Below are positions 1 to 64,000 of a stretch of DNA of 64,000 bases, piece after piece. The notes below the pieces were generated by a model. It saw nothing but the letters and a program-made list of their open reading frames with translations. It had not been told where the DNA came from and searched no databases. How positions within the stretch are numbered: position 1 is the stretch's first letter; each line of letters opens with the position of its first letter. The translations under genes and the position numbers were made by a program. This DNA comes from Bugula neritina (taxonomy: Eukaryota > Animalia > Bryozoa): NCBI GenBank assembly GCA_964035545.1, contig OZ037765.1, positions 12,906,698 through 12,970,697 on the forward strand, in the 5' to 3' direction.

Positions 1-405
1 AAGAAACTGAAACTGATATTTTAATGATTATACATTTTTATTTAATTAATGTTGATTCGGAATAGTTTGCATGTACTGTATTAGTATATGTGTAGTTAGA
101 AAAATTAATCACCAGAGTAACCAATAGCTTGACATTTACAGTCATGGTGTCCTCAAACTTTAAAGCCATGTTTGCTTGTATCCCAGAAATGTATTGTTCA
201 ATTGCTAATATTAGTTTATATTATTAGTCGTAATACAAGCATTTCCTAATAAACAATATGAGGAAACGTTTGTAAAAATACTATAATATGAACTTGAAAT
301 ATAAATTTATTATAATATTTAGCCTTTATAGCTTCAGGTCATACTTGTTTATTTGTAGAGAATATTGGTATAGAAGTTATCTGCTTACATATATAAAGTT
401 TAAAA

Positions 406-3400
406 ATGGCTACCAGTGACTGCATCAGTAGCAGAAAATCACAGCGCATGAAAAGAAAAGCTGCTAAAATGACTGCATTGGTCAATTTATCTAAGCCAAT
501 GTCAGATGAAATGGACTCCAAATCTGCTAGCCATGAGCAAGTTGGTAGACTTTAAATTTTGTTTCAATCAGTTAAATTGTAATTTTCATTTTCCTGTTTC
601 TGCATTTAACAAAGTGTTTTTCTGAAAGTAGCATGTTATAATCCAAATACTATATAATTTTGTATGCACACCTCATAATGTGTTTGTACAGTTAATTCAA
701 CAGTTGGAACAGCAACTAAATGATAGCTCTGATGACCAATCACTTCCATATGCTGATCAAGGGGGTGAGGATGATGACTATAGCGCTGACACAAATATAT
801 ATTCTGCTTACAGAAAGTTGATGAATAAACGGCGTAAAATTGAATCGGTAATAAAACTTACCATTTTACTTATAATAATGGATTTATCTTCGAAAATAAT
901 TTACCTACAACATAGTTTTCCTTGTTTTTATGTTTGTCCCAAATGGCAATATGTTGCATCATTAATATAATCTCACATACTTTGTTTGTCGAATTGACTG
1001 ACATGTAACCATTTTAGTCTAAGAAAATGGTAACAATTTACATAGACCAGCCATTTCTCAGTCTACGCAGAAGAAAGAATCTTTTGTATAATGAGAGAGC
1101 AGCAGATCTGACAACTCCTATAGCACTTCATGCTTGTGATGTTCAACAGTTTATTATGTACACTCTCTTTGGTAGAAAGTCTATGTATATTCCCAGGTAG
1201 GCTGAATAGATTAATACTATTATATATCTAAATGTCTCTCTTGAACATATAGATAAAGTGTGTAGATCTATAGATCTAAATGTATTGAGTCTTTCAGTCA
1301 GTAAGGTCATTCTGTGATAACCTGCATACAAGTATCAATATAATAAGCTCACAAAAACCGCACTGGTAGAATTCCTCTCTATATTTCGGTTGTTTCATAT
1401 TCTTTTTTAAAATCAGTCTGTGAGTACTGAGTACTATTAATAATAGAACAGAAATTCTTGTTTATATGAATTTAATAGCGTAGTGAGCGTGTCTATTAGC
1501 CAGTGTAATTTACATGTATATGATAATTTTTATACTATCATCCACAGCATGCTAAAATTCATACAAGTTATATGATCTGAACTCTTGTTTGTTCTCACAC
1601 TTGTACTGCTTATAAAGCCTATATTTGTGTGCAATGTAGATGGTGCTCTATTCAAAACATCACAAGTATCACTCAGATGGTAGTAGTTGTGGTGGAAGGG
1701 GTTAGTTGGCTGGACATTAAAGTCTCTCGGCCTGCTTCTTGGCCTCACACAAATTCCTTGTTTGTGGACCAGGTAGGTCGTGTGTGTTTAAAGTGCAATG
1801 TCAAGGATATGTTGTGTTTTTAAATTGAGTAGTAGTTTGTATCAACTGATATAATATGATAGCTAAGAAGCTACTAGTTCTTTAGAGTTATATTATTGAT
1901 CAAAAAGTGCATTCCCCCTCATTTAGGCTGGCATAATTTGATAGCTTTTAAAGCAAAGCTATATGAAATTGAATTTACATGCAGTCGGCCTATGCTAATT
2001 GCTAACTACATTTCTTTTTAATTGTTTCTTCTAAACTTATTTTTAGTCAATTAGAGTGATCTCCCCCTCACTGTATGGTTCTAGCATGGAGAAAGAACTT
2101 TTCATGGTTCCTTTAACACCTTCGGAAATAGCCAACACACAGCCAAAGAACTGCACAGGTCTGTATAACTTTAGTTATGTCATTTACGCGGACATGAAAT
2201 GTAAATAGGTCTAGCAAGTTGGTAACTGTATAGTCGGTGATATTTTGTTTCAACAAACTAATGGTAGTATTTCAATATTGACTTTTGCAGGTTAACATGT
2301 TGTTTCATATTCCGTATTATTTACTTCTCATGCATTCTTATTTGGTTAATATCCATAATAAACTTAATTGTCGAAGAATTAGCATCAATTTGTAGTCTAA
2401 GCTGATAGTCACAACATGATATCTTGTAGTAGATAAACCGATAGCATATGCTGAAGATAAGGATGACCTGGAGTTGAATGCTGATCTTCTTCTGCAAGCG
2501 GAAGACTCATTCTCAAGAACTCTACTTTTATTATCATTGACTGACCTGGTTGGTGAAGGTTATCCAGTTCCTAGCCAATCGTGTTCTGAAGGTGTTCTGT
2601 CTTGTTTAGCTAATTGTATTATTCAGTTTGAGATAAACTAAAAAGATGTGAATATAATATATTGCTTTACTTTGTATTGCTATGCAAGATCGAAGCTTTT
2701 GAAAACCACAAAATTTGTCATCAGTTGAAGTTAATATTTTTTAATTAGATCTTAATCATTAACCTTACTTTTCAGGGACCTCTGTTTGCTTGCCCCTTTC
2801 CTTTCTTGTTGCGGTTTAATCTATTTTTTCTGTTAATATTTTATCTCTAACAAGCTTAGCAGAACTGCTTTTGCAATTTTACAAATTGAAATGGTTTTTA
2901 CAGCATATGTACCTGCTAATTAGTGTAGAAATTTCACCTGCAAGTACTTGCTTTCTCTATAATCATGGGTTTTATATATTAATGCAGAAAAAGAGTACAG
3001 AGGTTTTGTCTTCAGCAAAGAGGCATATGGGAAAGTAAATAGATCTAGCTCTTTATACGCACTGGACTGTGAGATGGTTATGACAAGTGATTGCAAGTTA
3101 TCTCTGGCCAGCATCTGTGTGGTGGATGAAAGTCTAAATGCTGTATACAGCACCTTAGTCAAACCGGAGCATGTCATCACAGACTACCTTACAAAGTAAG
3201 TTTCAACTTTTTATATTATCTAAAATAATGATAAAACTATGAAGTAAAATTTCAGTTCTGGTGTCAAATATAAAACAACATTTGGTTAGTCTAGATAAAT
3301 TTGTTCTCTGTGGTGATATACTATGAGAAAGTTGTTCCGGTTTTAAAGTTTTTAAGAGTAGAAGTATGGAGATATTTGTTGATTTTGCTAAAAGAAAAAA

Positions 3401-6400
3401 ATTAGATGTCGCTGCCAGCTAAGAAAAATTTTTGCTGTTGAGTAGAACAATTGTTGTTATTATGGCAATGCTAAGTCAATGTGTTATTCTATTTCTCTCT
3501 TGATAACTCTGATTAAAAGCTACAGGTTACTGCAATAAGTGTCATGGCATCTGTTTGAAAATATTTACCACAAAATTCGACATGCTTCACTTTTGAGAAA
3601 TTGGTTGACTCCCATCTGTGTTTGGGCAAGATTTTTTATATAGCTTTATAAAGAGACAATGCATACTGTTCTCCTGAACCTGTAATCTATCTGACTGGGT
3701 GGAGTTAAAAATAGACTACACCGTTCAAGAACCTTTGTGAATTTTATTCTCGAGTAGTTGCTAAATGTATGTTATTACTTGTAGTTTGAAAATAATTATT
3801 TCAACATACTACACAAGTTTGTTACTATTGGTGTTTAGCCATCTGTTCCTCTCTTCTCTCTCACACCTGGTTATTCAAATATGACCACTTGTCAGTTAAT
3901 TCTCATTAGGTTCAGTGGAATCACACCTGCCAGGCTGAAACACATCACCACCACTCTAGAAGATGTACAGAGAGACTTGCGGGAGTTACTTCCTCCTGAT
4001 GCCATCCTCTGTGGCCACTCTCTCAACAATGATCTTGTTGCTTTAAAGGTGACTTATCTTGGTAGTGTTCTGGTGTTTTGAGAGATTTCTCTGAACATCA
4101 TATAATGTGCTAACTGATAGTAAGAGCTGATTATAACAGCTGATACTGGAATCATAACCCATTCAGTTTTAGAATGAGTTGGGTGTGGGTTAGTTTGTGA
4201 AAATGTTTTGAATTGTCTTCCATATTTACTGAAGTATACTTTTGCATATAGACGGTAAAGGTTTTAATAATTTAGTGGACTTTCAAATGCAGTTTAGATG
4301 TGAAAATTCAAATGCAGAATAGATTACAAGTTGGCACTTATTTTTACGTTACATAGATATATATATAGTACAAGTAATGACAGGAGCATAGTGTAGATTC
4401 TATGCACTAATATCAACTATCAACTGATGTTTCAGATGTATCATCCTTATGTGATAGACACCTCAGTCTGCTATAATCTCAAAGGGATGGCTCATAGTAA
4501 AACTGGCCTCAGAAAGCTAGCAGCACACTTTCTCAGGTTATTTCTTACTTTCTGTTTTACTAAAAGAAATTTTGTATTGCACCAAATGTCTATGCGTATG
4601 TGGACTATCAAAGTTTATTCACATCAGCAGTAGGTATATACAGTTCTACAGTATAACAGTCTATACACAACAGTTGTACAGTATACGCTTATACATAATA
4701 TATACTCTATAGCTCTTATTAAAGTATATATACTGGGTGACTGTTAAACAGTGTGTTATACAGTATACAGCTATACAGTATGATTCAGAGCATTTCACTG
4801 TGGTTTCAGAAAAGAGATACAGTGTGGGGATGCAGGTCATTGTCCTGAAGAAGATGCCAAGACTACTATGGAACTTGTTCTGCTCAAACTTAAACTAAGT
4901 AAGAAGCTGTTCTAACATAATATATCTCTGGCAAATGTAGTATATCGTATACTGTTGATAAGTGAGTTAATGTAACTCTATTAATTTTATTGTAGGTTAT
5001 TCTTTTGCCAATGCCTTAGCTGATGGCTTCATGTCAACACCTTTAAATTTCTTCAAGCAAAAGAAGAATGTAGACAATTTGGACACTGATCAAGATACTA
5101 ATACTCCAAAAGTAAATGAGAACTTCCTTGTAACAGAATCTTCTCGACTCACTACACCGCCGCTTGACAATTCTCTAACTAACACTCCATCGGTTGCTGA
5201 TTCTGAAACTGGTGAACAAGATGGCGGTGTAATTACTAAACGGAATACATCTTCTGAGGGAAATGGTGACCTAGGTGATAATGTCACAAAAGCAACTATT
5301 AATGCTGAAATATGCCAACTTCTCTCTTTTAGTCCAAATACAATTCCTCAGCTAGAAATTAATATGTTCGATATGATGGGAAGCAGTGAGGATAAAAAAG
5401 GTGGGCAGTTATTTCCTGTTCTCTGTTTTTGAATCATTAGAATGTATTCAGTTCAAACTTTTTGTTTCTATTATTATCAACAGCTTTTATCTATGCTTTT
5501 GCTATTGGCAACATTTCCTTTTAATATCTCAATCTATCTTATTGGTTCATTTGTTAATGTAACATTGCAGTCATAGTGAGCTATTCCCATGTGAGCCATT
5601 ATTATTAACTTTATTTCAGCCGCAATTTGCACGAGATGTTTGCAAATGAGGAAACCACAAAACAAGTCTGTAGCAATAACTGAATCCTCCAAGACCAAGC
5701 ATATCATTGCAGATGTTAAGAATGCATTGCACTCTGACACACATTTTGTATATTGTAATATTGAAGACAAAAGTGGTTCTGGCGCCTCTAACACTTTATC
5801 CAAGGTTTGAATTCAAAGTTTAATTCTTACTTGGTAATAAGGCCACTAAATTTTTATGACTGTCTACATCAAGCTTTAATAAGTAGCTGGTGGAGGAAAG
5901 TTTAAACTCATAATTCATAAAATTATCAACTAGCTTTGACCTTTGCAAAACTTACTGATAGCAGCTTTATTTTGCTAGGGCCACACGTAGTGAGCTCTAG
6001 AACCTGCAGCGGGAGTAGCTTGTCACACACAACACGGGAACGAAACTGCAGTGGCTAATGGCATTTGCCAATGGCTTTACTGTTACATTTTGAAATCTCA
6101 ACAATGCACAATTGACTGGAAACTTAAATTCGAAAAGTAGGCTTGCTAAGTGATAATTAACTAATTACATGGCTGAAATTTTCGAAGTAATCATTCGGCA
6201 TTTTGTTTCCATGAAATCCTCACAGAATAACCCTATTGTTGCCTGTACGAAGTTTTTACTAGCGGTCTGTGTGTGAATCAGCTTTATGTGGTTCTAGCTT
6301 AAACTACAAGAAACACATTTTATTATTCCTAATTCTTGTGAGAACTTGATTGTTGAAACTTTCTAGAAATTTTTTTCCTCAAATCATGCCTGCAAAAAGT

Positions 6401-6846
6401 CTTTACTGGTGTCGCTGATAATGTTTGTAGGATTTCAACTACCTTATATGCATTATGCCTGCTAGAATATTTTCTTGTTTCAATTTAAAATTTTATCAAA
6501 ACCCATGCATTTCCTTTCATCATTTGTGAACTAATATACTCTAATTTCATTGTCTGTTTTATAATTTGCAGTTTGTTAAAACAAATTTGTGTATTATATT
6601 TTGTCATAGTGTCACCGTGGAATTTTTTAGAAGCGTGCCCTTCGAATGGATGATAGAATTGCAGAACTTTGGGATTGTATGGCACCTGGTGGATTGTTGT
6701 GCTTGGTGGCAAGTGGAAATGAGAAACACCACGGTGGATTAATGTTTAAGGCAAAGCCCCTTGACCTTGAACTTCCACAACAAAACGTTGCTAGTGATAG
6801 TGGTACCAGTGACGCTGTGTATTTATCAATGTATAACTGCACTTAG
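406..6846 (+). CDS. REXO5: RNA exonuclease 5 (REXO5/NEF-sp)-like DEDDh 3'-5' exonuclease, about 13 coding exons
   Basis: GT-AG exons at approx. 406-540, 692-847, 1018-1196, 1640-1772, 2047-2158, 2430-2591, 2988-3195, 3910-4048, 4436-4536, 4810-4897, 4997-5401, 5620-5803, 6631-6846. Translated motifs: ALDCEM (ExoI), GHSLNNDL (ExoII), YVIDTS, GHCPEEDA (ExoIII), and a REXO5-type N-terminal block PRWCSIQN...VVVVVEGVS. Confidence 0.82.
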
Positions 6847-7279
6847 CTACAACTTTACAATATTATCTTTTTTTACCCCATGATGGTTGTCAAGTGTGTA
6901 AAATGTTATAAAGAGGGACGACTTAATTTTAAATTGTATTTTCAAGAGTGAACTGCCACATGCAAGTCTGTGTTCATTTAGCAAACTGCTTTTGTAGACG
7001 TTGTATTATTTTGCTAATAAAACAGATTTGCTAATTAATACTAAATATAGTTGTAATTTGACATGTTATTGAATTGCTTTTAGTGCACTGAGATGCTAAT
7101 GGAATAAAGTGCTCACTCACTTGGAAATTGAAAAAATACTGATATCTCAGGAGGGTTCTGATTATTTCCACCTCCTCCACTCTGTGAAACAAATAAAATC
7201 AATAAACATTTATATTATTTTATGCTGAGGGTAAAGTCTAAGTTACTTCACATTTTATCGATTTAGTTTTTATTCAGGA

Positions 7280-7400
7280 CTTCATTAATTCAAGACCCCC
7301 ATTGATACCTGCACCCAAGAAGGAGGTCTATGCTCTATGAATAGCCTCTAAGCCTAAACTCATGTGTGCCTGGGAAGACCCTCTACCAAGCTGGCTTCTG
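7280..7400 (+). mobile_element. possible degenerate SINE central core (Nin-domain-like)
   Basis: GC-richer island TGATACCTGCACCCAAG...AATAGCCTCTAAGCC...CATGTGTGCC between two convergent 3' ends. The resemblance to Nin-type SINE cores is from memory only. Confidence 0.25.
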
Positions 7401-7821
7401 TGATAAATTATGCATTTTTGATGTTCATAAATGGATAGTTATTCTGAACTGATTCGCAATTATTTATTTTACTTGCTGATTTAGATAATAGTGAAACTTT
7501 TCATGCTTGTAGTCCCAATTACATTTTATTTGGTCAGGTTGATTAAATGGTTTAATGCTAAAATCTCTGCACAACATTTTTGAAAAAATTAGACCTTATT
7601 CAAGATTTATTGCACTAAAAACAACAAAAATAAATTATTTTTACACATCACAACAGTATGCACAGCAGATTAGTTCCTGTTGTACATTATAAAACCAATG
7701 ACATTTATCAACATTATTAAGAGTTGTCTCCCTTATTTAGTATTAATTATGTGTGTGGAGTGAAAATCAACATAAACCTCACAAGAAGTAGGTGCAAGTA
7801 ACTGTTAGAATTTACAAACTC

Positions 7822-10785
7822 TTAAAACATATTGCATTCATTCATATAAGGTGAGCTATCCTTTTTCGACCAGGCTGAGAGTGAATGCCATTTGCCAATC
7901 ATGGTAAATGGTGCAGACAGCATCTTAGTCCATTGCTCTAAGCCGGTACCTGCCGAGAAAAATGGTGGACCAAGTGAGACATATCCAATATGGCTTTTCT
8001 TTCCATAAGAGTTTTTGCCATTTACTGATACGATGATACATGATTGGTCAATCATTCTGTCTGGCAATGTGAAAACAAACATCTCGTCAAAAACTGGGTT
8101 GGGCATTGCTGGCTGTATTAGCTTTGTTTTCTCCTTGCAAATAACCTTTCCATGACCAATCATTGCAATCTTTACATACACCCCTGAAAAGAGAAAATCA
8201 TAATTATGCCACATACGCTTTTAGTTTTTTAGTCTAGAGCTATTGTATTTTCAGTGCAAAATCAGCTTTATGTAGTGTCGAAGCAGGTAGAAAGGTGAGA
8301 AGTAATAAATATTGTAGCTTCAGTCACCATTAATCCTAGGTTACATTTTGCAATGTCCACAACTGTATTCATAACTTAATAATATTATGTAATTAGAATT
8401 GATAATACTATTTAAAATACTATACTTATGCAAGGCTATATGATCCATAAACTAAATGTAGCTACTGCTTGAAGTGGCTCAATTGCTTGTGTTCATTTTT
8501 GCGTGAAAAATAGTTTATTAAATTTCGTCATTACAGCTGTTGTGTAAAACCTGCATATGCTATTTATAATAATAAGCTAACTCTATTTAATTTTGTTCTT
8601 TTAAACTCAACAAATTTAAATTTGTCAGCACTGTTGGGCATTGTTGAAGCAAAAAAATTTTGAGCTCTGGTAATAATTATTTGTTACTATTTACCATTGC
8701 TTTTTCATAGCAAATACAAAATTGTACAAAAGGGCGGAATTCCCACACATAAACGTATTTAATTTCTATAATTTTGTTTGCCATCCCTAATAGAGAGTAT
8801 ATTTCTATATTATAGCATATGCATGTATGGATATCAAATTTATTGGCAGCCTATATTCAATAATCATAATAAATAATAGCCATCTTTAATTATCAGCTAG
8901 TAGATGATGGTTGAATTTTAACAAAAGTGTAATGGCAGCAGCAATTTTATTTACTCAACTTCAAATTTAGTTGATTTAAAATTCTTACCATGATGATACG
9001 GCTAATTGTTGTTCAATTATGTGTGGAACATATGTAAATTGCTTATCGCACACTCAAGTTATTAATATTATCCAGTTTAGCTGCAGAACACTTGTGATAA
9101 TATGTAACCAGCTAATTATACATACATGCTATATATAAGTTACATATGCTTGAGCTCATAGATATTTATATAATATATCACAAAACCTACCATCATAACG
9201 CTTGTTATCTTGCTCTTTTATGTTCAGTTCAGATGCCCGCACCACATTGACTTTCACCTGATTGTCTGTAGGCTCATAGCAGACTGTTAGCATTAAATTC
9301 CCCAATTCACCAGATTGCTGAGGCTTCTAAATATACAGAAACATAATTTCCAATAAAAGTTTTGAATACTTCCAGCATGACTTTCCGATGAACTGTTCAA
9401 AGGGTGTTAATATAAATAGACTATACCAGTACATTAAGTGTAAAGTATATTATATGTATCTATATTAGAGTACAGTGTTATTTTATAAAATTCTTGTAAA
9501 GTAGTCTTTTGCTTTGTAAAAACTGTTGGTTATGACTGTACAAGTTTCACAACTACTGAAAGTAGTAGAATGGTATAATGATTGAATAGATTAATGATCT
9601 GTGTAATTCCTAATGGTTATAATCCTATCTAATCCTATACTTTATTTCTTATTTATCACTGATGCTGGTTTTAGTCAAGTATGCATATTACATGTAATCT
9701 CACTATCTAGTCAACAGAGAAACTTGCTTAAACTGAAAGGCTAAAAATCATAACATAGAGAAGGCAAAACACACCTCGCCATCTGGATATATGTGGCTCC
9801 ATATCTTCTTTCCCTGGTTCTCAGCCTGAAAGTCGCAAAGTTGATGATTTACCAGACCTAACTTCCTCCGCTTTGATAACTTGTCTATGGCAAAAACTGT
9901 GAGTTTTATGACATATTGGGAAAGCATGTAGTGTGCTACTCCATCCATAGCTATTGTCTCATCATAAGTGGGACTGGAGCTTCCGTGTTGTACAGCTGTT
10001 GCAGTTTTTGTTGTCTTCTTTTTCAATGGAGGAAAAATACTAACTTTAACAAAAGAGTCAGCCACTATGCAGTTTTGCTCTGGATTCCACAAGTTGCGAG
10101 CAGAAATTATGGTCACAGTTAGTTGTTCAAAATCAGAGTCATAAGACACACTATAGCATAACTTGCCATTAGAACTGACATCGTGCAAGAGCTCTGAGCT
10201 TTCATACATGTCAGAATCAACTTCATCTCTTGAGATATCAAAGCTACTCATACTGCTTCTCCTGGAGTGACTCGCTAGTTGTGCAACTGACAGTCGCTTG
10301 TTATTATATTTAGGTCTGGTTGATGGAGAAAGAGTTCCATGACTGCTACACACACTTTCGGTGGACTTATAAATTGAAGTGTCAACTAAAGATGGGTGGT
10401 TATTGTTGTGATTATCCGAAACAGGTTCGTTGCTGTGTTCTTCAATATGTATGATAGGTTCGTGTGCACTGCTGTGCATCTTTTCATTCGTGGGACTGTA
10501 AGCAGCGAATGGTTGCACTGGTACCATCTGCGTAAGTATAGGTGGGGCAGACTGCTTTCTCCTATTACTTGGTGGGCTGGGTATAAACTTATCATCACTC
10601 ATTGGTATATAGAAGTTTGGTTGAGCTAAATATGTGAATGTTGTTGTTCTAATGCTAGAACCACTTTTAGAGGCAAACGTTTTATTAGACGGAAGTATAA
10701 TTCTCACGCCACTATCTTCACTGCTTTTTCGTTTAGCGCAGCAGTTTTTACAGCACATATTCAAGGCCTTCTTAATATATTCCAT
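7822..10785 (-). CDS. synaptotagmin-like tandem C2A/C2B protein (SYT15/SYT17-like), no transmembrane helix
   Basis: Exons approx. 10785-9775, 9327-9191, 8184-7822. C2A: GKLCYSVSYD...LTVTIISARNL...DSFVKV...PTYDET. C2B: GELGNLMLTVCYEP...NPVFDEMFVF...GLEQWTKMLSAPFTMIGKWHSL. N-terminus MEYIKKALNMCCKNCC. Confidence 0.85.
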
Positions 10786-13620
10786 CTTTAATAAAACTAA
10801 AAATTAAAATATCATTATTATGCAATAGCTACAGAATAAATGAAGATTGATATTGTCAGTATATGAAAAATAAAAAATTGCATACCTAACTTTTTAAGTA
10901 ACTTATGGACACCTTAAAAGACAAAATAGTTGTGGGGTACCTATCAGAGTGCTGCAGGCTATAAACTTTATATAATTTGAATCATTCCTCACCTTGGCAA
11001 AATTTTATTGTATATTGAATATTATATATTAATATTGTTATATATTAAGTATTAGCAAATTTCAAAAAGAGTGTTTTGCACCATTTTCATATACACAATA
11101 TTGTTTAATACAACAGAAGAACAACTATAGTTACAACAAAATAACTTATTGCCTATGATATAATAACTATATATAGAAAATACTTATTTATCAAATAGGC
11201 ATACATACAATTTGTAATGCTTTAACAAATATATAATACATTATTTTGTATAAAACAGTTAGTGTGTTAGATTTAGCATGGAAATGTGTTATAAATAACA
11301 AACCTGAAGGAGTAAAGCTCAGCTCTTTAGAATAACAGAAGCATTAGAATGCTTCACTAATATACTTATAGATAATGACGTCAAGTTGATACGTTTGTTC
11401 AAGCAATCAACATCAAGATTCTGATCATTAACAGCCAATAGGAATTGACTCAACTCTTGAGGGATACATCACTTGTCTCCATTACATCAAACATGAAACA
11501 TGATTTGCATAATGAGATGTGGGTTAGGATTAGCATATGTTACAAAACTAAACAAACTAAACTACAAAAATGTTTGTCCCCGAATTTAATATCAAAGTTT
11601 TATTTTTTATATTTGTAATTTACCAAATCAATATAAAATGTGTCCAATAAGGTATTATTTACATGCTTAAGCTTACTGACTAAAAGTTTCCTTAGCTGAA
11701 AGCTAGTGACAAATGGCATTATGTTTGTTCATAACATTAAATTTGGCTAAAGGCATGTCTATTCAATTTCTCACCCAATGTAGTAGATTGTATATCAACA
11801 ATGCACTAGAACATACTTTATTCATTCCCTGTAAAAGAAATCATCTGCAAGGAAGTGAAACCTTGTGTTATAAACAGTAGCATAGGTAGTGATACTTTGG
11901 TTTTTATAAGTACTGCACTTGAAAATGTTGTTTGAAAATATGTCTCAGTTTTTATATTCCCATCACAATGTATTTATAGTTAAATATGCAATAACCAAAC
12001 CATAACATAAATATAAACCTTTATGCACCATACTTATATGCTACTGTATACATGTATGTCTGTAGACAAGTATCCCCAAAGTGAAGACTGGATGTTAATA
12101 CATAACATTGTAATAGTAAATACTTATCTACTAGTAAAAGCTGAAGCTTTATATTATTTAGAACAAAGTTAGTAATATATAGAAATTAAAATTAGGACAC
12201 CAAAAAATCTAAATATAAAGTAAATATATCTACTTCAGACCAAAAAAAACTATTTAATATTGACTACAATACAAGGCAAACTAAATGAACACATGCGTAT
12301 TAATGGCATCTTTCAGTCTTGGTATCTGGTTAGAACCTACTTTTAAAAGGACGATCTCCAGTTGTACTTTAATGAGTGAATGGCAGGAGAAATGTAGTGT
12401 TATGTTGCAAAATACACCTACTACATAGTTATATAACTTGAGCTACATGTTATAGGACATAAGATGGGAGAAACTAATATACCACTGATGGGGTTTGAAC
12501 CTTTACAACATCATTATACTTAGTAGTGTTAAGTGAGCACCCATCTATTGCATCACCAAACAAACACAAAAGAGGGTTGAATAAGGTGCTGACTGATAGG
12601 GAAGCAGAGGTCTCTAATACACATGACCACTTATCAAATACCATATGGTGTAAGGGTCTATGTCTCCATACATAATTTGCCAGCACAGCATAAAAACTGT
12701 GGCCACAGAATCACGTGTTAACATGATATACTACAAGTATCATAATGCAGAAGGGTATGAGAATGAAAGACGTAATAACAGCTGTACAGCTAATTTATTA
12801 TATCTCCTTCTTTCCTCCTTACAGGATACTTGGGACCTATAGCATCTACTTGACACTATGCAAGAGCACACCAGTAAACTACGTCAGCTCAGCTAAAAAG
12901 ATTAACCTGATGCCCAACATATTTGCAGTAATCCAGGAGGAGCAGTTCAAGCATGGTACCACATAAACATATGCATCCCATAGTTGGGTCACCAATTATG
13001 TAACTTAAAAAATTGAAGGCTTATATTATTAAGAAGTTAATAAGTAATCAATAGCGAAAAGTCAAGTTAACCAATCTTTGACCCATTGAAGAATTCAGCG
13101 AGAGAACGTCAATTGAAAAGCCTGATTAGTTATAAAATATCATAATTAACTTTATTATAATGAATATAATGCATTGAGCTTAAACCAGTCAACTGTACAT
13201 TAAATCAATATAAGCTTAATAAAGTAAAAAGTTGTTGGGCCTATTTAAATATAGTGCTCTATAGATCATTAGACTACTTTAAGTTCAATAGCAGAAATGA
13301 GGCCATAACAAAGATACATACAATACAGCAGCACCGACATAGTTTTCTGCTAGTTGCACATGATTACAAAAAAGTATGGCGAGATCTTTGGTTACATTGT
13401 AATACTAAATAAAATGTAAGAAAAGATTGTCAAGTAAGTACATGAATGATGATCAATGCTAATGGATGGAACTAACAAAATGTTTAAACCCTATTAACAT
13501 GCTAAATGTTACAAAGAATATCATAATATAGAAGAATATTGATATAAAAAACATCAGAAGAGTAACAAAAATATTTGTATACAGAACTATATTGCACATG
13601 CATGCTGTGTCCGGAGTGTC

Positions 13621-16600
13621 TCAATTGAGTGAGTTTATCAAAGATTCAGGCAGAATAGATATACTCAGTTTATGTTCCGGCCAACAGAATACCTCCGGTT
13701 CCTTTACCTAATCAATAGCAACACAAGTGATGGCATTTCCTATCACACAACCAGGAGGCAGTTACAGTAAAACATAAATGATAGGCCTGCATGAACATAC
13801 GTTAAACAGCTGCACATAAATTTGACAAGTAGGATTGGGCATCTTAAAGAGTACTCATTTTACTCAACATGGTTCGATGCCACCACAAAAATATGTTCTT
13901 TATAACTTTAAACAGTCATTTATACTTCCTTAATGCCTATTTGCCTTCTTACATTATAAAATTTATTTTAATGCCTATACTTTTATTTAGTAAGCTTTGC
14001 CAGTAACACAGGAAGTACTAAGTGGCAGGAGACAAGCATACAGTTTTAAAAGTACATGGGGTGGAACCTGATATTGTAAAATAATGCAAGCCTTTCATAT
14101 GCTATTTTCATAACCTACAGTAACCCCATAACCTGCAGTAACACCATAACCTACAGTGACACCATAACCTACAGTAACACCATAACCTACAGTAACACCA
14201 TAACCTACAGTAACACCAGAACCTACAGTGACACCATAACCTACAGTAACACCAGAACCTACAGTGACACCATAACCTACAGTAACACCATAACCTACAG
14301 TGAAATATGAGTAATTACTTTGTGAGGAGAAGCAATTATTGATTTACTTCTGTACAACTTTTTGCAACGTCTTCTAATTTAATTATCAGCTCATATAGAC
14401 AAATCCAAACTACACACACATCAAACACACACCTGATTCTGCTCACTAAGGAAGTCTAGCTCTTGAGCGAGCTGCTGGATGAAATCTTCTTGAAGGAGCA
14501 CTTGTAGCCAAGTGCCGTGAATGGCATACTTGTGTTCATTGTCCACAATAGCTCCGTCAACTGATGGTGACACAAGCGTCACTGCCGACTCATTTAAAGA
14601 GTTTTTAAATGTGAAATGGCGGCCATGTTTCAACCTACCCCTACAAATATACAGGATTCAGCATCACAACATCAATAAAGTAAGCAAAATTGAACTACAC
14701 TGTTGAAGAAGTAAGTAGAATACATTTTCTTAAAGCCAAATCCAAAAATATAATGCTTGTCCAACAGCTGTACATATATTATATATTATGTAATGTATGC
14801 AATCAACATATATTTCCCAGACAGAATTTAGCAGTGAAATGCAAAATTTCACTAAACAGAAAAATCCAAGGTATTCATCAAACAAAACCAGCATTTAAAA
14901 TTAACTTTACTAATGGTTAAGCTGTATAAAACTTTTTTTATTTCATATTTAGACCAAAATTGGTATATTATAGGTGCATATGCGTTGCTACTATTGTACC
15001 TTGACATGCAGCAAATAGTGACTAGCATACCGTAAAGCCAAGGGTAGTAGAGCCCCAGTCTCACTGTTGAACTTTAGATGGAGAGAATCTAGAGATTTGG
15101 TGCGGACCAACTCTATAGGCTGATCTGCTGTATAGTTGCTGTCCAGACTGTCTTTGCGAGCACTGCAACTCAAAGCATCACCCAACATGCAGTTATTGTG
15201 CTGAGCATACACAGAGTTGACTGTACCAAACTGGTCAAAGTAGAAAACATGAATGAGATTGTATAAACTCCCGTTCACATTGAGAGTTCCACCTTAAACC
15301 CTTTTCATAAAGTCATACAATGTTACAATGTTAGCTGAGCAATGTGACTCGAGCAATATTACTTATATAATAAAATAGGAATAAGAGTTTACTCATGAAT
15401 CCATTCCTTATTACAAAATCATATTTAATAACATTTCATCTACTTGAAGCAATATTAAAATTGTAGTACATGAAGAAAATTTAAACTAGCAATGGCATAT
15501 ATTGTAAAGGTGCAGCAAGATTGGTATTATTCTGCTTAATGTTGGAGTGTAGAACAAGTATGGTATTAGGGTGCTGGGTGGGTTATCACTTACATACTTG
15601 AAGTGGTGGCAGAGAAATGCCTGTATTATAAAGGCAGCTGACATGTAGATGATAGAGATTGTAGTATGCATGTACCGCCAGCTCTATAATATGCAGTCTA
15701 AGCATAGACACAGCATTCAATGTACAGCACAACCAGCACAGTGGCCAGCTGCTGTAACTAAGTCTAATGACTATGCAAGTTATATGTAGACTACCTTTCA
15801 CTGCTTTGGGCGCAGCCAGTCCGGCTATCAACCTGATTAGGCTGATGATGACCAGATCTCAAACCCTTCTGAAGCATGGACTTGATTTTCTCTGTATCTA
15901 AATATCACACACAATATTTGAATTAAGTTCAACTTGTATGACATTGTGCCAATAAATAATATATTCCACACACCAGCACAGGACATAGAAGGATGCAACT
16001 AATAATAGCAGCAAACACATGCTGGCAAAACAAGTTCAATTTGAAGCTTGAAGTAAACACAATTCTGGCCAAACACCATAAGTAGTAACATGACTTTGAA
16101 AAGGTTTAATTTGAACAGTTACAGTCATGACTTTAAAGTTAATCTAGTGTACAGCCTGTATTGGATAATGAAATGTGCAATGTCACCATACTGGTGTTCA
16201 TTTAACTCTTCACTTTTCAAAATAACTATTGGAAATATCAAGTAGAAGAAATATGTGAGCATGAAAGCAGTTCCTGACTCTAATGATGGTAAAATATTTG
16301 TGTAAAGTGGCTCAGTGCTGTAGGCGTAGGAGAAAACAATACATACAACTGATACAGATATTTGTACATATATACATGATTTATCCGTTGATGTTAACCA
16401 ATAGCAAATACAATGAATTATTGCTGGGGAGGGGAAGTGCAAAGATTCTATTTAACTTATATAAATGGCATAAAATTGTAAAGCAGCAATACCCAATAGT
16501 GTATCAAGTAACAAATGTGCTTAGAAAACCATTCTGTAAATGCACTTATACATATTGAGGGAATGTGTATGAGTTTATAATATACATATTGACACATAGA

Positions 16601-19479
16601 AGATAATGTAGATTACGAATAAAGAGAGGTTTAGTAACTATACCGGTAGCAGATAACTGTGGTGAAACACCATTATTCTGTTGAGCACACAACTCTGTAT
16701 TTCTTGTCTCATCTTCATTGGGCTGAGCCTCTTCCCAGTAAATAAAGCCACTAACTCCACTCAAGTTGGACCCTTCTTGCTCTATACCTACGGAACAATG
16801 AGTTTATGGTTGAAAACCAAAATTTTAGATTTATTTTACGAAAGTTCCACGTTGAAATTTTTCAATAAAATCTCCAACAGAAAGGAACTGAGTAAAACCA
16901 TACAGTGTCTTAGTAAATACCTACATGTAAGTTTCATGTAAGTCAAAAGAGAGTACAACTTGTGAATTTTCCACAAGCTATATTTGCCAATATTGGTTGC
17001 CTTTTGCAATGACAAAATATATGCAATATGTTTAACCTGATAAAGCACACAGTTAAAGAAGTCAGGAATTGGTTTTCCACAATTATAACATTACCTAAAC
17101 AAATTGTAGAAAATAGGAACACATTTTAAAGAAATCCATGTGATTTGCTAAAATTCGCAAAATTGAATGTTTCAAAAAATGAGTATAACTTTCGATTACC
17201 ATTGCTATAACATGGCTGTAAAATGCAAATTTTCAGCCTAATTAAATATTTTGTATGCCTAGTTTAATTTTTTGAACTACTTATTTGAAGTACTTTGAAC
17301 CTCCATTCTTTGAAAGAGCACAAACATTTACAACAAAAAAATCACGAAGGTCTTTTAACAGTCATTATATTTTATAATACAATGCATATCCTTATTCTTA
17401 TAAACAGTAAATTTATATAAACATGGTTTGACCACATTTTTTAAGTCATCCTCACAACATATGCATTATAAAGTTGAAACATGACAGCCAGTACACACAC
17501 CCACCTTGCTCAAGTCTCTCTTGGAAACTGGAATCCAAATCAAATATTGTTTCACCTCTTCTCATATCTGTGATTAGCCAGGGACCACCGGCACTGCAGT
17601 ATATAATTATTCTGTAGTAATAGTGAATATATTCAACTCATTTCTCTAAACAATAAAAAACTCCTACGCTCAGATAACATCAGATATATATTTGTTTCAC
17701 ATTCTAGCATTTCTCTTGTCTCCACTTCTATTGAGCTCGTAAGCAAAAAAATAAAATAAAATAATGTCTTTGAGTGGAGAAAAGAAACATTTGCTTCCAA
17801 AAATTAAAGTTGCTTAGTTTTATTAAAGGGTAAAAACCAACCTTGATATGTTTCTAAGCAGTTCCAGAACTCCGGGGCCATTCCAATGCTGAGCCGCTTT
17901 CAACTCTTCCGTGCAAACCCCGACAATTTGAATGAAGTTAACGAATCCAAAAGGAGACTGCGTAGGATAGAGCTGAGCATCCTCTGCCATTAGCATGTGT
18001 TGGATTCTAGACTCTGTCTGGTCTAGAGGACTGTGCCAGGATACATGATCTCCACTTTGTAAGATGTTGTCTAGCAATACGTTTCAAAACTCATCAAAGG
18101 GTGATAAAACTCAGATTGCCATATGATAAAAGATACGAATTATGCAAATAATATAATTTATTCCGAACAAAACTCTAGAGGGGATACATGATACATGATT
18201 ATAAGTATGTTAGAAAAGACAACTCCTAATTATCTGCAACCACAAGACCTACTAAACACCTCATTTAAAAACTAGTAGGAAGCATTTATTTTTAATTTTC
18301 AAAGCGCTTGGTTTAAAAACAGGAAATTGTCAAAATAAGTATTCAGCTAAAAGCATCAGTTAAGTTAGTCAGCTAAGAGCATAACCCAAAGTTCTTGGCA
18401 CTTCATGTTGGAACCAACAGACAAGACAGTGTATAGGCCTACCTGACTGAAAGACGTAACGGGCTAGAGCCTGCATCAGCACAGCAGGCCATGTGGGCGG
18501 GGCAGTTTCCCCTGGCTCTCTCTTCAGTCTGAAGGTCAACTCAAAACCATATCCACTGGCTTCATCTGCAGCACTTCGTCTAAATAAATAAAAAAAAATA
18601 TAAAAGAACAGACTTTATAAGATCAATGAAAATAAAAGAATTGATTTCTTAATCTATTTAAAGAGCAAAAGTATAATTGCTTCAGGTAGGAGTATTACAT
18701 AAGAATTACACGTAGCACATACTCATGGACTCTGCCATCTCCATGGAGGTCAGACAGACCTAAGCTTACATAGTGCCAGTGTGGGGGAATATGACGGGAT
18801 TCGTTTCCTACATTCTCATACATTGATATGTAGTCTAGTGGGTCGGGCCCATCCAACCTAGAGGTGAAGAATTGAGTTATGCTAAGCATTGTGCTATAAT
18901 AAGGCATATAGTGTAAAGGTATACTGACAAATTAACATTACTGTTTATTAATTTAATGTCTCAAGAAGTGTTTTGATATGGTCAACATAATCTCAGGCTC
19001 GTATTTAACCTGAGTGCATTGATTTATGAAAAGGCAGGGCTGATCTACAAAAAATTTTACTGCCTCAAATGTTTATAAAACAAAAACTGAATACAGTCAA
19101 ACCAAATAATTGTATTACTAAAATAACTCTATAACTTTTTCTCTCGTTCTAAAAACATCAAATTATGATAGAAGCACAACAAATCAAGCAAACTATTAGC
19201 GATCACTAATAATGCCTACCAATACTTTCGAACTGCAGTAACTTGCAAAGGATTAGGCTGACTTTTGTAGATTGATGAGCATGCATTATAGACTGCCAGC
19301 ACTCCCGGTGGGACACTGGGCTGCACAGGTGTCCTAGCTGATGAGCTTGCAGGCGGATGAATCGGCCGACTGTCGGGTTGAGAGGTAGTCGAGTGTGACG
19401 GCTGGTGAGGCGGGAGCTCAACTTCAGCTGGTTTGTTTGACTTGGAGATCTCATTCTGACCTGAGTTCGAACTCATCAT
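13621..19479 (-). CDS. SUFU: Suppressor of fused (Hedgehog pathway)
   Basis: Exons approx. 19479-19219, 18857-18723, 18578-18443, 18070-17842, 17594-17505, 16778-16643, 15897-15795, 15162-15031, 14640-14433, 13707-13621. Hallmark peptides: QPNPLQVTAVRKYW, GPDPLDYISMY, HWHYVSLGLSDLHGDGRVH, GDHVSWHSPLD, RKDSLDS, LHLKFNSETGALLPL, GRLKHGRHFTFK, and C-terminal FCWPEHKLSISILP. Confidence 0.96.
14109..14301. repeat. 18-bp minisatellite (CATAACCTACAGTAACAC)n, about 11 units, in the last SUFU intron
   Basis: Directly visible tandem array with few variants (CAGAACC, GTGACAC). Confidence 0.95.
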
Positions 19480-19612
19480 CTCATGGAGGCCTACAGCAGA
19501 GACATCGAGATCACTTGAAATAAACTGAATAAGAAAGTACAGCTGCCACTAAACTGACATCAACATTATCAAGCTTAAATAATTTAGTTATTTGTATCTA
19601 TGTACATATAAA

Positions 19613-19815
19613 AGGAGCAGTTGTAGTCTAAAGCACTGGCTTAGTGAAGCATGAGGTCATGGGTTTGCTCCCCAGTAAAATCCATTGGTAATGTTAGGAA
19701 GATCATCCAGTCTTAATTGCTCCTGTGTCACATATGAATAAGTCGGTAGCGTGCTTTAAAAAACCATTTCCATCAGGGGTTTTCACAGGGATGATGACTA
19801 TAAACTTGTGTTAGT
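19613..19815 (+). mobile_element. tRNA-derived SINE with target-site duplication
   Basis: Degenerate tRNA-like head (GCAGTTGTAGTCTAAAGCACTGGC...GAGGTCATGGGTTTGCTCCCC) and body GTTAGGAAGATCATCCAGTC. Flanked by the direct repeat TATCTATGTACATATAAA at 19595-19612 and 19816-19833. Confidence 0.7.
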
Positions 19816-22159
19816 TATCTATGTACATATAAATATGGTGAAACTTATATATACATTTATTGAAATATCCCATAGTGAAAAATTCTGAGGAGTTACTTAC
19901 TTTATCTACAGAATAAATTTTTTCATGCTGCGTTCGTCTATGCAATCACTACGAGAGGCTTTGGTGGTTGATTGAGCTCTGCTATTAGCAAAAAATACAA
20001 CACAGTTCAATCAACTAACAAATCAAGTATGAAAACTAAGATGCTATACTTCATTGTACACCTACATACTTAAAAGCATCAACTGAAAAATACCTTAATT
20101 GATATTATAGGACCCATGAGACAGAACGTTCTACTGTCTATAATATATATTGATGAACGCTTGAACTTTCACTGCTATGGAGTTATAAAAGCAGCAGCTC
20201 ACTACCAACAAAAATATCTGAAACATTTTGCAGTGACATGAAATAGTTTCGGTTTATTTGTGAGAGGGCACTGAACAACATGAATTATATAAAATTGCTG
20301 GCCATCCTGACAATTTGATCCAGTTTCTGACCTCATGATCTATTTCAGCAAAGTTTAAGTTAAACTATTTATGCCAAGTTTTGTCTTGATCATTTGTTCA
20401 TTCCCGCTTAGCTACTTTTGTGTAGCAACTTAGATAAGTAGAAGCTAAACATGAAAATAATTTCTATTAGAACAACTATTATTGAACTTACACAACAGCC
20501 CCAAATAAAGTTCAATACTAATACAGAAACATCTGATATTAAATAAATAAAATGGTATAATTTATAAATTGTCAAAATGTGTAGGGTATGTTTTACGAAT
20601 AAATTTAAATATGGAAGAAAACAAACTGCATATACAACATAATATTTAAAAATAGTTTTGCAATTAAAGTAATACATGGATGCATTAAGTAGTTATGGGA
20701 AGGCAAGTAGATAATTTACAGCTAAAGACTTGAAGTGATGAAAGAAATGAAAAGTTAATTTTGAAAATATATGTTTTGAGCTTTTTATAATTTGAATGTT
20801 GTAACTAAAATTATCAACAATGATCGCTTTAAGTTATGCAAATTATTTCTAGTGATTGCAGCCAAAAATAAAATATATACAGCATTTGCAAAAAGTCAAC
20901 CAAATAAAACAGAATGAAATTATTCAATTTAATGCTAGAGCTTCAAGTAAATAACTACACACTTTTTTATATTCATATTAGCAAATCAACTTAGTATAAA
21001 TATGACTCATCAAAAAAACTGTAATTTTAACACTAACTGGAAACATTACTGATACTTAGACTATGTGACACAAACTGCCAATCTTAATCTAAATCACACA
21101 CAGCAATAGCGTACTGCTAGGCTTATTTATAGCTTCAGTGTGCTCAACGAGAGTCTCAAGAAATGTAGCATTAACTCAACCACTTATAGTAATCATGACC
21201 ACAAGTTTTTACCTTACTTCATATTATATAATCATAACCATACCTTCAAATAAATACACACTAGACAACTAGACAATCCTAACATGTTTAGGATTGAGCA
21301 ATAGATTAACACAATAGCCTATAAATTAGTTGTAGTGAGTTGCACAGATCACTTAGCAAATAACAGTTTGGTTAAGTCTGTGAAAAGATTCCGTTAGAGT
21401 TGTTCTTAAGGGCTCTGGTTGTCTGTGATAGAATGCTATAGTTACTTCAATTAATTGAAACTGAAATAAACTTATCAACTACTAGCCTTATATTCATCAT
21501 TAGTATTACCAACAGTACTTAGGCTGATCGATTCCTTTAAAGACAATTGCCATTTAACTTTAACTCTGATTGATTTTCATTTATAACATTAAGTTAAATT
21601 TAATTAGAAATTCTACTTGTAACAGTGACTGAATTAGGCTGCTACTGCAATTGCTACCAAAACTATTAATTTTACATTAAATTCAAACTTTACAGTTTAA
21701 ACTCAATTCGATATTGACAATATCAATATGAATATTTAAAAGTTATAACTTATATTTATAATTATAAATTTAAAGACAACGCAATATTTATATAGTTAAC
21801 GTTATACTAATACAGTAATTATATAATTATAGTATTACTATTAGTATGTTTACATTCATATTGCGACTAACAGTAACTCAGTCGAATAATTCAATCTCAA
21901 TTTCCACTTGAGCTAAATTTAAATTAAATTCAGTACGATTATCATGATCATTGCTATTACTATTAGTATTAGCATTACATTTAGTTTTACTTTGTTAATA
22001 TTACCCATAATATTAATAGTGCTAATAGTAATAGTAATAGTAATTGACACTAAGTGAATTACTATCACTATCAGTATCTCACTATCTGTATCAGTAATTT
22101 AAAATTACATTTTATTATTAATATAATTATAATAATAATATATTTTACTTCAGTGGTAC

Positions 22160-22505
22160 TGGTAATACTAATAGAGTAATACTAATACTAATAGTAATAG
22201 ACTAATACTAATAGTAATAGACTAATACTAATAGTAATAGACTAATACTAATAGTAATAGTAATAGACTAATACTAATAGTAATAGACTAATACTAAGTC
22301 TAATACTAATACTAATAGTAATAGTAATACTAATAGTAATAGTAATACTAATACTAGTACTAGTAGTAATACTAATACTAATAGTAATAATATAGTAATA
22401 CTAATACTAATAGTAATAGTATTAGTAATAGTAATACTAATACTATAAGTATAACTATTAGTATTAGTATTACTATTAGTATTACTATTAGTAATAGTAT
22501 TACTA
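22160..22505. repeat. (ACTAAT/AGTAAT)n low-complexity satellite with a strand-flipped terminal segment
   Basis: Tandem TAATACTAATAGTAATAGAC-type units. About 22455-22505 reads as the reverse complement (ATTAGTATTACT). Confidence 0.9.
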
Positions 22506-22734
22506 ATTGATAAATTTAATTATAAATTAATATTTATAAAATTATATTAATATAAATTAATTTATAATTAAAATATTGATGTCAAAAAACCCTTTTTAAC
22601 ACAGGGTTATAAGTATATACATCACTCTGCTTTTTAACGCTAATTTTGGCATCTGGTCACAGAAAAAGAAACACACCTGCAACTGTAAGTTTATAAGTAA
22701 TAGTATTCACAGTGATATTTGACTTAGTCAAGTA

Positions 22735-22905
22735 CTTCACCCGTACGTCGTTTTGATTTTTCGGTTTGGTTTATTAATCAATACTTCAGCTTGAGATTTG
22801 TCTACTTTTACATTACAAAAACACGCGCGAGGACAACCCGAAACTAGCTACTTGCGCTAGAAAGTGCACACGCGCAACCTGGTGCCAACATAGGCTCCAC
22901 GTACA
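22735..22905. promoter_or_regulatory. CpG-rich island, candidate promoter/non-coding first exon of SUFU
   Basis: Cluster of CpGs (ACACGCGCGA, CACACGCGCA, CCCGTACGTCG) in roughly 25% GC background. A minus-strand GTGAAG donor lies near 22740, and SUFU has a splice acceptor just upstream of its ATG. Confidence 0.35.
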
Positions 22906-24452
22906 TTTATTATAATCTTAATTATTAATGTTATTGGGGGCAAGGTGCACTAGCTTACATTATTTTACTTTTGATTACTTACTTTCAATATTACTAATAT
23001 ATACTATTAGTTCTCTGTTAATGCTAAGTAGCAAAATTTAATTTATAGCACTAGTTAGCTTGAATGTTGATTTGATAAATGCAGTACATGAACATTATTA
23101 TTATATGAGAAATTGATCACAATTTTCATAATATTTAACATATTCTGCGGATCGAGAAATCTAAATATATTTTGTCACAAGCTAAAATATTTTCCCTTGC
23201 TTGTGTATAAGCTACCATTTCATCAGTTATTTTTATATAGCTCTCTTATTATCCACGTCTTTTGCTATATAGTTGTTATTAGTTTGCACATTAGGTACTA
23301 CAAATTTGTAGTACACTCACAACATAGGCATATAATAGATATAAATAGCATTAAAAGTTTCACCAAAAACAATAAATGAATTGTATAAACCTGTGATAGC
23401 AAAAATAAATTATATTGCCCTAGGGTTGTTTCAATAGGTCTTGAGTCCAGATATATACATGCAAGCCTGTATATGTACTAGAAACTAAAAATTTTCCTGT
23501 ATAGCTTTGTTTATAATTTAATCTGTAGAACTTAATGTTATTTTTCACTGTACCAAGTTTTAATATTTCCTTCCTTTTAAATTCAAAAAAGTGCTTCAAG
23601 TAGCTGCCATATTCTGCTAATTTATTTCTTCTATAATATGATATTGCATACTTTTAACTTTTTAACCCAGTTATTATAATAATGCTAGTATAAATCAAAT
23701 AGGGCCTATTGTGTTTATAAATATTGGCTAAGCACGTAAATTGCCTGTACCAGTTTTGAAAGCCCTAGGGCCTAGGTCAAATTTTATAAGGGTTGATCTT
23801 TATAAATCAACTTATTGTAGCAATGTTCATTTATAGAAATTTAGGGCGCTTTCGGAAAGCGCCCTTACTTTAAGGTATCAATGATTGAGAATGTTGCTAA
23901 TGCAAAAGAGCAAGATAGTTTGATGAATACTGAGTATAAAATGTGCAATAAAAGCAATTTTCAAGATTAGTCAGTCGTTTTTTGCATTATGTAATTTGTG
24001 ATTTAGTGAATAAGTTTTAGAATTAAATAGAATAAGATTTTGAATTTCTGCTATAACTTGTATAGGTTTATTAACCATGTTACAGCTATAGCATTGCATA
24101 ATAAACTCTTCTTCTTTATATAACTTGATTGTTAAATGATTTAACAGGAATTCAAGAACGTTTTTTTAAATTTCACAGCATAGAATAATATAATCTATTT
24201 TAGATAATGTATAGTAATCTTTGGTAATGATAAATCTAAAGGCTGCCATCAAGCCTCATAAATTAAAGCATAAAATCATAGTTAAATAACTTTATACTTA
24301 GTATTATATCTTGCACACTAAATGGTAATCAAACGAAATAAAGAAATGTGTACCAGGAAGAAAAATCAGACTTGATCCAACTACATAATCATTAATTTGT
24401 TCTTTAATAATTCAGGAATGTTGCAGTAACAAGTTCTTCAGGCTTTGTATCT

Positions 24453-27400
24453 CTACACCTGTGCTCTAGAAGGAGGGCTACTGCCTAAAACATGCAGAGA
24501 AGATAATGTCATTAAAACAGAAATATGATTTCGTTATAACTTATAACTGTTTTTTTAGTTTTTCAGCTTTGAACTAAGCACTTTTTATTACTTAGTTGAA
24601 GCATGATATGCTGTAATTTGCAAATAATATGCTGGCATGTTTAGAAACTGTTTTTAATAAAAATTCGCAACCAGCATTACCTAGATAATGTAACATAACA
24701 ATAATTATACACATATGCATGTTGTATAAAATTGCATATAATATATATTTTATATTACTTTGCATTTATAGTATACAATATATTATATTGCATATTACCA
24801 TCAATGTCAGTGAAGCCATACTCCTTAGCCACCTCAGCACACACTAATATTTTTCCTGTCTTCTCAATGAGTTTAGGATCTACAGATAACCCTGGCCTCA
24901 TTACAAATTATAGCAGCTATACACTCCACATACATATCATGCATCATACAAAGTAGAAACATAAAACCATTATTTCTTACATATAGTTACAACTTGGTGA
25001 TATGAAAACATAATGCACTCAGAAAGCTTTGTAATACCACTTACCTGATGCAAGAGCAACCACAGCTTTACCAGAAAACTCCGGACTCTCTCCTTTTGAA
25101 AATATTTTTTCCATTCTGCCACTATCCTGAAATATTAATTCACACCAACTACAATGTTATGAAAGGTTATATCACCACTTTAAGACTGTAAAATAATATT
25201 ATGCCATACCAGAATTGTGCAAAAGTTTTAGCGCCATTAAAATGTATAAAGCTATGAGGTGAATAAGTTTTACTTAATGGGTATATAAAATAAGACGGTT
25301 TACTCCAGTATGTCATAGGGATACAGGCACTTGTACGATATTTAATGTGATCTCAACTCACATCAGCCTTCATAGAATGAGTTATAAGTTCAGTGAGGAC
25401 AGCACCAGGGTAGATAGTTATACAAGGCACTCCATGCTCCTTCAGTTCTACTGCCATATCGGCTGACATTCTATCAACCTGAATGCATTAACAATAATTT
25501 GGGAATGTGCAAAGATGATTAAACTGCCATGCCATCACATCGCAAGGATGCAAAAATTTAAGAGCAAGCATAAAATGTATAGATATCAATGGACATCATA
25601 CTGTTTTGTGATCATTTGTTTTAATTACATGAAAAGTATTATAAAACTGTCAAACTAGAGATATAGTTAAAACTAATTTAGTTTGTAATGTAAAAGTCTA
25701 AATAAAGTGTACTGAGTGTTACTAACTGCAGCCTTTCCAATGCCGTAAGCTACATCAAACAGATAGCTTTTTCCTCCAAAAGAAGAAACATTGAAGATAG
25801 CTCCAGACTTTGCTTCTACCATCATTTGAGCTGCATATGCTGAACAAATATAGTGGTTTCTGCAAATATAAAGGAGTACAATTGTACATATTACGTATAT
25901 ATTACTACTGATTTCCATATTCTGCATTGCAAAAACATAGAAATCAGTAGAAGCTAATACCAAATTTATAGTCCAAAAACTTGTTCTTTTAGGTGTATTA
26001 TCAAAATGAGAAGAGCTACCTTAGTCCGACACCATTGACAAGATCCCACCATCTGCCCGGTTCACCTTCCTTCTGCCAGAACTTCTCACCTGCTTGATGT
26101 GACTTGAAAATTGCCTAAACCCAAATAGTTAAGTGACTGATAATTTCTAGCATCTTTAAAAACAGCAAGTCATTCAAAACTTTTTTATTTGTCTTAAATT
26201 TATTTTATATGCCTTATAAAAATTAGTTCAAATAGGCAAACAACACTGCTTTTGAAACCGAGTATTAAGATATGTGTGTGTTGTGTGTGTGCGTGTATGT
26301 GTTGTGTGTGTTGTGCATGAATGTTGTGCATGCGTGTTGTCAGTGTGGGTGAGTGTGTGTGTTGTATGTGTGTTGTATGTGTGTTGTATGTGTGTTGTAT
26401 GTGTTTTGTGTGTGCTTTGTGTGTGTGGTGCAAATACTTGATGACTCTAGTAAAAGCTTACGGTGACAGCAGCATATGCATTGTTCACAAGGACATCTAA
26501 TCTGCCATGATCTTGTTTGATTCTTTTAAATAAGGCCTTGACCTCTTCATCATTTGAATGGTCACAGACAACTGCTATTCCCTTTCCACCCCTGGCATCA
26601 ATTTCAGTTGCTGTTTCTTTCAAACTACCACCAACAACTGATGCTTCAGTGGAAGATGATCGCCCTAAAAAATAGAACATAAAATTAATGAAAATTATTT
26701 AATAAATAATCAGTTGTAATAGAACAACAATGCACTTATATTTAACATAGAGATTGGTTTATGCTTTTTTTTAGTAAAGTACACTTGGGCTCATATGTTT
26801 TTTTCCTAACTCCCTAAATCTGTGAATATAACAAAATGCTCAATGGACAATAATGATTGTGGGTTATGAGTCTGAACAATACAACTATAATATGGCAATT
26901 GAGCAGCATAGCCTACTACGTCAAGATAATTAATTGTGTAATAGGTACAAAAGCTAACGTGGTGTGAACAATTACAGCAGTCATAGACCGAATGCAATAC
27001 AAGTATCAACATTCAGATATTAGAAGCTAGAAAAAATGGAATACCTGTCCTCTGAAAGTTTATCTAATTGAAAGTGAGCTCTTATTTTTGTATAACATAC
27101 AACATATAACTGACATATAATGTATGATTGTGAATCAAACATGGTTGCATGCAACTAAGCAGAAATTTCCTATACTTTCAATCCTTATGCCAGTTTCATA
27201 ACTACTAACTCCGGCAAACATCTGCTGTAAGTCATCAAAATATCTTGTTGATAGATGCGTGTGCACTCGCCTTCCTGCTTGTGTGTACTAAGCTAAAGTC
27301 AGTTTACATAATGAAATTGTCCAACATGCCTCTTTCAAATCATCTTTATGCTGAAGCATGGTTAAAATAAAATAAACCAATATGATCTAACTATATTGAA

Positions 27401-27555
27401 TACCTTGAAGTTTTTGATAATAAACAATAATTATAAGAAATGTGCGTACCTGTGACATACACCGTAGCTCCAGCTTCTCCCAATTGAACAGCAATTCCTT
27501 TTCCAAGACCCCGACTAGATCCAGTCACCAAACATACTTTTCCAGATAACGCCAT
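24453..27555 (-). CDS. DHRS1: DHRS1-like short-chain dehydrogenase/reductase, paralog A (short C-terminus)
   Basis: 8 exons approx. 27555-27450, 26664-26462, 26114-26020, 25860-25726, 25478-25333, 25127-25044, 24880-24798, 24484-24453. Motifs: TGSSRGLGKG (Rossmann), VCDHS, LDVLVNNAY, YGIGK (YxxxK), GESPEFSGK. Confidence 0.85.
26273..26430. repeat. TG-rich compound microsatellite in a DHRS1-A intron
   Basis: (TGTGTGTTGTA)n/(TG)n visible. It explains the spurious His/Thr-rich ORF 26200-26433. Confidence 0.9.
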
Positions 27556-28962
27556 CCTTTATCTGAGGTATTACATAATGGCAGCATATACTAACATTAT
27601 TTTCTTGATGAAAGCATATTATTATTATACGTATTAACTCAATCTGATTCTAGATAACTCAATAATTAATATACCATACAGTTTTAATTTGTTTGATTAA
27701 CCCACACATTGGCATCTTTAGGTTTTTAGAACTAAGAGACCTGTAAATTGTTCTGTTATAACATCAGTATATAATATTTCTTTGAGAGAAATGCTAAACC
27801 CCAACGTTTAATTCAGATAGAAAGTTTTATGCTGATGGAAAAATGTGATGAAAATCACCAGAAGCATTCGTATGTTGAGATAAAATCACTGTCTTAAATG
27901 TTTGTAAAAACTGTCATATAAATTGCAAGACATTACAAGGTCATCGTTTAATAACGCATGTAGATTTGGTATGTCTGAAAATTGAAAAGTATGGGCTACT
28001 TTAGTTATGATAGCTTGAATGTATGTAATATATGAAATAAGTGCTTATCTCAATAAGTTTATAAGTAGCAACTTATCAGATAAAAAGCATTTTGAAGAGT
28101 AACGTTTATTTAACTACTGCAAACATAACTTTAGCCAACATAAAAATGTCAGTTATAATTTAATTGGTGTGGTAATCAGTGTAATGCCAAAATTAAAAGT
28201 GATATAAAGCTATTGGACAACATTATTGATAGAGCTGCAAAGTCAATATCGTAGCAAATGTTGTAATTAAGCCTGGACTGAAAATTTACATTATAATGTC
28301 TTAAATAAAATATAATAATAATGATTAGTAGCTTAAACAGTACAGAAGATGACACAGATTTGGCAGCAGCAACCACAATCAAAGTTTAGCAAAATCAGCT
28401 GAAGAGAATTAATAGAAGCAAAATAGAAGGTGACTATTTTAAGCCAGATGTAAATAATGTAGTAAGTTATAGCAGAATCATTGATTAGTTTTGTTGATTT
28501 TCAAAAATATTTAGCAGAAAAAGAATGCAGCCTAAAAAAGAGTATATAATGGAGGCTTACATATAGAGCAATGCAATGAATCTAGCCAAAACATTTAGAT
28601 TATAACTAATTATAGCAGCATGCATTTTAATCAGCTCAATATTAACAGAAACACTATATAAAACAATATATTATACACATACATACACATGAGGATTGAT
28701 TGTAATCAATATAAAACTAATACATTTCCAATACATTTAAAATGATCTCCCATATATTTCACTGAACAAATTAATACAATAGGTTTTCACAAAAATACTC
28801 TGACAACAGAAACCAGATAATCTCCTTATTGACAGATAACGTTAAGTTACACAAGGTGCTTATCTCCTGTAAGAGAAGATGGGGCGTGGAGCAGCAGAGC
28901 ATAGTCAAACAGAAATAAACACTCAGACCACAAACAAGATAGCTATGTCAGGTGACCAAATA

Positions 28963-31900
28963 TCAGAACCGGGAGGTCGCCATAGCAATAATAAATCTGG
29001 GAACTTTAATAAAACTGGGCACCCAGGCGGCAAGCCTTGAATATCCGGCATAGTCCAGAAGATAGTTTACTTGTCTGAATGATGCCTTTTGCGTTCCTAC
29101 AACGGAACACAACCAGACACTATTACCAAAGAAATAGTAAAATCAATAGAACTTGTTAGAAGTATTTTTTTCAAATTAACACTTAATTTATTTAAATACT
29201 TAAAAATAATAACTGTGAAGCAATAAAAAGCTAAACACATGTTGAGTTACTGAATGATGGCTTGGCAAACTGCATGTATATTGTATTTTCTTTGAGAATA
29301 TCAGCAGTAATAGAATTTATCATGGGATATTTCCGTTTTGAAGTAGAAATTATTTTGTGGAAAATTTCAACTCCAACACTTACCATCAATGTCTTTAAAA
29401 CCATACTCTTGAGCTATCTCTGCACACATACAGATTAGGCCAGTTTTGTTGATGATTTTACTATCTGCAAACACATAATACTTTAATCAGAAACATCTAA
29501 CAACGTGGAGGTATTTTTATGGTTTTGTGTTACAGGGAAGAGATTTCAACAAACTCCTTATACTCCAGTTTTCACTTCAACTACGCATTTTAATAGAATG
29601 AAGCTGAATCAATAATAGTGATAGAATGTAATATGCAAGACACAAACCTGATGCAAGAGCTACAACAGCTTTCCCAGAAAACTCACAACTTTCTCCATTC
29701 ATGAATGTTTTTGAAACTTTACTTTTCTAAAAAATAATTGTAAGAGGTCTAAAAGTTAATTTCTTAAAACATTTTAAAAAGTGAAATGAGCATTTTGAAG
29801 CAGCTACTGGGTCAGTTATCTTAGTAGAAATCTCAAAAATAACGCATGGAATTAACAATACTACAACATAACTAGAGCTAAATTAATCCTCCATATTATA
29901 GGCCAGCATACATACTTCTGTAGCTAAAATGTGCTCAATATTTTCAGTAACTACAGCTCCAGGGTATAACGTCAGGCAAGTCACTCCCACTCCTTTAAGC
30001 TCCATAGCCATATCAGCAGACATCTTATCTACCTAAATACAAATTAATATCAGCTGCACAAACACCGAATATTACAGTAGGCACTGCATTATCACAGTAT
30101 GTCAATATACTTGCCGGTTACCAACTACTTAACAAAGTTACCACCAGGTTTTAGATGAATGACCACTATGGATAACAAATATTGCACAGGCACTGACTTT
30201 TGGATTATGCTGCAATGTTACTATAAATTATCTGTTATCTTACAGCATACTGGTATACCATATACCACTATACTCATATTTTAGTAACACTCAAGGTCAA
30301 CTGATAATTTCAAGTATTCTCTATAACAGAAGAGCAGTAACACTTACAGCAGCTTTGCCCACACCATATGCCACATTAAACAAGTATCTGAGGCCACCAG
30401 GAGAAGAAATGTTGATTATGATGCCTTCTTTTTTCTCACACATCATCTGAGCTGCATATGTGCTGCAGATGTAGTGATTCCTACACAAGAAGTAAATTAT
30501 TACTTGATTACAAATGTATCTCAAACTTTGTCTCCAGCAAAAGGTAGCTATACAATACTTTAACACTCATGGCAGCTCCCAACATCCCTGTTCAAAAAAT
30601 TGTACCCATTACAAAAAGTATTTGTTAATTTGCAAAGGCTATAAGAATGTTTTCAGACAACAATTATGTTTATAGAAAAATATATTTTTTTTTAAAATGC
30701 CTTCAATGTGATGATACATTGTTTATTGTGAGTGAAGTTAAAACTTGCCTTAGCCCGACTTGGTTCACAACATCCCACCATTGGCCTGGATCTTCTTCAT
30801 ATTCCCAAAACTTCTTGCCACTTTTTACTTTTTCAAATATTCCCTTTGAAAGAAAATCAACTATGAAGAAGTTAACCTTGGCTAGTTTATTGACAACCTA
30901 ACTTGTCTTCTTTGACACATACTCAAGCTGTGGATTTAACAAGTTATTGAAAATGCATTTCTTGGAATGCTAGTCTTGTGGTATTTTCCCTTTATATTTT
31001 GATTATATTGTATTGATCAATTAATGTTATAAGAACCTCTAGCACTACAACTTGACAAATCTCACTAGAAAACTAACACCAATGCACATTGCATTTTCTG
31101 TAACTTTAATGCAAGGGTTAAATGTTTTTAAAAGGATATAAATTTGAACGACCAGAAAAAATGCCAATTTTACTTTATACTACCTCAGTAAAAGCTTACC
31201 GTAACAGCAGCATATGCATTGTTCACAAGGAGATCTAATCTGCCATGATCTTTTTTGATTCTTGTAAATAAGGCCTTGACCTCTTCATCATTTGAATGGT
31301 CACAGACAACTGCTATACCCTTTCCTCCTCTGGCATCAATTTCAGTTGCTGTTTCTTTCAAACTGCCACCAACAACCGATGCTTCAGCGGAAGATGATCG
31401 CCCTAAACAATACCTTATATAGTTTAAATTTAAAGCCAACTACAAGAAGAATATTTTCAGCATTTCTGTGCAAAACCAAATAAGGTTCCTTAATAGTAAT
31501 AGTAGTTTATGCCACAGACTTAAAAGTTGAGCATAGACAGCATGATAAGATTGATCCATTACCAAACTGAGTTCTAGGCTATGATTATCTAAGGTTGGTC
31601 AAGTGATCAGATAGATAAGTATAACGTAAAAGCTGCGTGAGAGAAAACTAGTTTTATAATCTTTTAATAAATGTGGCTAGCATCTCATAGTTTATCAGTT
31701 AAGCAATAAACAAATATGAAGCATAAACTTTTTGTTATCAAATTAGCAAAATTACAAACCAGGGTAGTGGGCTAAGCATGACAAGTGATATAATAATGTA
31801 TCTGGTGGCACTTTTCTACTTCAATTTATCTGATTAGATGTAAAAGCCTAAAGCTAAAGATTACAGGACCTCATTTCAAAGTAGATCTGCAAATGAAAAG

Positions 31901-32310
31901 TATTCATCTGTGTTCTACCTGAATGCTACTTTTTTAAGTCACGCCATAACAGAAATAATATATAGTCATTTATTTATATAGTCACTTAAGATGCAAAGGT
32001 GCTGCTGGTACCAATAGTTGAATGCTCACTTGCCAATACACTATTTACTGCCTCATAGTGAACTTGAAACTGCCTAACTTATTGCGGAAAATATTTTCAT
32101 ATTATTACATTTTATACTTAAAGAAATATTGGTAGGATCATTTTAAAAATGGAAAAAAATACCAATAGGGTAATATTATTTATAAGTAGCTGATTATTCA
32201 CCTGTAATATAGACCGTAGCACCTGCTTCACCAAGCTGTACAGCTATTCCTTTACCAATACCTCGGCTGGCACCAGTTACTAAACATATTTTTCCTAATA
32301 GTGAAGACAT
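28963..32310 (-). CDS. DHRS1: DHRS1-like short-chain dehydrogenase/reductase, paralog B (canonical C-terminal tail)
   Basis: 8 exons approx. 32310-32202, 31403-31200, 30845-30749, 30480-30348, 30032-29916, 29727-29648, 29464-29383, 29097-28963. Motifs: [29 protein letters not shown], and C-terminal [23 protein letters not shown] typical of DHRS1. Confidence 0.92.
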
Positions 32311-34579
32311 TGTGACAGTGTAGCAACTGCAAAGGTTCTTCGGTAAACAAAATAATGAAGCTACAACATCATGCAAATTAGACCAAAACTATACACCACC
32401 AACTGTTAATTTCAAGAAAGCATAATATTATCATCAGAGAGGGCAGTTCCTGTTGGAAAACTAAAAAAATATTTATTCATAAAGATATTTGAATGTATTA
32501 ACTGCTCTACAAATCACATAGCTTTAGAGTCTCGACTAGCAGCAGAAAGCAGAAAACTAACAAATTGCAGAGCAATCAGGCATATGGTATGGCGATTATT
32601 ATAAATTTTTCATATCAAAATATATAATTACAATAAACTAGGATAAAAAGTAAAATGAAACAAAATAATCTATAAACTGAAATCTCAAACTAAAAATTGA
32701 ATCCAAGTTAAGCAAACTTACATTGCTGCACCTATTCTGGATTTTATTTTTAGATTTATAACTATCATTATAAATTATAACTTCCCCTAATACTTAACTT
32801 TTATTAAGTATTATTAGGTATGTGATATATTACATTCTTACATTTCCAAGAGTGTAGTATATCACATATTTTATGACAATTCAGAATAATGTATATAGCT
32901 TACATTCAAGTTAGCAAAACGTGTTTGCTGATAAATTACACTTATAGTATCCTGTGAGTATCTATGTTGTTGAGTGCCTCATTATGTATACATATAACAT
33001 TCCCAATACACAAAATACATAAATGTTTAGTTAGTGTTTATCTTTTCATTATTCATAAAAAGAGGAGTTTGATAAACACGATTACTGATCACTAAGACTG
33101 GTCACAAAACTACAAACCACATAGAATAGTTACCAAATATTGGTTTAGTGATAAAATGTACAAGTACAACAGCACAATTTCATTGCATACACAAATATAA
33201 GTATGGAAAGCAGATGATAATGGTATAAGATAATCATTGAAGTGGTAAGGTAATGACTATAGCACTCTTTTGCTTTGCACTATAGTTGATAGTTTCCACA
33301 TAAGCTTAATCTTGTTATATCAAGAGATAAGAAACTATAGTGAACAGACAACATCTTGCACCTAAAGCACTAATTTTTGGTAAGTCAGGTGATTTTTGGA
33401 ACTTTTCATTGGCTATATAGTGGATTTCTGGTCATTCACACATTGTCACAGCAGAATAATTTCCTGACAAACATTTGAATGGCTGTCCCAGCTTCCTGCT
33501 TGAAACACTATTAAATGCTTTTTGTACTATAAAGATCTCGTTATGATTATATTGCTGCTATGATTGTACAATGAGTTCAATTGATTTGACCTTTAAATAC
33601 TGTCATTTATAGTTCATTACAAGAGCGAATATTAATATGCAAACTTAGCAAATGACCAACATTGAACATATTTTGTCTAAGCTTTAAACTTTAAAAGTGA
33701 TATGACTTTAATTATATTTTCGATTATTAAATAATAAAATTACAAAATTAATAAAAATGACCACGAAAATAAATGACCTGTGTTCATGGTGACCATTTTC
33801 AAAAGTATTGTTTTTCAATATATATCCATTTTCAAAATGATACTTTTGAAATGTCTTTTTACTAAACAACAAACTCGCTCTTTTGGATTTTAAAGACTAT
33901 GAAGGTATTTTGGAGGACTGAAATTTGGTAAGAAGGACTACTAAAGCAGCATTTAGATGACAAAAACACTATAACACCTTTTTACCATAAACAACTTGTG
34001 AGATGAGAAAAGCAGTAACCATTACTAAACAGGATGTATCAGAAAGATAGAGAGGCCACTTTATATATATATAACTGCTGAAATATTTCTTTACTGACTG
34101 AGGGGATAAAATGAGATCATAAATAAAAAAAGATACCAGTAATAATGTCAAATGCTTAAAGTAGGTGTTTATTAACTGGCAGTGTTATTTCAAAATGTTA
34201 TCAATTTTTGGTAATTTATTTGGCGAATAAAGATTTTAATAAAACTATAATAACAATTTTTACTAATAGTAATCATAAAACTAATACTAATAGCAATAGT
34301 AATTTAAATCAATCTTCCAGCTTTCAGTATGAGTGTCATTAATACCATTATTGACAGTTTGTGGTGTGCTTCATTTGACTTTACTTTTTGTAAAACTGAA
34401 TTTTACATGTAAACTAGGACATAATGTGATTCTCAATCTGAATCCCTCACAACATCATTATGAATAGTCATAATAGTATTACTATTAGTAACAATAACAA
34501 TATGAGTATCAATAGATAAAGATTTAATTTTAATATGGGTCACATGACGCATTAACTTCAAGTGATCATCATCATCATC

Positions 34580-35705
34580 GGATTACTGTCATTTCGTACA
34601 CAAGTCATTTTGTTCACCGGTTGTTTCGTATACAAAATGGTTGTTTTGTACACAAACTGCTATCTATTTCGTAACCAAAATAAATAACAAATTAATCAAC
34701 TGAATAACCACTTAAATGATATTAGTTTACTTATTGATTGCATCCCAGCTCCCTCTCCCTCTCATTCTCTTTTCTAGCATGCTTTTGATGCAAAAATATA
34801 TTCATTAAGTTTAACTATGTGCTGCCATCTACTGATAACAGATAAAAATATCTTAACCAAAGTAGCAGTCCTCCTTGACATCTAGTTCTATCTACATATC
34901 ACAATCATAAATGTAAAGGATCTAACAAAGAAGCATGATAGCCCTTGTTACAAATACCACTAGAACTTTTATTTTTAGCTTTTAATGGTGATATTTGTTA
35001 TTATTAGATAGTTCATTCTCCTGTGCAGCAGTCAGCTGCCTAATAATAGGTAAAGCCTAACCGCCACCTTTGTTGAAGTCAGCTTTTAGGGTTTGACAGG
35101 AACTGATCCATCTTCCTTTATGAGGTCATTACATGTGCCCCATAGTTAGCTGACCCTAATTATAGCTAAATTTAGATGTAATTACCTTTTCTTTGTGATT
35201 GCCCTGGTATTTAAGGCAGCATTGAAACTCCAAAAAGACAGTCACTCATGTAGCCTAAGCTGAGCTACTTATTTTGTTAAGTTAAGTGACAAAGAGCTAA
35301 ATTTTGAAGATATTATAGCAAGCTCGTCAAGAGAATAAAGGTATTTTATTATTATTCTTTGCTATTTTTAACTTGATAATGCTTTATGTCTTTTATTACA
35401 ATTTTTATTGCTGTTATATTTTAATATTATATCGTGATGTTTGCTGGTATTTGAACAACTGTATTGTATGAGTTTTAGCACACCTATATGTATTCTTTAT
35501 GTTACTTGTAGTTTTTACGATTTAGAAGAAAATTAATAAAAGTGAGAGATTTGTTAAAACTTCTTCTCAGTCCGTACCAAAACCATTTTTGTGGCGAGAC
35601 CTTGCTCAACAATAAATAAGCATGCAGTGAAATGAAATGCGCAAGTTACTAATGGTACTTTAAAAGTGGGTGTGAAACGACTTGTGTACGAAATGACCCG
35701 TACCC
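34580..35705. mobile_element. non-autonomous TIR DNA transposon (MITE; possibly Mutator/Phantom-like)
   Basis: Left end GGATTACTGTCATTTCGTACACAAGTCATTT with subterminal TTTCGTA repeats. Right end AAACGACTTGTGTACGAAATGACCCGTACCC is its inverted copy. Inserted in a (CAT)n tract; no ORF. Confidence 0.75.
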
Positions 35706-35958
35706 ATCATCATCATGTGACCATCATCATTATCATACAATCACAGTGCTCATCGCATACTGACACTAACCTTAGCAACTAAGCGAGGTTATGGTGATGG
35801 CTAAATTAAAATGAAATCAACATCATGATTCATAATGATGGTAATGGTAGTCATATTGACCTTAATCATTGCCTAGAAGTAGAAGTAGATTATATCGTAG
35901 CATATTAATTTTGATTTAGACTAAAATATTAATAATAATATTACATTTACTGTCATAT

Positions 35959-36263
35959 TGTGGTGGCTCGTGGAGCTACCAGCAACACAATACGCAAGGT
36001 TGCGTATTGACCCGGAACAATGTATTAGCCAATTAGCTAAGCTGTTGGATAAGTAATAGTAGCCGCTTCGCGCTACTAGCTCAGTTGAGGATAGTGCTAT
36101 AAATTAAATAGACGTGCGTATCATTACTGTTGTACATTGGATTTTATTATGTATTCTTGTATTAAATATAACGATATCTACTCGACTTAACCGGTGAAGT
36201 TCCTCTAGTGATAAATAGACTCTCTTGGATAGCACATCAACCCTAAATCTGAAAACTATAACA
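35959..36263 (+). repeat. 5' LTR
   Basis: TGTGGTGGCTCG...AACTATAACA; TATA-like CTATAAATT; matches 43097-43401. Confidence 0.97.
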
Positions 36264-36264
36264 G

Positions 36265-36282
36265 TGGTGGCAGCGGTGGGAT
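36265..36282 (+). other. primer binding site, complementary to the tRNA-Leu 3' end
   Basis: TGGTGGCAGCGGTGGGAT, 1 nt after the LTR; reverse complement of the tRNA-Leu terminus ...AUCCCACCGCUGCCACCA. Confidence 0.9.
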
Positions 36283-36296
36283 AGTGTATATCAAAG

Positions 36297-37163
36297 ATGG
36301 AGACTGAAAGTGCTAGAATGCAACCACCCCCAGTAGAAGGTGAGCGTAGAAATGCTGTTAATCCTGTGAATCGTGAAGGAGAAGAAGCTTATAGACATTG
36401 CTTGAAAGCTCCCACCTTTACTGGGTCGGAAGATGTCGAACAATTTATACAAGAATTTAGAGAGGTAATGGAAGTTGCTAAATGGCCGCATAGAGTGGCC
36501 CTCATTCAATTGCGGAGAGCGGTGACGGAGCAAGCCAAGCCGTACGGAGTGGGAACGGACGTAGACGGCATACTGGCTGCGCTGCGGGCCCGTTTTGGCA
36601 CCTCCGTCATAGACGCTAGGACCAAGCTGGAGAGATTGTGCCGCACCCCGCGGACCTCGCTGCAAGAACATGCCGCGACGGTGAAGAAGCTGGCGCAGAT
36701 TGCATATAGCGATCTGCCAGCACAACACCAAGAGCGTTACACCTATGACGCCTTTGTACAGTCCCTAAACGACCTGGGCCTAGACCATCACCTACGAGCT
36801 AAAGGGATAACCAGAATAGAGGATGCCCTGAAGGCTGGAGAAGCTTACCTGTTGGCTACCAAAATGCATCGAGCACAAAGGAACCCACCAGTAGTTGGAG
36901 TCAGCGCTGCCAGGGCTACGACAGGCTCCGAAACCCTCCCGCTGGAAGCCGAAGTGGACCGTATGGTAGAGATGCTGGGACAATTGGTAACCATTCTGGC
37001 CGGTGCTGGCCCCGGTCAGGCCTTGCGGATGCCCCCAACACCTGTGGGGCAGGGCTGGAGTAGCGCTGATCAGGACCAGGGACAGAAAGGACGACCCCAA
37101 TACCAGGGGGCGTTAAACTGTCACGGCCCGCGGACACACTCCCTTCCCGCGGGCCGCAACTAA
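36297..37163 (+). CDS. gag: Gag (288 aa, capsid-like, no CCHC knuckle seen)
   Basis: First ORF after the PBS; KAPTFTGSEDVEQFIQEF...ALRARFG...SLQEHA...LAQIAY is a retrotransposon capsid pattern. Confidence 0.9.
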   Translation: METESARMQPPPVEGERRNAVNPVNREGEEAYRHCLKAPTFTGSEDVEQFIQEFREVMEVAKWPHRVALIQLRRAVTEQAKPYGVGTDVDGILAALRARFGTSVIDARTKLERLCRTPRTSLQEHAATVKKLAQIAYSDLPAQHQERYTYDAFVQSLNDLGLDHHLRAKGITRIEDALKAGEAYLLATKMHRAQRNPPVVGVSAARATTGSETLPLEAEVDRMVEMLGQLVTILAGAGPGQALRMPPTPVGQGWSSADQDQGQKGRPQYQGALNCHGPRTHSLPAGRN

Positions 37164-37169
37164 AGGAGT
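37112..37169 (+). promoter_or_regulatory. -1 programmed ribosomal frameshift signal (G UUA AAC + predicted pseudoknot)
   Basis: Slippery heptamer in the gag frame at 37112-37118, 5-nt spacer, 10-bp stem CGGCCCGCGG (37124-37133) / CCGCGGGCCG (37147-37156). Loop ACTCC can pair with GGAGT (37165-37169). The -1 frame is open downstream. Confidence 0.8.
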
Positions 37170-37451
37170 ATGGTGGAACGCGCCGTCGTCTGTCCGTACG
37201 GACACGGCGGAACATTCCACCCGAGTGGCAGGTACCACGCAGGACTAGTAGGCCCGCACAACGGCCCAGTACCTTCTCCCTGCCACTCGCTAACCGGTTT
37301 CACCGGTTACCTCGGGAGGAGGAGCCCGCCACTGAAATGGAGCCAGAAGGCCCAGTGGAGAGGCCCCAACCCCGCCGGCACCAACCTCGCCGCCGGAAGC
37401 CCCGTAAACCACGGGTGAAAACCCCGCCGTCCTGCCAAACCAGGACAGCAC

Positions 37452-40400
37452 ATGCGGGGGGGGGGGGGGGTGAAAGTACAACCACATGGAGAGAGCTATT
37501 TCTTACCCGGAAAGGTGGCCGGCAACGCCGTCACTTTCCTGCTCGACTCCGGTTGTACTACCAACCTTCTCAGTCGTAGAGTCTTTGAGGCACTGCCCCG
37601 CCGGGACAGGGATAGAGTACGACCGTATACTGGAGAACATGGCACCCTGGCAGACGGGTCATGTATCCCCTTTTATGGTATTATCGAGCTCTCTGGGCGT
37701 GTCCGAGATCAGGCTGTACAGGAGACCTTTATCATAGGTCAACTGGAGGAAGATGCTATCCTCGGAATGCCCTTCTTGAAGCAACACCAGTGCCGAATAG
37801 ATTTCAGTAAGTCGGTGGTGCTGATGGGCGGGCGAGAACTCGCCTGTGTGGATAAGTTTGGGCGTCCTCTGGTGGGCGGTGTTCAGGTAGTTCGGAACTG
37901 CACTGTACCCGGACGCTCCAGAGCTACTATCCACTGCCGAGTGAACAGCAACCGGATAGCCAGGCTCGGGGTCGTTGAAAGCGCGCACGAAAAGATCCAA
38001 CTCGCCAGTAGTTTAAACCGACTAACTGAGCGAGGGGAGGTCTTAGTGCAGTGCGTCAACCCCTTTACCGAGCCCATTGAGCTCCCAGCTGGGTCAATGC
38101 TGGGCCGGTTCCATTCCGTCCAGGAAGAGGACGTGGGCCCGTCGCTGGGTGACGCGACGGAGGCACCCCCTCGATACCCTATTCAGGGACGAGGGGCAGT
38201 CCCAACACATCTCCGGGAGTTATACGAAACAGCCAGTGGCGGCTGCGCGAGTAACAGAGAACGCCAAGCTATGGCCAAGTTACTACGCGACTACGGTGAT
38301 GTGTTCAGCAGCGGAGAACATGACGTGGGACTGACTGGAATTGTCAGACACGAAATACCGCTGACTGCAGGGACAGTCCCTGTCCGGCAACCCACGCGCA
38401 GGCTGGGGCCGGAGAAAGAGAAGGAGGTTAGCCGACAAGTACGGGATCTTCTGGACCGGGGACTGATAGAGCCCGCCCATAGTGCGTGGAGCTCGCCAGT
38501 CGTACTGGTCCGGAAGAAAGACGGCAGTTGGCGGTTCTGTGTGGACTACCGCAAACACAATAGCGTAACCATACAGGACGCCTACCCTCTACCTCGTATT
38601 GACGAGTCATTGGACGCCCTAGCCGGCAGCAAGTACTTCAGTACGTTAGACTTGCTAAGCGGCTATTGGCAGGTTCCTCTGAGTCCCGACGCCCAAGAGA
38701 AAGCGGCGTTCATCACACGGGACGGTTTGTGGAAGTGGAAGGTGCTGCCCTTCGGGTTAACCTCCGCCCCAGCCACCTTCCAGAGGCTGATGGAACAAGT
38801 CCTTAGCGGACTCCATTGGAAGACACTGCTGGTCTACCTCGATGATGTCATCGTAATCTCTCCAGACTTCGAGACACATGTCAGTCGTCTGCAGGAGGTT
38901 TTCGAGAGACTCCGAGGTGCCGGTCTTAAGCTCAAACCTTCCAAGTGCGCTCTGTTGCAGCCGGAGGTCAAGTACCTGGGGCACGTTGTCGGTCGAAACG
39001 GCGTGGCAACGGATCCCGAAAAGGTACGGGCAGTAGAAGACTGGGTCACCCCCCAAGACTTGACCGGACTCCGGGCTTTCTTGGGGCTGGTAGGGTATTA
39101 CAGGCAATACATACCAGACTTTGCGGGCATAGCCCAGCCGTTAAACCGGCTTACCGCAAAGGGAGTGACGTGGCAGTGGACTCCAGTCGAACAAGAAGCG
39201 TTCGACCGCCTCAAGGGCTGCCTCCTAACGGCGCCCATCTTGGCCTACCCAGACCCCACTCTGGAGTACATCCTAGACACGGACGCCAGTGACCAGAATG
39301 TTGGCGCTGTGCTGTCACAAGTGCAGGAAGGCCGAGAAGTAGTAGTAGCCTACTACAGCAAGTCTCTCTCTCCCGCTGAACGAAATTACTGCACTACCCG
39401 CAAGGAGCTGCTGGCAGTAATCAAGTCAGTGAAGCACTTCAGACCATACCTATATGGCAGGAAGTTTCGGCTGCGTACGGATCATGCCTCGCTGATTTGG
39501 TTGTGCAGGAGAGCAGAGCCCTCTAGTCAGGTCGCCCGGTGGCTCGAAATCCTAGCTGAATTCTCATACCGGATCGAACATCGACCGGGCAAGAGACACA
39601 GCAATGCGGATGGGTTGAGTCGCCGACCTGACGGAGGTTGCAAACAGTGTCTCAACATCGAGAGGAGGGATGGAGGTCCCCCGCGATGCGAGTTAGAGAC
39701 GCTGGCTCATCACGGAGCACCGTTTGACTGGGATCAAGGTCATCTCAGGCAAAGAGTTGATGAGTCCCCGGAGGATGTACAAAACCTCCGCGCCAACCCT
39801 GTACTGGCCGGTAATGTTCGAGAGCTGAAGAAGCTCCAAGAAGAGCTGCCTGGAGTCGTGGCAGACATATACCGGGCCAAACGGGAAGGGCGACGACCCA
39901 GCGAGGAACGCATACGACAGGGATGCGCCGAGTTCCGGCTATACTGTCAGCGTTGGGACTCGCTGCGGATCGGGCAGGATGGGTTGCTAACCATCTCTCT
40001 AGCTGCCAGCGGCAGACACCCGGAAAGGAAGAGGGTAGTCTGCCCCACAGCCATCCGCCGTGAGTTGATTTGGGATACTCACAAGCAGGCCCACGCAGGG
40101 GTCAAGCGAGTGATATCCAAATTACGACTCCGGTGGTATTGGCCGCAGATGGAGCGTGACGTCCGGCTCAGAGTCAAACAGTGTGAGATCTGCCAGGCCA
40201 GTAAGCATAGCCGCCCCCCTGGTGAAGCAGGACGGCGGAGGCTATATGCTGGTAGGCCCTGGCAAGTAGTCGCTGTAGACCTGGTCGGACCCATGCCCCT
40301 GACCCCCAGAGGCAATAATTGGATCCTAGTACTAACCGACCACTTTACTAGGTGGGCGGATGCTCTGGCTATCCCAGATGCATCAGCCCCAACAGTGGCC

Positions 40401-41744
40401 AGGGCACTAGACCAACATGTATTCTGTTATTTTGGGCTTCCCGAACAGATACACTCTGATCAAGGCGCTCAATTCCAGTCTCAACTGATGAGCGACCTTT
40501 GCCACCTCTGGGGAGTAAATCAGAGCAGGACCACCCCCTACCACCCTCAAGGTAACGGGGTGGTGGAGCGCAACAACCGGATGCTAGGTGATGCACTCCG
40601 GAGTCTCCTCCTTGGACGAGGTCAAGAGGAATGGGATACGGTGTTGCCGCAAGTCATGCGTGCATACCGTAGCACCCCACACACCAGTACTGGTGAGACC
40701 CCAAACCTCTTGATGCTCGGGAGAGAGACTCGTGTCCCTGACCATCTCACCTATCACGTTCCAGAGCAAGACAACTCGGTTCACGAGTATGCCAGTGATC
40801 TAGTGGAACGGATGAAGGCCGCACACGATATACTGCGTCAACAGCAGTGGAAGGTGCGGCACGAAGATTCCGATGAACCACCTCTCTATCAAACGGGAGA
40901 TAAGGTGTGGATGGTCAATTACCGTAGGCGTCGCGGACAGGCTGACAAACTGAAGCCTAAGTTCGTAGGCCCCTACGTGGTCGTCGAGGCTATGCCCAAT
41001 CATACGTACAAGATCGAGCGCTCAGGACAGGTGTCTATCCAGAATGAGTCTCGCTTGAAACCGTATTGGGCTAGCCCTGACGGAGTGGGAGAAGCCCCCC
41101 CGTTGTTAGAGCCCAGGAGGCAGACAACGACGCGCGGGCGACGGCGGCATGGACCTGAATACGAAGTGGTCATACCGCGGGAGGAAAACTTGGTGAGAGA
41201 GGAGCGGCAGCTTTTGTCAACAGAAGCATGTCCGCCACCGCCAAGTCTAATTCCATCACTTCCAGAAACCGAGCCGGTTCCGGAAGTGCAAACCCCCACG
41301 GAGGGAGGGGCTCCATCCGGAGAACAAGAAGAGGTGACCTCTAACGGTGAAGTAGAGACGCCATTAGAGGCCCCTACTAACGAACCGGCAAGCGTGTCAC
41401 CCCCCCTAGAAAGGGGACAGCGTACGAGGAAACCCCCACCGTATTTGAAAGACTTCATATGTGACTGCATTAGAAGCGGCGCACATGAAAGTCTAGGGGA
41501 AAACCGTACGATAAAATGTTGGAGTTGTGAACCCCACGCAAATATCAACTTTTGCGAGGGCGGAATAGTGGGAGGAATTAATGCGCGTAAAGCAAATAGT
41601 TCCGACCTCGTGCCTCAGAAACGATGCTCAGCCTTTTCTTATGCTGACATCGCCAAAGGCAGACGTACCTCACAACCAGCTCCAACCTTACCAAGAACGT
41701 TGAGTATGGACATTAATACCGAGTTCCCAGGTAAGCCAGTATAA
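37452..41744 (+). CDS. pol: Pol polyprotein: protease, RT, RNase H, integrase with GPY/F and a long C-terminal tail
   Basis: LLDSGC (PR); WSSPVVLV, FCVDYR, LPFGL, YLDD (RT); LDTDAS, ERNYCTTRKELLA, TDH (RH); H-x3-H...CEIC, VAVDLVGP, HSDQG, GNGVVER, FVGPY (IN). The true start is upstream via frameshift. Confidence 0.97.
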   Translation: MRGGGGVKVQPHGESYFLPGKVAGNAVTFLLDSGCTTNLLSRRVFEALPRRDRDRVRPYTGEHGTLADGSCIPFYGIIELSGRVRDQAVQETFIIGQLEEDAILGMPFLKQHQCRIDFSKSVVLMGGRELACVDKFGRPLVGGVQVVRNCTVPGRSRATIHCRVNSNRIARLGVVESAHEKIQLASSLNRLTERGEVLVQCVNPFTEPIELPAGSMLGRFHSVQEEDVGPSLGDATEAPPRYPIQGRGAVPTHLRELYETASGGCASNRERQAMAKLLRDYGDVFSSGEHDVGLTGIVRHEIPLTAGTVPVRQPTRRLGPEKEKEVSRQVRDLLDRGLIEPAHSAWSSPVVLVRKKDGSWRFCVDYRKHNSVTIQDAYPLPRIDESLDALAGSKYFSTLDLLSGYWQVPLSPDAQEKAAFITRDGLWKWKVLPFGLTSAPATFQRLMEQVLSGLHWKTLLVYLDDVIVISPDFETHVSRLQEVFERLRGAGLKLKPSKCALLQPEVKYLGHVVGRNGVATDPEKVRAVEDWVTPQDLTGLRAFLGLVGYYRQYIPDFAGIAQPLNRLTAKGVTWQWTPVEQEAFDRLKGCLLTAPILAYPDPTLEYILDTDASDQNVGAVLSQVQEGREVVVAYYSKSLSPAERNYCTTRKELLAVIKSVKHFRPYLYGRKFRLRTDHASLIWLCRRAEPSSQVARWLEILAEFSYRIEHRPGKRHSNADGLSRRPDGGCKQCLNIERRDGGPPRCELETLAHHGAPFDWDQGHLRQRVDESPEDVQNLRANPVLAGNVRELKKLQEELPGVVADIYRAKREGRRPSEERIRQGCAEFRLYCQRWDSLRIGQDGLLTISLAASGRHPERKRVVCPTAIRRELIWDTHKQAHAGVKRVISKLRLRWYWPQMERDVRLRVKQCEICQASKHSRPPGEAGRRRLYAGRPWQVVAVDLVGPMPLTPRGNNWILVLTDHFTRWADALAIPDASAPTVARALDQHVFCYFGLPEQIHSDQGAQFQSQLMSDLCHLWGVNQSRTTPYHPQGNGVVERNNRMLGDALRSLLLGRGQEEWDTVLPQVMRAYRSTPHTSTGETPNLLMLGRETRVPDHLTYHVPEQDNSVHEYASDLVERMKAAHDILRQQQWKVRHEDSDEPPLYQTGDKVWMVNYRRRRGQADKLKPKFVGPYVVVEAMPNHTYKIERSGQVSIQNESRLKPYWASPDGVGEAPPLLEPRRQTTTRGRRRHGPEYEVVIPREENLVREERQLLSTEACPPPPSLIPSLPETEPVPEVQTPTEGGAPSGEQEEVTSNGEVETPLEAPTNEPASVSPPLERGQRTRKPPPYLKDFICDCIRSGAHESLGENRTIKCWSCEPHANINFCEGGIVGGINARKANSSDLVPQKRCSAFSYADIAKGRRTSQPAPTLPRTLSMDINTEFPGKPV

Positions 41745-41761
41745 GTCTTGTATTCCTATTC

Positions 41762-42835
41762 ATGGAAACGGGCTCGATGCCAGTAAATTCTGAACTAATT
41801 CAGCAGATTGAATCAGAATTACTGGGAACCACGTTTCATGTGAATGACGATGAAGACACTGTAATGGCCGACGGTCTGTTAGACCTGGAGCTAGACACTG
41901 TTCTTGGTCAGTCCACACATGATTCATCAGTTCCTCGAGTGCATTCCAAAAGCTGTGACTCTCAGGCTAGCAACGGTCGACAGTCACTAGAATTATGTTG
42001 TAAAGATCCACCGCGATCTAACAATAATTCTACTTTTGTAGACACACTCGCGCCCGTCTCTCCGGGCATGCCTTCTCTAGAGATGGCGTGGGACCCAGAG
42101 CCGGCCCCAACAACTCCTACAACCAGGCAACTGCCACCCCAGTTGGAAGCAACCTCCAACTGGATTACCCCTGCCACAGAGAGAGAAATCAGGACCCATC
42201 AAGGAGGTGAGAGTAATCGTGAATGCAACCTCTGCCAGCAGCGATTCACAACCCACCGCAGACTAAAAGTACACTTGCCGCAGCACTACATCACCACTTT
42301 CTGCCCTTGCGGAGAATATAGCTACAATCGTGATTACCTACTGCGGCACCAACGTACTATGCAGTGCTATCAAGGGCATGTCTATGAAGTAGACGAATCA
42401 TCATATCCTGCCTTTCTCAACGCCATCAAACCACTCATCACTGACTCAGCTCGGCTATCTCGCCTGGAGCAAGGCTTCCCTTCCCCGCGACCCATCATCT
42501 CTGGAGCCGCAGATAAACCTACACAGTCTACTAACTCTCCACCTCACAGTCCTATACGCATGCCGCATACCTTTCCTCGTGTCGTACTACAGAGAGTAGA
42601 CACCAATGCGTATACACTCCCTCCTCCCCTTCCATCCTCAGAGCGGAAAAGACACAGGCAACCAACTTCCTCTCGCTCGTCCCCCTGGGCCCGTAACCTA
42701 CGTGAGGTAGAAGCTAGGGCGCATGACTTGGAGCAAGAAGTGTACAGGCTGGCCCCACGGGTACAGGCAGCATCCAGTGAACTCAAATATTTACAGGAGT
42801 CTATTAAACGCATGAAGCGTGCGGCCCGCCGCTAA
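41762..42835 (+). CDS. ORF3: acidic N-terminus, two zinc fingers, Pro/Ser-rich linker, C-terminal coiled coil (not Env)
   Basis: Uninterrupted 357-aa ORF inside the element. CNLC-x12-H-x3-H (canonical C2H2) and CPC-x12-H-x5-C. Heptad-like RNLREVEARAHDLEQEVYRL...LKYLQESIKRMKRAARR. No signal peptide or TM segment. Confidence 0.82.
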   Translation: METGSMPVNSELIQQIESELLGTTFHVNDDEDTVMADGLLDLELDTVLGQSTHDSSVPRVHSKSCDSQASNGRQSLELCCKDPPRSNNNSTFVDTLAPVSPGMPSLEMAWDPEPAPTTPTTRQLPPQLEATSNWITPATEREIRTHQGGESNRECNLCQQRFTTHRRLKVHLPQHYITTFCPCGEYSYNRDYLLRHQRTMQCYQGHVYEVDESSYPAFLNAIKPLITDSARLSRLEQGFPSPRPIISGAADKPTQSTNSPPHSPIRMPHTFPRVVLQRVDTNAYTLPPPLPSSERKRHRQPTSSRSSPWARNLREVEARAHDLEQEVYRLAPRVQAASSELKYLQESIKRMKRAARR

Positions 42836-43085
42836 CCCGAGTCTACCTACAACTCCCTACTACTCATTCCCCTACCTCTCTGTGGCATTCCCTACCGTAA
42901 TGGTGGCACGTACTCTATATGTAGATAGGACCTTCTCTTGCTTATTACTTAGTGCACGTTATATATACCTGTATATTTTTTACCAGTTGTTGTTTTTTTA
43001 TTACTTTTATACTGTTCTCTTACCCCCCACTACGAAGTATACGTTTTATGTGAATCTTATTTTATCAGAAAGTGGGCTTTCTGCT

Positions 43086-43096
43086 GGAGGGGGCAG
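43086..43096 (+). other. polypurine tract
   Basis: GGAGGGGGCAG immediately before the 3' LTR. Confidence 0.85.
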
Positions 43097-43401
43097 TGTG
43101 GTGGCTCGTGGAGCTACCAGCAACACAATACGCAAGGTTGCGTATTGACCCGGAACAATGTATTAGCCAATTAGCTAAGCTGTTGGATAAGTAATAGTAG
43201 CCGCTTCGCGCTACTAGCTCAGTTGAGGATAGTGCTATAAATTAAATAGACGTGCGTATCATTACTGTTGTACATTGGATTTTATTATGTATTCTTGTAT
43301 TAAATATAACGATATCTACTCGACTTAACCGGTGAAGTTCCTCTAGTGATAAATAGACTCTCTTGGATAGCACATCAACCCTAAATCTGAAAACTATAAC
43401 A
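43097..43401 (+). repeat. 3' LTR
   Basis: Identical by eye to the 5' LTR; followed by the ATAT TSD. Confidence 0.97.
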
Positions 43402-44749
43402 ATATTCACTTTCAGTCTATCACTCACCATCACCGTGACTATCAGTGTGGGCATGGCTATCACTATCAGAGTTCAGATACTGATAGTCATAGTGATAGTC
43501 AATGGCATATTAATTATTATTAATCAATAATTTAATAAAATTAAATATAATATTAATACTAATTTTAAATTTAATTAATAAATTATAAACTAGAAACTCA
43601 AATATTCATAACTCATAGCTAAATTTTAAATTTAGGCTACGTTTATGCAACATAAATACCATAGCTAAACTTCTATTAAATTTAGAATTTAGGAAGGCAC
43701 TTTTTCAAAACTTTTCCTAGCAAACATGAATATATTATTATGTACAACTATTTCAGTAGTAGTGGCCGCTTTGACTTATTAATATTATTTCAAAATCATG
43801 GCGAAAGGGTTAAAGGTTACACTTCTCTCTGTTTAATGCTAGCAACGCCCAATGAACTACAGCTCCTCAGCTAACGTTCAATGGCAACGCCCACTGAGCT
43901 GGAATAGACTAATAATTATTGAGTTCATTGGCAACGCCCGTCAGCTTTAGCGCAGACTGAGATTAAGAACGACTACTAGTACAGCAGTAAAAATCGGTAC
44001 GGTTACAGATTACACCTACACGCGCAATAAACCTCGATGAAAAAAAGCATGCTAATAGTCTGAAACCAAGTTACAATGTGAGCAAAATTTACTAAAAACA
44101 GCACGGAAATGGGGGCTAATAAAAAGTGTTAGTTGTCCGAACTTTGAACCCCGACGCCAAAACCGAGACTCTCGAATCAACGCATGCAGTGACCACAAAC
44201 TGGGGAGGGCGTTTCAAGCGATTGTTTTTGTGAGCGAGCACATGGCGAAAAAAAATTACCTTTCAGTTTTATTCAAAATAGCATCCTGTGTGTAGAAGTG
44301 CACCCAAAGCTACAGCAGATTGAACCGCCTTACTTTAAGCTTTCAAGTGACAGAATTGATGTTATCAGATATTCTGATTGCAACGTAAGGAAAAGCAAGG
44401 CCAAGTGTTTAATTTTAATTTTTATCATTAATCATTATCATTATGATTAATAATTATCTTATGAATTATGATACTCATACTGATAGTGATACTGATTATT
44501 ATTATAAATATAATATTATCTGTAAGTCAAAGTGTATTTGTAAAGCAGACAATATCATAATGTTACCTCCAGTTACCTCCAGTTTACGATCATGCTAGAC
44601 CACTAGGTAGCAGAAGCGGCATGCCTCATATGTTTACGGTTGGTCAGAAAATAAAATGCATACAATAGTCTATAAATTGGTTGCAGTGTGTGTTGCAATA
44701 TTGTTTATTAGTACAGGTAAGTTAACCTGTCAATGTTTAGATTATTCTG

Positions 44750-47514
44750 TGTGTAAATTAGTCTTGCAAGGATTGTTCCCTTTAAGGCCACGGATTGTCC
44801 GTGGCAAGAAGCTGTTATAATAGCAGTTATTATTGGTGCTGACTGATCTTGGCTGTCCTAGTGTTTGGACCCTAGTTTGGATAAAACTTTCCAGGGTATA
44901 TTAGTTCGTCATACGCTGCAGAGAAGGCTGGGTGATATTCTTCCTTTTGGAGTATCCTCATAAGGAGTCTTAGCCGTTGAGTTCTTCTTCTTTCATCGAG
45001 GGCGGCCAGCTCCAGTCTTTCTTTTGCTTCTCGCACTCCTCTTCTACCCTTGATGTTAGCTATGGCTCTTACTGCCGGTGTTTGTACCTCTTCGATGGAA
45101 TTTATTTCTTTTGTAGTATAGGGGTCCCAAACAGCAGAAGCATAGTCTAGGTGAGGAAGGCATAGGGATTTGTAAGCCATGAGTCTCACTTTTTCGGGTG
45201 CCCAGTGCAAAGCTCTTTTGATCATCCCCAGTTGTTTGTTTGCTAGCAACATTTTGCTCTGGATATGATTATCAAACTTCAGGTTGGCCTGTAGAGTCAC
45301 TCCGAGGTATGTTGATTTGTCCACCTGTTCTAGAACTGTGCCATTTAACGTGTAGTGTGCTGGTATATCTTGCTCTTTGAATGCCATAATTTTGCTCTTT
45401 TTAACATTAAACTCCATACCCCACTTTGAAGCCCAACTTCCTGCTGCATCTATGTTCCTTTGAAACCTTAGTCTGTCTTGGGCATCTGAGACAGGCTGGT
45501 AGAGGAGGGTGTCATCTGCGAAGAGACCAACTTCACAATCAACACAGTCAGGAAGATCATTTATTAACACGAGAAACAGTATGGGGCCGAGCACAGAGCC
45601 CTGAGGTACCCCAGACGTCACTGGCAGTGGTTCTGACTTTTTACCATCGAGTACGACCCTCTGAGATCGGTTTAGGAGGAAGTTGTGTACCCATCTGAGC
45701 AGATAGTCTTTCATTGGTGCAATTGTTCGTAGTTTCTCCATTAGAAGGGCATGGGGGACCCGGTCAAATGCTTTTGTAAAATCTAGGACTGCTGCGTGAA
45801 CAGCCTTATGTTTATCGACATAGTTCAGTATCTGATGGAGAGTGGCGCATAATTGGGTCTCGCAGGACAAGCCCTGGCGAAAGCCGTGTTGTCTTGTGCT
45901 CAGTACATTGTCAACGTTGGCAAGTATTTTACATAGGATGAGATGTTCTGCCATTTTACATGGGATGCTAGTGAGTGAGATGGGTCGATAGTTTTGAGCA
46001 CAATCCTCTGCACCGCTTTTATGGATAGGGGTCACATACGCCTCTTTCCACTGGGTGGGGAGCTTCTGTTGATTCATAGAAGTTTTGTATATGATCGCAA
46101 GACAAGCGGATATTAGTGGGAGATCAACCATCAGATCTGCCTTCCTCAGGCCATCTGGACCTGGAGCTTTTCCAGGCTTGAGGTTCTGTATTAACTTGGC
46201 AATACCATTGCTGTTGATATCTGGTGGATTATCTATGTTTGCTGAGTTGGGACCAAGTGATGTCAGTTGGTGCCCACTGTTGAACTGGGAGTGGAAGAAT
46301 TTGTTGAAGGTTTCCGCACAGTTTTCTGGATCTGCGTTAAGGGTACCATCAGTCATTTTGAGTTTTATGCCATTTTTGTTACTTGAGTTTCCTTTGAGGT
46401 GCCGGTAAAAGGGCTTACTGTTGCCTTCTAGGAGTGGTTGGATGATTTTATTGTGACCATATTCACTTTTTACCATCCTAAAGACTTTCTTAGCTGTTTT
46501 CCGGATTTCCTTGTATTTTGCATAACTGGATAAGTCCCCGTTTGTTTTGTAGTGATTATAGCTTTTCCTCTCTTTACGTGATATCCGTCTACACTCTTTG
46601 TTAAACCAAACAGGTTCATTTTTAAGCTTAGACGACAGTACTTTCGTTTGGACATGGTCACATATGGCCTGTTGTAGACTAGATGAAAAATGATCCCACA
46701 TTTCCTGTACATCATCCAATTCATCTAGGTCATGTTTAGTTTTTTGCAAATCTTCCCGGAATTTGTTGATATCTACTCTGTGGTAATCTTTGACAGTTTT
46801 GGAGGTTACTATATGGTGGTCTTTTGCTTTGTTTTATCGGATATTTGCTTTTATCATGGCGTGATCACTTAGCCCTGGGAAGATTACGTCTTGGGATGTT
46901 AAGTCTTGGGGGGAGTTGGTGCAAAGTAAGTCGAGCGTGTTGCCATGAATGTGGGTTGGTGAGGTTATTAGTTGACTTAGGTTATAGAAGTTCAACATAC
47001 ATAGGAATGAGTTATGAAGGACCTTATCCTGGGCCTTCAGTTTGGGTTGATAAGTGTGCCAATTAATGTGAGGGAGATTGAAATCCCCGGCTAAGATGAT
47101 GTGGTCATTGGGGAACTGTTGAGTTAATAATTCTAGGTTGCTACTCAATATGGATACATCTCTATCATGTGGGGGTCTGTAGTAACATCCGACAATTAAG
47201 CTCTCCTCTATTCTTACAAATATGATCTCGGCACTAGTTTTATCTTCTATGTTAATTTGGGTAGAGCGCAGGTTGTCATCAATGGCGATTAAGACCCCAC
47301 CCCCATTTACATTACGATACTTTCTGTAGATCCTTTTGTTGTTATAATCAAAGATGGTGTGACTTGGTATCATCTGATTTATGTGTGTCTCAGTCAGGCA
47401 GATTATGTCGGAATTATATGTTTGTGATGATAGTTCAATAGTTTTGCCTTTGAGAGATCTCACATTGGCAAGAAAGAATTTTAAACACTGGTCTGTTTGG
47501 TCATGTATCGCCAT
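44750..47514 (-). pseudogene. LINE ORF2: APE endonuclease + reverse transcriptase, frameshifted
   Basis: ANVRSL, IICLTETH, GGGV, YRPP, GDFN, TLDL, SDH (EN). KAPGPDG, YRPISLT, QHGFR, LDFTKAFD, GVPQGSVLGP, FADD (RT). C-terminal SFLPRTIR lies in another frame after 44872. Confidence 0.93.
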
Positions 47515-48510
47515 TCCCTGAAGGAGATTTTGTCTGTATTTTCATATTTCTTATCCGATAGTCAGTTTCTTGGTCAGTGTCACTGTTTTCCCCTTTCATT
47601 TGTTTTATCTCTTGCCGAAGGGCATACTGCTGGTCACGGATCTCTTTGCATTCATCAAGTTTGCAGTAAATCTTGCGTCCACGTAGTGTAGCATTTGTTC
47701 TTTTTAGGAATTCCCACTTTGAATATTCGTCTGGAAATTCTATTTTAATCGGCCTTGGTTTGTTTTTGTCAACTGGTCCTGAGGTCTGTAAGCGTATTGC
47801 TCTTAGGGGTTTCGGAGTTGCATGGAAAGTATCACTCGTCATTAGGTCTTTAATCATCTCCAGTGCGCTTTTACCTTCCTGTTCATCTATGCCATAAAGA
47901 ACGGCATTATTTTTCCTGTTTTCAGTCTCCCGTTGTTCAATACTCTTCTTCAGCAGGTTTCGAGCACTGTCGCTGATCTCCATCCCTTTCTTCAGGTTTC
48001 AGTATTTGACTTTGCAGCGTCGGCATATGATTTCTCTAGTTTTGTCATACTTTCTTCAAGGGCAGTGTTTGTTGCTCCAATCTTTGCATTAATTTGTTGC
48101 ATTATGTCTTCAATTTTATTAAGCTTTCTTGAGTGGGTGCTGTGAAGCGCAAGAGAGTCTTCACCGTTGTTGTTCACCCTGTCTCAGCCTTGAAGAGAAG
48201 CTTCAATGACTGGAAGGCATGTGTTGCAGAACCATTTCACATTCTTTTCATCCATTTTGTCTAGCGTAGCAACATCTGAATTGGTGAGGCTTTGGCAGGT
48301 ACCATGGAACCAATCATCACAAAAATCACATTGGATCCACTTAGCACCAAATTTTTGAGAAAGGCCTTTTGTGTTAGTAACATAGCAATCGACAATGTTA
48401 CAAGTTTTGCATTCTGGGTTGGTCGAGTCTTTGTTTTTGTCATTTTGAGACTGTTGTGATCCTGGTTGTGGTTGGCTTTGAGTGTTCCAGTCACCAGCCA
48501 TCACGGACAA
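47501..48510 (-). pseudogene. LINE ORF1: PHD finger, coiled coil, RRM-like region; split into three frames
   Basis: CKTC...WIQCDFCDDWFHGTC...WFCNTC (48184-48510), KSYADAAK, RKNNAVLYGIDE...KPRPIKIEF. Confidence 0.85.
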
Positions 48511-48805
48511 CTAGAGTCTTGTGTTGTAGTAACAATACAATATAATGATAATTATGTTTATAGTTATTATTATTATTTATAATACTATACTAATTCGTAG
48601 TATAGTATAGTTATTGGTTTCTAAGATCTAGAGAGCAAAAAGTTACTTTTTGTATGTTTTTGTATGGGGGAAATTTTTTGTATGCTTTGAGTATGTTTGG
48701 ATATGAGGCACGCCCTACCTAAGTGGTGAATTTTGAACCAAATTGGCATAAGAATTTAAATCTTAAATTTTTGCGTCCGCCATCTTCGCAACCTTGACCT
48801 TGTAT

Positions 48806-49045
48806 TCAAGGTTGAATTTCTGCAAGTATGCCTTTCATAGATCTAGTGTTAGAATAAAGAACTTTGAATGAACTTACATTGCTATTTGAACAATTTTGTT
48901 TTTGTGAATTTTTTATTTTAAATGCGGATTTTCTTTTCGCTTCTGTCTCAGTTCCGGCCTCAATAAAAATCTCTTGTGTACGCTGTGCACTATTACGATT
49001 AAATCTAGCGGGTATCTTAGAAACCCTTGCTTCAGAACATCCCAC
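48806..49045 (-). pseudogene. fragment of an older LINE (start of the APE endonuclease)
   Basis: FKVLYSNTRSMKG matches the EN N-terminal motif. A probable continuation (YDIVCFT) is at about 44560-44535, beyond the inserted CR1 element. Confidence 0.55.
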
Positions 49046-49050
49046 TGTTA

Positions 49051-50268
49051 ATTACCTCTGATTACCTCTGATGAGGTAGAACGCTCTTGACCATCATAAG
49101 ACGTTAGTAGAGCGCCTCATGTGTGTGACAGGGAGTGTTCCGTTGTTTTTTTTAGTGCTTCCGCATTACCGCTGATATTATTCAATTTAGATGGTGATAT
49201 TTAAAAGGAAAATTGATAGGTAAGCTAGGTAAACCCTCTCATGTCGCGTATCGTTCTTGGTAAGAAACTTTGGTGGTAACAGCTAGAGCGAGAAGAAATG
49301 GAGTTAGGTAAACCTTTTGTTGCTGATCTCGTAGTTACGGACATGAGAGAGCGATTTTCCACAACCTCATCATAGTCTGATGAAAGTGTACTGTGTGTGG
49401 CTTCAGACTGTAGAATACGTGTCAATAGTGTGAGTCTATGATTTTTACGCCTCGCTTGTAATGGTAGTAGACCCAGTTCGCATCGAGCGTCACTAACACT
49501 CTCTCGCCCCTTGAGACCTGATATGAACCTCACAGCACGGTTCTGAACCATTTCTATATCATGTATGGTGGTTTTTAAATAAGGATCCCAGAGGATATCT
49601 GCATAATCCAACCATGGACGGCAGAGGCTGGTGTAAGCCAAGAGTTTGCCATTTTTTGGAACATCATGGAGAACAAACTTTATTGCTCCCAGGACTCTGC
49701 TATTTTTTGTGATTTCAGCGCAATGTGTTTGTCAAATTTAAGGTTACTCTGCATGGTCACACCGAGATACTTGGTCTCTTCAGTCTATTGGAAAGGTGTA
49801 CTCCCAAGCTTATAAGATGGAAGGCCTGTTTGGCGACCAAATGATATAGCATGGCATTTACTTTCATTAAAAGGCATCTTCCACTGTTGTGACCAGTTAT
49901 ATACTGCATCGATATTGACCTGGAAGTCTGAGCATCTGCCTCTGAGTTTACTCTTTGGTATAACAGGGTGTCGTCTGCATAAAGACTGACACAACAATTG
50001 ACACAACTTGGTAAATCGTTAATATAAACCAGGAATAGTGTGGGTCTTAGCACAGATCCTTGGGGGACGCCGGATGTTACTGGGAGCTCAGTTGAGCATG
50101 AGCCTTTGATTACAACTCTCTGTTTTCTGTTGGTGATGAAATCTTGAATCCAATTTATAATCTGTGGTTTAACTTCTGGAATGCGTTGTAGTTTCAGTAG
50201 CAGTAGGGAATGGGGGACCTTGTCAGATGCTTTTTTGAAGTCTAGAACAATTGCATGTGTGTCTTGTG
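49051..50268 (-). mobile_element. 5'-truncated CR1-group LINE (RT C-terminal half)
   Basis: AIVLDFKKASDKVPH, GVPQGSVL, YADD, SFLPRTIRD; (ATTACCTCTG)2 tail at 49051-49070. Confidence 0.88.
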
Positions 50269-50269
50269 A

Positions 50270-53200
50270 TGTCTCTGGTTGTCTAGCACCAAGAATTGAC
50301 TCAACCTTCGCGGCATTTGGAGAGATGCCATCTTTAGAAAAAATATGACCAAGAAGCTTGATGGAACTCAAACCAAAGCAACATTTGACAGGATTTAGAG
50401 TCAAGTGACACTCTGACAAGTAAGCCATCACTTGCATTAGCCTATCTCTGTACTCTTCAGAATCCTTACCAAACACAACTATGTCATCAGCCATGTTTAA
50501 GACACCACTAAAACCATTGATAGTTTTCTGAATTGTGTACTGGAATACTTCAGGAGCAACTGACACTCCCATTCCAAGCCTACGAAATAGACCTACATGG
50601 CTAACAAAAGTAGTAATGTCTCTGGAACTTGGCTTCAGCTCACACTGAAAGAAACCCTGACGAAAATCTAGCTTAGAAAGTACCTGAGCACCATTCAACT
50701 CTACAAGCATCTCTTGAACGGTAGGAACTAGATATCTTTCTCTGATGATAGCAGTATTGACTCTATGCATGTCAACACAAAGGGGAACCTCATCACCTTC
50801 TTTAGGAACTACAACTGAAGGACTAACCCACATAAAAGCTACACCCTGCACTGGCTCAATAATATCCTCCTCAACTAACTGATTCAAAGGTTTCTCAACC
50901 CTACTGTGATAGCTAAATGAAAGCCGTCTAACTGGTTGGGCAACTGGTTCGCACTCAGTATCTATATGCAACTTGACCTGTACATCTTTCAGCTTACCAA
51001 CACCGCGGAAACATTCTGGGTACGGTGCCTTTACATAACTAACTCAGCATCACTGATATCTGTAACACTACACATGTTAGGCTTCATATGAATGACATGA
51101 CGTTTGCTAGCAGTTTCTGCACTCATAAGATTACATGCACTACCATCAAAAACATAAAATATAGCATTAGAAGTATGTGAGTTAACAGTAATTTCTGCAC
51201 AAAACTGACCCAACAATGGTAAGGGAGTTGATTGACCATACAAACTCTTAGTAGCAGGTTGCAATACTATGTCATTACTCAACAGTTCATATGTATGTTT
51301 GTCAATAAATCTAAATCTACAGCACCTGAGTCTATTAGAAAAGTCACTCTCTTACCACCAAGTGCAGTTTGACACTTGGGAGTTTGTTAGCTGTTCTCAT
51401 TTTTAACTACGAACTGATTACTGAAACTGTCAACAGCCTTTGGAGTTACAACTGGCTCCACAGGAGTGTGCTGTACAGTGTTTGTTATAGATTTAAAAGT
51501 AGTCTTACTATGGCAGTACTTGGATCTGGCATAATTTACAGTCTTCTTGCAGTCTCTGCAGGTCTTGCTTAAGGCAGGGCAACTCTCATCATGAGATTTA
51601 TGTCCAGCCTTAGAACATCTGAAGCAGATTATGTCCCTAGTAGAAGTAGTATGAATCTTTTTATTATTGCTAGTTGTGGTCGTCTTTTTGTTCTGAAAAT
51701 TTGTTACTCTAGCAACAGCGTTATTAGCAGCAGTCGGTGTGGCAGTAATCATCTCCCCTTCTGGTAGTTGAACTGTAGCTGCTACTTCCATAGCTTCATC
51801 TCTCTCTCTCTCTTTGCTATCCCTCTAAGTAGAGTATGATGTCTGCCTGCAGCTGTTTGTGAGTAGCTTGATGACTTCTGAGTCCTATCAGTGATCTGCA
51901 TATGCGGTCACAGCGGAAGCATTTGAGGTCATCACTCGGTGTGTCTGTTGAGCTAAGCCTTCTTGCGGCCAGCTCTAAGTTCGTCTCTGTGTCGCATTCT
52001 TTCTTCTTCAAAGATTTGCATGCCTTTATGAACCATAGATCTCTATCTGGTCCTCCTTGCGGCATTCCATTCCCAGGTCTCTGTTCTGATGTGAGAGCGC
52101 TTCATACTGTCTTTGAGACAGTCTTTAAAGCGCTTCCTCTGTCCTCCTTGCAATCTTTTACCTATTTGTAGCTCCCCATAAAGGATCTGTTTAGGAAGTC
52201 TGTGACTTTTCATTCTCACTACATGTCCCGACCAACGAAGTCTGTTCTTGGTGACGAGGCTTTCAAGGCTTGGAATCTTTGTTTGTTGGTATACGCTGTT
52301 ATTAGTGCGCTTGTCAGTCCATTTGATGTCCAGTATTCCTCGCAATTTTCTCATGTGATAATTTTCTAGCTTCTTTATGTCAGTACTGTATGTAGCCCAT
52401 GTCTCAGATGCATACAGAAGTGTTGGTATGATGACAGCCTACTCACTACCCTGTCCCTGCCGCCACCTTCTAATCGCCATAGGGCTTTGTAAGTGTTTGC
52501 AGGCAGAATGCTGTGCGTGGATTAAAGTGGTTCTCATGATGCATTACAGAGAGCCACTGGCTTGGCTTGTCATACCCTGATCCAATGGCAAGGATACCTC
52601 GACAATTGGGGATATAATAAGTTGCAATGGACAACCGTTGGTCTGTTGTTCAACCTCAACCTGGCTGGAATAACGCATCCAGATGGTTCACCTTCATGCG
52701 GTAGAAAACAATATATGACATTGGCAACATGGAACGTCCGGACACTTATGGACAATAAGAGCAGTGACAGACCTGAGAGGCGTACTGCATTTGTGGCGCG
52801 TGAACTCAGAAGACTGAATATTGATATCGCTGCACTTCAAGAGACTAGACTCGCAGATGAGTGTCAGTTGACTGAGATGGGTGGCGGCTATACATTCTAT
52901 TGGAAAGGAAAGGAGGCAGATGACCACAGGCTGTATGGAGTGGGTTTTGCTATCAAGAATGAACTGGTAAAGCACATGGATCATCTTCCTGTTGGAATCT
53001 CGGATCGACTGATGACTCTGCAGATAAACATTGGAAATAACAGGAAAGCTACCCTGGTCAGCGCATATTCTCCAACGCTTTTGGCTGAACAGGCTGACAA
53101 GGAGCTATTCTACTCAGCTCTTGATCACACAGTGTCACAGATCCCGATTGCTGACAAGGTTGTTCTACTGGGAGACTTCAACGCAAGAGTTGGTACTGAC

Positions 53201-53976
53201 AGTGAGACTTGGAAAGGGGTTATCGGCAAAGACGGTATTGGTAATGTGAATGCAAATGGTCTGATGCTTCTCAGCTTCATCTAGTGTGGTAATGTCAGCC
53301 ATCTCAATTAACTTCCTAGTAGAAGTTAGATGGTTCACTCCAGCAATAAATTGTTTTAACAAATTATCCTCCAACAGGTTGCCAAACTTACAGTCTCTGG
53401 CTGCTTCTCGAATTCAGATTTGAAAGTTTACTATGCTTTCACCTTCCCTTTTAGAGATAGATCTCAACTGAGTCTGTTCCAAGTGCTGATTAGTGGTTTT
53501 GCCATAGTGTGAGATTAACAGTTTGTGTGAGTTACAAAAGCAACATCTTTAGGTATTTCAGGAGACACCAAATCTCTAAGTGTCTGATACTGTTTTGCTG
53601 ATAATCCCATAAGTAGAATGAGCACCCTATCCCCATCTGTAGTCTTGGTAACTAGAAAATAACAGTCTAATCTCTCCAAATAGGACTCAACTTCTGTACC
53701 CTTTCCGAAACTAGGAATGGCTATGCTTGCAGCCATAATAAATACTAACAGAACATAGGTTAACATCTACTCGTCGCCAATGTTATATTGTCATCCGTGT
53801 GGTATTGTATTAATTGCAGAATTACTCAGATTTAAATAAGCAATCAAATATAGTTCTACTGAATTAAAATCCTCACACATGAGTTCAACTAGCATATCCC
53901 TACGCATGCCCACAAACATATAATTATATAATATCTAAAACTAGAAATATGATATCGCCTCGATGTAAACACAACA
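50270..53976 (-). mobile_element. decayed Ty3/Gypsy element (5' LTR, PBS, gag, PR, RT; 3' part lost), interrupted by an RTE
   Basis: Putative LTR 53781-53976 (TGTT...AACA). PBS TGGCGACGAG (tRNA-Ser-like, approx. 53770-53779). gag SYLERLDCYF...LRDLVSP; knuckle CFRCSKAGH...CPA...CRDC; FLIDSGA; RT WVSPSVVVPK, LCVDM, MADD. Confidence 0.88.
51802..53272. mobile_element. RTE-clade LINE insertion, 5' portion inverted and middle deleted
   Basis: TSD AGCTTCATCT (51792-51801, 53273-53282). 3' end on the - strand (LLYASETW, RLRWSGHV, RLPKQILYGEL, C2H2 finger, (AG)n tail). 5' UTR and EN on the + strand (LATWNVRTL, AALQETRL, GVGFAI, LGDFNARVG). Confidence 0.92.
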
Positions 53977-54156
53977 CCCACTTCTCATTCTCGGATGACA
54001 ACTTAAGCCTAAGTGGCCTGTTATTTTTTTTTCTGGCTTACCAACTCCGTGGCATTTTTGAGTAAACATCACACCCTTTCAAAAATTCTGATAGCAATGT
54101 TACAGTACCTTAAAAAAAGCCTTTTTAGTACCAAATATTACCACATTTTTAACTCT

Positions 54157-57100
54157 GTTTGTTTGTTTGTATTTTCATCAAATAGTAGTTTATGTCATAG
54201 AAAAAAAATCGGTGATGAGGGTCCATATGCACAATAGCGAAGCTAGTCGAGGTGCTGGACCCAGAGGTAGCAGCCAGCAGAGCCCGCACGATGCGGACCC
54301 TAAATCAGTGAGTCAAGCAGGAACTGCTTCAAGACGACCGCAAACTCACTCCTACCTCGTATCTCCCTCAGATGCTTTGGGAGGGAGTTCCAGGCGTCGG
54401 CCATCTGATAGGTAACCTGTCTATGGCCACACGCAGTAGTGGAGAGTGGCAAGAAGAGACTGAGAGGAGCATGTCTGGTTGGGTAGGGAGGAAGGTAGTT
54501 AGATGCTAGGCGTAACGAAAATTCAGAATGGGCGAGTAGAAAAATTCGAAGTTTATAGAGTTCATTAATTGGTAATATTTTAGATTCTTTATATAAAGGT
54601 GCTGCGTGAAATCGAGGTGGTTTGTGAAAAATTATACGAAGTAGTCTATTTTGAATAGTTAAAATTTTATCTAGGTAAATGTATGGGGCATTGCCCCAGG
54701 CTTCTAAGCAATATACAATTTCACTATTTATTAGGCTATTATATAATAGAATTAAAACTTTGCGAGGTAGGAAGGTGGAAGCTACATAGATCAGTCCCAG
54801 ATTTTGGCGTAGTGTATTTTAAAGGTTCTCAATATGGGTAGCCCAATTTAAATTGTTATCAATTGTGATTTCTAGAAATTTGATTGGTTCTGCATTGTTA
54901 ATTTCGGTATTGTTTATAAAAAGAGGTTGGGAGATATGAAATTTATTTTGCGGATTCTTAATAATAATGAAATTTGTCTTTTCGATGTTGAGGGTTAATT
55001 TGTTTGTGAAGCACCAGATCTTTATTCTTTCAAGATTTCTATTTATTGTTTGAATTTCGTCATTAAGATTTTGGCTATGAAAAAAAGATTTGTGTCATCG
55101 GCAAATAAGATGGTGTTAAAGAATTGCGCACTTTCAATTGAGTCATTTATATATAGTAGGAATAATGTAGGACCTAAAATCGAACCTTGCGGTACCCCAC
55201 AACTGATCTTTAGTGGAGCTGAGGTAACATTGTTTAGGAAAACGCATTGAGTTCCGTCACTTAAATAGTGCTGTATTAGTTTGACAGACTCGTTAGAAAA
55301 ATTTACACTACTCAGTTTTTTAGTGAGAATATGGTGATCTATTGTATCGAAAGCTTTTGAAAAGTCTATAAAAACTCCAAGGACAACCAAACTCGAGTTT
55401 AGGGCGGAAAACGCATTATTAGCAAATTTAATCAGGGCATCGTGAGTTCCCTTCAATTTTTGGAATCCGTATTGGGAGCTTCATATTATTTGTTCATCAT
55501 ACAAATGATTTTGAATTCGGGTGTTGATAACTTTCTCGTAAATCTTTGAAAAAATAGGTAGGATTGATATAGGTATATAATTATTTAAAGATAACTTATT
55601 TCCTTTATGTTTGTATATAGGCAAAACTTTGGCGCTTTTCATTTTAGATGGTACGATACAGCTAAGGATAGAGTTGTTTATTATGTGTGTGAAAGGGGCC
55701 GCAAGAAAATCAGCACTATCTTTGACTAGTCTAGGAGCAATTCCATCTAGGCCTTCCGCTTTGTGCTCATTTATATTTTTCATCTGCTTTAAAACATCAT
55801 CCTCATCAACAACTAAAAATTTCTTTTTTTTAAAGTTTTCTGTGAAGTGTGTTGCAGGGCTACTGCATATTTCCGGGATTTTGTTAGCTAGATTGGGGCC
55901 AATTTCAGTAAAATATTTGTTAAAAGAATAAGCTATTTCTTTAGAATTTGTGACATTGCTTGAATCTGGTAGCTGGATTTTATTGAGAGCTTGTTTTGGC
56001 TTGTTTTTACCGCCTAAAGCTGTGTTGATGGTGTTCCACAGCTTTCTGGGATCTGATGATTGTTTTGATATTACAAGCTCATAATAATTTGCCTTGGCTT
56101 CTTTTATTAAGCGGGAAACTTTGTTGCGCTGTTTTACATAACAAGACTTCAGTTTAGGGCTGAACGGAAATGATTTATGCTTATTAAAAAGTGCAGGGGT
56201 TTTTGTACAGGATTTTGACAGTTGGGTCATGCTCCACAATTGGAGCAACAGAGTTAAACATTTCGGAGGTTTTTGCTAAAAAATTATTGTAAGCTGTTTC
56301 AACACATGGAATGCTAAAAACCAGCTCTTCCCAATTTGTTTTCCTAAGTATTTCATGTAATTTTTCTGGTTTGTATTTTTTATGACACCTCTTATATACT
56401 TGTGTAGATTTTTGATTTTCAAATTTGTCAAAAATGGCGAATACAGGAAGGTGATCTGACGTGTCTTTAAGAATAGTTCCAGATGTGATATTGTGAGAGT
56501 AGAAATTAACTAGGATGTGATCGATACATGTATGAAAAGTTCCTGAGATGCGAGTGGGTCAGTAATCAGGTTGTAAAAGTTATATTGGTGATGATATCAA
56601 GGTAGTCGGCTGAATTAGGACTGAAGGTGTTAATGTTAAGGTCACCAGTGATGATATGATCATGCCTCTCCATTTCCCGGGTGGCCATATACAGGTTTAG
56701 ATCTGTAAGAAACCTGCCGACATCCGACCCTGGAGAACGATAGATAGATGTAAGAATGAGCGACCTCTCACCAGTCCCAGCAATTCTCAACGACACAACC
56801 TCCGCGCCAGCGAGCTTCACTGGAAACGTCTCCGTGACCGCCAGGCTATTATGCACGTAGACCCCCGCGCCTCTACATCTAGTAGGACGACTGTCACCTA
56901 CATACACATAATTGGGAATCGGAAAGAAAGAGTGTTGGTAGTCTTATAAAAAAGTTTCACTTAAGCATATAATGTGAAAAGGGGATTTGATTTCTGACAA
57001 CAGTTCAAGAAGACGATTAAAGTTTTTTTTGATGCTGCAAATATTACAATGTATTATACGAAAACCTTTACTTATATTGGTATTAAATGAATCAACAGTA

Positions 57101-57990
57101 TAACTCATACAGTCAGGAATAGCAGCCATATAGAGCAAAGATTTTTTACAACTTTTTAAGAAAAATTAGTTAATTACGGCTTCTAGCTGCTATTCTTCAA
57201 TGCAATCAATTCACATTCGTTTTGTATGCGGATAGCATTTGAGTTTTGATCTTTACGTATATAAACTTTCTGGTTTACAGTCCATACAAATTGGTACTGA
57301 AGTTCTTCCTTAAGCTTTCTAGCCTTGTAAAACAGATTATGGGTTTCAAAAGAGAGAAGTTTATTTACATATACTTTGTAAGAACAATTCCGGAATCCTA
57401 AGGAGGCTGCAGTGATATCGTGCTTCTCTTTAAAAGCAGATAAGAAAGCATCTCTTTTGTGGCTTTGCATAAAACGGATAACAATAGATTTCTTGCTTTT
57501 ATTTCGATAGGCTAGGTCAATGTTGTTATTGTCCATAGATATCGTTTCCAGCTCAGCCAATTTAAGCACAATATCATTAAGCTTTTCCTCAGAATCGTGA
57601 GGTATGCCTTGGATCTCGATTGATTTTCGCAAAGAGTTTAGTTCAAGATCATGAACTTTTCTTACTGTCGACGGAAATTCTCTTCTTAATACTTCGACTT
57701 TGTCCTTGAGTTCACCAACCTCCTCTGTGTGGTACTCCAAACTGTGCTCGATGCTATTTACTTTTGTCTCAACGGTTTCGATTTTTTTGTTAATGAACTT
57801 TAGTTCGGCAAGGATTTGTTGAAACATTGCTGTAGTGTCGGTTTCAGCCTCTGAGCCAATTCGTTGCTTTCCCTTTGGAGGAGCCATATTAGCATGTAAT
57901 AGACACTTACCCAGTTTGGGGGTGGTTCATAGAGATCTCTCCACCCCTGTCACTATCCAGGCTTGAAGGCGGTATCCAGCAGTATTCTTG
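54157..57990 (-). mobile_element. near full-length L2-group LINE (Kiri/Crack/Daphne-like), decayed ORF2
   Basis: (AAAC)n tail approx. 54157-54170. ORF2 C-terminus AWNSLP near 54390. RT FIDFSKAFDTIDH, GVPQGSILGP, FADDT. EN IICLSET, YRSP, GDLNIN, SDH. 5' boundary uncertain. Confidence 0.85.
57183..57887 (-). CDS. LINE ORF1, intact: coiled coil + RRM-like + FP25K-like C-terminal domain
   Basis: IEIQGIP...IVIRF...VYVNKLLSFETHNLFYKAR...YQFVWTVNQKVYIRK. Confidence 0.8.
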   Translation of the reverse strand: MAPPKGKQRIGSEAETDTTAMFQQILAELKFINKKIETVETKVNSIEHSLEYHTEEVGELKDKVEVLRREFPSTVRKVHDLELNSLRKSIEIQGIPHDSEEKLNDIVLKLAELETISMDNNNIDLAYRNKSKKSIVIRFMQSHKRDAFLSAFKEKHDITAASLGFRNCSYKVYVNKLLSFETHNLFYKARKLKEELQYQFVWTVNQKVYIRKDQNSNAIRIQNECELIALKNSS

Positions 57991-58789
57991 ATATAGATTA
58001 TTTGAAATATTGTGCACTAGGAATAAAGGCTGTCTTAGTCTTGTGTTTTCTTTTTGTCCAGTTTTTGGACAATTGTTTCACAAAATTTTATTATGCTACC
58101 ATTGATATTATCTGTGTATTCCTTTAGCTTATTGACTGTTGAAGCATATGATTCAGTAACAGTATTTGTTTGTTCCTGTAGAGCATTTGTGCAAAGTTCT
58201 TTTATACTCGCTATATCCTTTTCAATACCTATTACTCCGGTCTCTAAACCATTGTTACGATTTTCACATAATGTTAAAGCTACTATGATTTATTAATTAT
58301 CATTTAACTTTTACTATCTAATTTCAAGTTCTTAACTCTTAAAATTATTAAGCGTTAAAGACTTGAAGTTGAATGATAATCTTAATAATGTTAATCACGT
58401 AATACCTAATGATTATCATCCTTAAGTGATTATCATTATCAATATGATTATGGTTATAATTGATATTATTAATACTATGTTTCAGTTAGTGATGACTGAT
58501 CACAGATAAGCATCACTGTATCACTATCAATATGACTTAGACTGGGAGTGAGTAGTACCACTATCAGAAATTTTTTATGGGTCATCTTTGAACTTTAAAG
58601 ACAATAAAACTGTATGGAACTATAAACATGAAGTGTAGGTGATGTATAAAATAATGAAACAACAGTACTAGAAAGGAATAAAGTAAAATGTGTGGATTTA
58701 AAGTATAGCTAAAGTATTTAAAGTGCAATAGGCATCATCAATAAACAAAGCTTATGTATTAAAATTGATTCAAGTAAAATTAAGAGCTA

Positions 58790-59679
58790 TGCCTGCACGT
58801 TGATGTTAGCGCAGATCTTTTATTTAAGGTGCATAGGCTGGGTTTACATATAATATAAATTTTTTTTAAAATACATAGCTTGCAACGCTTTGAGTTTGGG
58901 TTATACCTTGGTGCATGGCTAATGATCTTTCATTTGATCTTATAGTTGGTGCCTTTGTTTTTCAAGTACCACATGTGCTTGCTCAACTATGTAGCTTTTT
59001 GTATCTTTTGTGTTGAAAAGAGCTGGTATGATTGTACGGGCAATTTAAAGTCACTTTCACATAATCCGATATATGTGTTGGAGCTGCTTGGTGATGTTAT
59101 GGTGGCCTGGTAGATGATTTTTGAAAGGATGCATTTGCCATTCAATGGGCAGTTTAATTTCTTTTTGCAGTTGCAGGTTCTCTTGGTGTTACTGCTGGTT
59201 GTTAGAGAGCTTGTTGTTTGGCTAGCCAATTTTCTTTTGTTCTCCCTGTTAATTTTGCACATTATGGTGGGCATGCAAGAATAGCTCGGTTTTAGGGTAT
59301 TTCTATTGATGATTTTTCTTAGGAGGTGCTTTGGGTGAAACACTTTGGCTATTATGTTGAGGAATTGTCTTCCCATGTTGTTTGCAACGTCTTTGCTGTA
59401 TAGTGGATTGAACCATATAATAATCCTCCTTCTAAGTTTTTTTACGCTGTGTCGGTTGCTTCTCATATTGAAATGTAAAATGGTACCCACTCTTTTCCAG
59501 AGTGTTCTGGTAGCTGTGTGCTTCACTATTGAAGTTCTCTTTATTAGATGAGAGCATAGGGAGTCTTTGGTTAATGGATTTTGAGATGTTTTTAATGATA
59601 GAGGGGGGGTGGTTGCTGTTACGATAAATTTAGATAGGGGTGTTGCCAGGTTTATTGAATGGTTTGTGAGTTGCATCAA
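58790..59679 (-). mobile_element. 5'-truncated Penelope-like element (GIY-YIG endonuclease)
   Basis: RRIIIWFNP, IINRNTLKPSYSCM, CNCKKKLNCPLNGKC, IIYQATI...TYIGLCESDFK. Confidence 0.88.
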
Positions 59680-60999
59680 CGAGATTGAGGGTGATATCTA
59701 AGAAGTTGATGATCTTCTTGTCGGCTTCGATAGATATTGGCTTTATTCAATGTAGGTTTATCAAGCAATAAATCATAACTCTTTTTTGATAATACTGTTG
59801 CGTCTGCACCAGTGTCTACTTTAAACTGCACATTAAAGCCGTTAATTGGAATGTCTACATACCATGGCTTACCATTGTCACGTATGTTAGTTACCACATT
59901 CAGATAGAGGACATCTGTTGATAGTCTATCTCCATCGTTGACTAGTTCTGATGCGCTCTTTTGTTGTGCCATCTTACGGGTCTTGCAGACTTTGGAAAAG
60001 TGATTCTGCTTCTTGCAATAATTGCACTGCTTGCTATATGCAGGGCACTGTTTACGCCTATGACTGAAACCACAGTTATTGCAGTTGTCTGCATGGTGAT
60101 GGTTAGGTGTTAGTGTATTATTACTACTAGAACTAGTGTTATGCTGGTAACCGCTTTGGCCTCTTACTTCTCGAATGTGTGAGTGTCTCTGCTGTCTGCT
60201 GTGATGTGATGGTGTGGTAATACTAGTTGGTTACGTTATCGAAATGATATTGCATCAACCTGCACTTGCTTGGCAATTTCTTGTTTTGTCTCCTCATGTT
60301 GTCGTGATATTGATTTTGCCAAAGCAGGTCTAAATCATCTTACAGTTGCAGCTTGGTTAAGAGCTCTTTATCGATCAAACCAACTACTAGCCTATCCTTT
60401 ATGGTATTGTTTTTCTCTGTACCAAATTCACAGTGCTCACTTAATCAATAGAGTTCTCTTATAAAAGTTTCAATAGACTCTTCAGGTTTCTGTGTCCTTG
60501 TATGGAACATGCTACGTAAATGAATGACATTTTTCTATGGTGTGAAGTATGCTAAGAATTTCTTACTCACTATGTCAAACTTAGAATTCTGATCTTCCTG
60601 CTTAAATGTAAATGTCTCATACAGCTGCTCAGCATCCCCTCCCATAGTATACAGAAAGGTAGCCAGCTGCTTTTCATCACTTTTATCTGTCAGCCCACTA
60701 GCCATTCTGTACAGTTTGAACCGTTTTGGCCATTCAGAGAACTGTGATGGCGTTGAAAAGTCTAATTCCGCTGGAGGTCGTAGTTGAGACATGTTTGAAT
60801 TAGATAATGATGGTGGATGGGGTGTCACAAAATCACAATATGTGGATTAATCCTCTAAGTTAGTTTGTTAGTAGAAAACACTGCTGCCATCATGTTGAAT
60901 TATTTTACAGGAATAGAAGTTTTATTTGGTTCGCTACAAAACTCATGTTAACATACCTCCGAAGTATGATGGTGATAATAGTAATAAGGTACTGCAACA
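59680..60999 (-). mobile_element. truncated decayed Ty3/Gypsy element (gag, knuckle, protease)
   Basis: LRPPAELDF...RFKLYRMASGL...TFLYTMG; CNNCGFSH...CPAYSKQCNYC...NHFSKVC; FKVDTGAD. Degenerate Leu PBS approx. 60879-60892; possible short LTR 60893-60999. Confidence 0.82.
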
Positions 61000-61540
61000 C
61001 AAGTCTATTTCACTAATAACTGTTTTCCTTTTTCTCCGTTTGGCTGCTGACTGCTTGCTGCCACTCTTTCAACTCCAATTTCTTCTACGCTGCTTTCTTG
61101 TGGCATATTGCCATCTATACTACTACAAAATAGATTGTGTTAATTTTTGATTAAATAATGTGCAAACTCATTTTTTATAATAAAATAATTTTATAGCCCA
61201 AATATTACACAAACCTTTCTGCATTACTTTGATTGTTAATGATGTTGAATAATTGAAAAAAGGGGTCTTCTTGGTGTGTCTTTGGACTGGAGCCACTAGA
61301 CAAGATTAGGTGGTCTTGTCTCAATTTCATGTAGTGGTCCCTCAAATTGCGATCCTTCGTAGCACATGTTATATCTAAAAAATTAAAATACAAATCATAA
61401 ATATTGTGAATGACCTAAGCATGCAAATATCAAACTGTTGTAAAGATAGGTTAACATGTTATCTGCAATAGCCCAAGGTTATTTTTTAGGCAACACCAAT
61501 ATTTAGTCAGCTACAAATAATACTGTAAAACCTTTCTTCT

Positions 61541-62425
61541 GGCCCAACTTACTCCACATCAGAGGTAAGTTGGGTCACCATCAAAAACAAATGGGGAAAG
61601 TTAGGTTGCTATTCATTGCTATAGTATCTAACATATTGGTAAAATAAATTCAGTTTAATAATGTTTGTTAGGTCTTAGGAATGATTAACTGCATTTTAGT
61701 TTGAAAAAAAACATACAAAGTTTGTGACATATGCCCAGTTATCATCTCAGTTAGTGAGATTATTTCAGTTCGAACTCTATGAATGAACAAAAAAGAAGTA
61801 AACCAAATCTGTTTGGGACTGTTATTTTTATTTAATAAAAACATCAAAATAATTAACACAACTCAAAGCCCATGCCATCTAGTTAGTTGCCAAAACTAAC
61901 ACAGCCTGGAGTTTGAACAGTTGTTCCAGTTAAGACAGGTATTCCACTGCAGATATGTCTGGCTGTAGTAGCTTAAAGAATGTGCCTCGTGGATCTTCTT
62001 GTGAAAGTCCCCTCCAATCTCCTTCATCCTTGCCAACCACTATTCTGGCATAACCTACAGTAGAACGTTTTCCTTCATATTTTTCCACCGAAAACGCCCC
62101 TTCTACTACTACATTTGCCACATCCTTTTCTTTTGCTTCCACCTCAAATGGCAAATTGCTGTCTGTCTCTAGCGGAACTATACCGTTCTGCTCATCTTCA
62201 CAGCTGGATTCTGGCTCTTTTGTATTGGCCCGCTCAGGTTGTTCCTTTCCGTTGTTCAACTTGTCTGCTCATTCTAGTTCGATTCTTTCTTTCTCTGGTG
62301 TGTCTGTCAGTATAGCGGTCTTGACTCGCTTTCTTCTGGATGCCCCATCTTTGCGTGAAGCAGCTTTGGGCAGGGGAAGAATATTCCGAAGGGTAAAGCT
62401 GATCTTTGTTTCAATAATTTCATGA
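61541..62425 (-). mobile_element. Tc1/pogo (Fot1-like DDE_1) transposon 3' remnant
   Basis: ILPLPKAASRK...RKRVKTAILTDTPEK is typical of the C-terminus of these transposases. Terminal motifs GGCCCAACTTAC / GTAAGTTGGGTC. Confidence 0.55.
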
Positions 62426-62790
62426 GCATGCAGTCATTGCAACCTAATTTGTTCTTTTTGCATTTGACTGCTGGTACAAAGTAGACATTAGAAACTTTTT
62501 TCTGTAAGCACGCCAAGTGACTTCCAATTAAACTCTGAGTGTTTTCGGTCAATTTTTTTTCTGCGAGGCAGCAGTATATCGACAAAGCTTCACGAACATT
62601 TCTGTAATAGGAACATTGGTATGAAATTTACAAACTCGATCAGCTTTCAGTAGTTGCTTGTATAAAGGAAAGAGGAACTGTGCTAAATGTTTGGATGTTT
62701 TCTTCAGTGCCATGAACTGAATATAATATTTGCCTCGTAGAGGTTTTATTTCTTTTTCGGCTTTTCTCAACTTAAATGTCTATGCAATAA
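62425..62790 (-). pseudogene. degenerate ISL2EU/Harbinger-like transposase fragment, copy 1
   Basis: LLKADRVCKFHTNVP; homologous to 63490-63850. Confidence 0.4.
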
Positions 62791-63002
62791 AAAATGTGTA
62801 TATTATAGCTAAAGTAGCAAAGCCAAATTGTTGGATACTGTAGCAGTATTGGTAAAATGGTATGGGTTTTGTTACTGACGTGTTTTATTCAAAGGTAGAA
62901 AAATGTGCATGTGTTCGTAAAAACCCAAAGATAATAATTGATGATATATAATATTAAATAGGATAGTATTTAACTTACATATTTTAACCCACTTGGAAGA
63001 TA

Positions 63003-63190
63003 CCTTACCTTACCTATCCCTTGGTAGGACGACTGTTGGGGCACCACTGTTGATCTTGGCAACCAGCTCTCTCCATCCCTTTCTGTTCCCTGTCCTCAAG
63101 TTGTCCCTCAGTGTCTTTCCGGTCCACTCTTTTATGTTGTCCTCCCATCACTTTCTCTGCTTGCCTCTCCTTCTTCCTCCTTGTAGGATA
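63003..63190 (-). mobile_element. 5'-truncated RTE (BovB-like) 3' end
   Basis: Minus strand reads ILQGGRRRGKQRK*WEDNIKEWTG...WRELV; (TAAGG)n tail. Confidence 0.8.
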
Positions 63191-63349
63191 AGGTCTTCAA
63201 AAACAAGTCTAATAAAAAATATGTAGAGTAGAATATGTTCGAGCTGTTGCTACTGAATAAAAAAAGAATTTAACAACAGTATTAGAGAGGCAAACAATAG
63301 AAAAGCTATAGTGGTGGCAAAACAGCTAATCGCACTAAAAGAATTAAAA

Positions 63350-63850
63350 AAAGAGAACAGAGCTTATTTGCAATGCTAATGCAGATCTGAAGAGCTCAGC
63401 GAAACGTAGTTGGCCGTATAAAAATTTACTTTCGAGCAGCATCCTAATGGGGGTAAAGCCAATCTTTATTGCAATAATGTTATCGGTGTGCAGTCACTGC
63501 AACATATTTCTTTTTGTATTTGTCTGCTGGTACAAAATATTCATTTAGGGTTTATCTTTATGAAAAGAAGCCAAGTTACTTCAGCTGAAAATTCTGTGTT
63601 TTCGATCCATCATTTTTTTGTAAAGAAGCAACATATCGACAACACTCTACAAACATTTCTGTAGTAGGAATATTAGTATAAAATTTGCACATTTGATCTG
63701 TTTTCAATAGTTTCCTGTATAGAGGAGAAAAGAACTGTGCTAAATGTTAAGATGTTTTTCTCAGTGCCATGAGCTGATCATACTATTTGCCTTGCAGGCA
63801 TTTTTTACTGCTTTTTTGAAATTTGATGGCCAAGCATTTAAAAATGTATC
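63350..63850 (-). pseudogene. degenerate ISL2EU/Harbinger-like transposase fragment, copy 2
   Basis: LLKTDQMCKFYTNIPTTEMF with multiple stops. Confidence 0.4.
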
Positions 63851-64000
63851 GAAGATAACTAAATTACCAAATCCAAATGGTTTCATACTAAACGTATTTT
63901 CTGCAAATTTAGTGAAATGCAGTGACAATATAAAATCTTTTGAGTGACACCTAAAGAGGTAAAGCCCGTCCTAATGTCAATAATGTCATGAGTATGCAGT

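Follow-up and report, generated by a model that had tools for sequence, protein, structure and literature searches.

The DNA that we analysed (the window, 64,000 nucleotides of contig OZ037765.1 from Bugula neritina) contains an LTR retrotransposon with a third open reading frame, ORF3, behind gag and pol. The question raised by this locus is how ORF3 is expressed and what its protein does. Our preferred answer, to which we give a probability of about 0.57, is that ORF3 is likely expressed from a subgenomic mRNA joining a donor within gag (D1, after 36339) to an acceptor within ORF3 (A1, ending at 42041), and that its protein is likely nuclear and regulates the element's own expression.

An LTR retrotransposon with a zinc-finger third frame

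The host element is a single, young LTR retrotransposon in an AT-rich eukaryotic genome. Its two LTRs, both of 305 nt, are identical over their whole length. The following features were found:

35959..36263, + strand: 5' LTR with TG...CA ends, TATAAA at 36098 and ATTAAA at 36103 and 36161
36265..36282, + strand: primer-binding site, located from the sequence, which we take to be a tRNA-Leu match
36297..37163, + strand: gag, 288 aa, with its ATG at 36297
37419..41744, + strand: pol ORF, encoding protease, RT, RNase H and integrase (H2C2, rve, SH3-like); beyond the integrase end motif it continues as a tail of ~90 aa
41735..42835, + strand: ORF3, first Met at 41762 (41762..42835, 357 aa)
43086..43096, + strand: polypurine tract, located from the sequence
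43097..43401, + strand: 3' LTR, the same 305 nt as the 5' LTR
Both ends of the element: flanking target duplication ATAT, 4 nt

The element is a Ty3/gypsy LTR retrotransposon (Metaviridae-type), with paired TG...CA LTRs, a target duplication, a primer-binding site, a polypurine tract and the Pol domain order PR-RT-RH-IN; Ty3 Gag-Pol was its nearest solved relative (E 8e-127). A Pfam search with the 288 aa of Gag gave no family match. The window's Gag has no CCHC knuckle, which was present in 28 of 106 homologs.

Four parts can be distinguished in the ORF3 protein:

41762..41914, + strand: acidic segment, with 12 D/E and 0 K/R in 51 aa
42104..42505, + strand: folded zinc domain (AlphaFold)
42638..42664, + strand: basic patch
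42683..42829, + strand: coiled coil

The earlier note on this sequence had described the expression of ORF3 as env-style, but an Env identity does not hold for the protein. We found no membrane segment (the maximum 19-aa hydropathy was 0.58, and at most 0.96 in 11 relatives), and the signal peptide and C-terminal transmembrane segment by which errantivirus env is recognised are absent. Comparison with fusion glycoproteins by Pfam, PDB sequence and Foldseek searches yielded zinc-finger and coiled-coil matches only, and Env was ruled out on these grounds. In the AlphaFold prediction, residues 124-257 form a confident domain and residues 317-365 a long helix; a helix at 17-31 has low confidence, and the rest of ORF3 is disordered, including most of the segment (U) discussed below as a candidate intron.

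Seven Cys/His residues are invariant across 74 sequences. The first finger is canonical (C164, C167, H180 and H184, tested against the pattern C-x2-4-C-x12-H-x3-5-H) and matches C2H2 proteins, including SALL4, ZBTB and HIC2, with profile E values down to 2e-7, and the second zinc site is atypical, comprising CxC-x12-H plus another C and H. The zinc domain as a whole scored below the cut-off in Pfam, the ORF3 model had no Foldseek match in PDB at E ≤ 0.001, and the ESM Atlas returned unnamed and C2H2 clusters with recognition below threshold. The family comprises 214 clusters at E ≤ 0.001, host finger proteins among them (P0394 and P0414 are ordinary multi-finger host proteins), and the core motif was found in 81 of the 146 newly listed clusters (50% identity). 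ORF3 is a zinc-finger and coiled-coil protein belonging to a large family without a name. A strongly acidic 30-mer precedes the finger in 26 of the 41 members with enough upstream sequence and follows it in 4 of 58.

As it combines an acidic segment, fingers, a basic patch and a coil, the protein is suggested to be a nuclear regulator. Control of LTR transcription or anti-silencing is the task that we would tentatively assign to it, with somewhat less than an even chance; RNA export or splicing control, in the manner of CERV or Rev, is possible but clearly less probable, and other roles together may be given slightly less weight again.

Splice signals in gag, pol and ORF3

The donors and acceptors proposed in the earlier note, D1 in gag, D2 in pol and A1 and A2 in ORF3, were confirmed from the sequence at the following positions, and all of them are in phase 1:

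36297..36339, + strand: predicted coding part of exon 1, 43 nt (14 Gag codons plus 1 nt)
36337..36345, + strand: donor D1, AAG|GTGAGC, phase 1, splitting after 36339, which codes for a conserved E-G-E island
41706..41730, + strand: candidate start, an ATG whose context is favourable (A at -3 and G at +4), 25 nt ahead of D2
41728..41736, + strand: donor D2, CAG|GTAAGC, splitting after 41730, in Pol phase 1 in this copy only
41731..42041, + strand: region U, a candidate 311-nt intron, which also makes up the acidic, open 5' portion of ORF3 and is predicted to form stems
41780..41826, + strand: predicted strong hairpin (z -4.3), whose 5' arm holds the weak acceptor A2
41947..42038, + strand: predicted stems in which the branch point of A1 (42018-42022) and its pyrimidine tract (42033-42038) are paired
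42018..42041, + strand: acceptor A1, with CTAAC branch point (42018-42022), T-rich tract and TAG, phase 1 in ORF3
42042..42835, + strand: predicted terminal coding exon, with linker, two zinc sites, basic patch and coiled coil

Phase agreement between a donor and an acceptor is a 1-in-3 event for each pair. The spliced frames are open, with computed lengths of 278 aa for D1^A1 and 364 aa for D1^A2. The D1^A1 splice would fuse 14 Gag codons to a 264-aa finger and coiled-coil exon, giving the protein of 278 aa, and the spliced product would borrow the start codon of Gag.

On the + strand of the element the string MAG|GTRAG occurs only at D1 and D2. Shuffling the element 300 times gave a mean of 0.75 such sites, with two or more in 16% of shuffles (P = 0.16), so the donor strings alone are within chance. 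Conservation of the splice sites was inferred through proteins, using 53 ORF3, 106 Gag and 117 Pol-tail homologs, many of which are decayed copies. The Gag alignment had 107 rows (106 homologs and the window), with the N-terminus present in 58. Among these homologs the codons of D1 were conserved at E14 (46/50), G15 (44/51) and E16 (51/51), and the ten flanking columns were conserved at 25-67%, below the E-G-E island; the stretch ahead of D1 varied from 3 to about 17 codons. Seven residues at G15 were not G, five of which (S in 4, R in 1) are still compatible with GT. Two Gags outside the N-terminus filter also carry E-G-E, and the two most distant Gags show G-G-E. At the level of residues it is therefore well supported that D1 looks like a kept donor within variable Gag N-termini, although E-G-E could instead be a motif of the Gag protein, or a U1 site serving solely to block the poly(A) signal of the 5' LTR.

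No acceptor in the element is better than A1. Its letters, TTCTACTTTTGTAG, end at 42041 and the exon resumes at 42042. A1 ranked second in T content among the 265 YAG sites of the element, and was alone among the 12 most T-rich of them in having CTRAC 17-40 nt upstream. In 500 shuffles an A1-like site arose with P = 0.022 over the whole element and P = 0.001 locally, by thresholds which were set post hoc; a stricter filter of 10 of 12 pyrimidines misses A1, which has 9. The site was YAG-compatible in 42 of 43 relatives, in which L/S/V/I exchanges centre on an NYA codon, by a test that discriminates weakly (17 of 348 ORF3 column pairs pass).

The weaker acceptor, A2, is a CCAG ending at 41783 with neither branch point nor tract. 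It was YAG-compatible in 27 of 27 relatives, as were four other YAGs of the window within U, and its AG lies inside the hairpin. The weaker acceptor at 41783 that the earlier note had added thus found no independent support as a specially kept site.

A subgenomic mRNA spliced into ORF3 from a donor within gag, the central proposal of the earlier note, is likely in view of the E-G-E island, the rank of A1, its compatibility in relatives and the precedents of idefix and CERV described below. The least credible of the alternatives, in our estimate, is that none of these signals is used and that all of them match by chance, in a region which is structured and evolves slowly. The frequency of paired donor strings in shuffles would fit this, as would the lack of a splice joint in the contigs of a shallow RNA run (X1), but the E-G-E island and the rank and spacing of A1 argue against it, and a conserved third ORF needs some route of expression. 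Run X1 gave 20 contigs across gag, pol and ORF3 at a depth of 2-13. Three of them fell in 41640-42160, all from 42065 onward, which left D2, U and A1 uncovered. This gap is compatible with splicing, but cover was patchy elsewhere and the run may include DNA, and it was not used as evidence. Among 53 + 146 family proteins, mostly gene calls from DNA, we recognised no Gag-type start fused to the finger domain.

The second donor, D2, had been proposed to join the Pol tail to the zinc fingers, skipping the pol stop. We compared Pol tails reaching the FSYAD motif (30 initially; P0188, a regex match, was removed as non-homologous) and found the phase of the window through D2 in 0 of 29. Nineteen of these tails stop before D2, some perhaps at contig ends, and the remaining 10 end in V[PL]R-stop, which corresponds to the D2 letters in another phase. 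The D2 letters therefore seem to be kept among relatives, and the spliced Pol-finger fusion does not. As read through amino acids, D1 and A1 appear to be kept across relatives, and the Pol phase at D2 is not.

It is very improbable that splicing from D2 to A1 on genome-length RNA yields an integrase-zinc-finger fusion which steers integration. Such a fusion is in frame in this copy, and an integrase-tail-like motif was found upstream in the frame of the finger in 3 of 81 distant family members, with a Pol-tail match by BLAST in a fourth; no integrase domain was found in the 30 family proteins scanned, and with the phase lost in all 29 closer relatives the fusion is largely refuted as a conserved feature. 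The in-frame motifs of the distant members suggest one-frame Pol-finger arrangements elsewhere without splicing, and such unspliced frames probably exist in other lineages.

The use of D2 would most likely lie in a second short leader, starting at ATG 41706, or in removal of U as an intron, rather than in a Pol fusion. After a D2^A1 splice this ATG opens the ORF3 frame for 272 aa. It is conceivable, if quite improbable, that this is the main splice, with U retained in or removed from a transcript which starts in, or is spliced into, the pol tail, such that ATG 41706 gives a short form and ATG 41762 a long form, and D1 belongs to a leader only or has another target. D2 and A1 bracket a structured and highly similar segment of 311 nt, and the 10 relatives ending in V[PL]R-stop have Y-E/D at a constant distance ahead of it, which could encode an ATG. 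However, a scan of the element revealed no convincing acceptor or promoter upstream of 41706, and RNA folding predicts that D2 in this copy is paired with 41686-41691. We rejected 41658, 41679 and 41695 as acceptors of a possible small exon whose end would be D2, as they had no good tract and no clear conservation. Splicing from D2 to A1 is not exclusive of D1^A1 splicing, our best explanation, and could operate alongside it.

A coding-like segment with a predicted fold upstream of A1

Read in the frame of ORF3, region U is free of internal stops, and the two remaining forward frames have 10 and 9; from its composition the chance of this is about 0.002 by our arithmetic. The Met at 41762 is common to 25 of 53 relatives, and full-length ORF3 starts occur in every clade (15 changes on the tree; shuffled mean 17.2, with 95 of 500 shuffles as low). 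Similarity among relatives was 0.68-0.83 in U compared to 0.55 in the coding linker. The mean BLOSUM scores of substitutions in U were -0.45, -0.91 and -1.0, against neutral values of -0.32, -0.36 and -0.59; the substitutions are thus no more conservative than neutral, in which respect the fingers and coil differ. We read U as doubly constrained, being both coding-like and constrained as RNA.

These properties bear on what we regard as an unlikely alternative, in which ORF3 is unspliced and its 357-aa acidic form is made from ATG 41762, either by way of an internal promoter or because ribosomes reinitiate past the pol stop, while D1 is a U1 site suppressing polyadenylation in the 5' LTR (or a Gag motif) and A1 a by-product of conserved RNA structure. 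The shared Met, the full-length starts in all clades, the stop-free frame and the family-wide acidic stretches all accord with it. The ATTAAA at 36161 also lies ~180 nt before D1, and in HIV-1 and foamy viruses U1 bound at the major donor blocks the poly(A) signal of the 5' LTR (PMC12789967). It nevertheless leaves the branch point, T tract, AG spacing and phase at A1 unexplained, the substitutions in U lack the conservative bias of those in the fingers and coil, and ATG 41762 has T at -3. The proposal of the earlier note that there are forms with and without the acidic part is plausible, since this part is open in all lineages and acidic stretches occur in distant members. Under D1^A1 splicing, the longer form retaining U would gain the acidic segment, and this long form may be the main product.

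We also examined the predicted folding of this region. Positions 41690-42100 had a folding z of -3.6; the mean z of the pol tail plus U was -1.6, little below that of the pol core (-1.4). Pairing probabilities at the A1 branch point and tract were mostly 0.6-1.0, and the predicted RNA stems bury A1. Between positions 86 and 100, strong variation is confined to the loop codon. For covariation, the bases of relatives were inferred from residues and placed on a tree for which the exon alone was used and from which 2 of the 53 ORF3 homologs and P0053 were omitted as too short. Compensatory states were found at 41955-41987 (G-C in 10, A-U in 29; two changes on the tree), 41963-41979 (C-G in 32, U-A in 5; one change) and 41988-42032 (U-A in the window, C-G in 39 relatives), amounting to about four events over the three pairs. 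The predicted pairs were kept in 1071 of 1335 cells compared to 367-518 in slid controls, a comparison which favours the window. Scanning blind, we found 35 tightly linked pairs; both states were Watson-Crick in 6 of them, of which 2 belong to the predicted pairs. Of 34 pairs tested upstream of A1, four were largely lost and two more were kept in part. An Rfam search gave no match at E ≤ 1. Support for a conserved RNA fold over U and A1 is modest but real.

If D1^A1 splicing operates, pairing of the branch point and the pyrimidine tract in stems would hold A1 inefficient, which would leave enough unspliced RNA for Gag, Pol and packaging.

Scans of sequence collections with ORF3 and integrase-tail alignments found no usable DNA of relatives, and one candidate locus (L001) was a chance bacterial match. 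In a DNA-like run (X2, 217 contigs), no 10% differences were seen in 41640-42061 and four were seen after it, a weak hint at low variation in that interval given that contigs drop variants.

Comparison with known systems

How envelope-less LTR elements retain unspliced RNA despite having splice sites has been explained in few cases, of which CERV is the clearest. CERV, from the C. elegans LTR retrotransposon Cer1, is a protein of 517 aa with H/M/G domains, is encoded in five exons and reportedly has no obvious homolog outside nematodes (PMC10309623). Compared by description, ORF3 instead has an acidic N-terminus, a finger of C2H2 type together with a CxC...H site, and a coil at the C-terminus, and no CERV-named match appeared in our ORF3 protein, Pfam, PDB, family and profile searches. 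An export factor like CERV or Rev would be expected to be nuclear, to bind genomic RNA and to be required for moving that RNA out of the nucleus; in ORF3 the basic patch and the coil were observed. By analogy, ORF3 would work most like CERV, without homology being implied, and is likely a spliced, CERV-like accessory regulator.

In errantiviruses of the idefix subclade, env-F is expressed via a subgenomic RNA whose splice donor lies inside gag (PMC12992720). Our element resembles these in having a third ORF and a predicted subgenomic splice from gag, but differs in that ORF3 lacks a signal peptide and a transmembrane segment. LTR elements of bdelloid rotifers and plants carry family-specific, non-envelope ORF3 cargo for which spliced messages are expected; the cargos known include GDSL, DEDDy, coiled-coil, TM, SMC-like and transposase-28 types, and some of the additional ORFs in plants are nuclear with a proposed regulatory role (PMC5408684, PMC5718144 and PMC7264820). 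Neither "zinc" nor "zinc finger" occurs in the accessible text of PMC5408684 and PMC7264820.

The predicted weak or structured splice signals and the major donor near the 5' LTR are also features of retroviruses, although the element shows no retroviral homology. Among retroviruses, Rev, Rex and Tas are products of regulatory genes. Suboptimal or structured splice signals preserve genomic RNA in retroviruses (PMC12789967). We speculate, while thinking it rather unlikely, that envelope-less LTR elements of a widespread group run a circuit like that of complex retroviruses. In it, a zinc-finger regulator from an undescribed family would exist in a long, acidic form and a short one, and the structured and doubly constrained stretch bounded by D2 and A1 would serve as a splicing switch or response element, which the protein reads and thereby sets the balance of genomic and spliced RNA.

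In the literature searched, including the accessible text of PMC8220671, we found nothing on this finger family or on an LTR-retrotransposon acceptor hidden by structure; the search did not extend to Repbase, Dfam, subscription journals and supplements, which may hold the family. The element appears to be an unrelated-looking solution: its ORF3 slot is taken by a large zinc-finger family, whose core motif occurs in at least 81 clusters (50% identity), and a donor that looks conserved is combined with an acceptor predicted to be structured. If this is true, the env-centred picture would understate how general accessory regulators and splicing tuned by structure are among retrotransposons. When set against the C2H2 proteins SALL4, ZBTB and HIC2, the first finger of ORF3 is alike, whereas its second site, CxC-x12-H, differs.

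Gag end and access to pol

Directly ahead of the gag stop, within a strongly folding region, we found the heptamer GTTAAAC (window 37112-37118), which is likely a -1 frameshift site leading into the frame at 37070-37579. The Gag ending L[NK]xxGP was found on 22 of 106 Gag homologs, in 21 of them as the L-N version. A CCHC knuckle is present in 28 of the same 106 homologs and is absent from the Gag of the window lineage, which comprises the window copy (37040-37160) and the homologous protein P0054.

The frame that follows gag is not continuous with that of pol, the break falling at a G run (37456-37470). The length of this run varies between contigs of X2, a DNA-like sequencing run of 217 contigs, and in the relative P0150 the post-gag and pol frames form a single frame. 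Either access to Pol is broken in the window copy or the homopolymer has been misassembled.

The pol tail and its candidate splice donor

Beyond the integrase end motif, pol continues as a tail of approximately 90 codons (41470-41744), the stop position of which is variable, and within which an FSYAD motif is conserved in 29 relatives. In five distant proteins sharing the zinc-finger domain of ORF3 (P0392, P0400, P0413, P0314 and P0280) a motif resembling the integrase tail lies upstream of the finger in the same frame; P0280 contains the finger module twice. The tail may be a cis element or the leftover of a longer Pol-finger frame. In the window copy an upstream CUUACC is predicted to pair with D2, the donor CAG|GTAAGC at the end of pol, as a U1-like anti-donor (41686-41735), a pairing apparently not conserved among relatives.

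Insertion site and surrounding sequence

One X2 contig links both flanks of the element (35931-43418) through a single ATAT, an arrangement resembling either an unoccupied insertion site or a related repeat, and because the flanks are joined in this way the insertion may be polymorphic. The following features were found elsewhere in the window:

9748-10803, (-) strand: host exon, C2-domain protein
14073-14342 and 22140-22530: 18-nt tandem array and self-complementary TACTAATAG-type minisatellite
24795-31412: segments in tandem duplication (spacing ~4.6 kb, identity 72-95%), which probably represent exons from a host gene that has been duplicated

Degenerate retroelement fragments also cluster at 44872-47998 (-), 49225-51043 (-), 52526-53284 (+), 54300-57926 (-) and 58987-60230 (-), and include LINE sequences for reverse transcriptase (RT) and endonuclease, a frame resembling ORF1 that carries baculovirus FP domains, and a mixed gypsy/LINE RT frame, among others.

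What the first reader, a model, noticed from the sequence alone, without database searches (positions are those of the whole stretch)
41762..42835. Young Gypsy element carries a transcription-factor-like zinc-finger ORF3 instead of env
Seen: an intact 357-aa sense ORF between pol and the PPT of an element with identical LTRs. It has an acidic/hydrophobic N-terminus (DDEDTVMADGLLDLELD), a perfect C-x2-C-x12-H-x3-H finger, a second C-x-C-x12-H-x5-C finger, a basic patch (ERKRHR) and a C-terminal coiled coil ending in a basic tail. There is no signal peptide or TM helix, so it is not Env. Known: third ORFs of Ty3/Gypsy are usually Env-like or of unknown function. Inference: an element-encoded DNA-binding regulator (LTR trans-activator, anti-silencing factor or integration tether), analogous to accessory genes of complex retroviruses. 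This is the best candidate for an undescribed system in the window.
Basis: partly seen in the sequence, partly recalled or inferred. Interest (0 to 1): 0.9.

Follow-up and report, generated by a model that had tools for sequence, protein, structure and literature searches.

The report
Detached zinc-finger module of Gypsy Pol
A young jumping gene in an animal genome carries an extra, well-conserved gene for a small two-zinc-finger protein that related elements have fused to the end of their integration enzyme, so it likely helps the element find or hold its landing site on DNA rather than serving as an envelope or a classic gene switch.

Summary
Window 35959-43401 is a 7,443-bp Ty3/Gypsy element with identical 305-bp LTRs and a 4-bp target duplication. 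It has gag, pol with the domains PR-RT-RNH-IN, and an intact 357-aa ORF3 (41762-42835) with the stated finger patterns, basic patch and C-terminal coiled coil. No hydrophobic segment fits a TM helix.

ORF3 is a real gene under constraint:
- 59 unnamed relatives were found, 11 of them full length at 49-74% identity.
- An exhaustive search found 317 clusters.
- Neutral simulations almost never keep the frame open.
- Its composition matches the element, not the host.

The new point is that the ORF3 core is not special to this element. Two C2H2-like fingers packed in a roughly 110-aa domain occur as an in-frame C-terminal extension of Pol, behind the integrase, in 29 of the 120 closest Pol relatives. 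It is often followed by a coiled-coil-like helix. The window's element nests among these fused forms, so ORF3 is a detached Pol module.

This favours the integration-tether reading (about 0.4) over LTR trans-activator (0.15) or RNA export/packaging factor (0.2). No function was tested. No Pfam family, solved structure or paper found here describes the module. Verdict: new variant of a known kind (accessory module of LTR retrotransposons), interest 0.55.

The parts
35955..35958 (+). Target-site duplication, left copy (ATAT)
   Evidence: Sequence. A contig of run X1 joins the two flanks with one ATAT between them (table 5c).
35959..36263 (+). 5' LTR, 305 bp, TG..CA
   Evidence: (300 bp, 100%), extended to 305 of 305 identical bases.
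36264..36284 (+). Primer-binding-site-like stretch directly after the 5' LTR (TGG...)
   Evidence: Sequence. The matching tRNA was not tested; no tRNA gene is in the window.
36297..37163 (+). gag ORF, 288 aa, stop TAA 37161-37163; no Pfam family and no CX2CX4HX4C knuckle
37452..41744 (+). pol ORF, 1430 aa from the first ATG (open from 37419): PR 19-108, RT 353-512, RNase H 576-704, IN zinc domain 865-919, IN core 935-1032, SH3-like CTD 1149-1189, then a roughly 240-aa tail without a family
   Evidence: Pfam. Same frame as gag, separated by TAA 37161 and TGA 37416.
41762..42835 (+). ORF3, 357 aa (P0001), the finding
41762..41935 (+). ORF3 aa 1-58: acidic N-terminal part (net charge -13) with a short helix (aa 9-21) and the conserved motif M-A-D-x-L-L-D-L (aa 35-42). 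Specific to the free-standing ORF3 subfamily.
   Evidence: Not matched in fused Pols.
41936..42046 (+). ORF3 aa 59-95: conserved block (R-V-P ... E-L-C-C-K ... S-N-N-N-S), predicted disordered, role unknown
   Evidence: Very high contig depth at 42006-42043 in runs X4 and X5.
42143..42469 (+). ORF3 aa 128-236: compact zinc-finger core domain (leading helix with W134/T139, two fingers, strand Y-x-V-D, two helices)
   Evidence: AF2 core model with pLDDT 90.4 and pTM 0.81. Invariant columns. The same domain is found in 29 of 120 Pol relatives.
42224..42286 (+). Finger 1, aa 155-175, C-x2-C-x3-F-x5-L-x2-H-x3-H
   Evidence: Sequence. C155, F162, L168, H171 and H175 are invariant in 16 sequences. 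Pfam zf-C2H2 is below threshold.
42302..42367 (+). Finger 2, aa 181-202, C-x-C-x12-H-x5-C (in fused relatives mostly C-x-C-x12-H-x3/4-H)
42641..42658 (+). Basic patch E-R-K-R-H-R (aa 294-299), NLS-like; K296 invariant
   Evidence: Nuclear import was not tested.
42683..42829 (+). C-terminal coiled-coil-like helix, aa 308-356
   Evidence: A weak bZIP-like profile match, E 0.06.
43086..43096 (+). Polypurine tract abutting the 3' LTR
   Evidence: Sequence.
43097..43401 (+). 3' LTR, identical to the 5' LTR
43402..43405 (+). Target-site duplication, right copy (ATAT)

Best explanation
ORF3 is the free-standing form of a conserved two-zinc-finger plus coiled-coil module that related Ty3/Gypsy elements carry fused to the C-terminal end of Pol behind the integrase, and it likely works as a nucleic-acid-binding tether that guides or anchors the element's integration complex on host DNA. 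Shown: the ORF, its conservation, the fused relatives, and the predicted fold of two C2H2-like fingers in one compact domain followed by a heptad-repeat helix. Inferred: (1) the fingers bind DNA; (2) the coiled coil makes the protein oligomeric; (3) in fused relatives the module travels with integrase into the pre-integration complex and biases where the cDNA is inserted, as the chromodomain does in chromoviruses; (4) in this sublineage the detached protein is made on its own, from a spliced or re-initiated message, enters the nucleus through its basic patch, and meets the integration complex in trans, perhaps through the subfamily-specific acidic N-terminal motifs.
For: Position:
- A profile of the ORF3 family finds the core once, near the C-terminus at residues about 1350-1960, in 22 of the 120 best Pol relatives. 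A broader core profile finds it in 29 of 120.
- Pairwise BLASTP confirms this, for example P0063 at E 1e-15 and P0067 at E 4.6e-15.
- In every case it lies behind the IN core and the SH3-like CTD.

Phylogeny:
- In a 33-row IQ-TREE pol tree rooted on 4 outgroup rows, the ingroup of 29 rows (support 100) holds 19 fused forms and its basal 5-row clade is all fused.
- The window's pol plus P0061 (support 100) is sister to the fused pair P0066/P0075 (support 82).
- The 95-row FastTree gives the same picture.

Fold:
- The core model is confident, pLDDT 90.4.
- Its only structural matches are DNA-bound tandem C2H2 fingers. Foldseek's best is ZBTB7A at E 0.099. VIA gives 50-57 residues at rmsd 2.4-3.0 with ZBTB38, Kaiso, ZNF524 and SALL4, at Z up to 3.3.
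- The PDB profile's best match is Sal-like fingers, E 0.003.

Charge: the core is basic in 23 of 28 sequences, median net charge +6.

Architecture kept:
- A charged heptad-like helix follows the module in 17 of 29 fused Pols, against 4 of 29 in an equal-length upstream control.
- At least 13 of the 150 listed representatives match from the core through the coiled coil.

Constraint.

Precedent, from papers:
- Integrase C-terminal parts direct targeting in Ty1 (PMC7459421, abstract).
- The Ty3 intasome paper covers targeted integration (10.1101/2021.07.27.453949, abstract).
- Engineered HIV integrase-Zif268 and integrase-E2C fusions bias integration towards the fingers' sites (PMC8149907, passages read).
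Against: - No binding of any kind was tested.
- There are only two fingers. The inter-finger linker is 5 residues rather than the usual 7, and finger 2 has an unusual C-x-C spacing.
- Structural matches are weak (Z 3.3, E about 0.1), and the whole domain has no match.
- No target-site preference could be examined. There is one copy in the window, an AT-rich flank with TSD ATAT, no tRNA gene, and no DNA of sister copies.
- The detached ORF3 has an acidic N-terminus (net charge -13) that looks like an activation or export motif, which a pure tether would not need.
- A physical link to integrase or Gag is unshown.
- 91 of the 120 Pol relatives show no fused module. Many of them are cut proteins: the near-identical pair P0134/P0135 differs in this respect.
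- Two X1 contigs skip parts of ORF3, by 399 and by 188 bases, so some copies are deleted.
Confidence: 0.4

Rival explanations
1. RNA-binding helper. The module binds the element's own RNA and serves in nuclear export of unspliced genomic RNA, in packaging, or as a nucleic-acid chaperone. It would then be a functional counterpart of Cer1 CERV, of Rev, or of the missing nucleocapsid knuckle.
For: - CERV of the Gypsy-type element Cer1 is a non-env accessory protein with a leucine zipper, a candidate NLS and NES and a Cys-rich putative finger, and it is needed for gRNA export (PMC10309623, abstract and section 9).
- ORF3 has the same kinds of parts: a basic patch, a coiled coil, and an M-x3-L-x2-L-x-L pattern at aa 35-43.
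- The element has no CX2CX4HX4C knuckle in any forward frame, and only 1 of 120 Pol relatives has one, so another nucleic-acid binder may be needed.
- Consensus-like splice sites exist: donor AAG|GTGAGC at 36340, and acceptors at 41619, 41659 and 41696.
- C2H2 fingers can bind RNA (general knowledge).
Against: - The fourth hydrophobic position of the NES-like pattern is Pro or Ser in several relatives.
- As a Pol tail the module would be made in small amounts in the cytoplasm, which suits neither an export factor nor a nucleocapsid substitute.
- No splice junction was seen. The only RNA-library data are 20 low-depth contigs.
- No sequence comparison with CERV was made.
Confidence: 0.2
2. Transcriptional regulator. 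ORF3 is a dimeric DNA-binding trans-activator of the element's LTR: acidic activation region, fingers, NLS and zipper.
For: - The domain logic of an activator is all present in the detached form: N-terminal net charge -13, fingers, a basic patch and a heptad helix.
- There are weak profile matches to C/EBP-beta and MafG zippers, E 0.06-0.4.
Against: - The acidic N-terminus is confined to the detached subfamily. In 29 of 120 relatives the module is the tail of Pol, a poor design for a transcription factor.
- The bZIP basic-region signature is absent, and the basic patch is separated from the helix by a Ser/Pro-rich disordered stretch (pLDDT below 50 up to aa 307).
- No repeated candidate binding site in the LTR was looked for or found.
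Confidence: 0.15
3. Counter-defence factor. The module binds a host silencing component or host DNA or RNA to blunt the repression of the element.
For: - Conserved short linear motifs in disordered regions (M-A-D-x-L-L-D-L, and the E-L-C-C-K...N-N-N-S block) are the sort used to engage host proteins.
- Other Gypsy elements noted in this scan carry chromatin-directed extra genes (unchecked notes).
Against: There is no similarity to any known silencing suppressor or host factor. The core is conserved across a deep clade, whereas antagonists usually evolve fast.
Confidence: 0.08
4. Passenger without a role. ORF3 is a captured host exon or a decaying leftover that happens to be open in this copy.
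For: A RefSeq protein of the bryozoan Watersipora subatra (XP_067940963.1) holds two copies of the module at 42-45% identity. A cellular gene with this domain may therefore exist.
Against: - 11 full-length relatives lie at 49-74% identity, and there are 317 clusters.
- 0 of 300 neutral simulations stay open at 55% identity.
- Listed variants are half synonymous against 24% expected, with codon positions 14/6/20.
- GC and CpG match the element, not the host.
- The module is spread through the Pol tree.
Confidence: 0.03

Closest known systems
Chromodomain of chromoviruses (Ty3/Gypsy elements with a chromodomain at the integrase C-terminus)
   Same: A non-enzymatic accessory module placed at the very end of Pol behind the integrase, kept across a whole lineage. 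It is the accepted example of an element-encoded integration-targeting domain (recalled; PMC6338049 names it as a well-known accessory domain, passage).
   Different: The fold and the presumed ligand differ: two zinc fingers, predicted to bind nucleic acid, against a chromodomain that reads methylated histone. No chromodomain was found by Pfam here. In the window's sublineage the module is a separate ORF with its own N-terminal region.
CERV of the C. elegans Gypsy-type element Cer1 (PMC10309623)
   Same: A non-env accessory protein of a Gypsy-type element with a leucine zipper, a candidate NLS/NES and a Cys-rich putative zinc finger, and no relatives of known function.
   Different: CERV is made from a spliced 5-exon mRNA that shares exons with gag. 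It has a G-protein-like domain and a ring-forming M domain, and it acts in gRNA export (section 9). ORF3 lies after pol and has C2H2-like fingers, and its relatives are Pol tails. The two sequences were not compared.
Engineered integrase-zinc-finger fusions (HIV-1 IN-Zif268, IN-E2C)
   Same: The same architecture as the fused relatives: integrase followed by C2H2 fingers. These fusions bias integration towards the fingers' sites (PMC8149907, passages).
   Different: They are man-made, have three to six canonical fingers, and have no coiled coil. The natural module has two atypical fingers inside a larger domain, and its binding is untested.
Family-specific non-env ORF3s of bdelloid rotifer LTR retrotransposons (GDSL, DEDDy, CC, TM types; PMC5408684)
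   Same: A third ORF after pol that is not an envelope gene, and a modular exchange between ORF3 and other positions.
   Different: None of those types is a zinc finger: the word 'zinc' occurs 0 times in that paper's text. Here the module alternates between Pol-fused and free forms.
Cellular tandem C2H2 zinc-finger DNA binders (ZBTB7A, Kaiso, ZBTB38, SALL4, CTCF)
   Same: Finger 1 has the full C-x2-C-x3-F-x5-L-x2-H-x3-H pattern. The predicted two-finger unit superposes on DNA-bound finger pairs at rmsd 2.4-3.0 over 50-57 residues.
   Different: Only two fingers, a 5-residue linker, and C-x-C in finger 2 with a Cys as last ligand in this subfamily. The fingers are embedded between extra helices in one compact domain. 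Pfam scores are below threshold.
Retroviral trans-activators and export factors (Tax, Tas/Bel1, Rev, Rem)
   Same: Small regulatory proteins encoded 3' of pol.
   Different: No similarity was found in any search. Those proteins are never parts of Pol. What is known about them is recalled, not tested here.

Membership tests
Ty3/Gypsy (Metaviridae) LTR retrotransposon | Direct LTRs ending TG..CA, flanked by a short target-site duplication | tested here: met
   305-bp identical LTRs, TG..CA, ATAT on both sides.
Ty3/Gypsy (Metaviridae) LTR retrotransposon | Pol domain order PR-RT-RNase H-IN | tested here: met
   Pfam coordinates 19-108, 353-512, 576-704, 865-1032.
Ty3/Gypsy (Metaviridae) LTR retrotransposon | Gag with a recognisable capsid/nucleocapsid | tested here: inconclusive
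   A 288-aa ORF sits in the gag position without a Pfam family and without a CCHC knuckle. Its fold was not predicted.
Classical C2H2 zinc finger (Pfam PF00096) | C-x2-4-C-x3-F-x5-L-x2-H-x3-5-H spacing | tested here: met
   Finger 1, aa 155-175; the ligands and F162/L168 are invariant. Finger 2 departs from the pattern (C-x-C, last ligand Cys).
Classical C2H2 zinc finger (Pfam PF00096) | Score at or above Pfam's gathering threshold | tested here: not met
   15.6 bits against 25.2 (PF00096), and 14.9 against 27 (PF13894).
Classical C2H2 zinc finger (Pfam PF00096) | Beta-beta-alpha fold, tandem arrangement like DNA-bound fingers | tested here: inconclusive
   The predicted strand-strand-helix units are confident. 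The best structural matches are all tandem C2H2 DNA binders, but weak: E 0.099 and Z 3.3.
Retroviral/errantiviral Env | Signal peptide and transmembrane anchor | tested here: not met
   The highest 19-aa hydropathy mean is 0.58; 0 of 59 relatives reach 1.6.
bZIP transcription factors | Continuous basic region with the N-x7-R signature running into a leucine zipper | tested here: not met
   The heptad helix is present and C/EBP-beta matches at E 0.06. But the basic patch (294-299) is separated from the helix by a disordered Ser/Pro stretch, and the signature is not in the sequence (the signature itself is recalled).
Chromovirus-type integrase C-terminal targeting module | Chromodomain after the integrase | tested here: not met
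   No chromodomain family in the window's pol, in ORF3, or in 7 fused Pols.
Chromovirus-type integrase C-terminal targeting module | Module located at the Pol C-terminus behind IN across a lineage | tested here: met
   29 of 120 Pol relatives, always a single copy near the C-terminus. In the window itself it is detached.
Chromovirus-type integrase C-terminal targeting module | Biased integration sites | not testable with these tools
   No genome is held, no related loci were found, and there is one copy in the window.
Rev/CERV-like export factor | Expression from a spliced message and a need for it in export of unspliced RNA | not testable with these tools
   Only contigs of one RNA library were available, with no junction. 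Candidate splice sites are consensus matches only.

The most novel reading that the evidence does not exclude
A large clade of animal Gypsy elements encodes its own zinc-finger integration guide. This would be a sequence-reading DNA-binding module that nature fused to integrase long before gene therapists did, and that one sublineage has released as a trans-acting, oligomeric targeting factor with its own nuclear-import and partner-binding motifs. If so, the fingers would carry a readable code for where each family lands.
Probability: 0.3. Interest if true: 0.8.

Novelty: new variant of a known kind. Interest (0 to 1): 0.55.

Why it matters
Accessory modules that steer integration are known for few LTR elements: chromodomains, and the Ty1, Ty3 and Ty5 integrase parts. 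A natural integrase-linked zinc-finger module would add a new, experimentally tractable way of choosing targets. Its fused and detached forms would allow a direct test of whether targeting can work in trans. It would also be a compact natural scaffold for directed-integration tools. Even if the role proves to be RNA handling or regulation, the module is a sizeable protein family (317 clusters) that has no Pfam model, no solved structure and, in my searches, no paper.

Tried and rejected
- Word-based search for longer, fused forms of ORF3 found none. This was a false negative: a local profile search of the Pol relatives found them.
- Linking ORF3 hits to Pol hits through equal contig lengths failed. 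None of the contig lengths recurs among the 120 rows.
- DNA context of relatives was not obtained. Two scans of metagenome contigs and two of viral contigs confirmed no relative. No genome is held for the window. dN/dS on aligned genes and the test 'always between pol and the 3' LTR' for the free ORF3s could therefore not be done.
- Complex prediction (integrase CTD plus tail against ORF3) was never run because the queue was full. Nothing follows from this.
- A -1 frameshift joining pol to ORF3 was considered and rejected. The overlap of the two open frames is 7 bases, without a slippery heptamer, and 11 of the 12 full-length family members in alignment A1 (the window's ORF3 plus 11 relatives) start at the same Met.
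- The NES reading of aa 35-43 was weakened by non-conserved fourth positions.
- The clathrin-box-like L-L-D-L-E was noted, but its last residue varies, so it was not pursued.
- ESM Atlas gave only generic C2H2 clusters at 0.86-0.91, with recognition 2084 below the usual level.
- VIA search with the full-length model returned only coiled-coil hits for aa 302-357, at Z up to 5.6.
- Rfam found no family in 35700-43700.
- RNA run X2: 20 contigs at mostly 95-99% identity lie on gag, pol and ORF3. DNA carry-over cannot be excluded, and no junction was seen.
- Parts of ORF3 without cover in X4 and X5 are not evidence of absence.
- Four full-text searches found no paper describing a C2H2-type ORF3 or Pol C-terminal zinc-finger module in Gypsy elements. 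Subscription journals and Repbase are not covered.
Full report
**1. The observation**

The ORF is there as described. Window 41762-42835 (+) translates to 357 residues ending in TAA. It lies inside a 7,443-bp element bounded by two direct repeats. One search reports them as 300 bp, and a base-by-base extension shows 305 of 305 identical bases (35959-36263 and 43097-43401). The repeats start TG, end CA, and are flanked by ATAT on both sides. A TGG-led primer-binding-like stretch follows the 5' LTR, and a purine run abuts the 3' LTR.

Pfam places PR, RT, RNase H, the integrase zinc domain, the integrase core and an SH3-like CTD in Gypsy order along the 1430-aa pol ORF. ORF3 starts 17 bases after the pol stop, in another frame, with a stop nine codons upstream of its ATG.

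- the acidic/hydrophobic stretch at aa 29-45;
- C155-x2-C158-x12-H171-x3-H175;
- C181-x-C183-x12-H196-x5-C202;
- ERKRHR at aa 294-299;
- a C-terminal helix in which 13 of 14 a/d heptad positions are hydrophobic.

No window of 19 residues exceeds a hydropathy mean of 0.58, and none of the 59 relatives reaches 1.6. It is not an envelope protein.

**2. Is it a real gene?**

- A word-seeded search of 5.8 billion proteins found 59 relatives at E<=0.01, all unnamed. One is 74% identical, ten are full length at 49-52%, and one is at 35%.
- The later exhaustive profile search of 1.84 billion representatives found 317 clusters at E<=0.001, 128 at E<=1e-10 and 51 at E<=1e-30.
- Conservation is uneven, in the way expected of a working protein. 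It is high in the finger core and in three short N-terminal blocks, and low in the linkers: 0.60-0.79 against 0.34-0.44 mean identity.
- In simulations of neutral substitution on the window's ORF3, 0 of 300 sequences keep an open frame by the time they reach 55% amino-acid identity, and 1 of 300 at 74%.
- In run X1, the best DNA holder and possibly the source sample, 6,508 contigs lie on the element at 85% likeness or more. The 12 listed indels are all in LTRs or untranslated parts, except one in pol that is seen only in run X2.
- On ORF3 alone, 467 X1 contigs were laid. No X1 indel is listed, but two single contigs skip 399 and 188 bases, so some copies are deleted.
- Of the 40 best-supported variant rows (35 more were not shown), 20 are synonymous, against 24% expected for random single changes. 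They fall 14/6/20 on codon positions 1/2/3.
- One listed change alone would make a stop at codon 74. Relatives have Leu there, so it may travel with a neighbouring change. This was not resolved.
- ORF3's GC (0.51) and CpG ratio (0.72) match gag and pol (0.56; 0.75-0.81). The host flank has 0.31 and 0.30.

**3. What the protein looks like**

The full-length model is confident only for aa 121-245 and for the helix 308-356. The rest is predicted disordered. Folded alone with 60 sequences, aa 118-253 gives pLDDT 90.4 and pTM 0.81. The model has a leading helix, two strand-strand-helix fingers, a short strand and two closing helices.

No Pfam family reaches threshold; zf-C2H2 scores 15.6 bits against 25.2. 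A profile search of all PDB sequences gives Sal-like fingers at E 0.003 and C/EBP-beta zippers at E 0.06. Foldseek finds nothing below E 0.099, and every top row is a DNA-bound tandem C2H2 protein.

VIA-align against 48,161 chains gives at best Z 3.3. These matches are again two-finger units of DNA-bound proteins (ZBTB38, Kaiso, ZNF524, SALL4), over 50-57 residues at rmsd 2.4-3.0. Nothing matches the whole domain. With the full-length model only coiled coils matched.

So the core is two C2H2-like fingers built into a larger domain that has no described counterpart. The weak scores do not show that the fold is new.

**4. The decisive result: relatives carry the module on Pol**

I searched the window's Pol against the same protein collection. 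6,249 proteins had E<=1e-50 among 7,951 scored candidates, and the best 120 were listed. I then ran the ORF3 profile over those 120 on the script machine.

- 22 of 120 Pol proteins (1529-2161 aa, 45-57% identical to the window's Pol) contain the ORF3 core as an in-frame C-terminal extension. Some have the C-terminal helix as well.
- A broader core profile raised this to 29 of 120. In each case there is one copy near the C-terminus.
- BLASTP confirms the matches pairwise.
- The Pol alignment with the window ends at about residue 1230-1350. A linker of 100-500 residues without a family follows, and then the module.
- By the narrow profile, the other rows split into 53 that end soon after the integrase, 36 with long tails and no module, and 9 cut before the end of the integrase. 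Near-identical pairs that differ only in length (P0134/P0135) show that 'no module' often just means a cut protein.
- The earlier word-based search for longer forms had found nothing, which shows the limit of that tool.

**5. Order of events**

The first tree was a FastTree of the RT-IN region with 95 rows. 26 of 121 rows were left out for incomplete cover of window Pol 400-1150. It scatters 28 fused forms through a 71-row clade (support 88) that contains the window. Two outer clades of 6 and 16 rows have none.

The second tree was an IQ-TREE quick tree of 33 rows that I chose: the window, 28 ingroup rows and 4 outgroup rows. The 29-row ingroup has support 100 and 19 fused members, and its basal 5-row clade is entirely fused. 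The window plus P0061 (support 100) is sister to the fused pair P0066/P0075 (support 82).

The simplest reading is that the fused state is older and that the window's sublineage detached the module. The detached state is stable. In alignment A1, 11 of the 12 full-length family members (the window's ORF3 plus 11 relatives) begin at the same Met with a conserved N-terminus, and the 35% relative P0060 is also a free ORF. The N-terminal 120 residues of ORF3 are specific to the detached subfamily.

**6. Mechanism**

What is shown is anatomy. A basic, finger-bearing domain (23 of 28 cores net positive, median +6) is followed by a heptad helix. That helix follows the module in 17 of 29 fused Pols, against 4 of 29 in an upstream control by a crude score. 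At least 13 of the 150 listed representatives match from the core through the coil. The module sits at the end of Pol or just after it.

What I infer from position is a role at integration. The C-terminal parts of integrases are where LTR elements and retroviruses carry their targeting determinants (Ty1: PMC7459421, abstract; the chromodomain is recalled). Man-made integrase-zinc-finger fusions do bias integration (PMC8149907, passages). I put this reading at 0.4.

The detached form adds an acidic N-terminus and conserved short motifs. Together with the basic patch and the zipper, these also fit an activator (0.15) or an export/packaging helper like Cer1's CERV (0.2; PMC10309623, abstract and section 9). 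The lack of any CCHC knuckle in the element keeps the RNA-handling reading alive.

How ORF3 is translated is open. There is no slippery site for a frameshift. Consensus-like splice sites exist, and the 17-base gap would also allow re-initiation. The only RNA-library data are low-depth contigs without junctions.

**7. Comparison with what is known, and novelty**

- Four full-text searches found no description of a C2H2-type ORF3 or Pol-terminal zinc-finger module in Gypsy elements. I also read targeted passages in the rotifer ORF3 paper, the accessory-domain opinion paper, the 2026 envelope survey and the DGLT-A paper. Repbase and subscription journals were not covered.
- Pfam has no model for the module in the window's protein or in 7 fused Pols.
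- Of 25 longer representatives, 23 have no Pfam family, one has a retroelement protease, and one has weak finger hits. None has the architecture of a cellular transcription factor.
- The only named relative is a RefSeq 'uncharacterized protein' of the bryozoan Watersipora subatra with two copies of the module. Its nature is open.
- Unchecked notes from this scan record other zinc-binding extra ORFs behind Gypsy pol genes in unrelated hosts. A sequence look-up found none of this family.

I file the finding as a new variant of a known kind: an accessory module of LTR retrotransposons that alternates between a Pol-fused and a free form.

**8. Limits**

- No DNA of sister elements could be fetched. 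Target-site preference, codon-level dN/dS and the position of the free ORF3s relative to LTRs are therefore untested.
- The co-folding tool was never available.
- Depths from contigs were not used to rank genes.
- The host is an animal, judged from a C2-domain exon. I did not try to identify the unnamed samples.

Noticed in passing
window 37161-37452: gag and pol are in the same frame but separated by two in-frame stops (TAA 37161-37163, TGA 37416-37418), with a 169-codon open frame (37070-37579) in another frame bridging them. No indel relative to this copy is listed there among the X1 contigs, so the arrangement seems to belong to the family. How Pol is made is unclear.
   Followed up: partly
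window 35959-43401: No CX2CX4HX4C zinc knuckle in any forward frame of the element, and only 1 of 120 Pol or Gag-Pol relatives has one.
   Followed up: partly
window 42006-42043: This short stretch inside ORF3 (the codons of the E-L-C-C-K...N-N-N-S block) has summed contig depth 86,598 in run X4 and 29,304 in X5. That is tens to hundreds of times its neighbours, as if it were shared by many more repeats or held a nucleotide-level signal.
   Followed up: no
window 35931-43418: One X1 contig joins the two flanks without the element, with 33 letters between that hold a single ATAT but also differ from the window's flanks by small indels. It is an empty allele or a paralogous copy of a low-copy flank.
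   Followed up: partly
P0182 / P0326 (NCBI XP_067940964.1, XP_067940963.1, Watersipora subatra): A RefSeq 'uncharacterized protein' of a bryozoan holds two tandem copies of the module (aa 85-195 and 363-493 of the 644-aa isoform, 45% and 42% identical to the ORF3 core) and no Pfam family. It is either a domesticated gene or a gene model drawn over element copies.
   Followed up: partly
P0318 / P0328 (unnamed, ENA): Proteins of 1145-1208 aa with a retroelement aspartyl protease at the N-terminus and the module at 899-987, but no RT or IN family at E<=0.001. They may be an internally deleted derivative that keeps the module.
   Followed up: no
P0159, P0160, P0164, P0179: More distant Pol relatives carry a dUTPase domain (PF00692). 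One of them (P0159) also has the zinc-finger module.
   Followed up: no
window 44872-47541 (-), 49757-51043 (-), 52526-53284 (+): Non-LTR retrotransposon remains (reverse transcriptase plus AP-endonuclease domains) fill the right half of the window. A Baculo_FP-like ORF lies at 57183-57926 (-) and a gag-aspartyl-protease fragment at 59676-60230 (-).
   Followed up: partly
window 9748-10803 (-): A long exon-like ORF with a C2 domain. It resembles tandem-C2/synaptotagmin-type animal proteins, which places the host among animals.
   Followed up: partly
window 41731: A consensus-like splice donor (CAG|GTAAGC) sits 11 bases before the pol stop, and another (AAG|GTGAGC) at gag codon 15 (36340). Neither was tested.
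   Followed up: no

Follow-up and report, generated by a model that had tools for sequence, protein, structure and literature searches.

Complementary 5' and 3' regions in a CR1-like LINE of Bugula neritina look like a selected long-range pairing

RESULTS

A full-length but defective LINE with defined ends

The window, i.e., the whole 64,000-nucleotide stretch of Bugula neritina DNA analyzed here, carries a LINE on its minus strand that is organized as a 5' UTR, ORF1 with a PHD finger, ORF2 with an AP endonuclease and a reverse transcriptase (RT), a 3' UTR, and a tandem-repeat tail. The following features were delineated:

44562-48801, minus strand: young, full-length but defective LINE, provisionally CR1-like, 4,240 nt; ends from copies and contig breaks.
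48775-48786, minus strand: YY1-like motif (AAGATGGCGGAC), RNA nt 16-27, close to the 5' terminus; seen in the 5' UTRs of the window LINE and its relatives L067, L074, and L069.
48728-48739, minus strand: 12-nt motif (GGTTCAAAATTC), conserved, immediately preceding the 5' pairing segment; from cross-family comparison.
48701-48727, minus strand: 5' leader pairing segment, RNA nt 75-101; 48714-48701 belongs to a 14-bp helix and 48727-48715 to a 12-bp helix.
44599-44631, minus strand: 3' UTR pairing segment, RNA nt 4171-4203 of 4240, complementary to the 5' leader; 44631-44618 belongs to the 14-bp helix, 44617-44611 is a 7-nt bulge, and 44610-44599 belongs to the 12-bp helix.
44591-44623, minus strand: conserved 3' hairpin, with an outer stem (44623-44619 with 44595-44591) that encloses an inner stem-loop; from covariation.
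44564-44583, minus strand: tail of two units of a 10-nt tandem repeat (ACTGGAGGTA), no poly(A); from sequence.

The 5' terminus lies at approximately position 48801, at the same base in four sister copies with differing flanks, and the 3' terminus at approximately 44562, after the (ACTGGAGGTA)n tail. The copies that define these ends, five full-length ones and at least 40 3' ends, are 94 to 98% identical, and contigs of other runs break at 44562 and 48801. Truncation at the 5' side is frequent, with at least 40 3' ends against five to seven 5' ends. Among the public-run contigs, the sole certain RNA run spans only the 3' 2.3 kb of the element. An earlier note on this DNA had called the LINE full-length, which is correct for its 4,240 nt and both ends, but the window copy is not intact, as stops or frameshifts interrupt both ORFs. 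In sister copies, the ORFs are open and encode 343 and 940 amino acids, ORF2 being one open 940-amino-acid frame.

Pfam searches located Exo_endo_phos/Exo_endo_phos_2 at 46837-47514 and RVT_1 at 44875-46749, which places an AP-type endonuclease (EN) N-terminal to the RT. The ORF1 piece at 48187-48510 matched PHD (PF00628; E = 2.4e-6), and PHD families were also matched by ORF1 of the relatives L067, L069, L073, and L074. Kapitonov and Jurka are said to have reported a PHD finger in ORF1 of CR1-like elements in 2003. Only LINE domains were found by Pfam in the window element, with neither an RNase H domain nor a DNA-transposase-like domain among them. Its only named relative is the bird protein P0075 (35% identity). 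The assignment to the CR1-like elements (CR1/L2 group) is provisional, the clade name resting on domains, hairpin, tail, and frequent 5' truncation. Relatives end in short repeats of their own, which are specific to each family.

The YY1-like motif is conserved in related families and lies upstream of the pairing segment, outside the pairing. It was compared with the mouse L1 Tf site (PMC11602158) and is likely part of an internal promoter. In other families, where the pairing segment itself varies, the 12-nt motif shows which position is homologous.

The 5' leader is complementary to the 3' UTR

Two segments of the sense RNA can pair exactly as the earlier note had claimed from the sequence, in a 14-bp helix with one G-U, a 7-nt bulge on the 3' side, and a 12-bp helix with a bulged base. 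The duplex comprises 25 Watson-Crick pairs, one G·U (A·C on the other strand) in the 14-bp helix, and one bulged U in the 12-bp helix, with a local duplex energy of -40.3 kcal/mol. On its 3' UTR side, the 14-bp helix contains the conserved GAGGC together with the hairpin's 5' arm. When the 5' UTR was aligned with the reverse complement of the 3' UTR, the Smith-Waterman score was 31, which was reached by none of 2,000 shuffles (mean, 19.1; standard deviation, 2.4; maximum, 30). RNAduplex applied to the whole UTRs, the comparison with shuffled controls that the earlier note had suggested, gave a z of only -2.0, since very long interior loops inflate the energies; Smith-Waterman scores and short core segments were used instead. 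A second inverted word of at least 11 bases between the two UTRs of the window LINE was not found, and the Rfam 15 covariance models gave no match up to E = 1 across 44400-48950 on both strands.

The arms begin 75 nt and approximately 38 to 40 nt from the element ends, and the 3' pairing segment stops 15 nt before the tail. Sister-copy termini, 3' ends, and contig breaks bear out the placement of both segments inside the element near its two ends, as had been proposed. Because independent insertions have common 5' termini, the 5' segment must lie inside the template RNA. Terminal inverted repeats of a DNA transposon were considered and rejected, as the arms are not terminal and the element contains LINE domains only.

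Within the family, the pairing is present in all full-length copies, so that its absence from other copies, which would have spoken against the earlier note, was not observed. The 5' segment is identical in four of the five full-length copies; the fifth (L002) has one G>A without a compensating change, which looks like a mutation after insertion. The 3' segment is nearly invariant in approximately 40 3' ends, the G·U position and the bulge included. The wobble position is fixed, as are the 7-nt bulge and the bulged U, which indicates that the arms are inherited separately and are not recopied from each other in each cycle; LTR-like recopying of one arm from the other is thereby rejected. Covariation within the family is uninformative, given copies that are 94 to 98% identical, almost invariant arms, and only five to seven copies with a 5' end.

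A conserved 3' hairpin shares bases with the pairing

The alternative local hairpin that the earlier note had drawn from the same 3' bases is real, and covariation supports it. Across 11 aligned families, four of the five outer-stem pairs show compensatory changes, 94% of the cells are paired, and none of 500 shuffles reaches the score; RNAalifold predicts the same outer stem. By analogy, the hairpin is presumed to be the recognition element of the ORF2 protein (ORF2p): ORF2 proteins of stringent-type LINEs bind such 3' stem-loops (PMC4176376).

The 3' partner of the pairing always lies within approximately 30 nt of the conserved GAGGC hairpin, in it or adjoining it. The pairing covers one hairpin arm in five of seven families. 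The L159 pairing stays upstream and merely borders on the hairpin, and that of L069 involves the 3' arm and the tail. On these sequences, masking of the hairpin is not universal among the families.

Related LINE families keep complementarity with different sequences

Five full-length relatives from other assemblies (L067, L069, L070, L074, and L159) were tested as single contigs, making six families with the window LINE. A seventh is a cross-species combination of the L072 5' UTR and the L060 3' UTR. As single contigs, L072 (3' part replaced at approximately 3957), L073, L068, and L071 (no 5' UTR), and L077 (3' UTR too short) were left out; loci L047 to L066 contribute 3' UTRs only. Metagenomes yielded only distant relatives (25 to 41% identity), and a scan of viral contigs gave one unrelated RT.

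The ORF2 proteins of the five relatives are 45 to 58% identical to that of the window LINE and to one another, and each relative has its own, different 5'-3' complementary pair. The cognate score was reached by 7 of 500 shuffles for L067, 1 of 500 for L069 and for L159, and 0 of 500 for L070 and for L074. The same comparison in direct orientation was not significant in any of the five; these ordinary scores speak against a direct repeat, in which the hairpin would recur in the leader, and this reading is rejected. Against a null of 210 natural, noncognate UTR pairs (mean, 18.5; standard deviation, 3.1; maximum, 30), the six cognate pairs score 25 to 37, and each ranks first of 15 in its own row and its own column. 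The chance of six first ranks out of six among 15 is approximately 1e-7. A 6-by-6 matrix of duplex energies between core segments leads to the same assignment: in no row or column does another duplex match the one on the diagonal (-31 to -48 kcal/mol), and the cognate arrangement is the best of 720.

Each family retains 22 to 37 Watson-Crick matches with its own partner, while the UTRs are largely unalignable between families. As to the compensatory changes for which the earlier note had asked, two matched cases were found: the GAGGC of the other families is GUGGC in L067, whose 5' partner has changed accordingly, and the pair beside the core is G-C in the window LINE and U-A in L074. The long-range helices themselves do not align between families. 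The arms further differ by bulges of 3 to 7 nt at family-specific places.

In the survey of other CR1/L2 elements that had been proposed, complementarity is kept in the six related families, and no significant inverted repeat was found in nine distant CR1-like elements with both UTRs (best, L090; P = 0.023), a negative of little weight as the ends of these elements are undefined. Whole-RNA minimum free energy (MFE) structures hold the helix in six of six elements, but end-to-end pairs also occur in two of four control elements, so that this agreement carries little weight.

Bases in the two arms that differ by a transition bear on the strand in which pairing would occur. All four transition-type mismatches are G·U on the sense strand and none is A·C, whereas antisense duplex energies equal the sense ones. 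The choice of the sense strand rests on this 4:0 wobble count (P of approximately 0.06) together with the biology, and a selected pairing in the sense RNA is, on these grounds, probable.

DISCUSSION

Long-range pairing as a possible conformational switch

The sequence comparisons make it very probable that the complementarity reflects selected nucleic acid pairing. The explanation that we favor as a whole, and which appears reasonably likely, is a selected long-range pairing in the sense RNA of the LINE, preferably acting as a conformational switch. From the sequence, we infer both that the pairing forms in the RNA and that the hairpin binds ORF2p. The stretch of the 5' leader that follows the conserved promoter-proximal block would pair with the 3' UTR at or beside the hairpin before the repeat tail, closing the 4.2-kb RNA into a panhandle. 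ORF2p would recognize the 3' hairpin, by analogy with L2/CR1 elements. Because the pairing uses one hairpin arm, panhandle and hairpin could not coexist in most families and would exclude each other there.

Since the pairing overlaps a hairpin arm in five of seven families, this arrangement fits a switch that would keep the RNA's role as a message apart from its role as a template or ribonucleoprotein (RNP). Between the pairing segment and the start of ORF1 lie 30 to 190 nt, and so stable a duplex at this place would impede scanning ribosomes. Scanning or translation could then open the panhandle and release the hairpin to ORF2p translated from that RNA. The switch function itself is tentative. 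Full-length RNA with a masked hairpin would fare worse than 5'-truncated transcripts, in which the hairpin is always free, and the variable register, with L159 pairing upstream only and L069 with the 3' arm and tail, speaks against masking in every family. Of the cyclization that the earlier note had proposed, the complementarity stands as a property of the element, found in all copies and in six families; the functions attached to it, a switch between translation and reverse transcription or the selection of full-length RNA, are ones that we likewise only infer.

Alternative explanations

Selected RNA pairing could instead build a translational closed loop, replacing the poly(A)-PABP-cap bridge in a repeat-tailed RNA; 3' cap-independent translation elements of plant viruses pair with their own 5' UTR. 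The element indeed lacks a poly(A) tail, its 5' partner sits in the leader shortly before ORF1, and the pairing of L159, which stands off the hairpin, suits simple juxtaposition better than masking. A leader duplex of 25 to 38 bp should nevertheless hinder scanning rather than help it, known translation-enhancing kissing contacts measure 5 to 7 bp, and the consumption of a hairpin arm in most families finds no place in such a loop, which we therefore regard as unlikely.

Pairing might also act in the minus-strand cDNA, where a panhandle would return the new cDNA 3' end to the integration site and aid second-strand synthesis or the 5' junction of full-length copies. The equal stability of the antisense duplex would allow this, and full-length insertion is the limiting step for LINEs, as the scarcity of 5' ends relative to 3' ends illustrates. 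All four wobble pairs of the sense strand would become C·A in cDNA, the segments are set back from the termini, and cDNA stays on its template unless RNase H acts, a domain that was not found in the window LINE. These points make a cDNA panhandle improbable.

Two oppositely oriented copies of one double-stranded DNA protein site, similar to terminal inverted repeats (TIRs) and coevolving with a protein of the element, could account for the inverted repeats with no pairing at all, and repeats that differ between families yet match within them are what transposase-TIR coevolution produces. This is highly improbable here: the arms are internal, a DNA-transposase-like domain was not found, the 3' arm lies within an RNA hairpin with covariation of its own, and the family-specific bulges, which would shift the spacing of a site, are tolerated by a duplex and not by two copies of one protein site. 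Equally remote, and disfavored, is a functionless origin from chance matches or from an ancient inverted copy of the 3' region placed in the leader, kept by chance or hitchhiking, for although the nine distant elements do without pairing, neutral decay would have erased the own-partner matches between UTRs that can no longer be aligned in families whose ORF2 proteins differ by 42 to 55%, and the first ranks in all six families are not expected by chance.

Significance

The selected pairing in sense RNA that we favor looks, from the sequences compared, like a clasp joining the two RNA ends, such as has not previously been reported in LINEs. To our knowledge, the LINE 5' UTR has no established role besides promoter activity, and it has long been asked how ORF2p selects its own full-length RNA (cis-preference, template choice). 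With a family-specific and conserved 5'-3' duplex on the 3' hairpin, a concrete, mutable RNA element would be at hand for addressing this, and target-primed retrotransposons would join Ty1 and several RNA viruses as users of genome cyclization. The pairing also bears on the engineering of LINE- and R2-type DNA insertion, in which optimization of the template RNA ends is under way. More speculative, and rather doubtful, is that a whole clade of CR1-like LINEs needs leader-hairpin pairing to retrotranspose, as a Ty1- or flavivirus-type genome cyclization within target-primed reverse transcription. If true, this would make the pairing the first cis-acting RNA element at the 5' end of a LINE shown to control template choice or a translation-to-template switch, and it would supply a mechanism for cis-preference and for the discrimination of full-length from truncated RNA.

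Comparison with known systems

No precedent for pairing between the 5' and 3' ends of a LINE was found in the literature. In R2, the protein binds both the 3' RNA and the 5' RNA, which sets the order of DNA cleavages; we know of no pairing between these protein-bound ends. As would be the case in the window LINE, both RNA ends of a non-LTR element are implicated in the integration complex, although R2 is site specific and uses a different endonuclease. The L2-clade LINEs ZfL2-1, ZfL2-2, and UnaL2 carry a conserved stem-loop immediately ahead of their short-repeat tail, and the cognate ORF2 protein recognizes this stem-loop via a region between EN and RT; the available part of the study describes only how the 3' tail is recognized, with no word of a 5' partner (PMC4176376). 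The hairpin of the window LINE occupies the same position and covaries, and the 5' leader segment is the new part.

The closest analogues are flavivirus cyclization and the Ty1 CYC5/CYC3 pair. The 5'-3' sequences of flaviviruses (CS, UAR, and DAR) compete with local stem-loops, differ between lineages yet remain complementary, and are thought to switch between translation and copying. Complementary ends, competition with a local stem-loop, and lineage-specific sequences recur in the LINE, which is known here from sequence alone. In flaviviruses, however, an RNA polymerase that loads at the 5' end copies the RNA, and compensatory mutants have demonstrated what the pairing does. In yeast Ty1, as in the window LINE, a 5' sequence of the genomic RNA is complementary to one near the 3' end. 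Ty1 is an LTR element that is reverse transcribed in particles from a tRNA primer, whereas the LINE, a non-LTR element, primes on nicked target DNA; the CYC contact is shorter (approximately 14 nt), adjoins the primer-binding site, and forms with the help of Gag, whereas the LINE duplex, interrupted by bulges, spans 25 to 38 bp and has the region of the presumed RT-recognition hairpin as its 3' partner. What the LINE shares with such cyclization elements are complementary sequences near both ends of, and inside, the transcript, kept complementary in diverged relatives through changes on both sides, in six families and one cross-combination.

Structure and copies of the CR1-like element

The element and a conserved motif near its 5' terminus are located as follows.

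48801 (5' end) to 44562 (3' end), minus strand: CR1-like LINE, 4240 nt, delimited by copy ends and contig breaks
48775-48786, minus strand: YY1-like motif AAGATGGCGGAC at element nt 16-27, also kept close to the 5' terminus in the related families

The 5' boundary is shared to the base by four further genomic copies with unrelated flanks, and the 3' boundary, reached after a tail of 10-nt repeats, by at least 40 copies. Both positions, 44562 and 48801, are also break points in contigs of other public runs. The copies are mutually 94-98% identical, indicating a young family. One sister copy (L005:1370-1750, plus strand) is missing ~40 nt at the element's start, replaced by unrelated sequence with a short leader duplication (AAATTCTTATG...); its 5' junction is atypical.

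Pfam domains were found in ORF1 (PHD finger) and ORF2 (AP endonuclease and reverse transcriptase). Together with the stem-loop and repeat tail, they fit a CR1-like LINE, a provisional assignment based on these features. Although complete in length, the window copy is dead: both ORFs contain stops or frameshifts, with ORF1 broken past the PHD finger and ORF2 in two pieces (EN, 46834-47514; RT, 44872-46749). In sister copies the two ORFs are open, at 343 and 940 amino acids, and small indels separate the contigs of other runs from the window copy at 44898, 47515, and 47996. Among the public-run contigs, the single run recorded as RNA spans only the 3' 2.3 kb of the element. In addition, a 1.2-kb 5'-truncated copy of a different CR1-like family (49056-50270, minus strand) sits in the element's 5' flank, ~255 nt away; it shares 96% identity with L071 and is of the same family as genome loci L058, L059, L063, and L065.

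Complementarity between the 5' and 3' UTRs

An earlier note reported that, on the sense strand, 48727-48701 in the 5' UTR is complementary to 44631-44599 in the 3' UTR. Sequence reading confirmed this pairing, which consists of two helices, of 14 bp (one G.U) and 12 bp (one bulged U), separated by a 7-nt bulge in the 3' segment. The energy of the local duplex is -40.3 kcal/mol. The best inverted UTR-UTR alignment scores 31, compared to a mean of 19.1 and a maximum of 30 for 2000 shuffles. As to the two weaknesses foreseen in the note, both segments lie within the element (RNA nt 75-101 for the 5' segment; the 3' segment stops 15 nt short of the tail), and the pairing recurs in other copies. 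The 5' segment is present in all five full-length copies, with a single G>A in one, and the 3' segment is nearly unchanged in ~40 3' ends, wobble and bulge included. Because these imperfections are fixed across copies, the arms must be inherited separately; re-copying of one arm from the other in each round is excluded on the same grounds.

Related families carry their own cognate pairs

The genome contains many related LINE families (ORF2 identity, 43-58%), which were compared by their 3' UTRs only. Full-length relatives were drawn from other public assemblies by protein word search and exact-protein look-ups, yielding five contigs with both UTRs, whose ORF2s are 45-58% identical to that of the window element and to each other. 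This survey of other CR1-like elements, also suggested earlier, revealed 5'-3' complementarity in all five relatives, each in sequences unlike those of the window.

Shuffles reaching the observed 5'-3' inverted score in full-length relatives
L067: 7/500
L069: 1/500
L070: 0/500
L074: 0/500
L159: 1/500

In the direct-orientation control, UTR-versus-UTR scores were ordinary in every relative. A natural-sequence null of 210 non-cognate UTR pairs from 15 elements gave a mean of 18.5 (sd, 3.1; maximum, 30). Cognate scores equal 25-37 (n = 6), each ranking first in its own row and column of the 15-element matrix. Similarly, in a 6 x 6 matrix of short core segments, the cognate duplexes (-31 to -48 kcal/mol) outrank all others in their rows and columns, and of 720 possible assignments the cognate one scores best. 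A seventh case joins sequences across species: the leader of a relative (L072) forms a pair with the 3' UTR of the L060 family in the genome (ORFs 80% identical). Compensatory changes include GUGGC with a matching leader change in L067, and a substitution at the pair next to the core, G-C in the window against U-A in L074.

In nine CR1-like elements at greater distance (25-41% identity), no significant 5'-3' inverted repeat was seen, which assigns the pairing to one clade, these negatives being weak as the element ends are not defined. The best of the nine, L090 (ERZ1740056; 34% identity), reaches a borderline score of 24 (p = 0.023). In assembly ERZ6864376, LINE families L074 and L159 have the pairing, whereas none is detectable in L075 and L076, so the pairing tracks the element clade and not the host.

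Organization of the leader and the 3' hairpin

The 5' UTRs of the clade share a common order: a terminal block with the YY1-like motif, a 12-nt motif and, directly after it, the pairing segment. The first two are conserved; the pairing segment is variable, often built around a GCCUC core. The YY1-like motif, whose reverse complement contains CGCCATCTT, is located at about 137-148 in L067, 16-27 in L074, and 272-283 in L069. Human and mouse L1 promoters have a YY1 site near the 5' end (PMC11602158); the motif may set the transcription start in a similar way, by convergence, in this unrelated LINE clade.

In all families, the 3' UTR runs from AUGAGGC through a 5- to 7-bp outer stem enclosing an inner stem-loop to a family-specific repeat tail. 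A test for compensatory changes supported the outer stem across 11 families, with four of five pairs compensatory and 94% of cells paired. None of 500 shuffles reached the observed score, slid partners gave only 19-54%, and RNAalifold predicted the same stem. Over 44400-48950 on both strands, Rfam returned no matching family. ORF2p of L2-clade elements recognizes a 3' stem-loop (PMC4176376), and by analogy the hairpin is a presumed ORF2p recognition site.

The 3' partner of the leader is always within ~30 nt of GAGGC. In the window, L067, L070, L074, and L072/L060, it takes in GAGGC together with the outer stem's 5' arm; in L069, it spans the 3' arm and the tail; and in L159, it lies just upstream of the stem without touching it. 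A spacer past the 5' arm of the hairpin (C-G/C-C-U-U; columns 18-22 of the 3' UTR alignment, window 44618-44614) is conserved in sequence across families. As it is unpaired in both the hairpin and the long-range duplex (panhandle), it is a candidate protein contact.

Strand and possible role of the pairing

Sense and antisense duplexes are equally stable, so energy cannot decide the strand. Isolated mismatches comprise four G.U on the sense strand, no A.C, and four others that are non-transition, a small sample that favours pairing in the sense RNA. Whole-RNA minimum-energy folds contain the helix in 6/6 elements and were given little weight, since pairing of the ends also appears in two of four control elements.

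The best explanation for these sequence data is that selection has kept the leader and the hairpin region of the same RNA able to pair. As for its role, we favour, by inference, a switch: the pairing would shift the RNA between message and template states. This is suggested because hairpin and panhandle both show signs of selection and are mutually exclusive in most families, and because the duplex also sits in the leader ahead of ORF1. The pairing may otherwise form a closed loop in translation, select full-length templates, or work in cDNA. The arms are non-terminal and differ by family-specific bulges, a poor fit to a duplicated protein site on DNA. The divergence of the families excludes neutral retention.

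A full-text literature search found no 5'-3' pairing in LINEs, within an incomplete coverage that does not prove absence. The 3' hairpin by itself is of a known kind. For the leader-hairpin pairing, the closest known parallels are the CYC5/CYC3 contact of Ty1 (PMC3681743) and flavivirus cyclisation.
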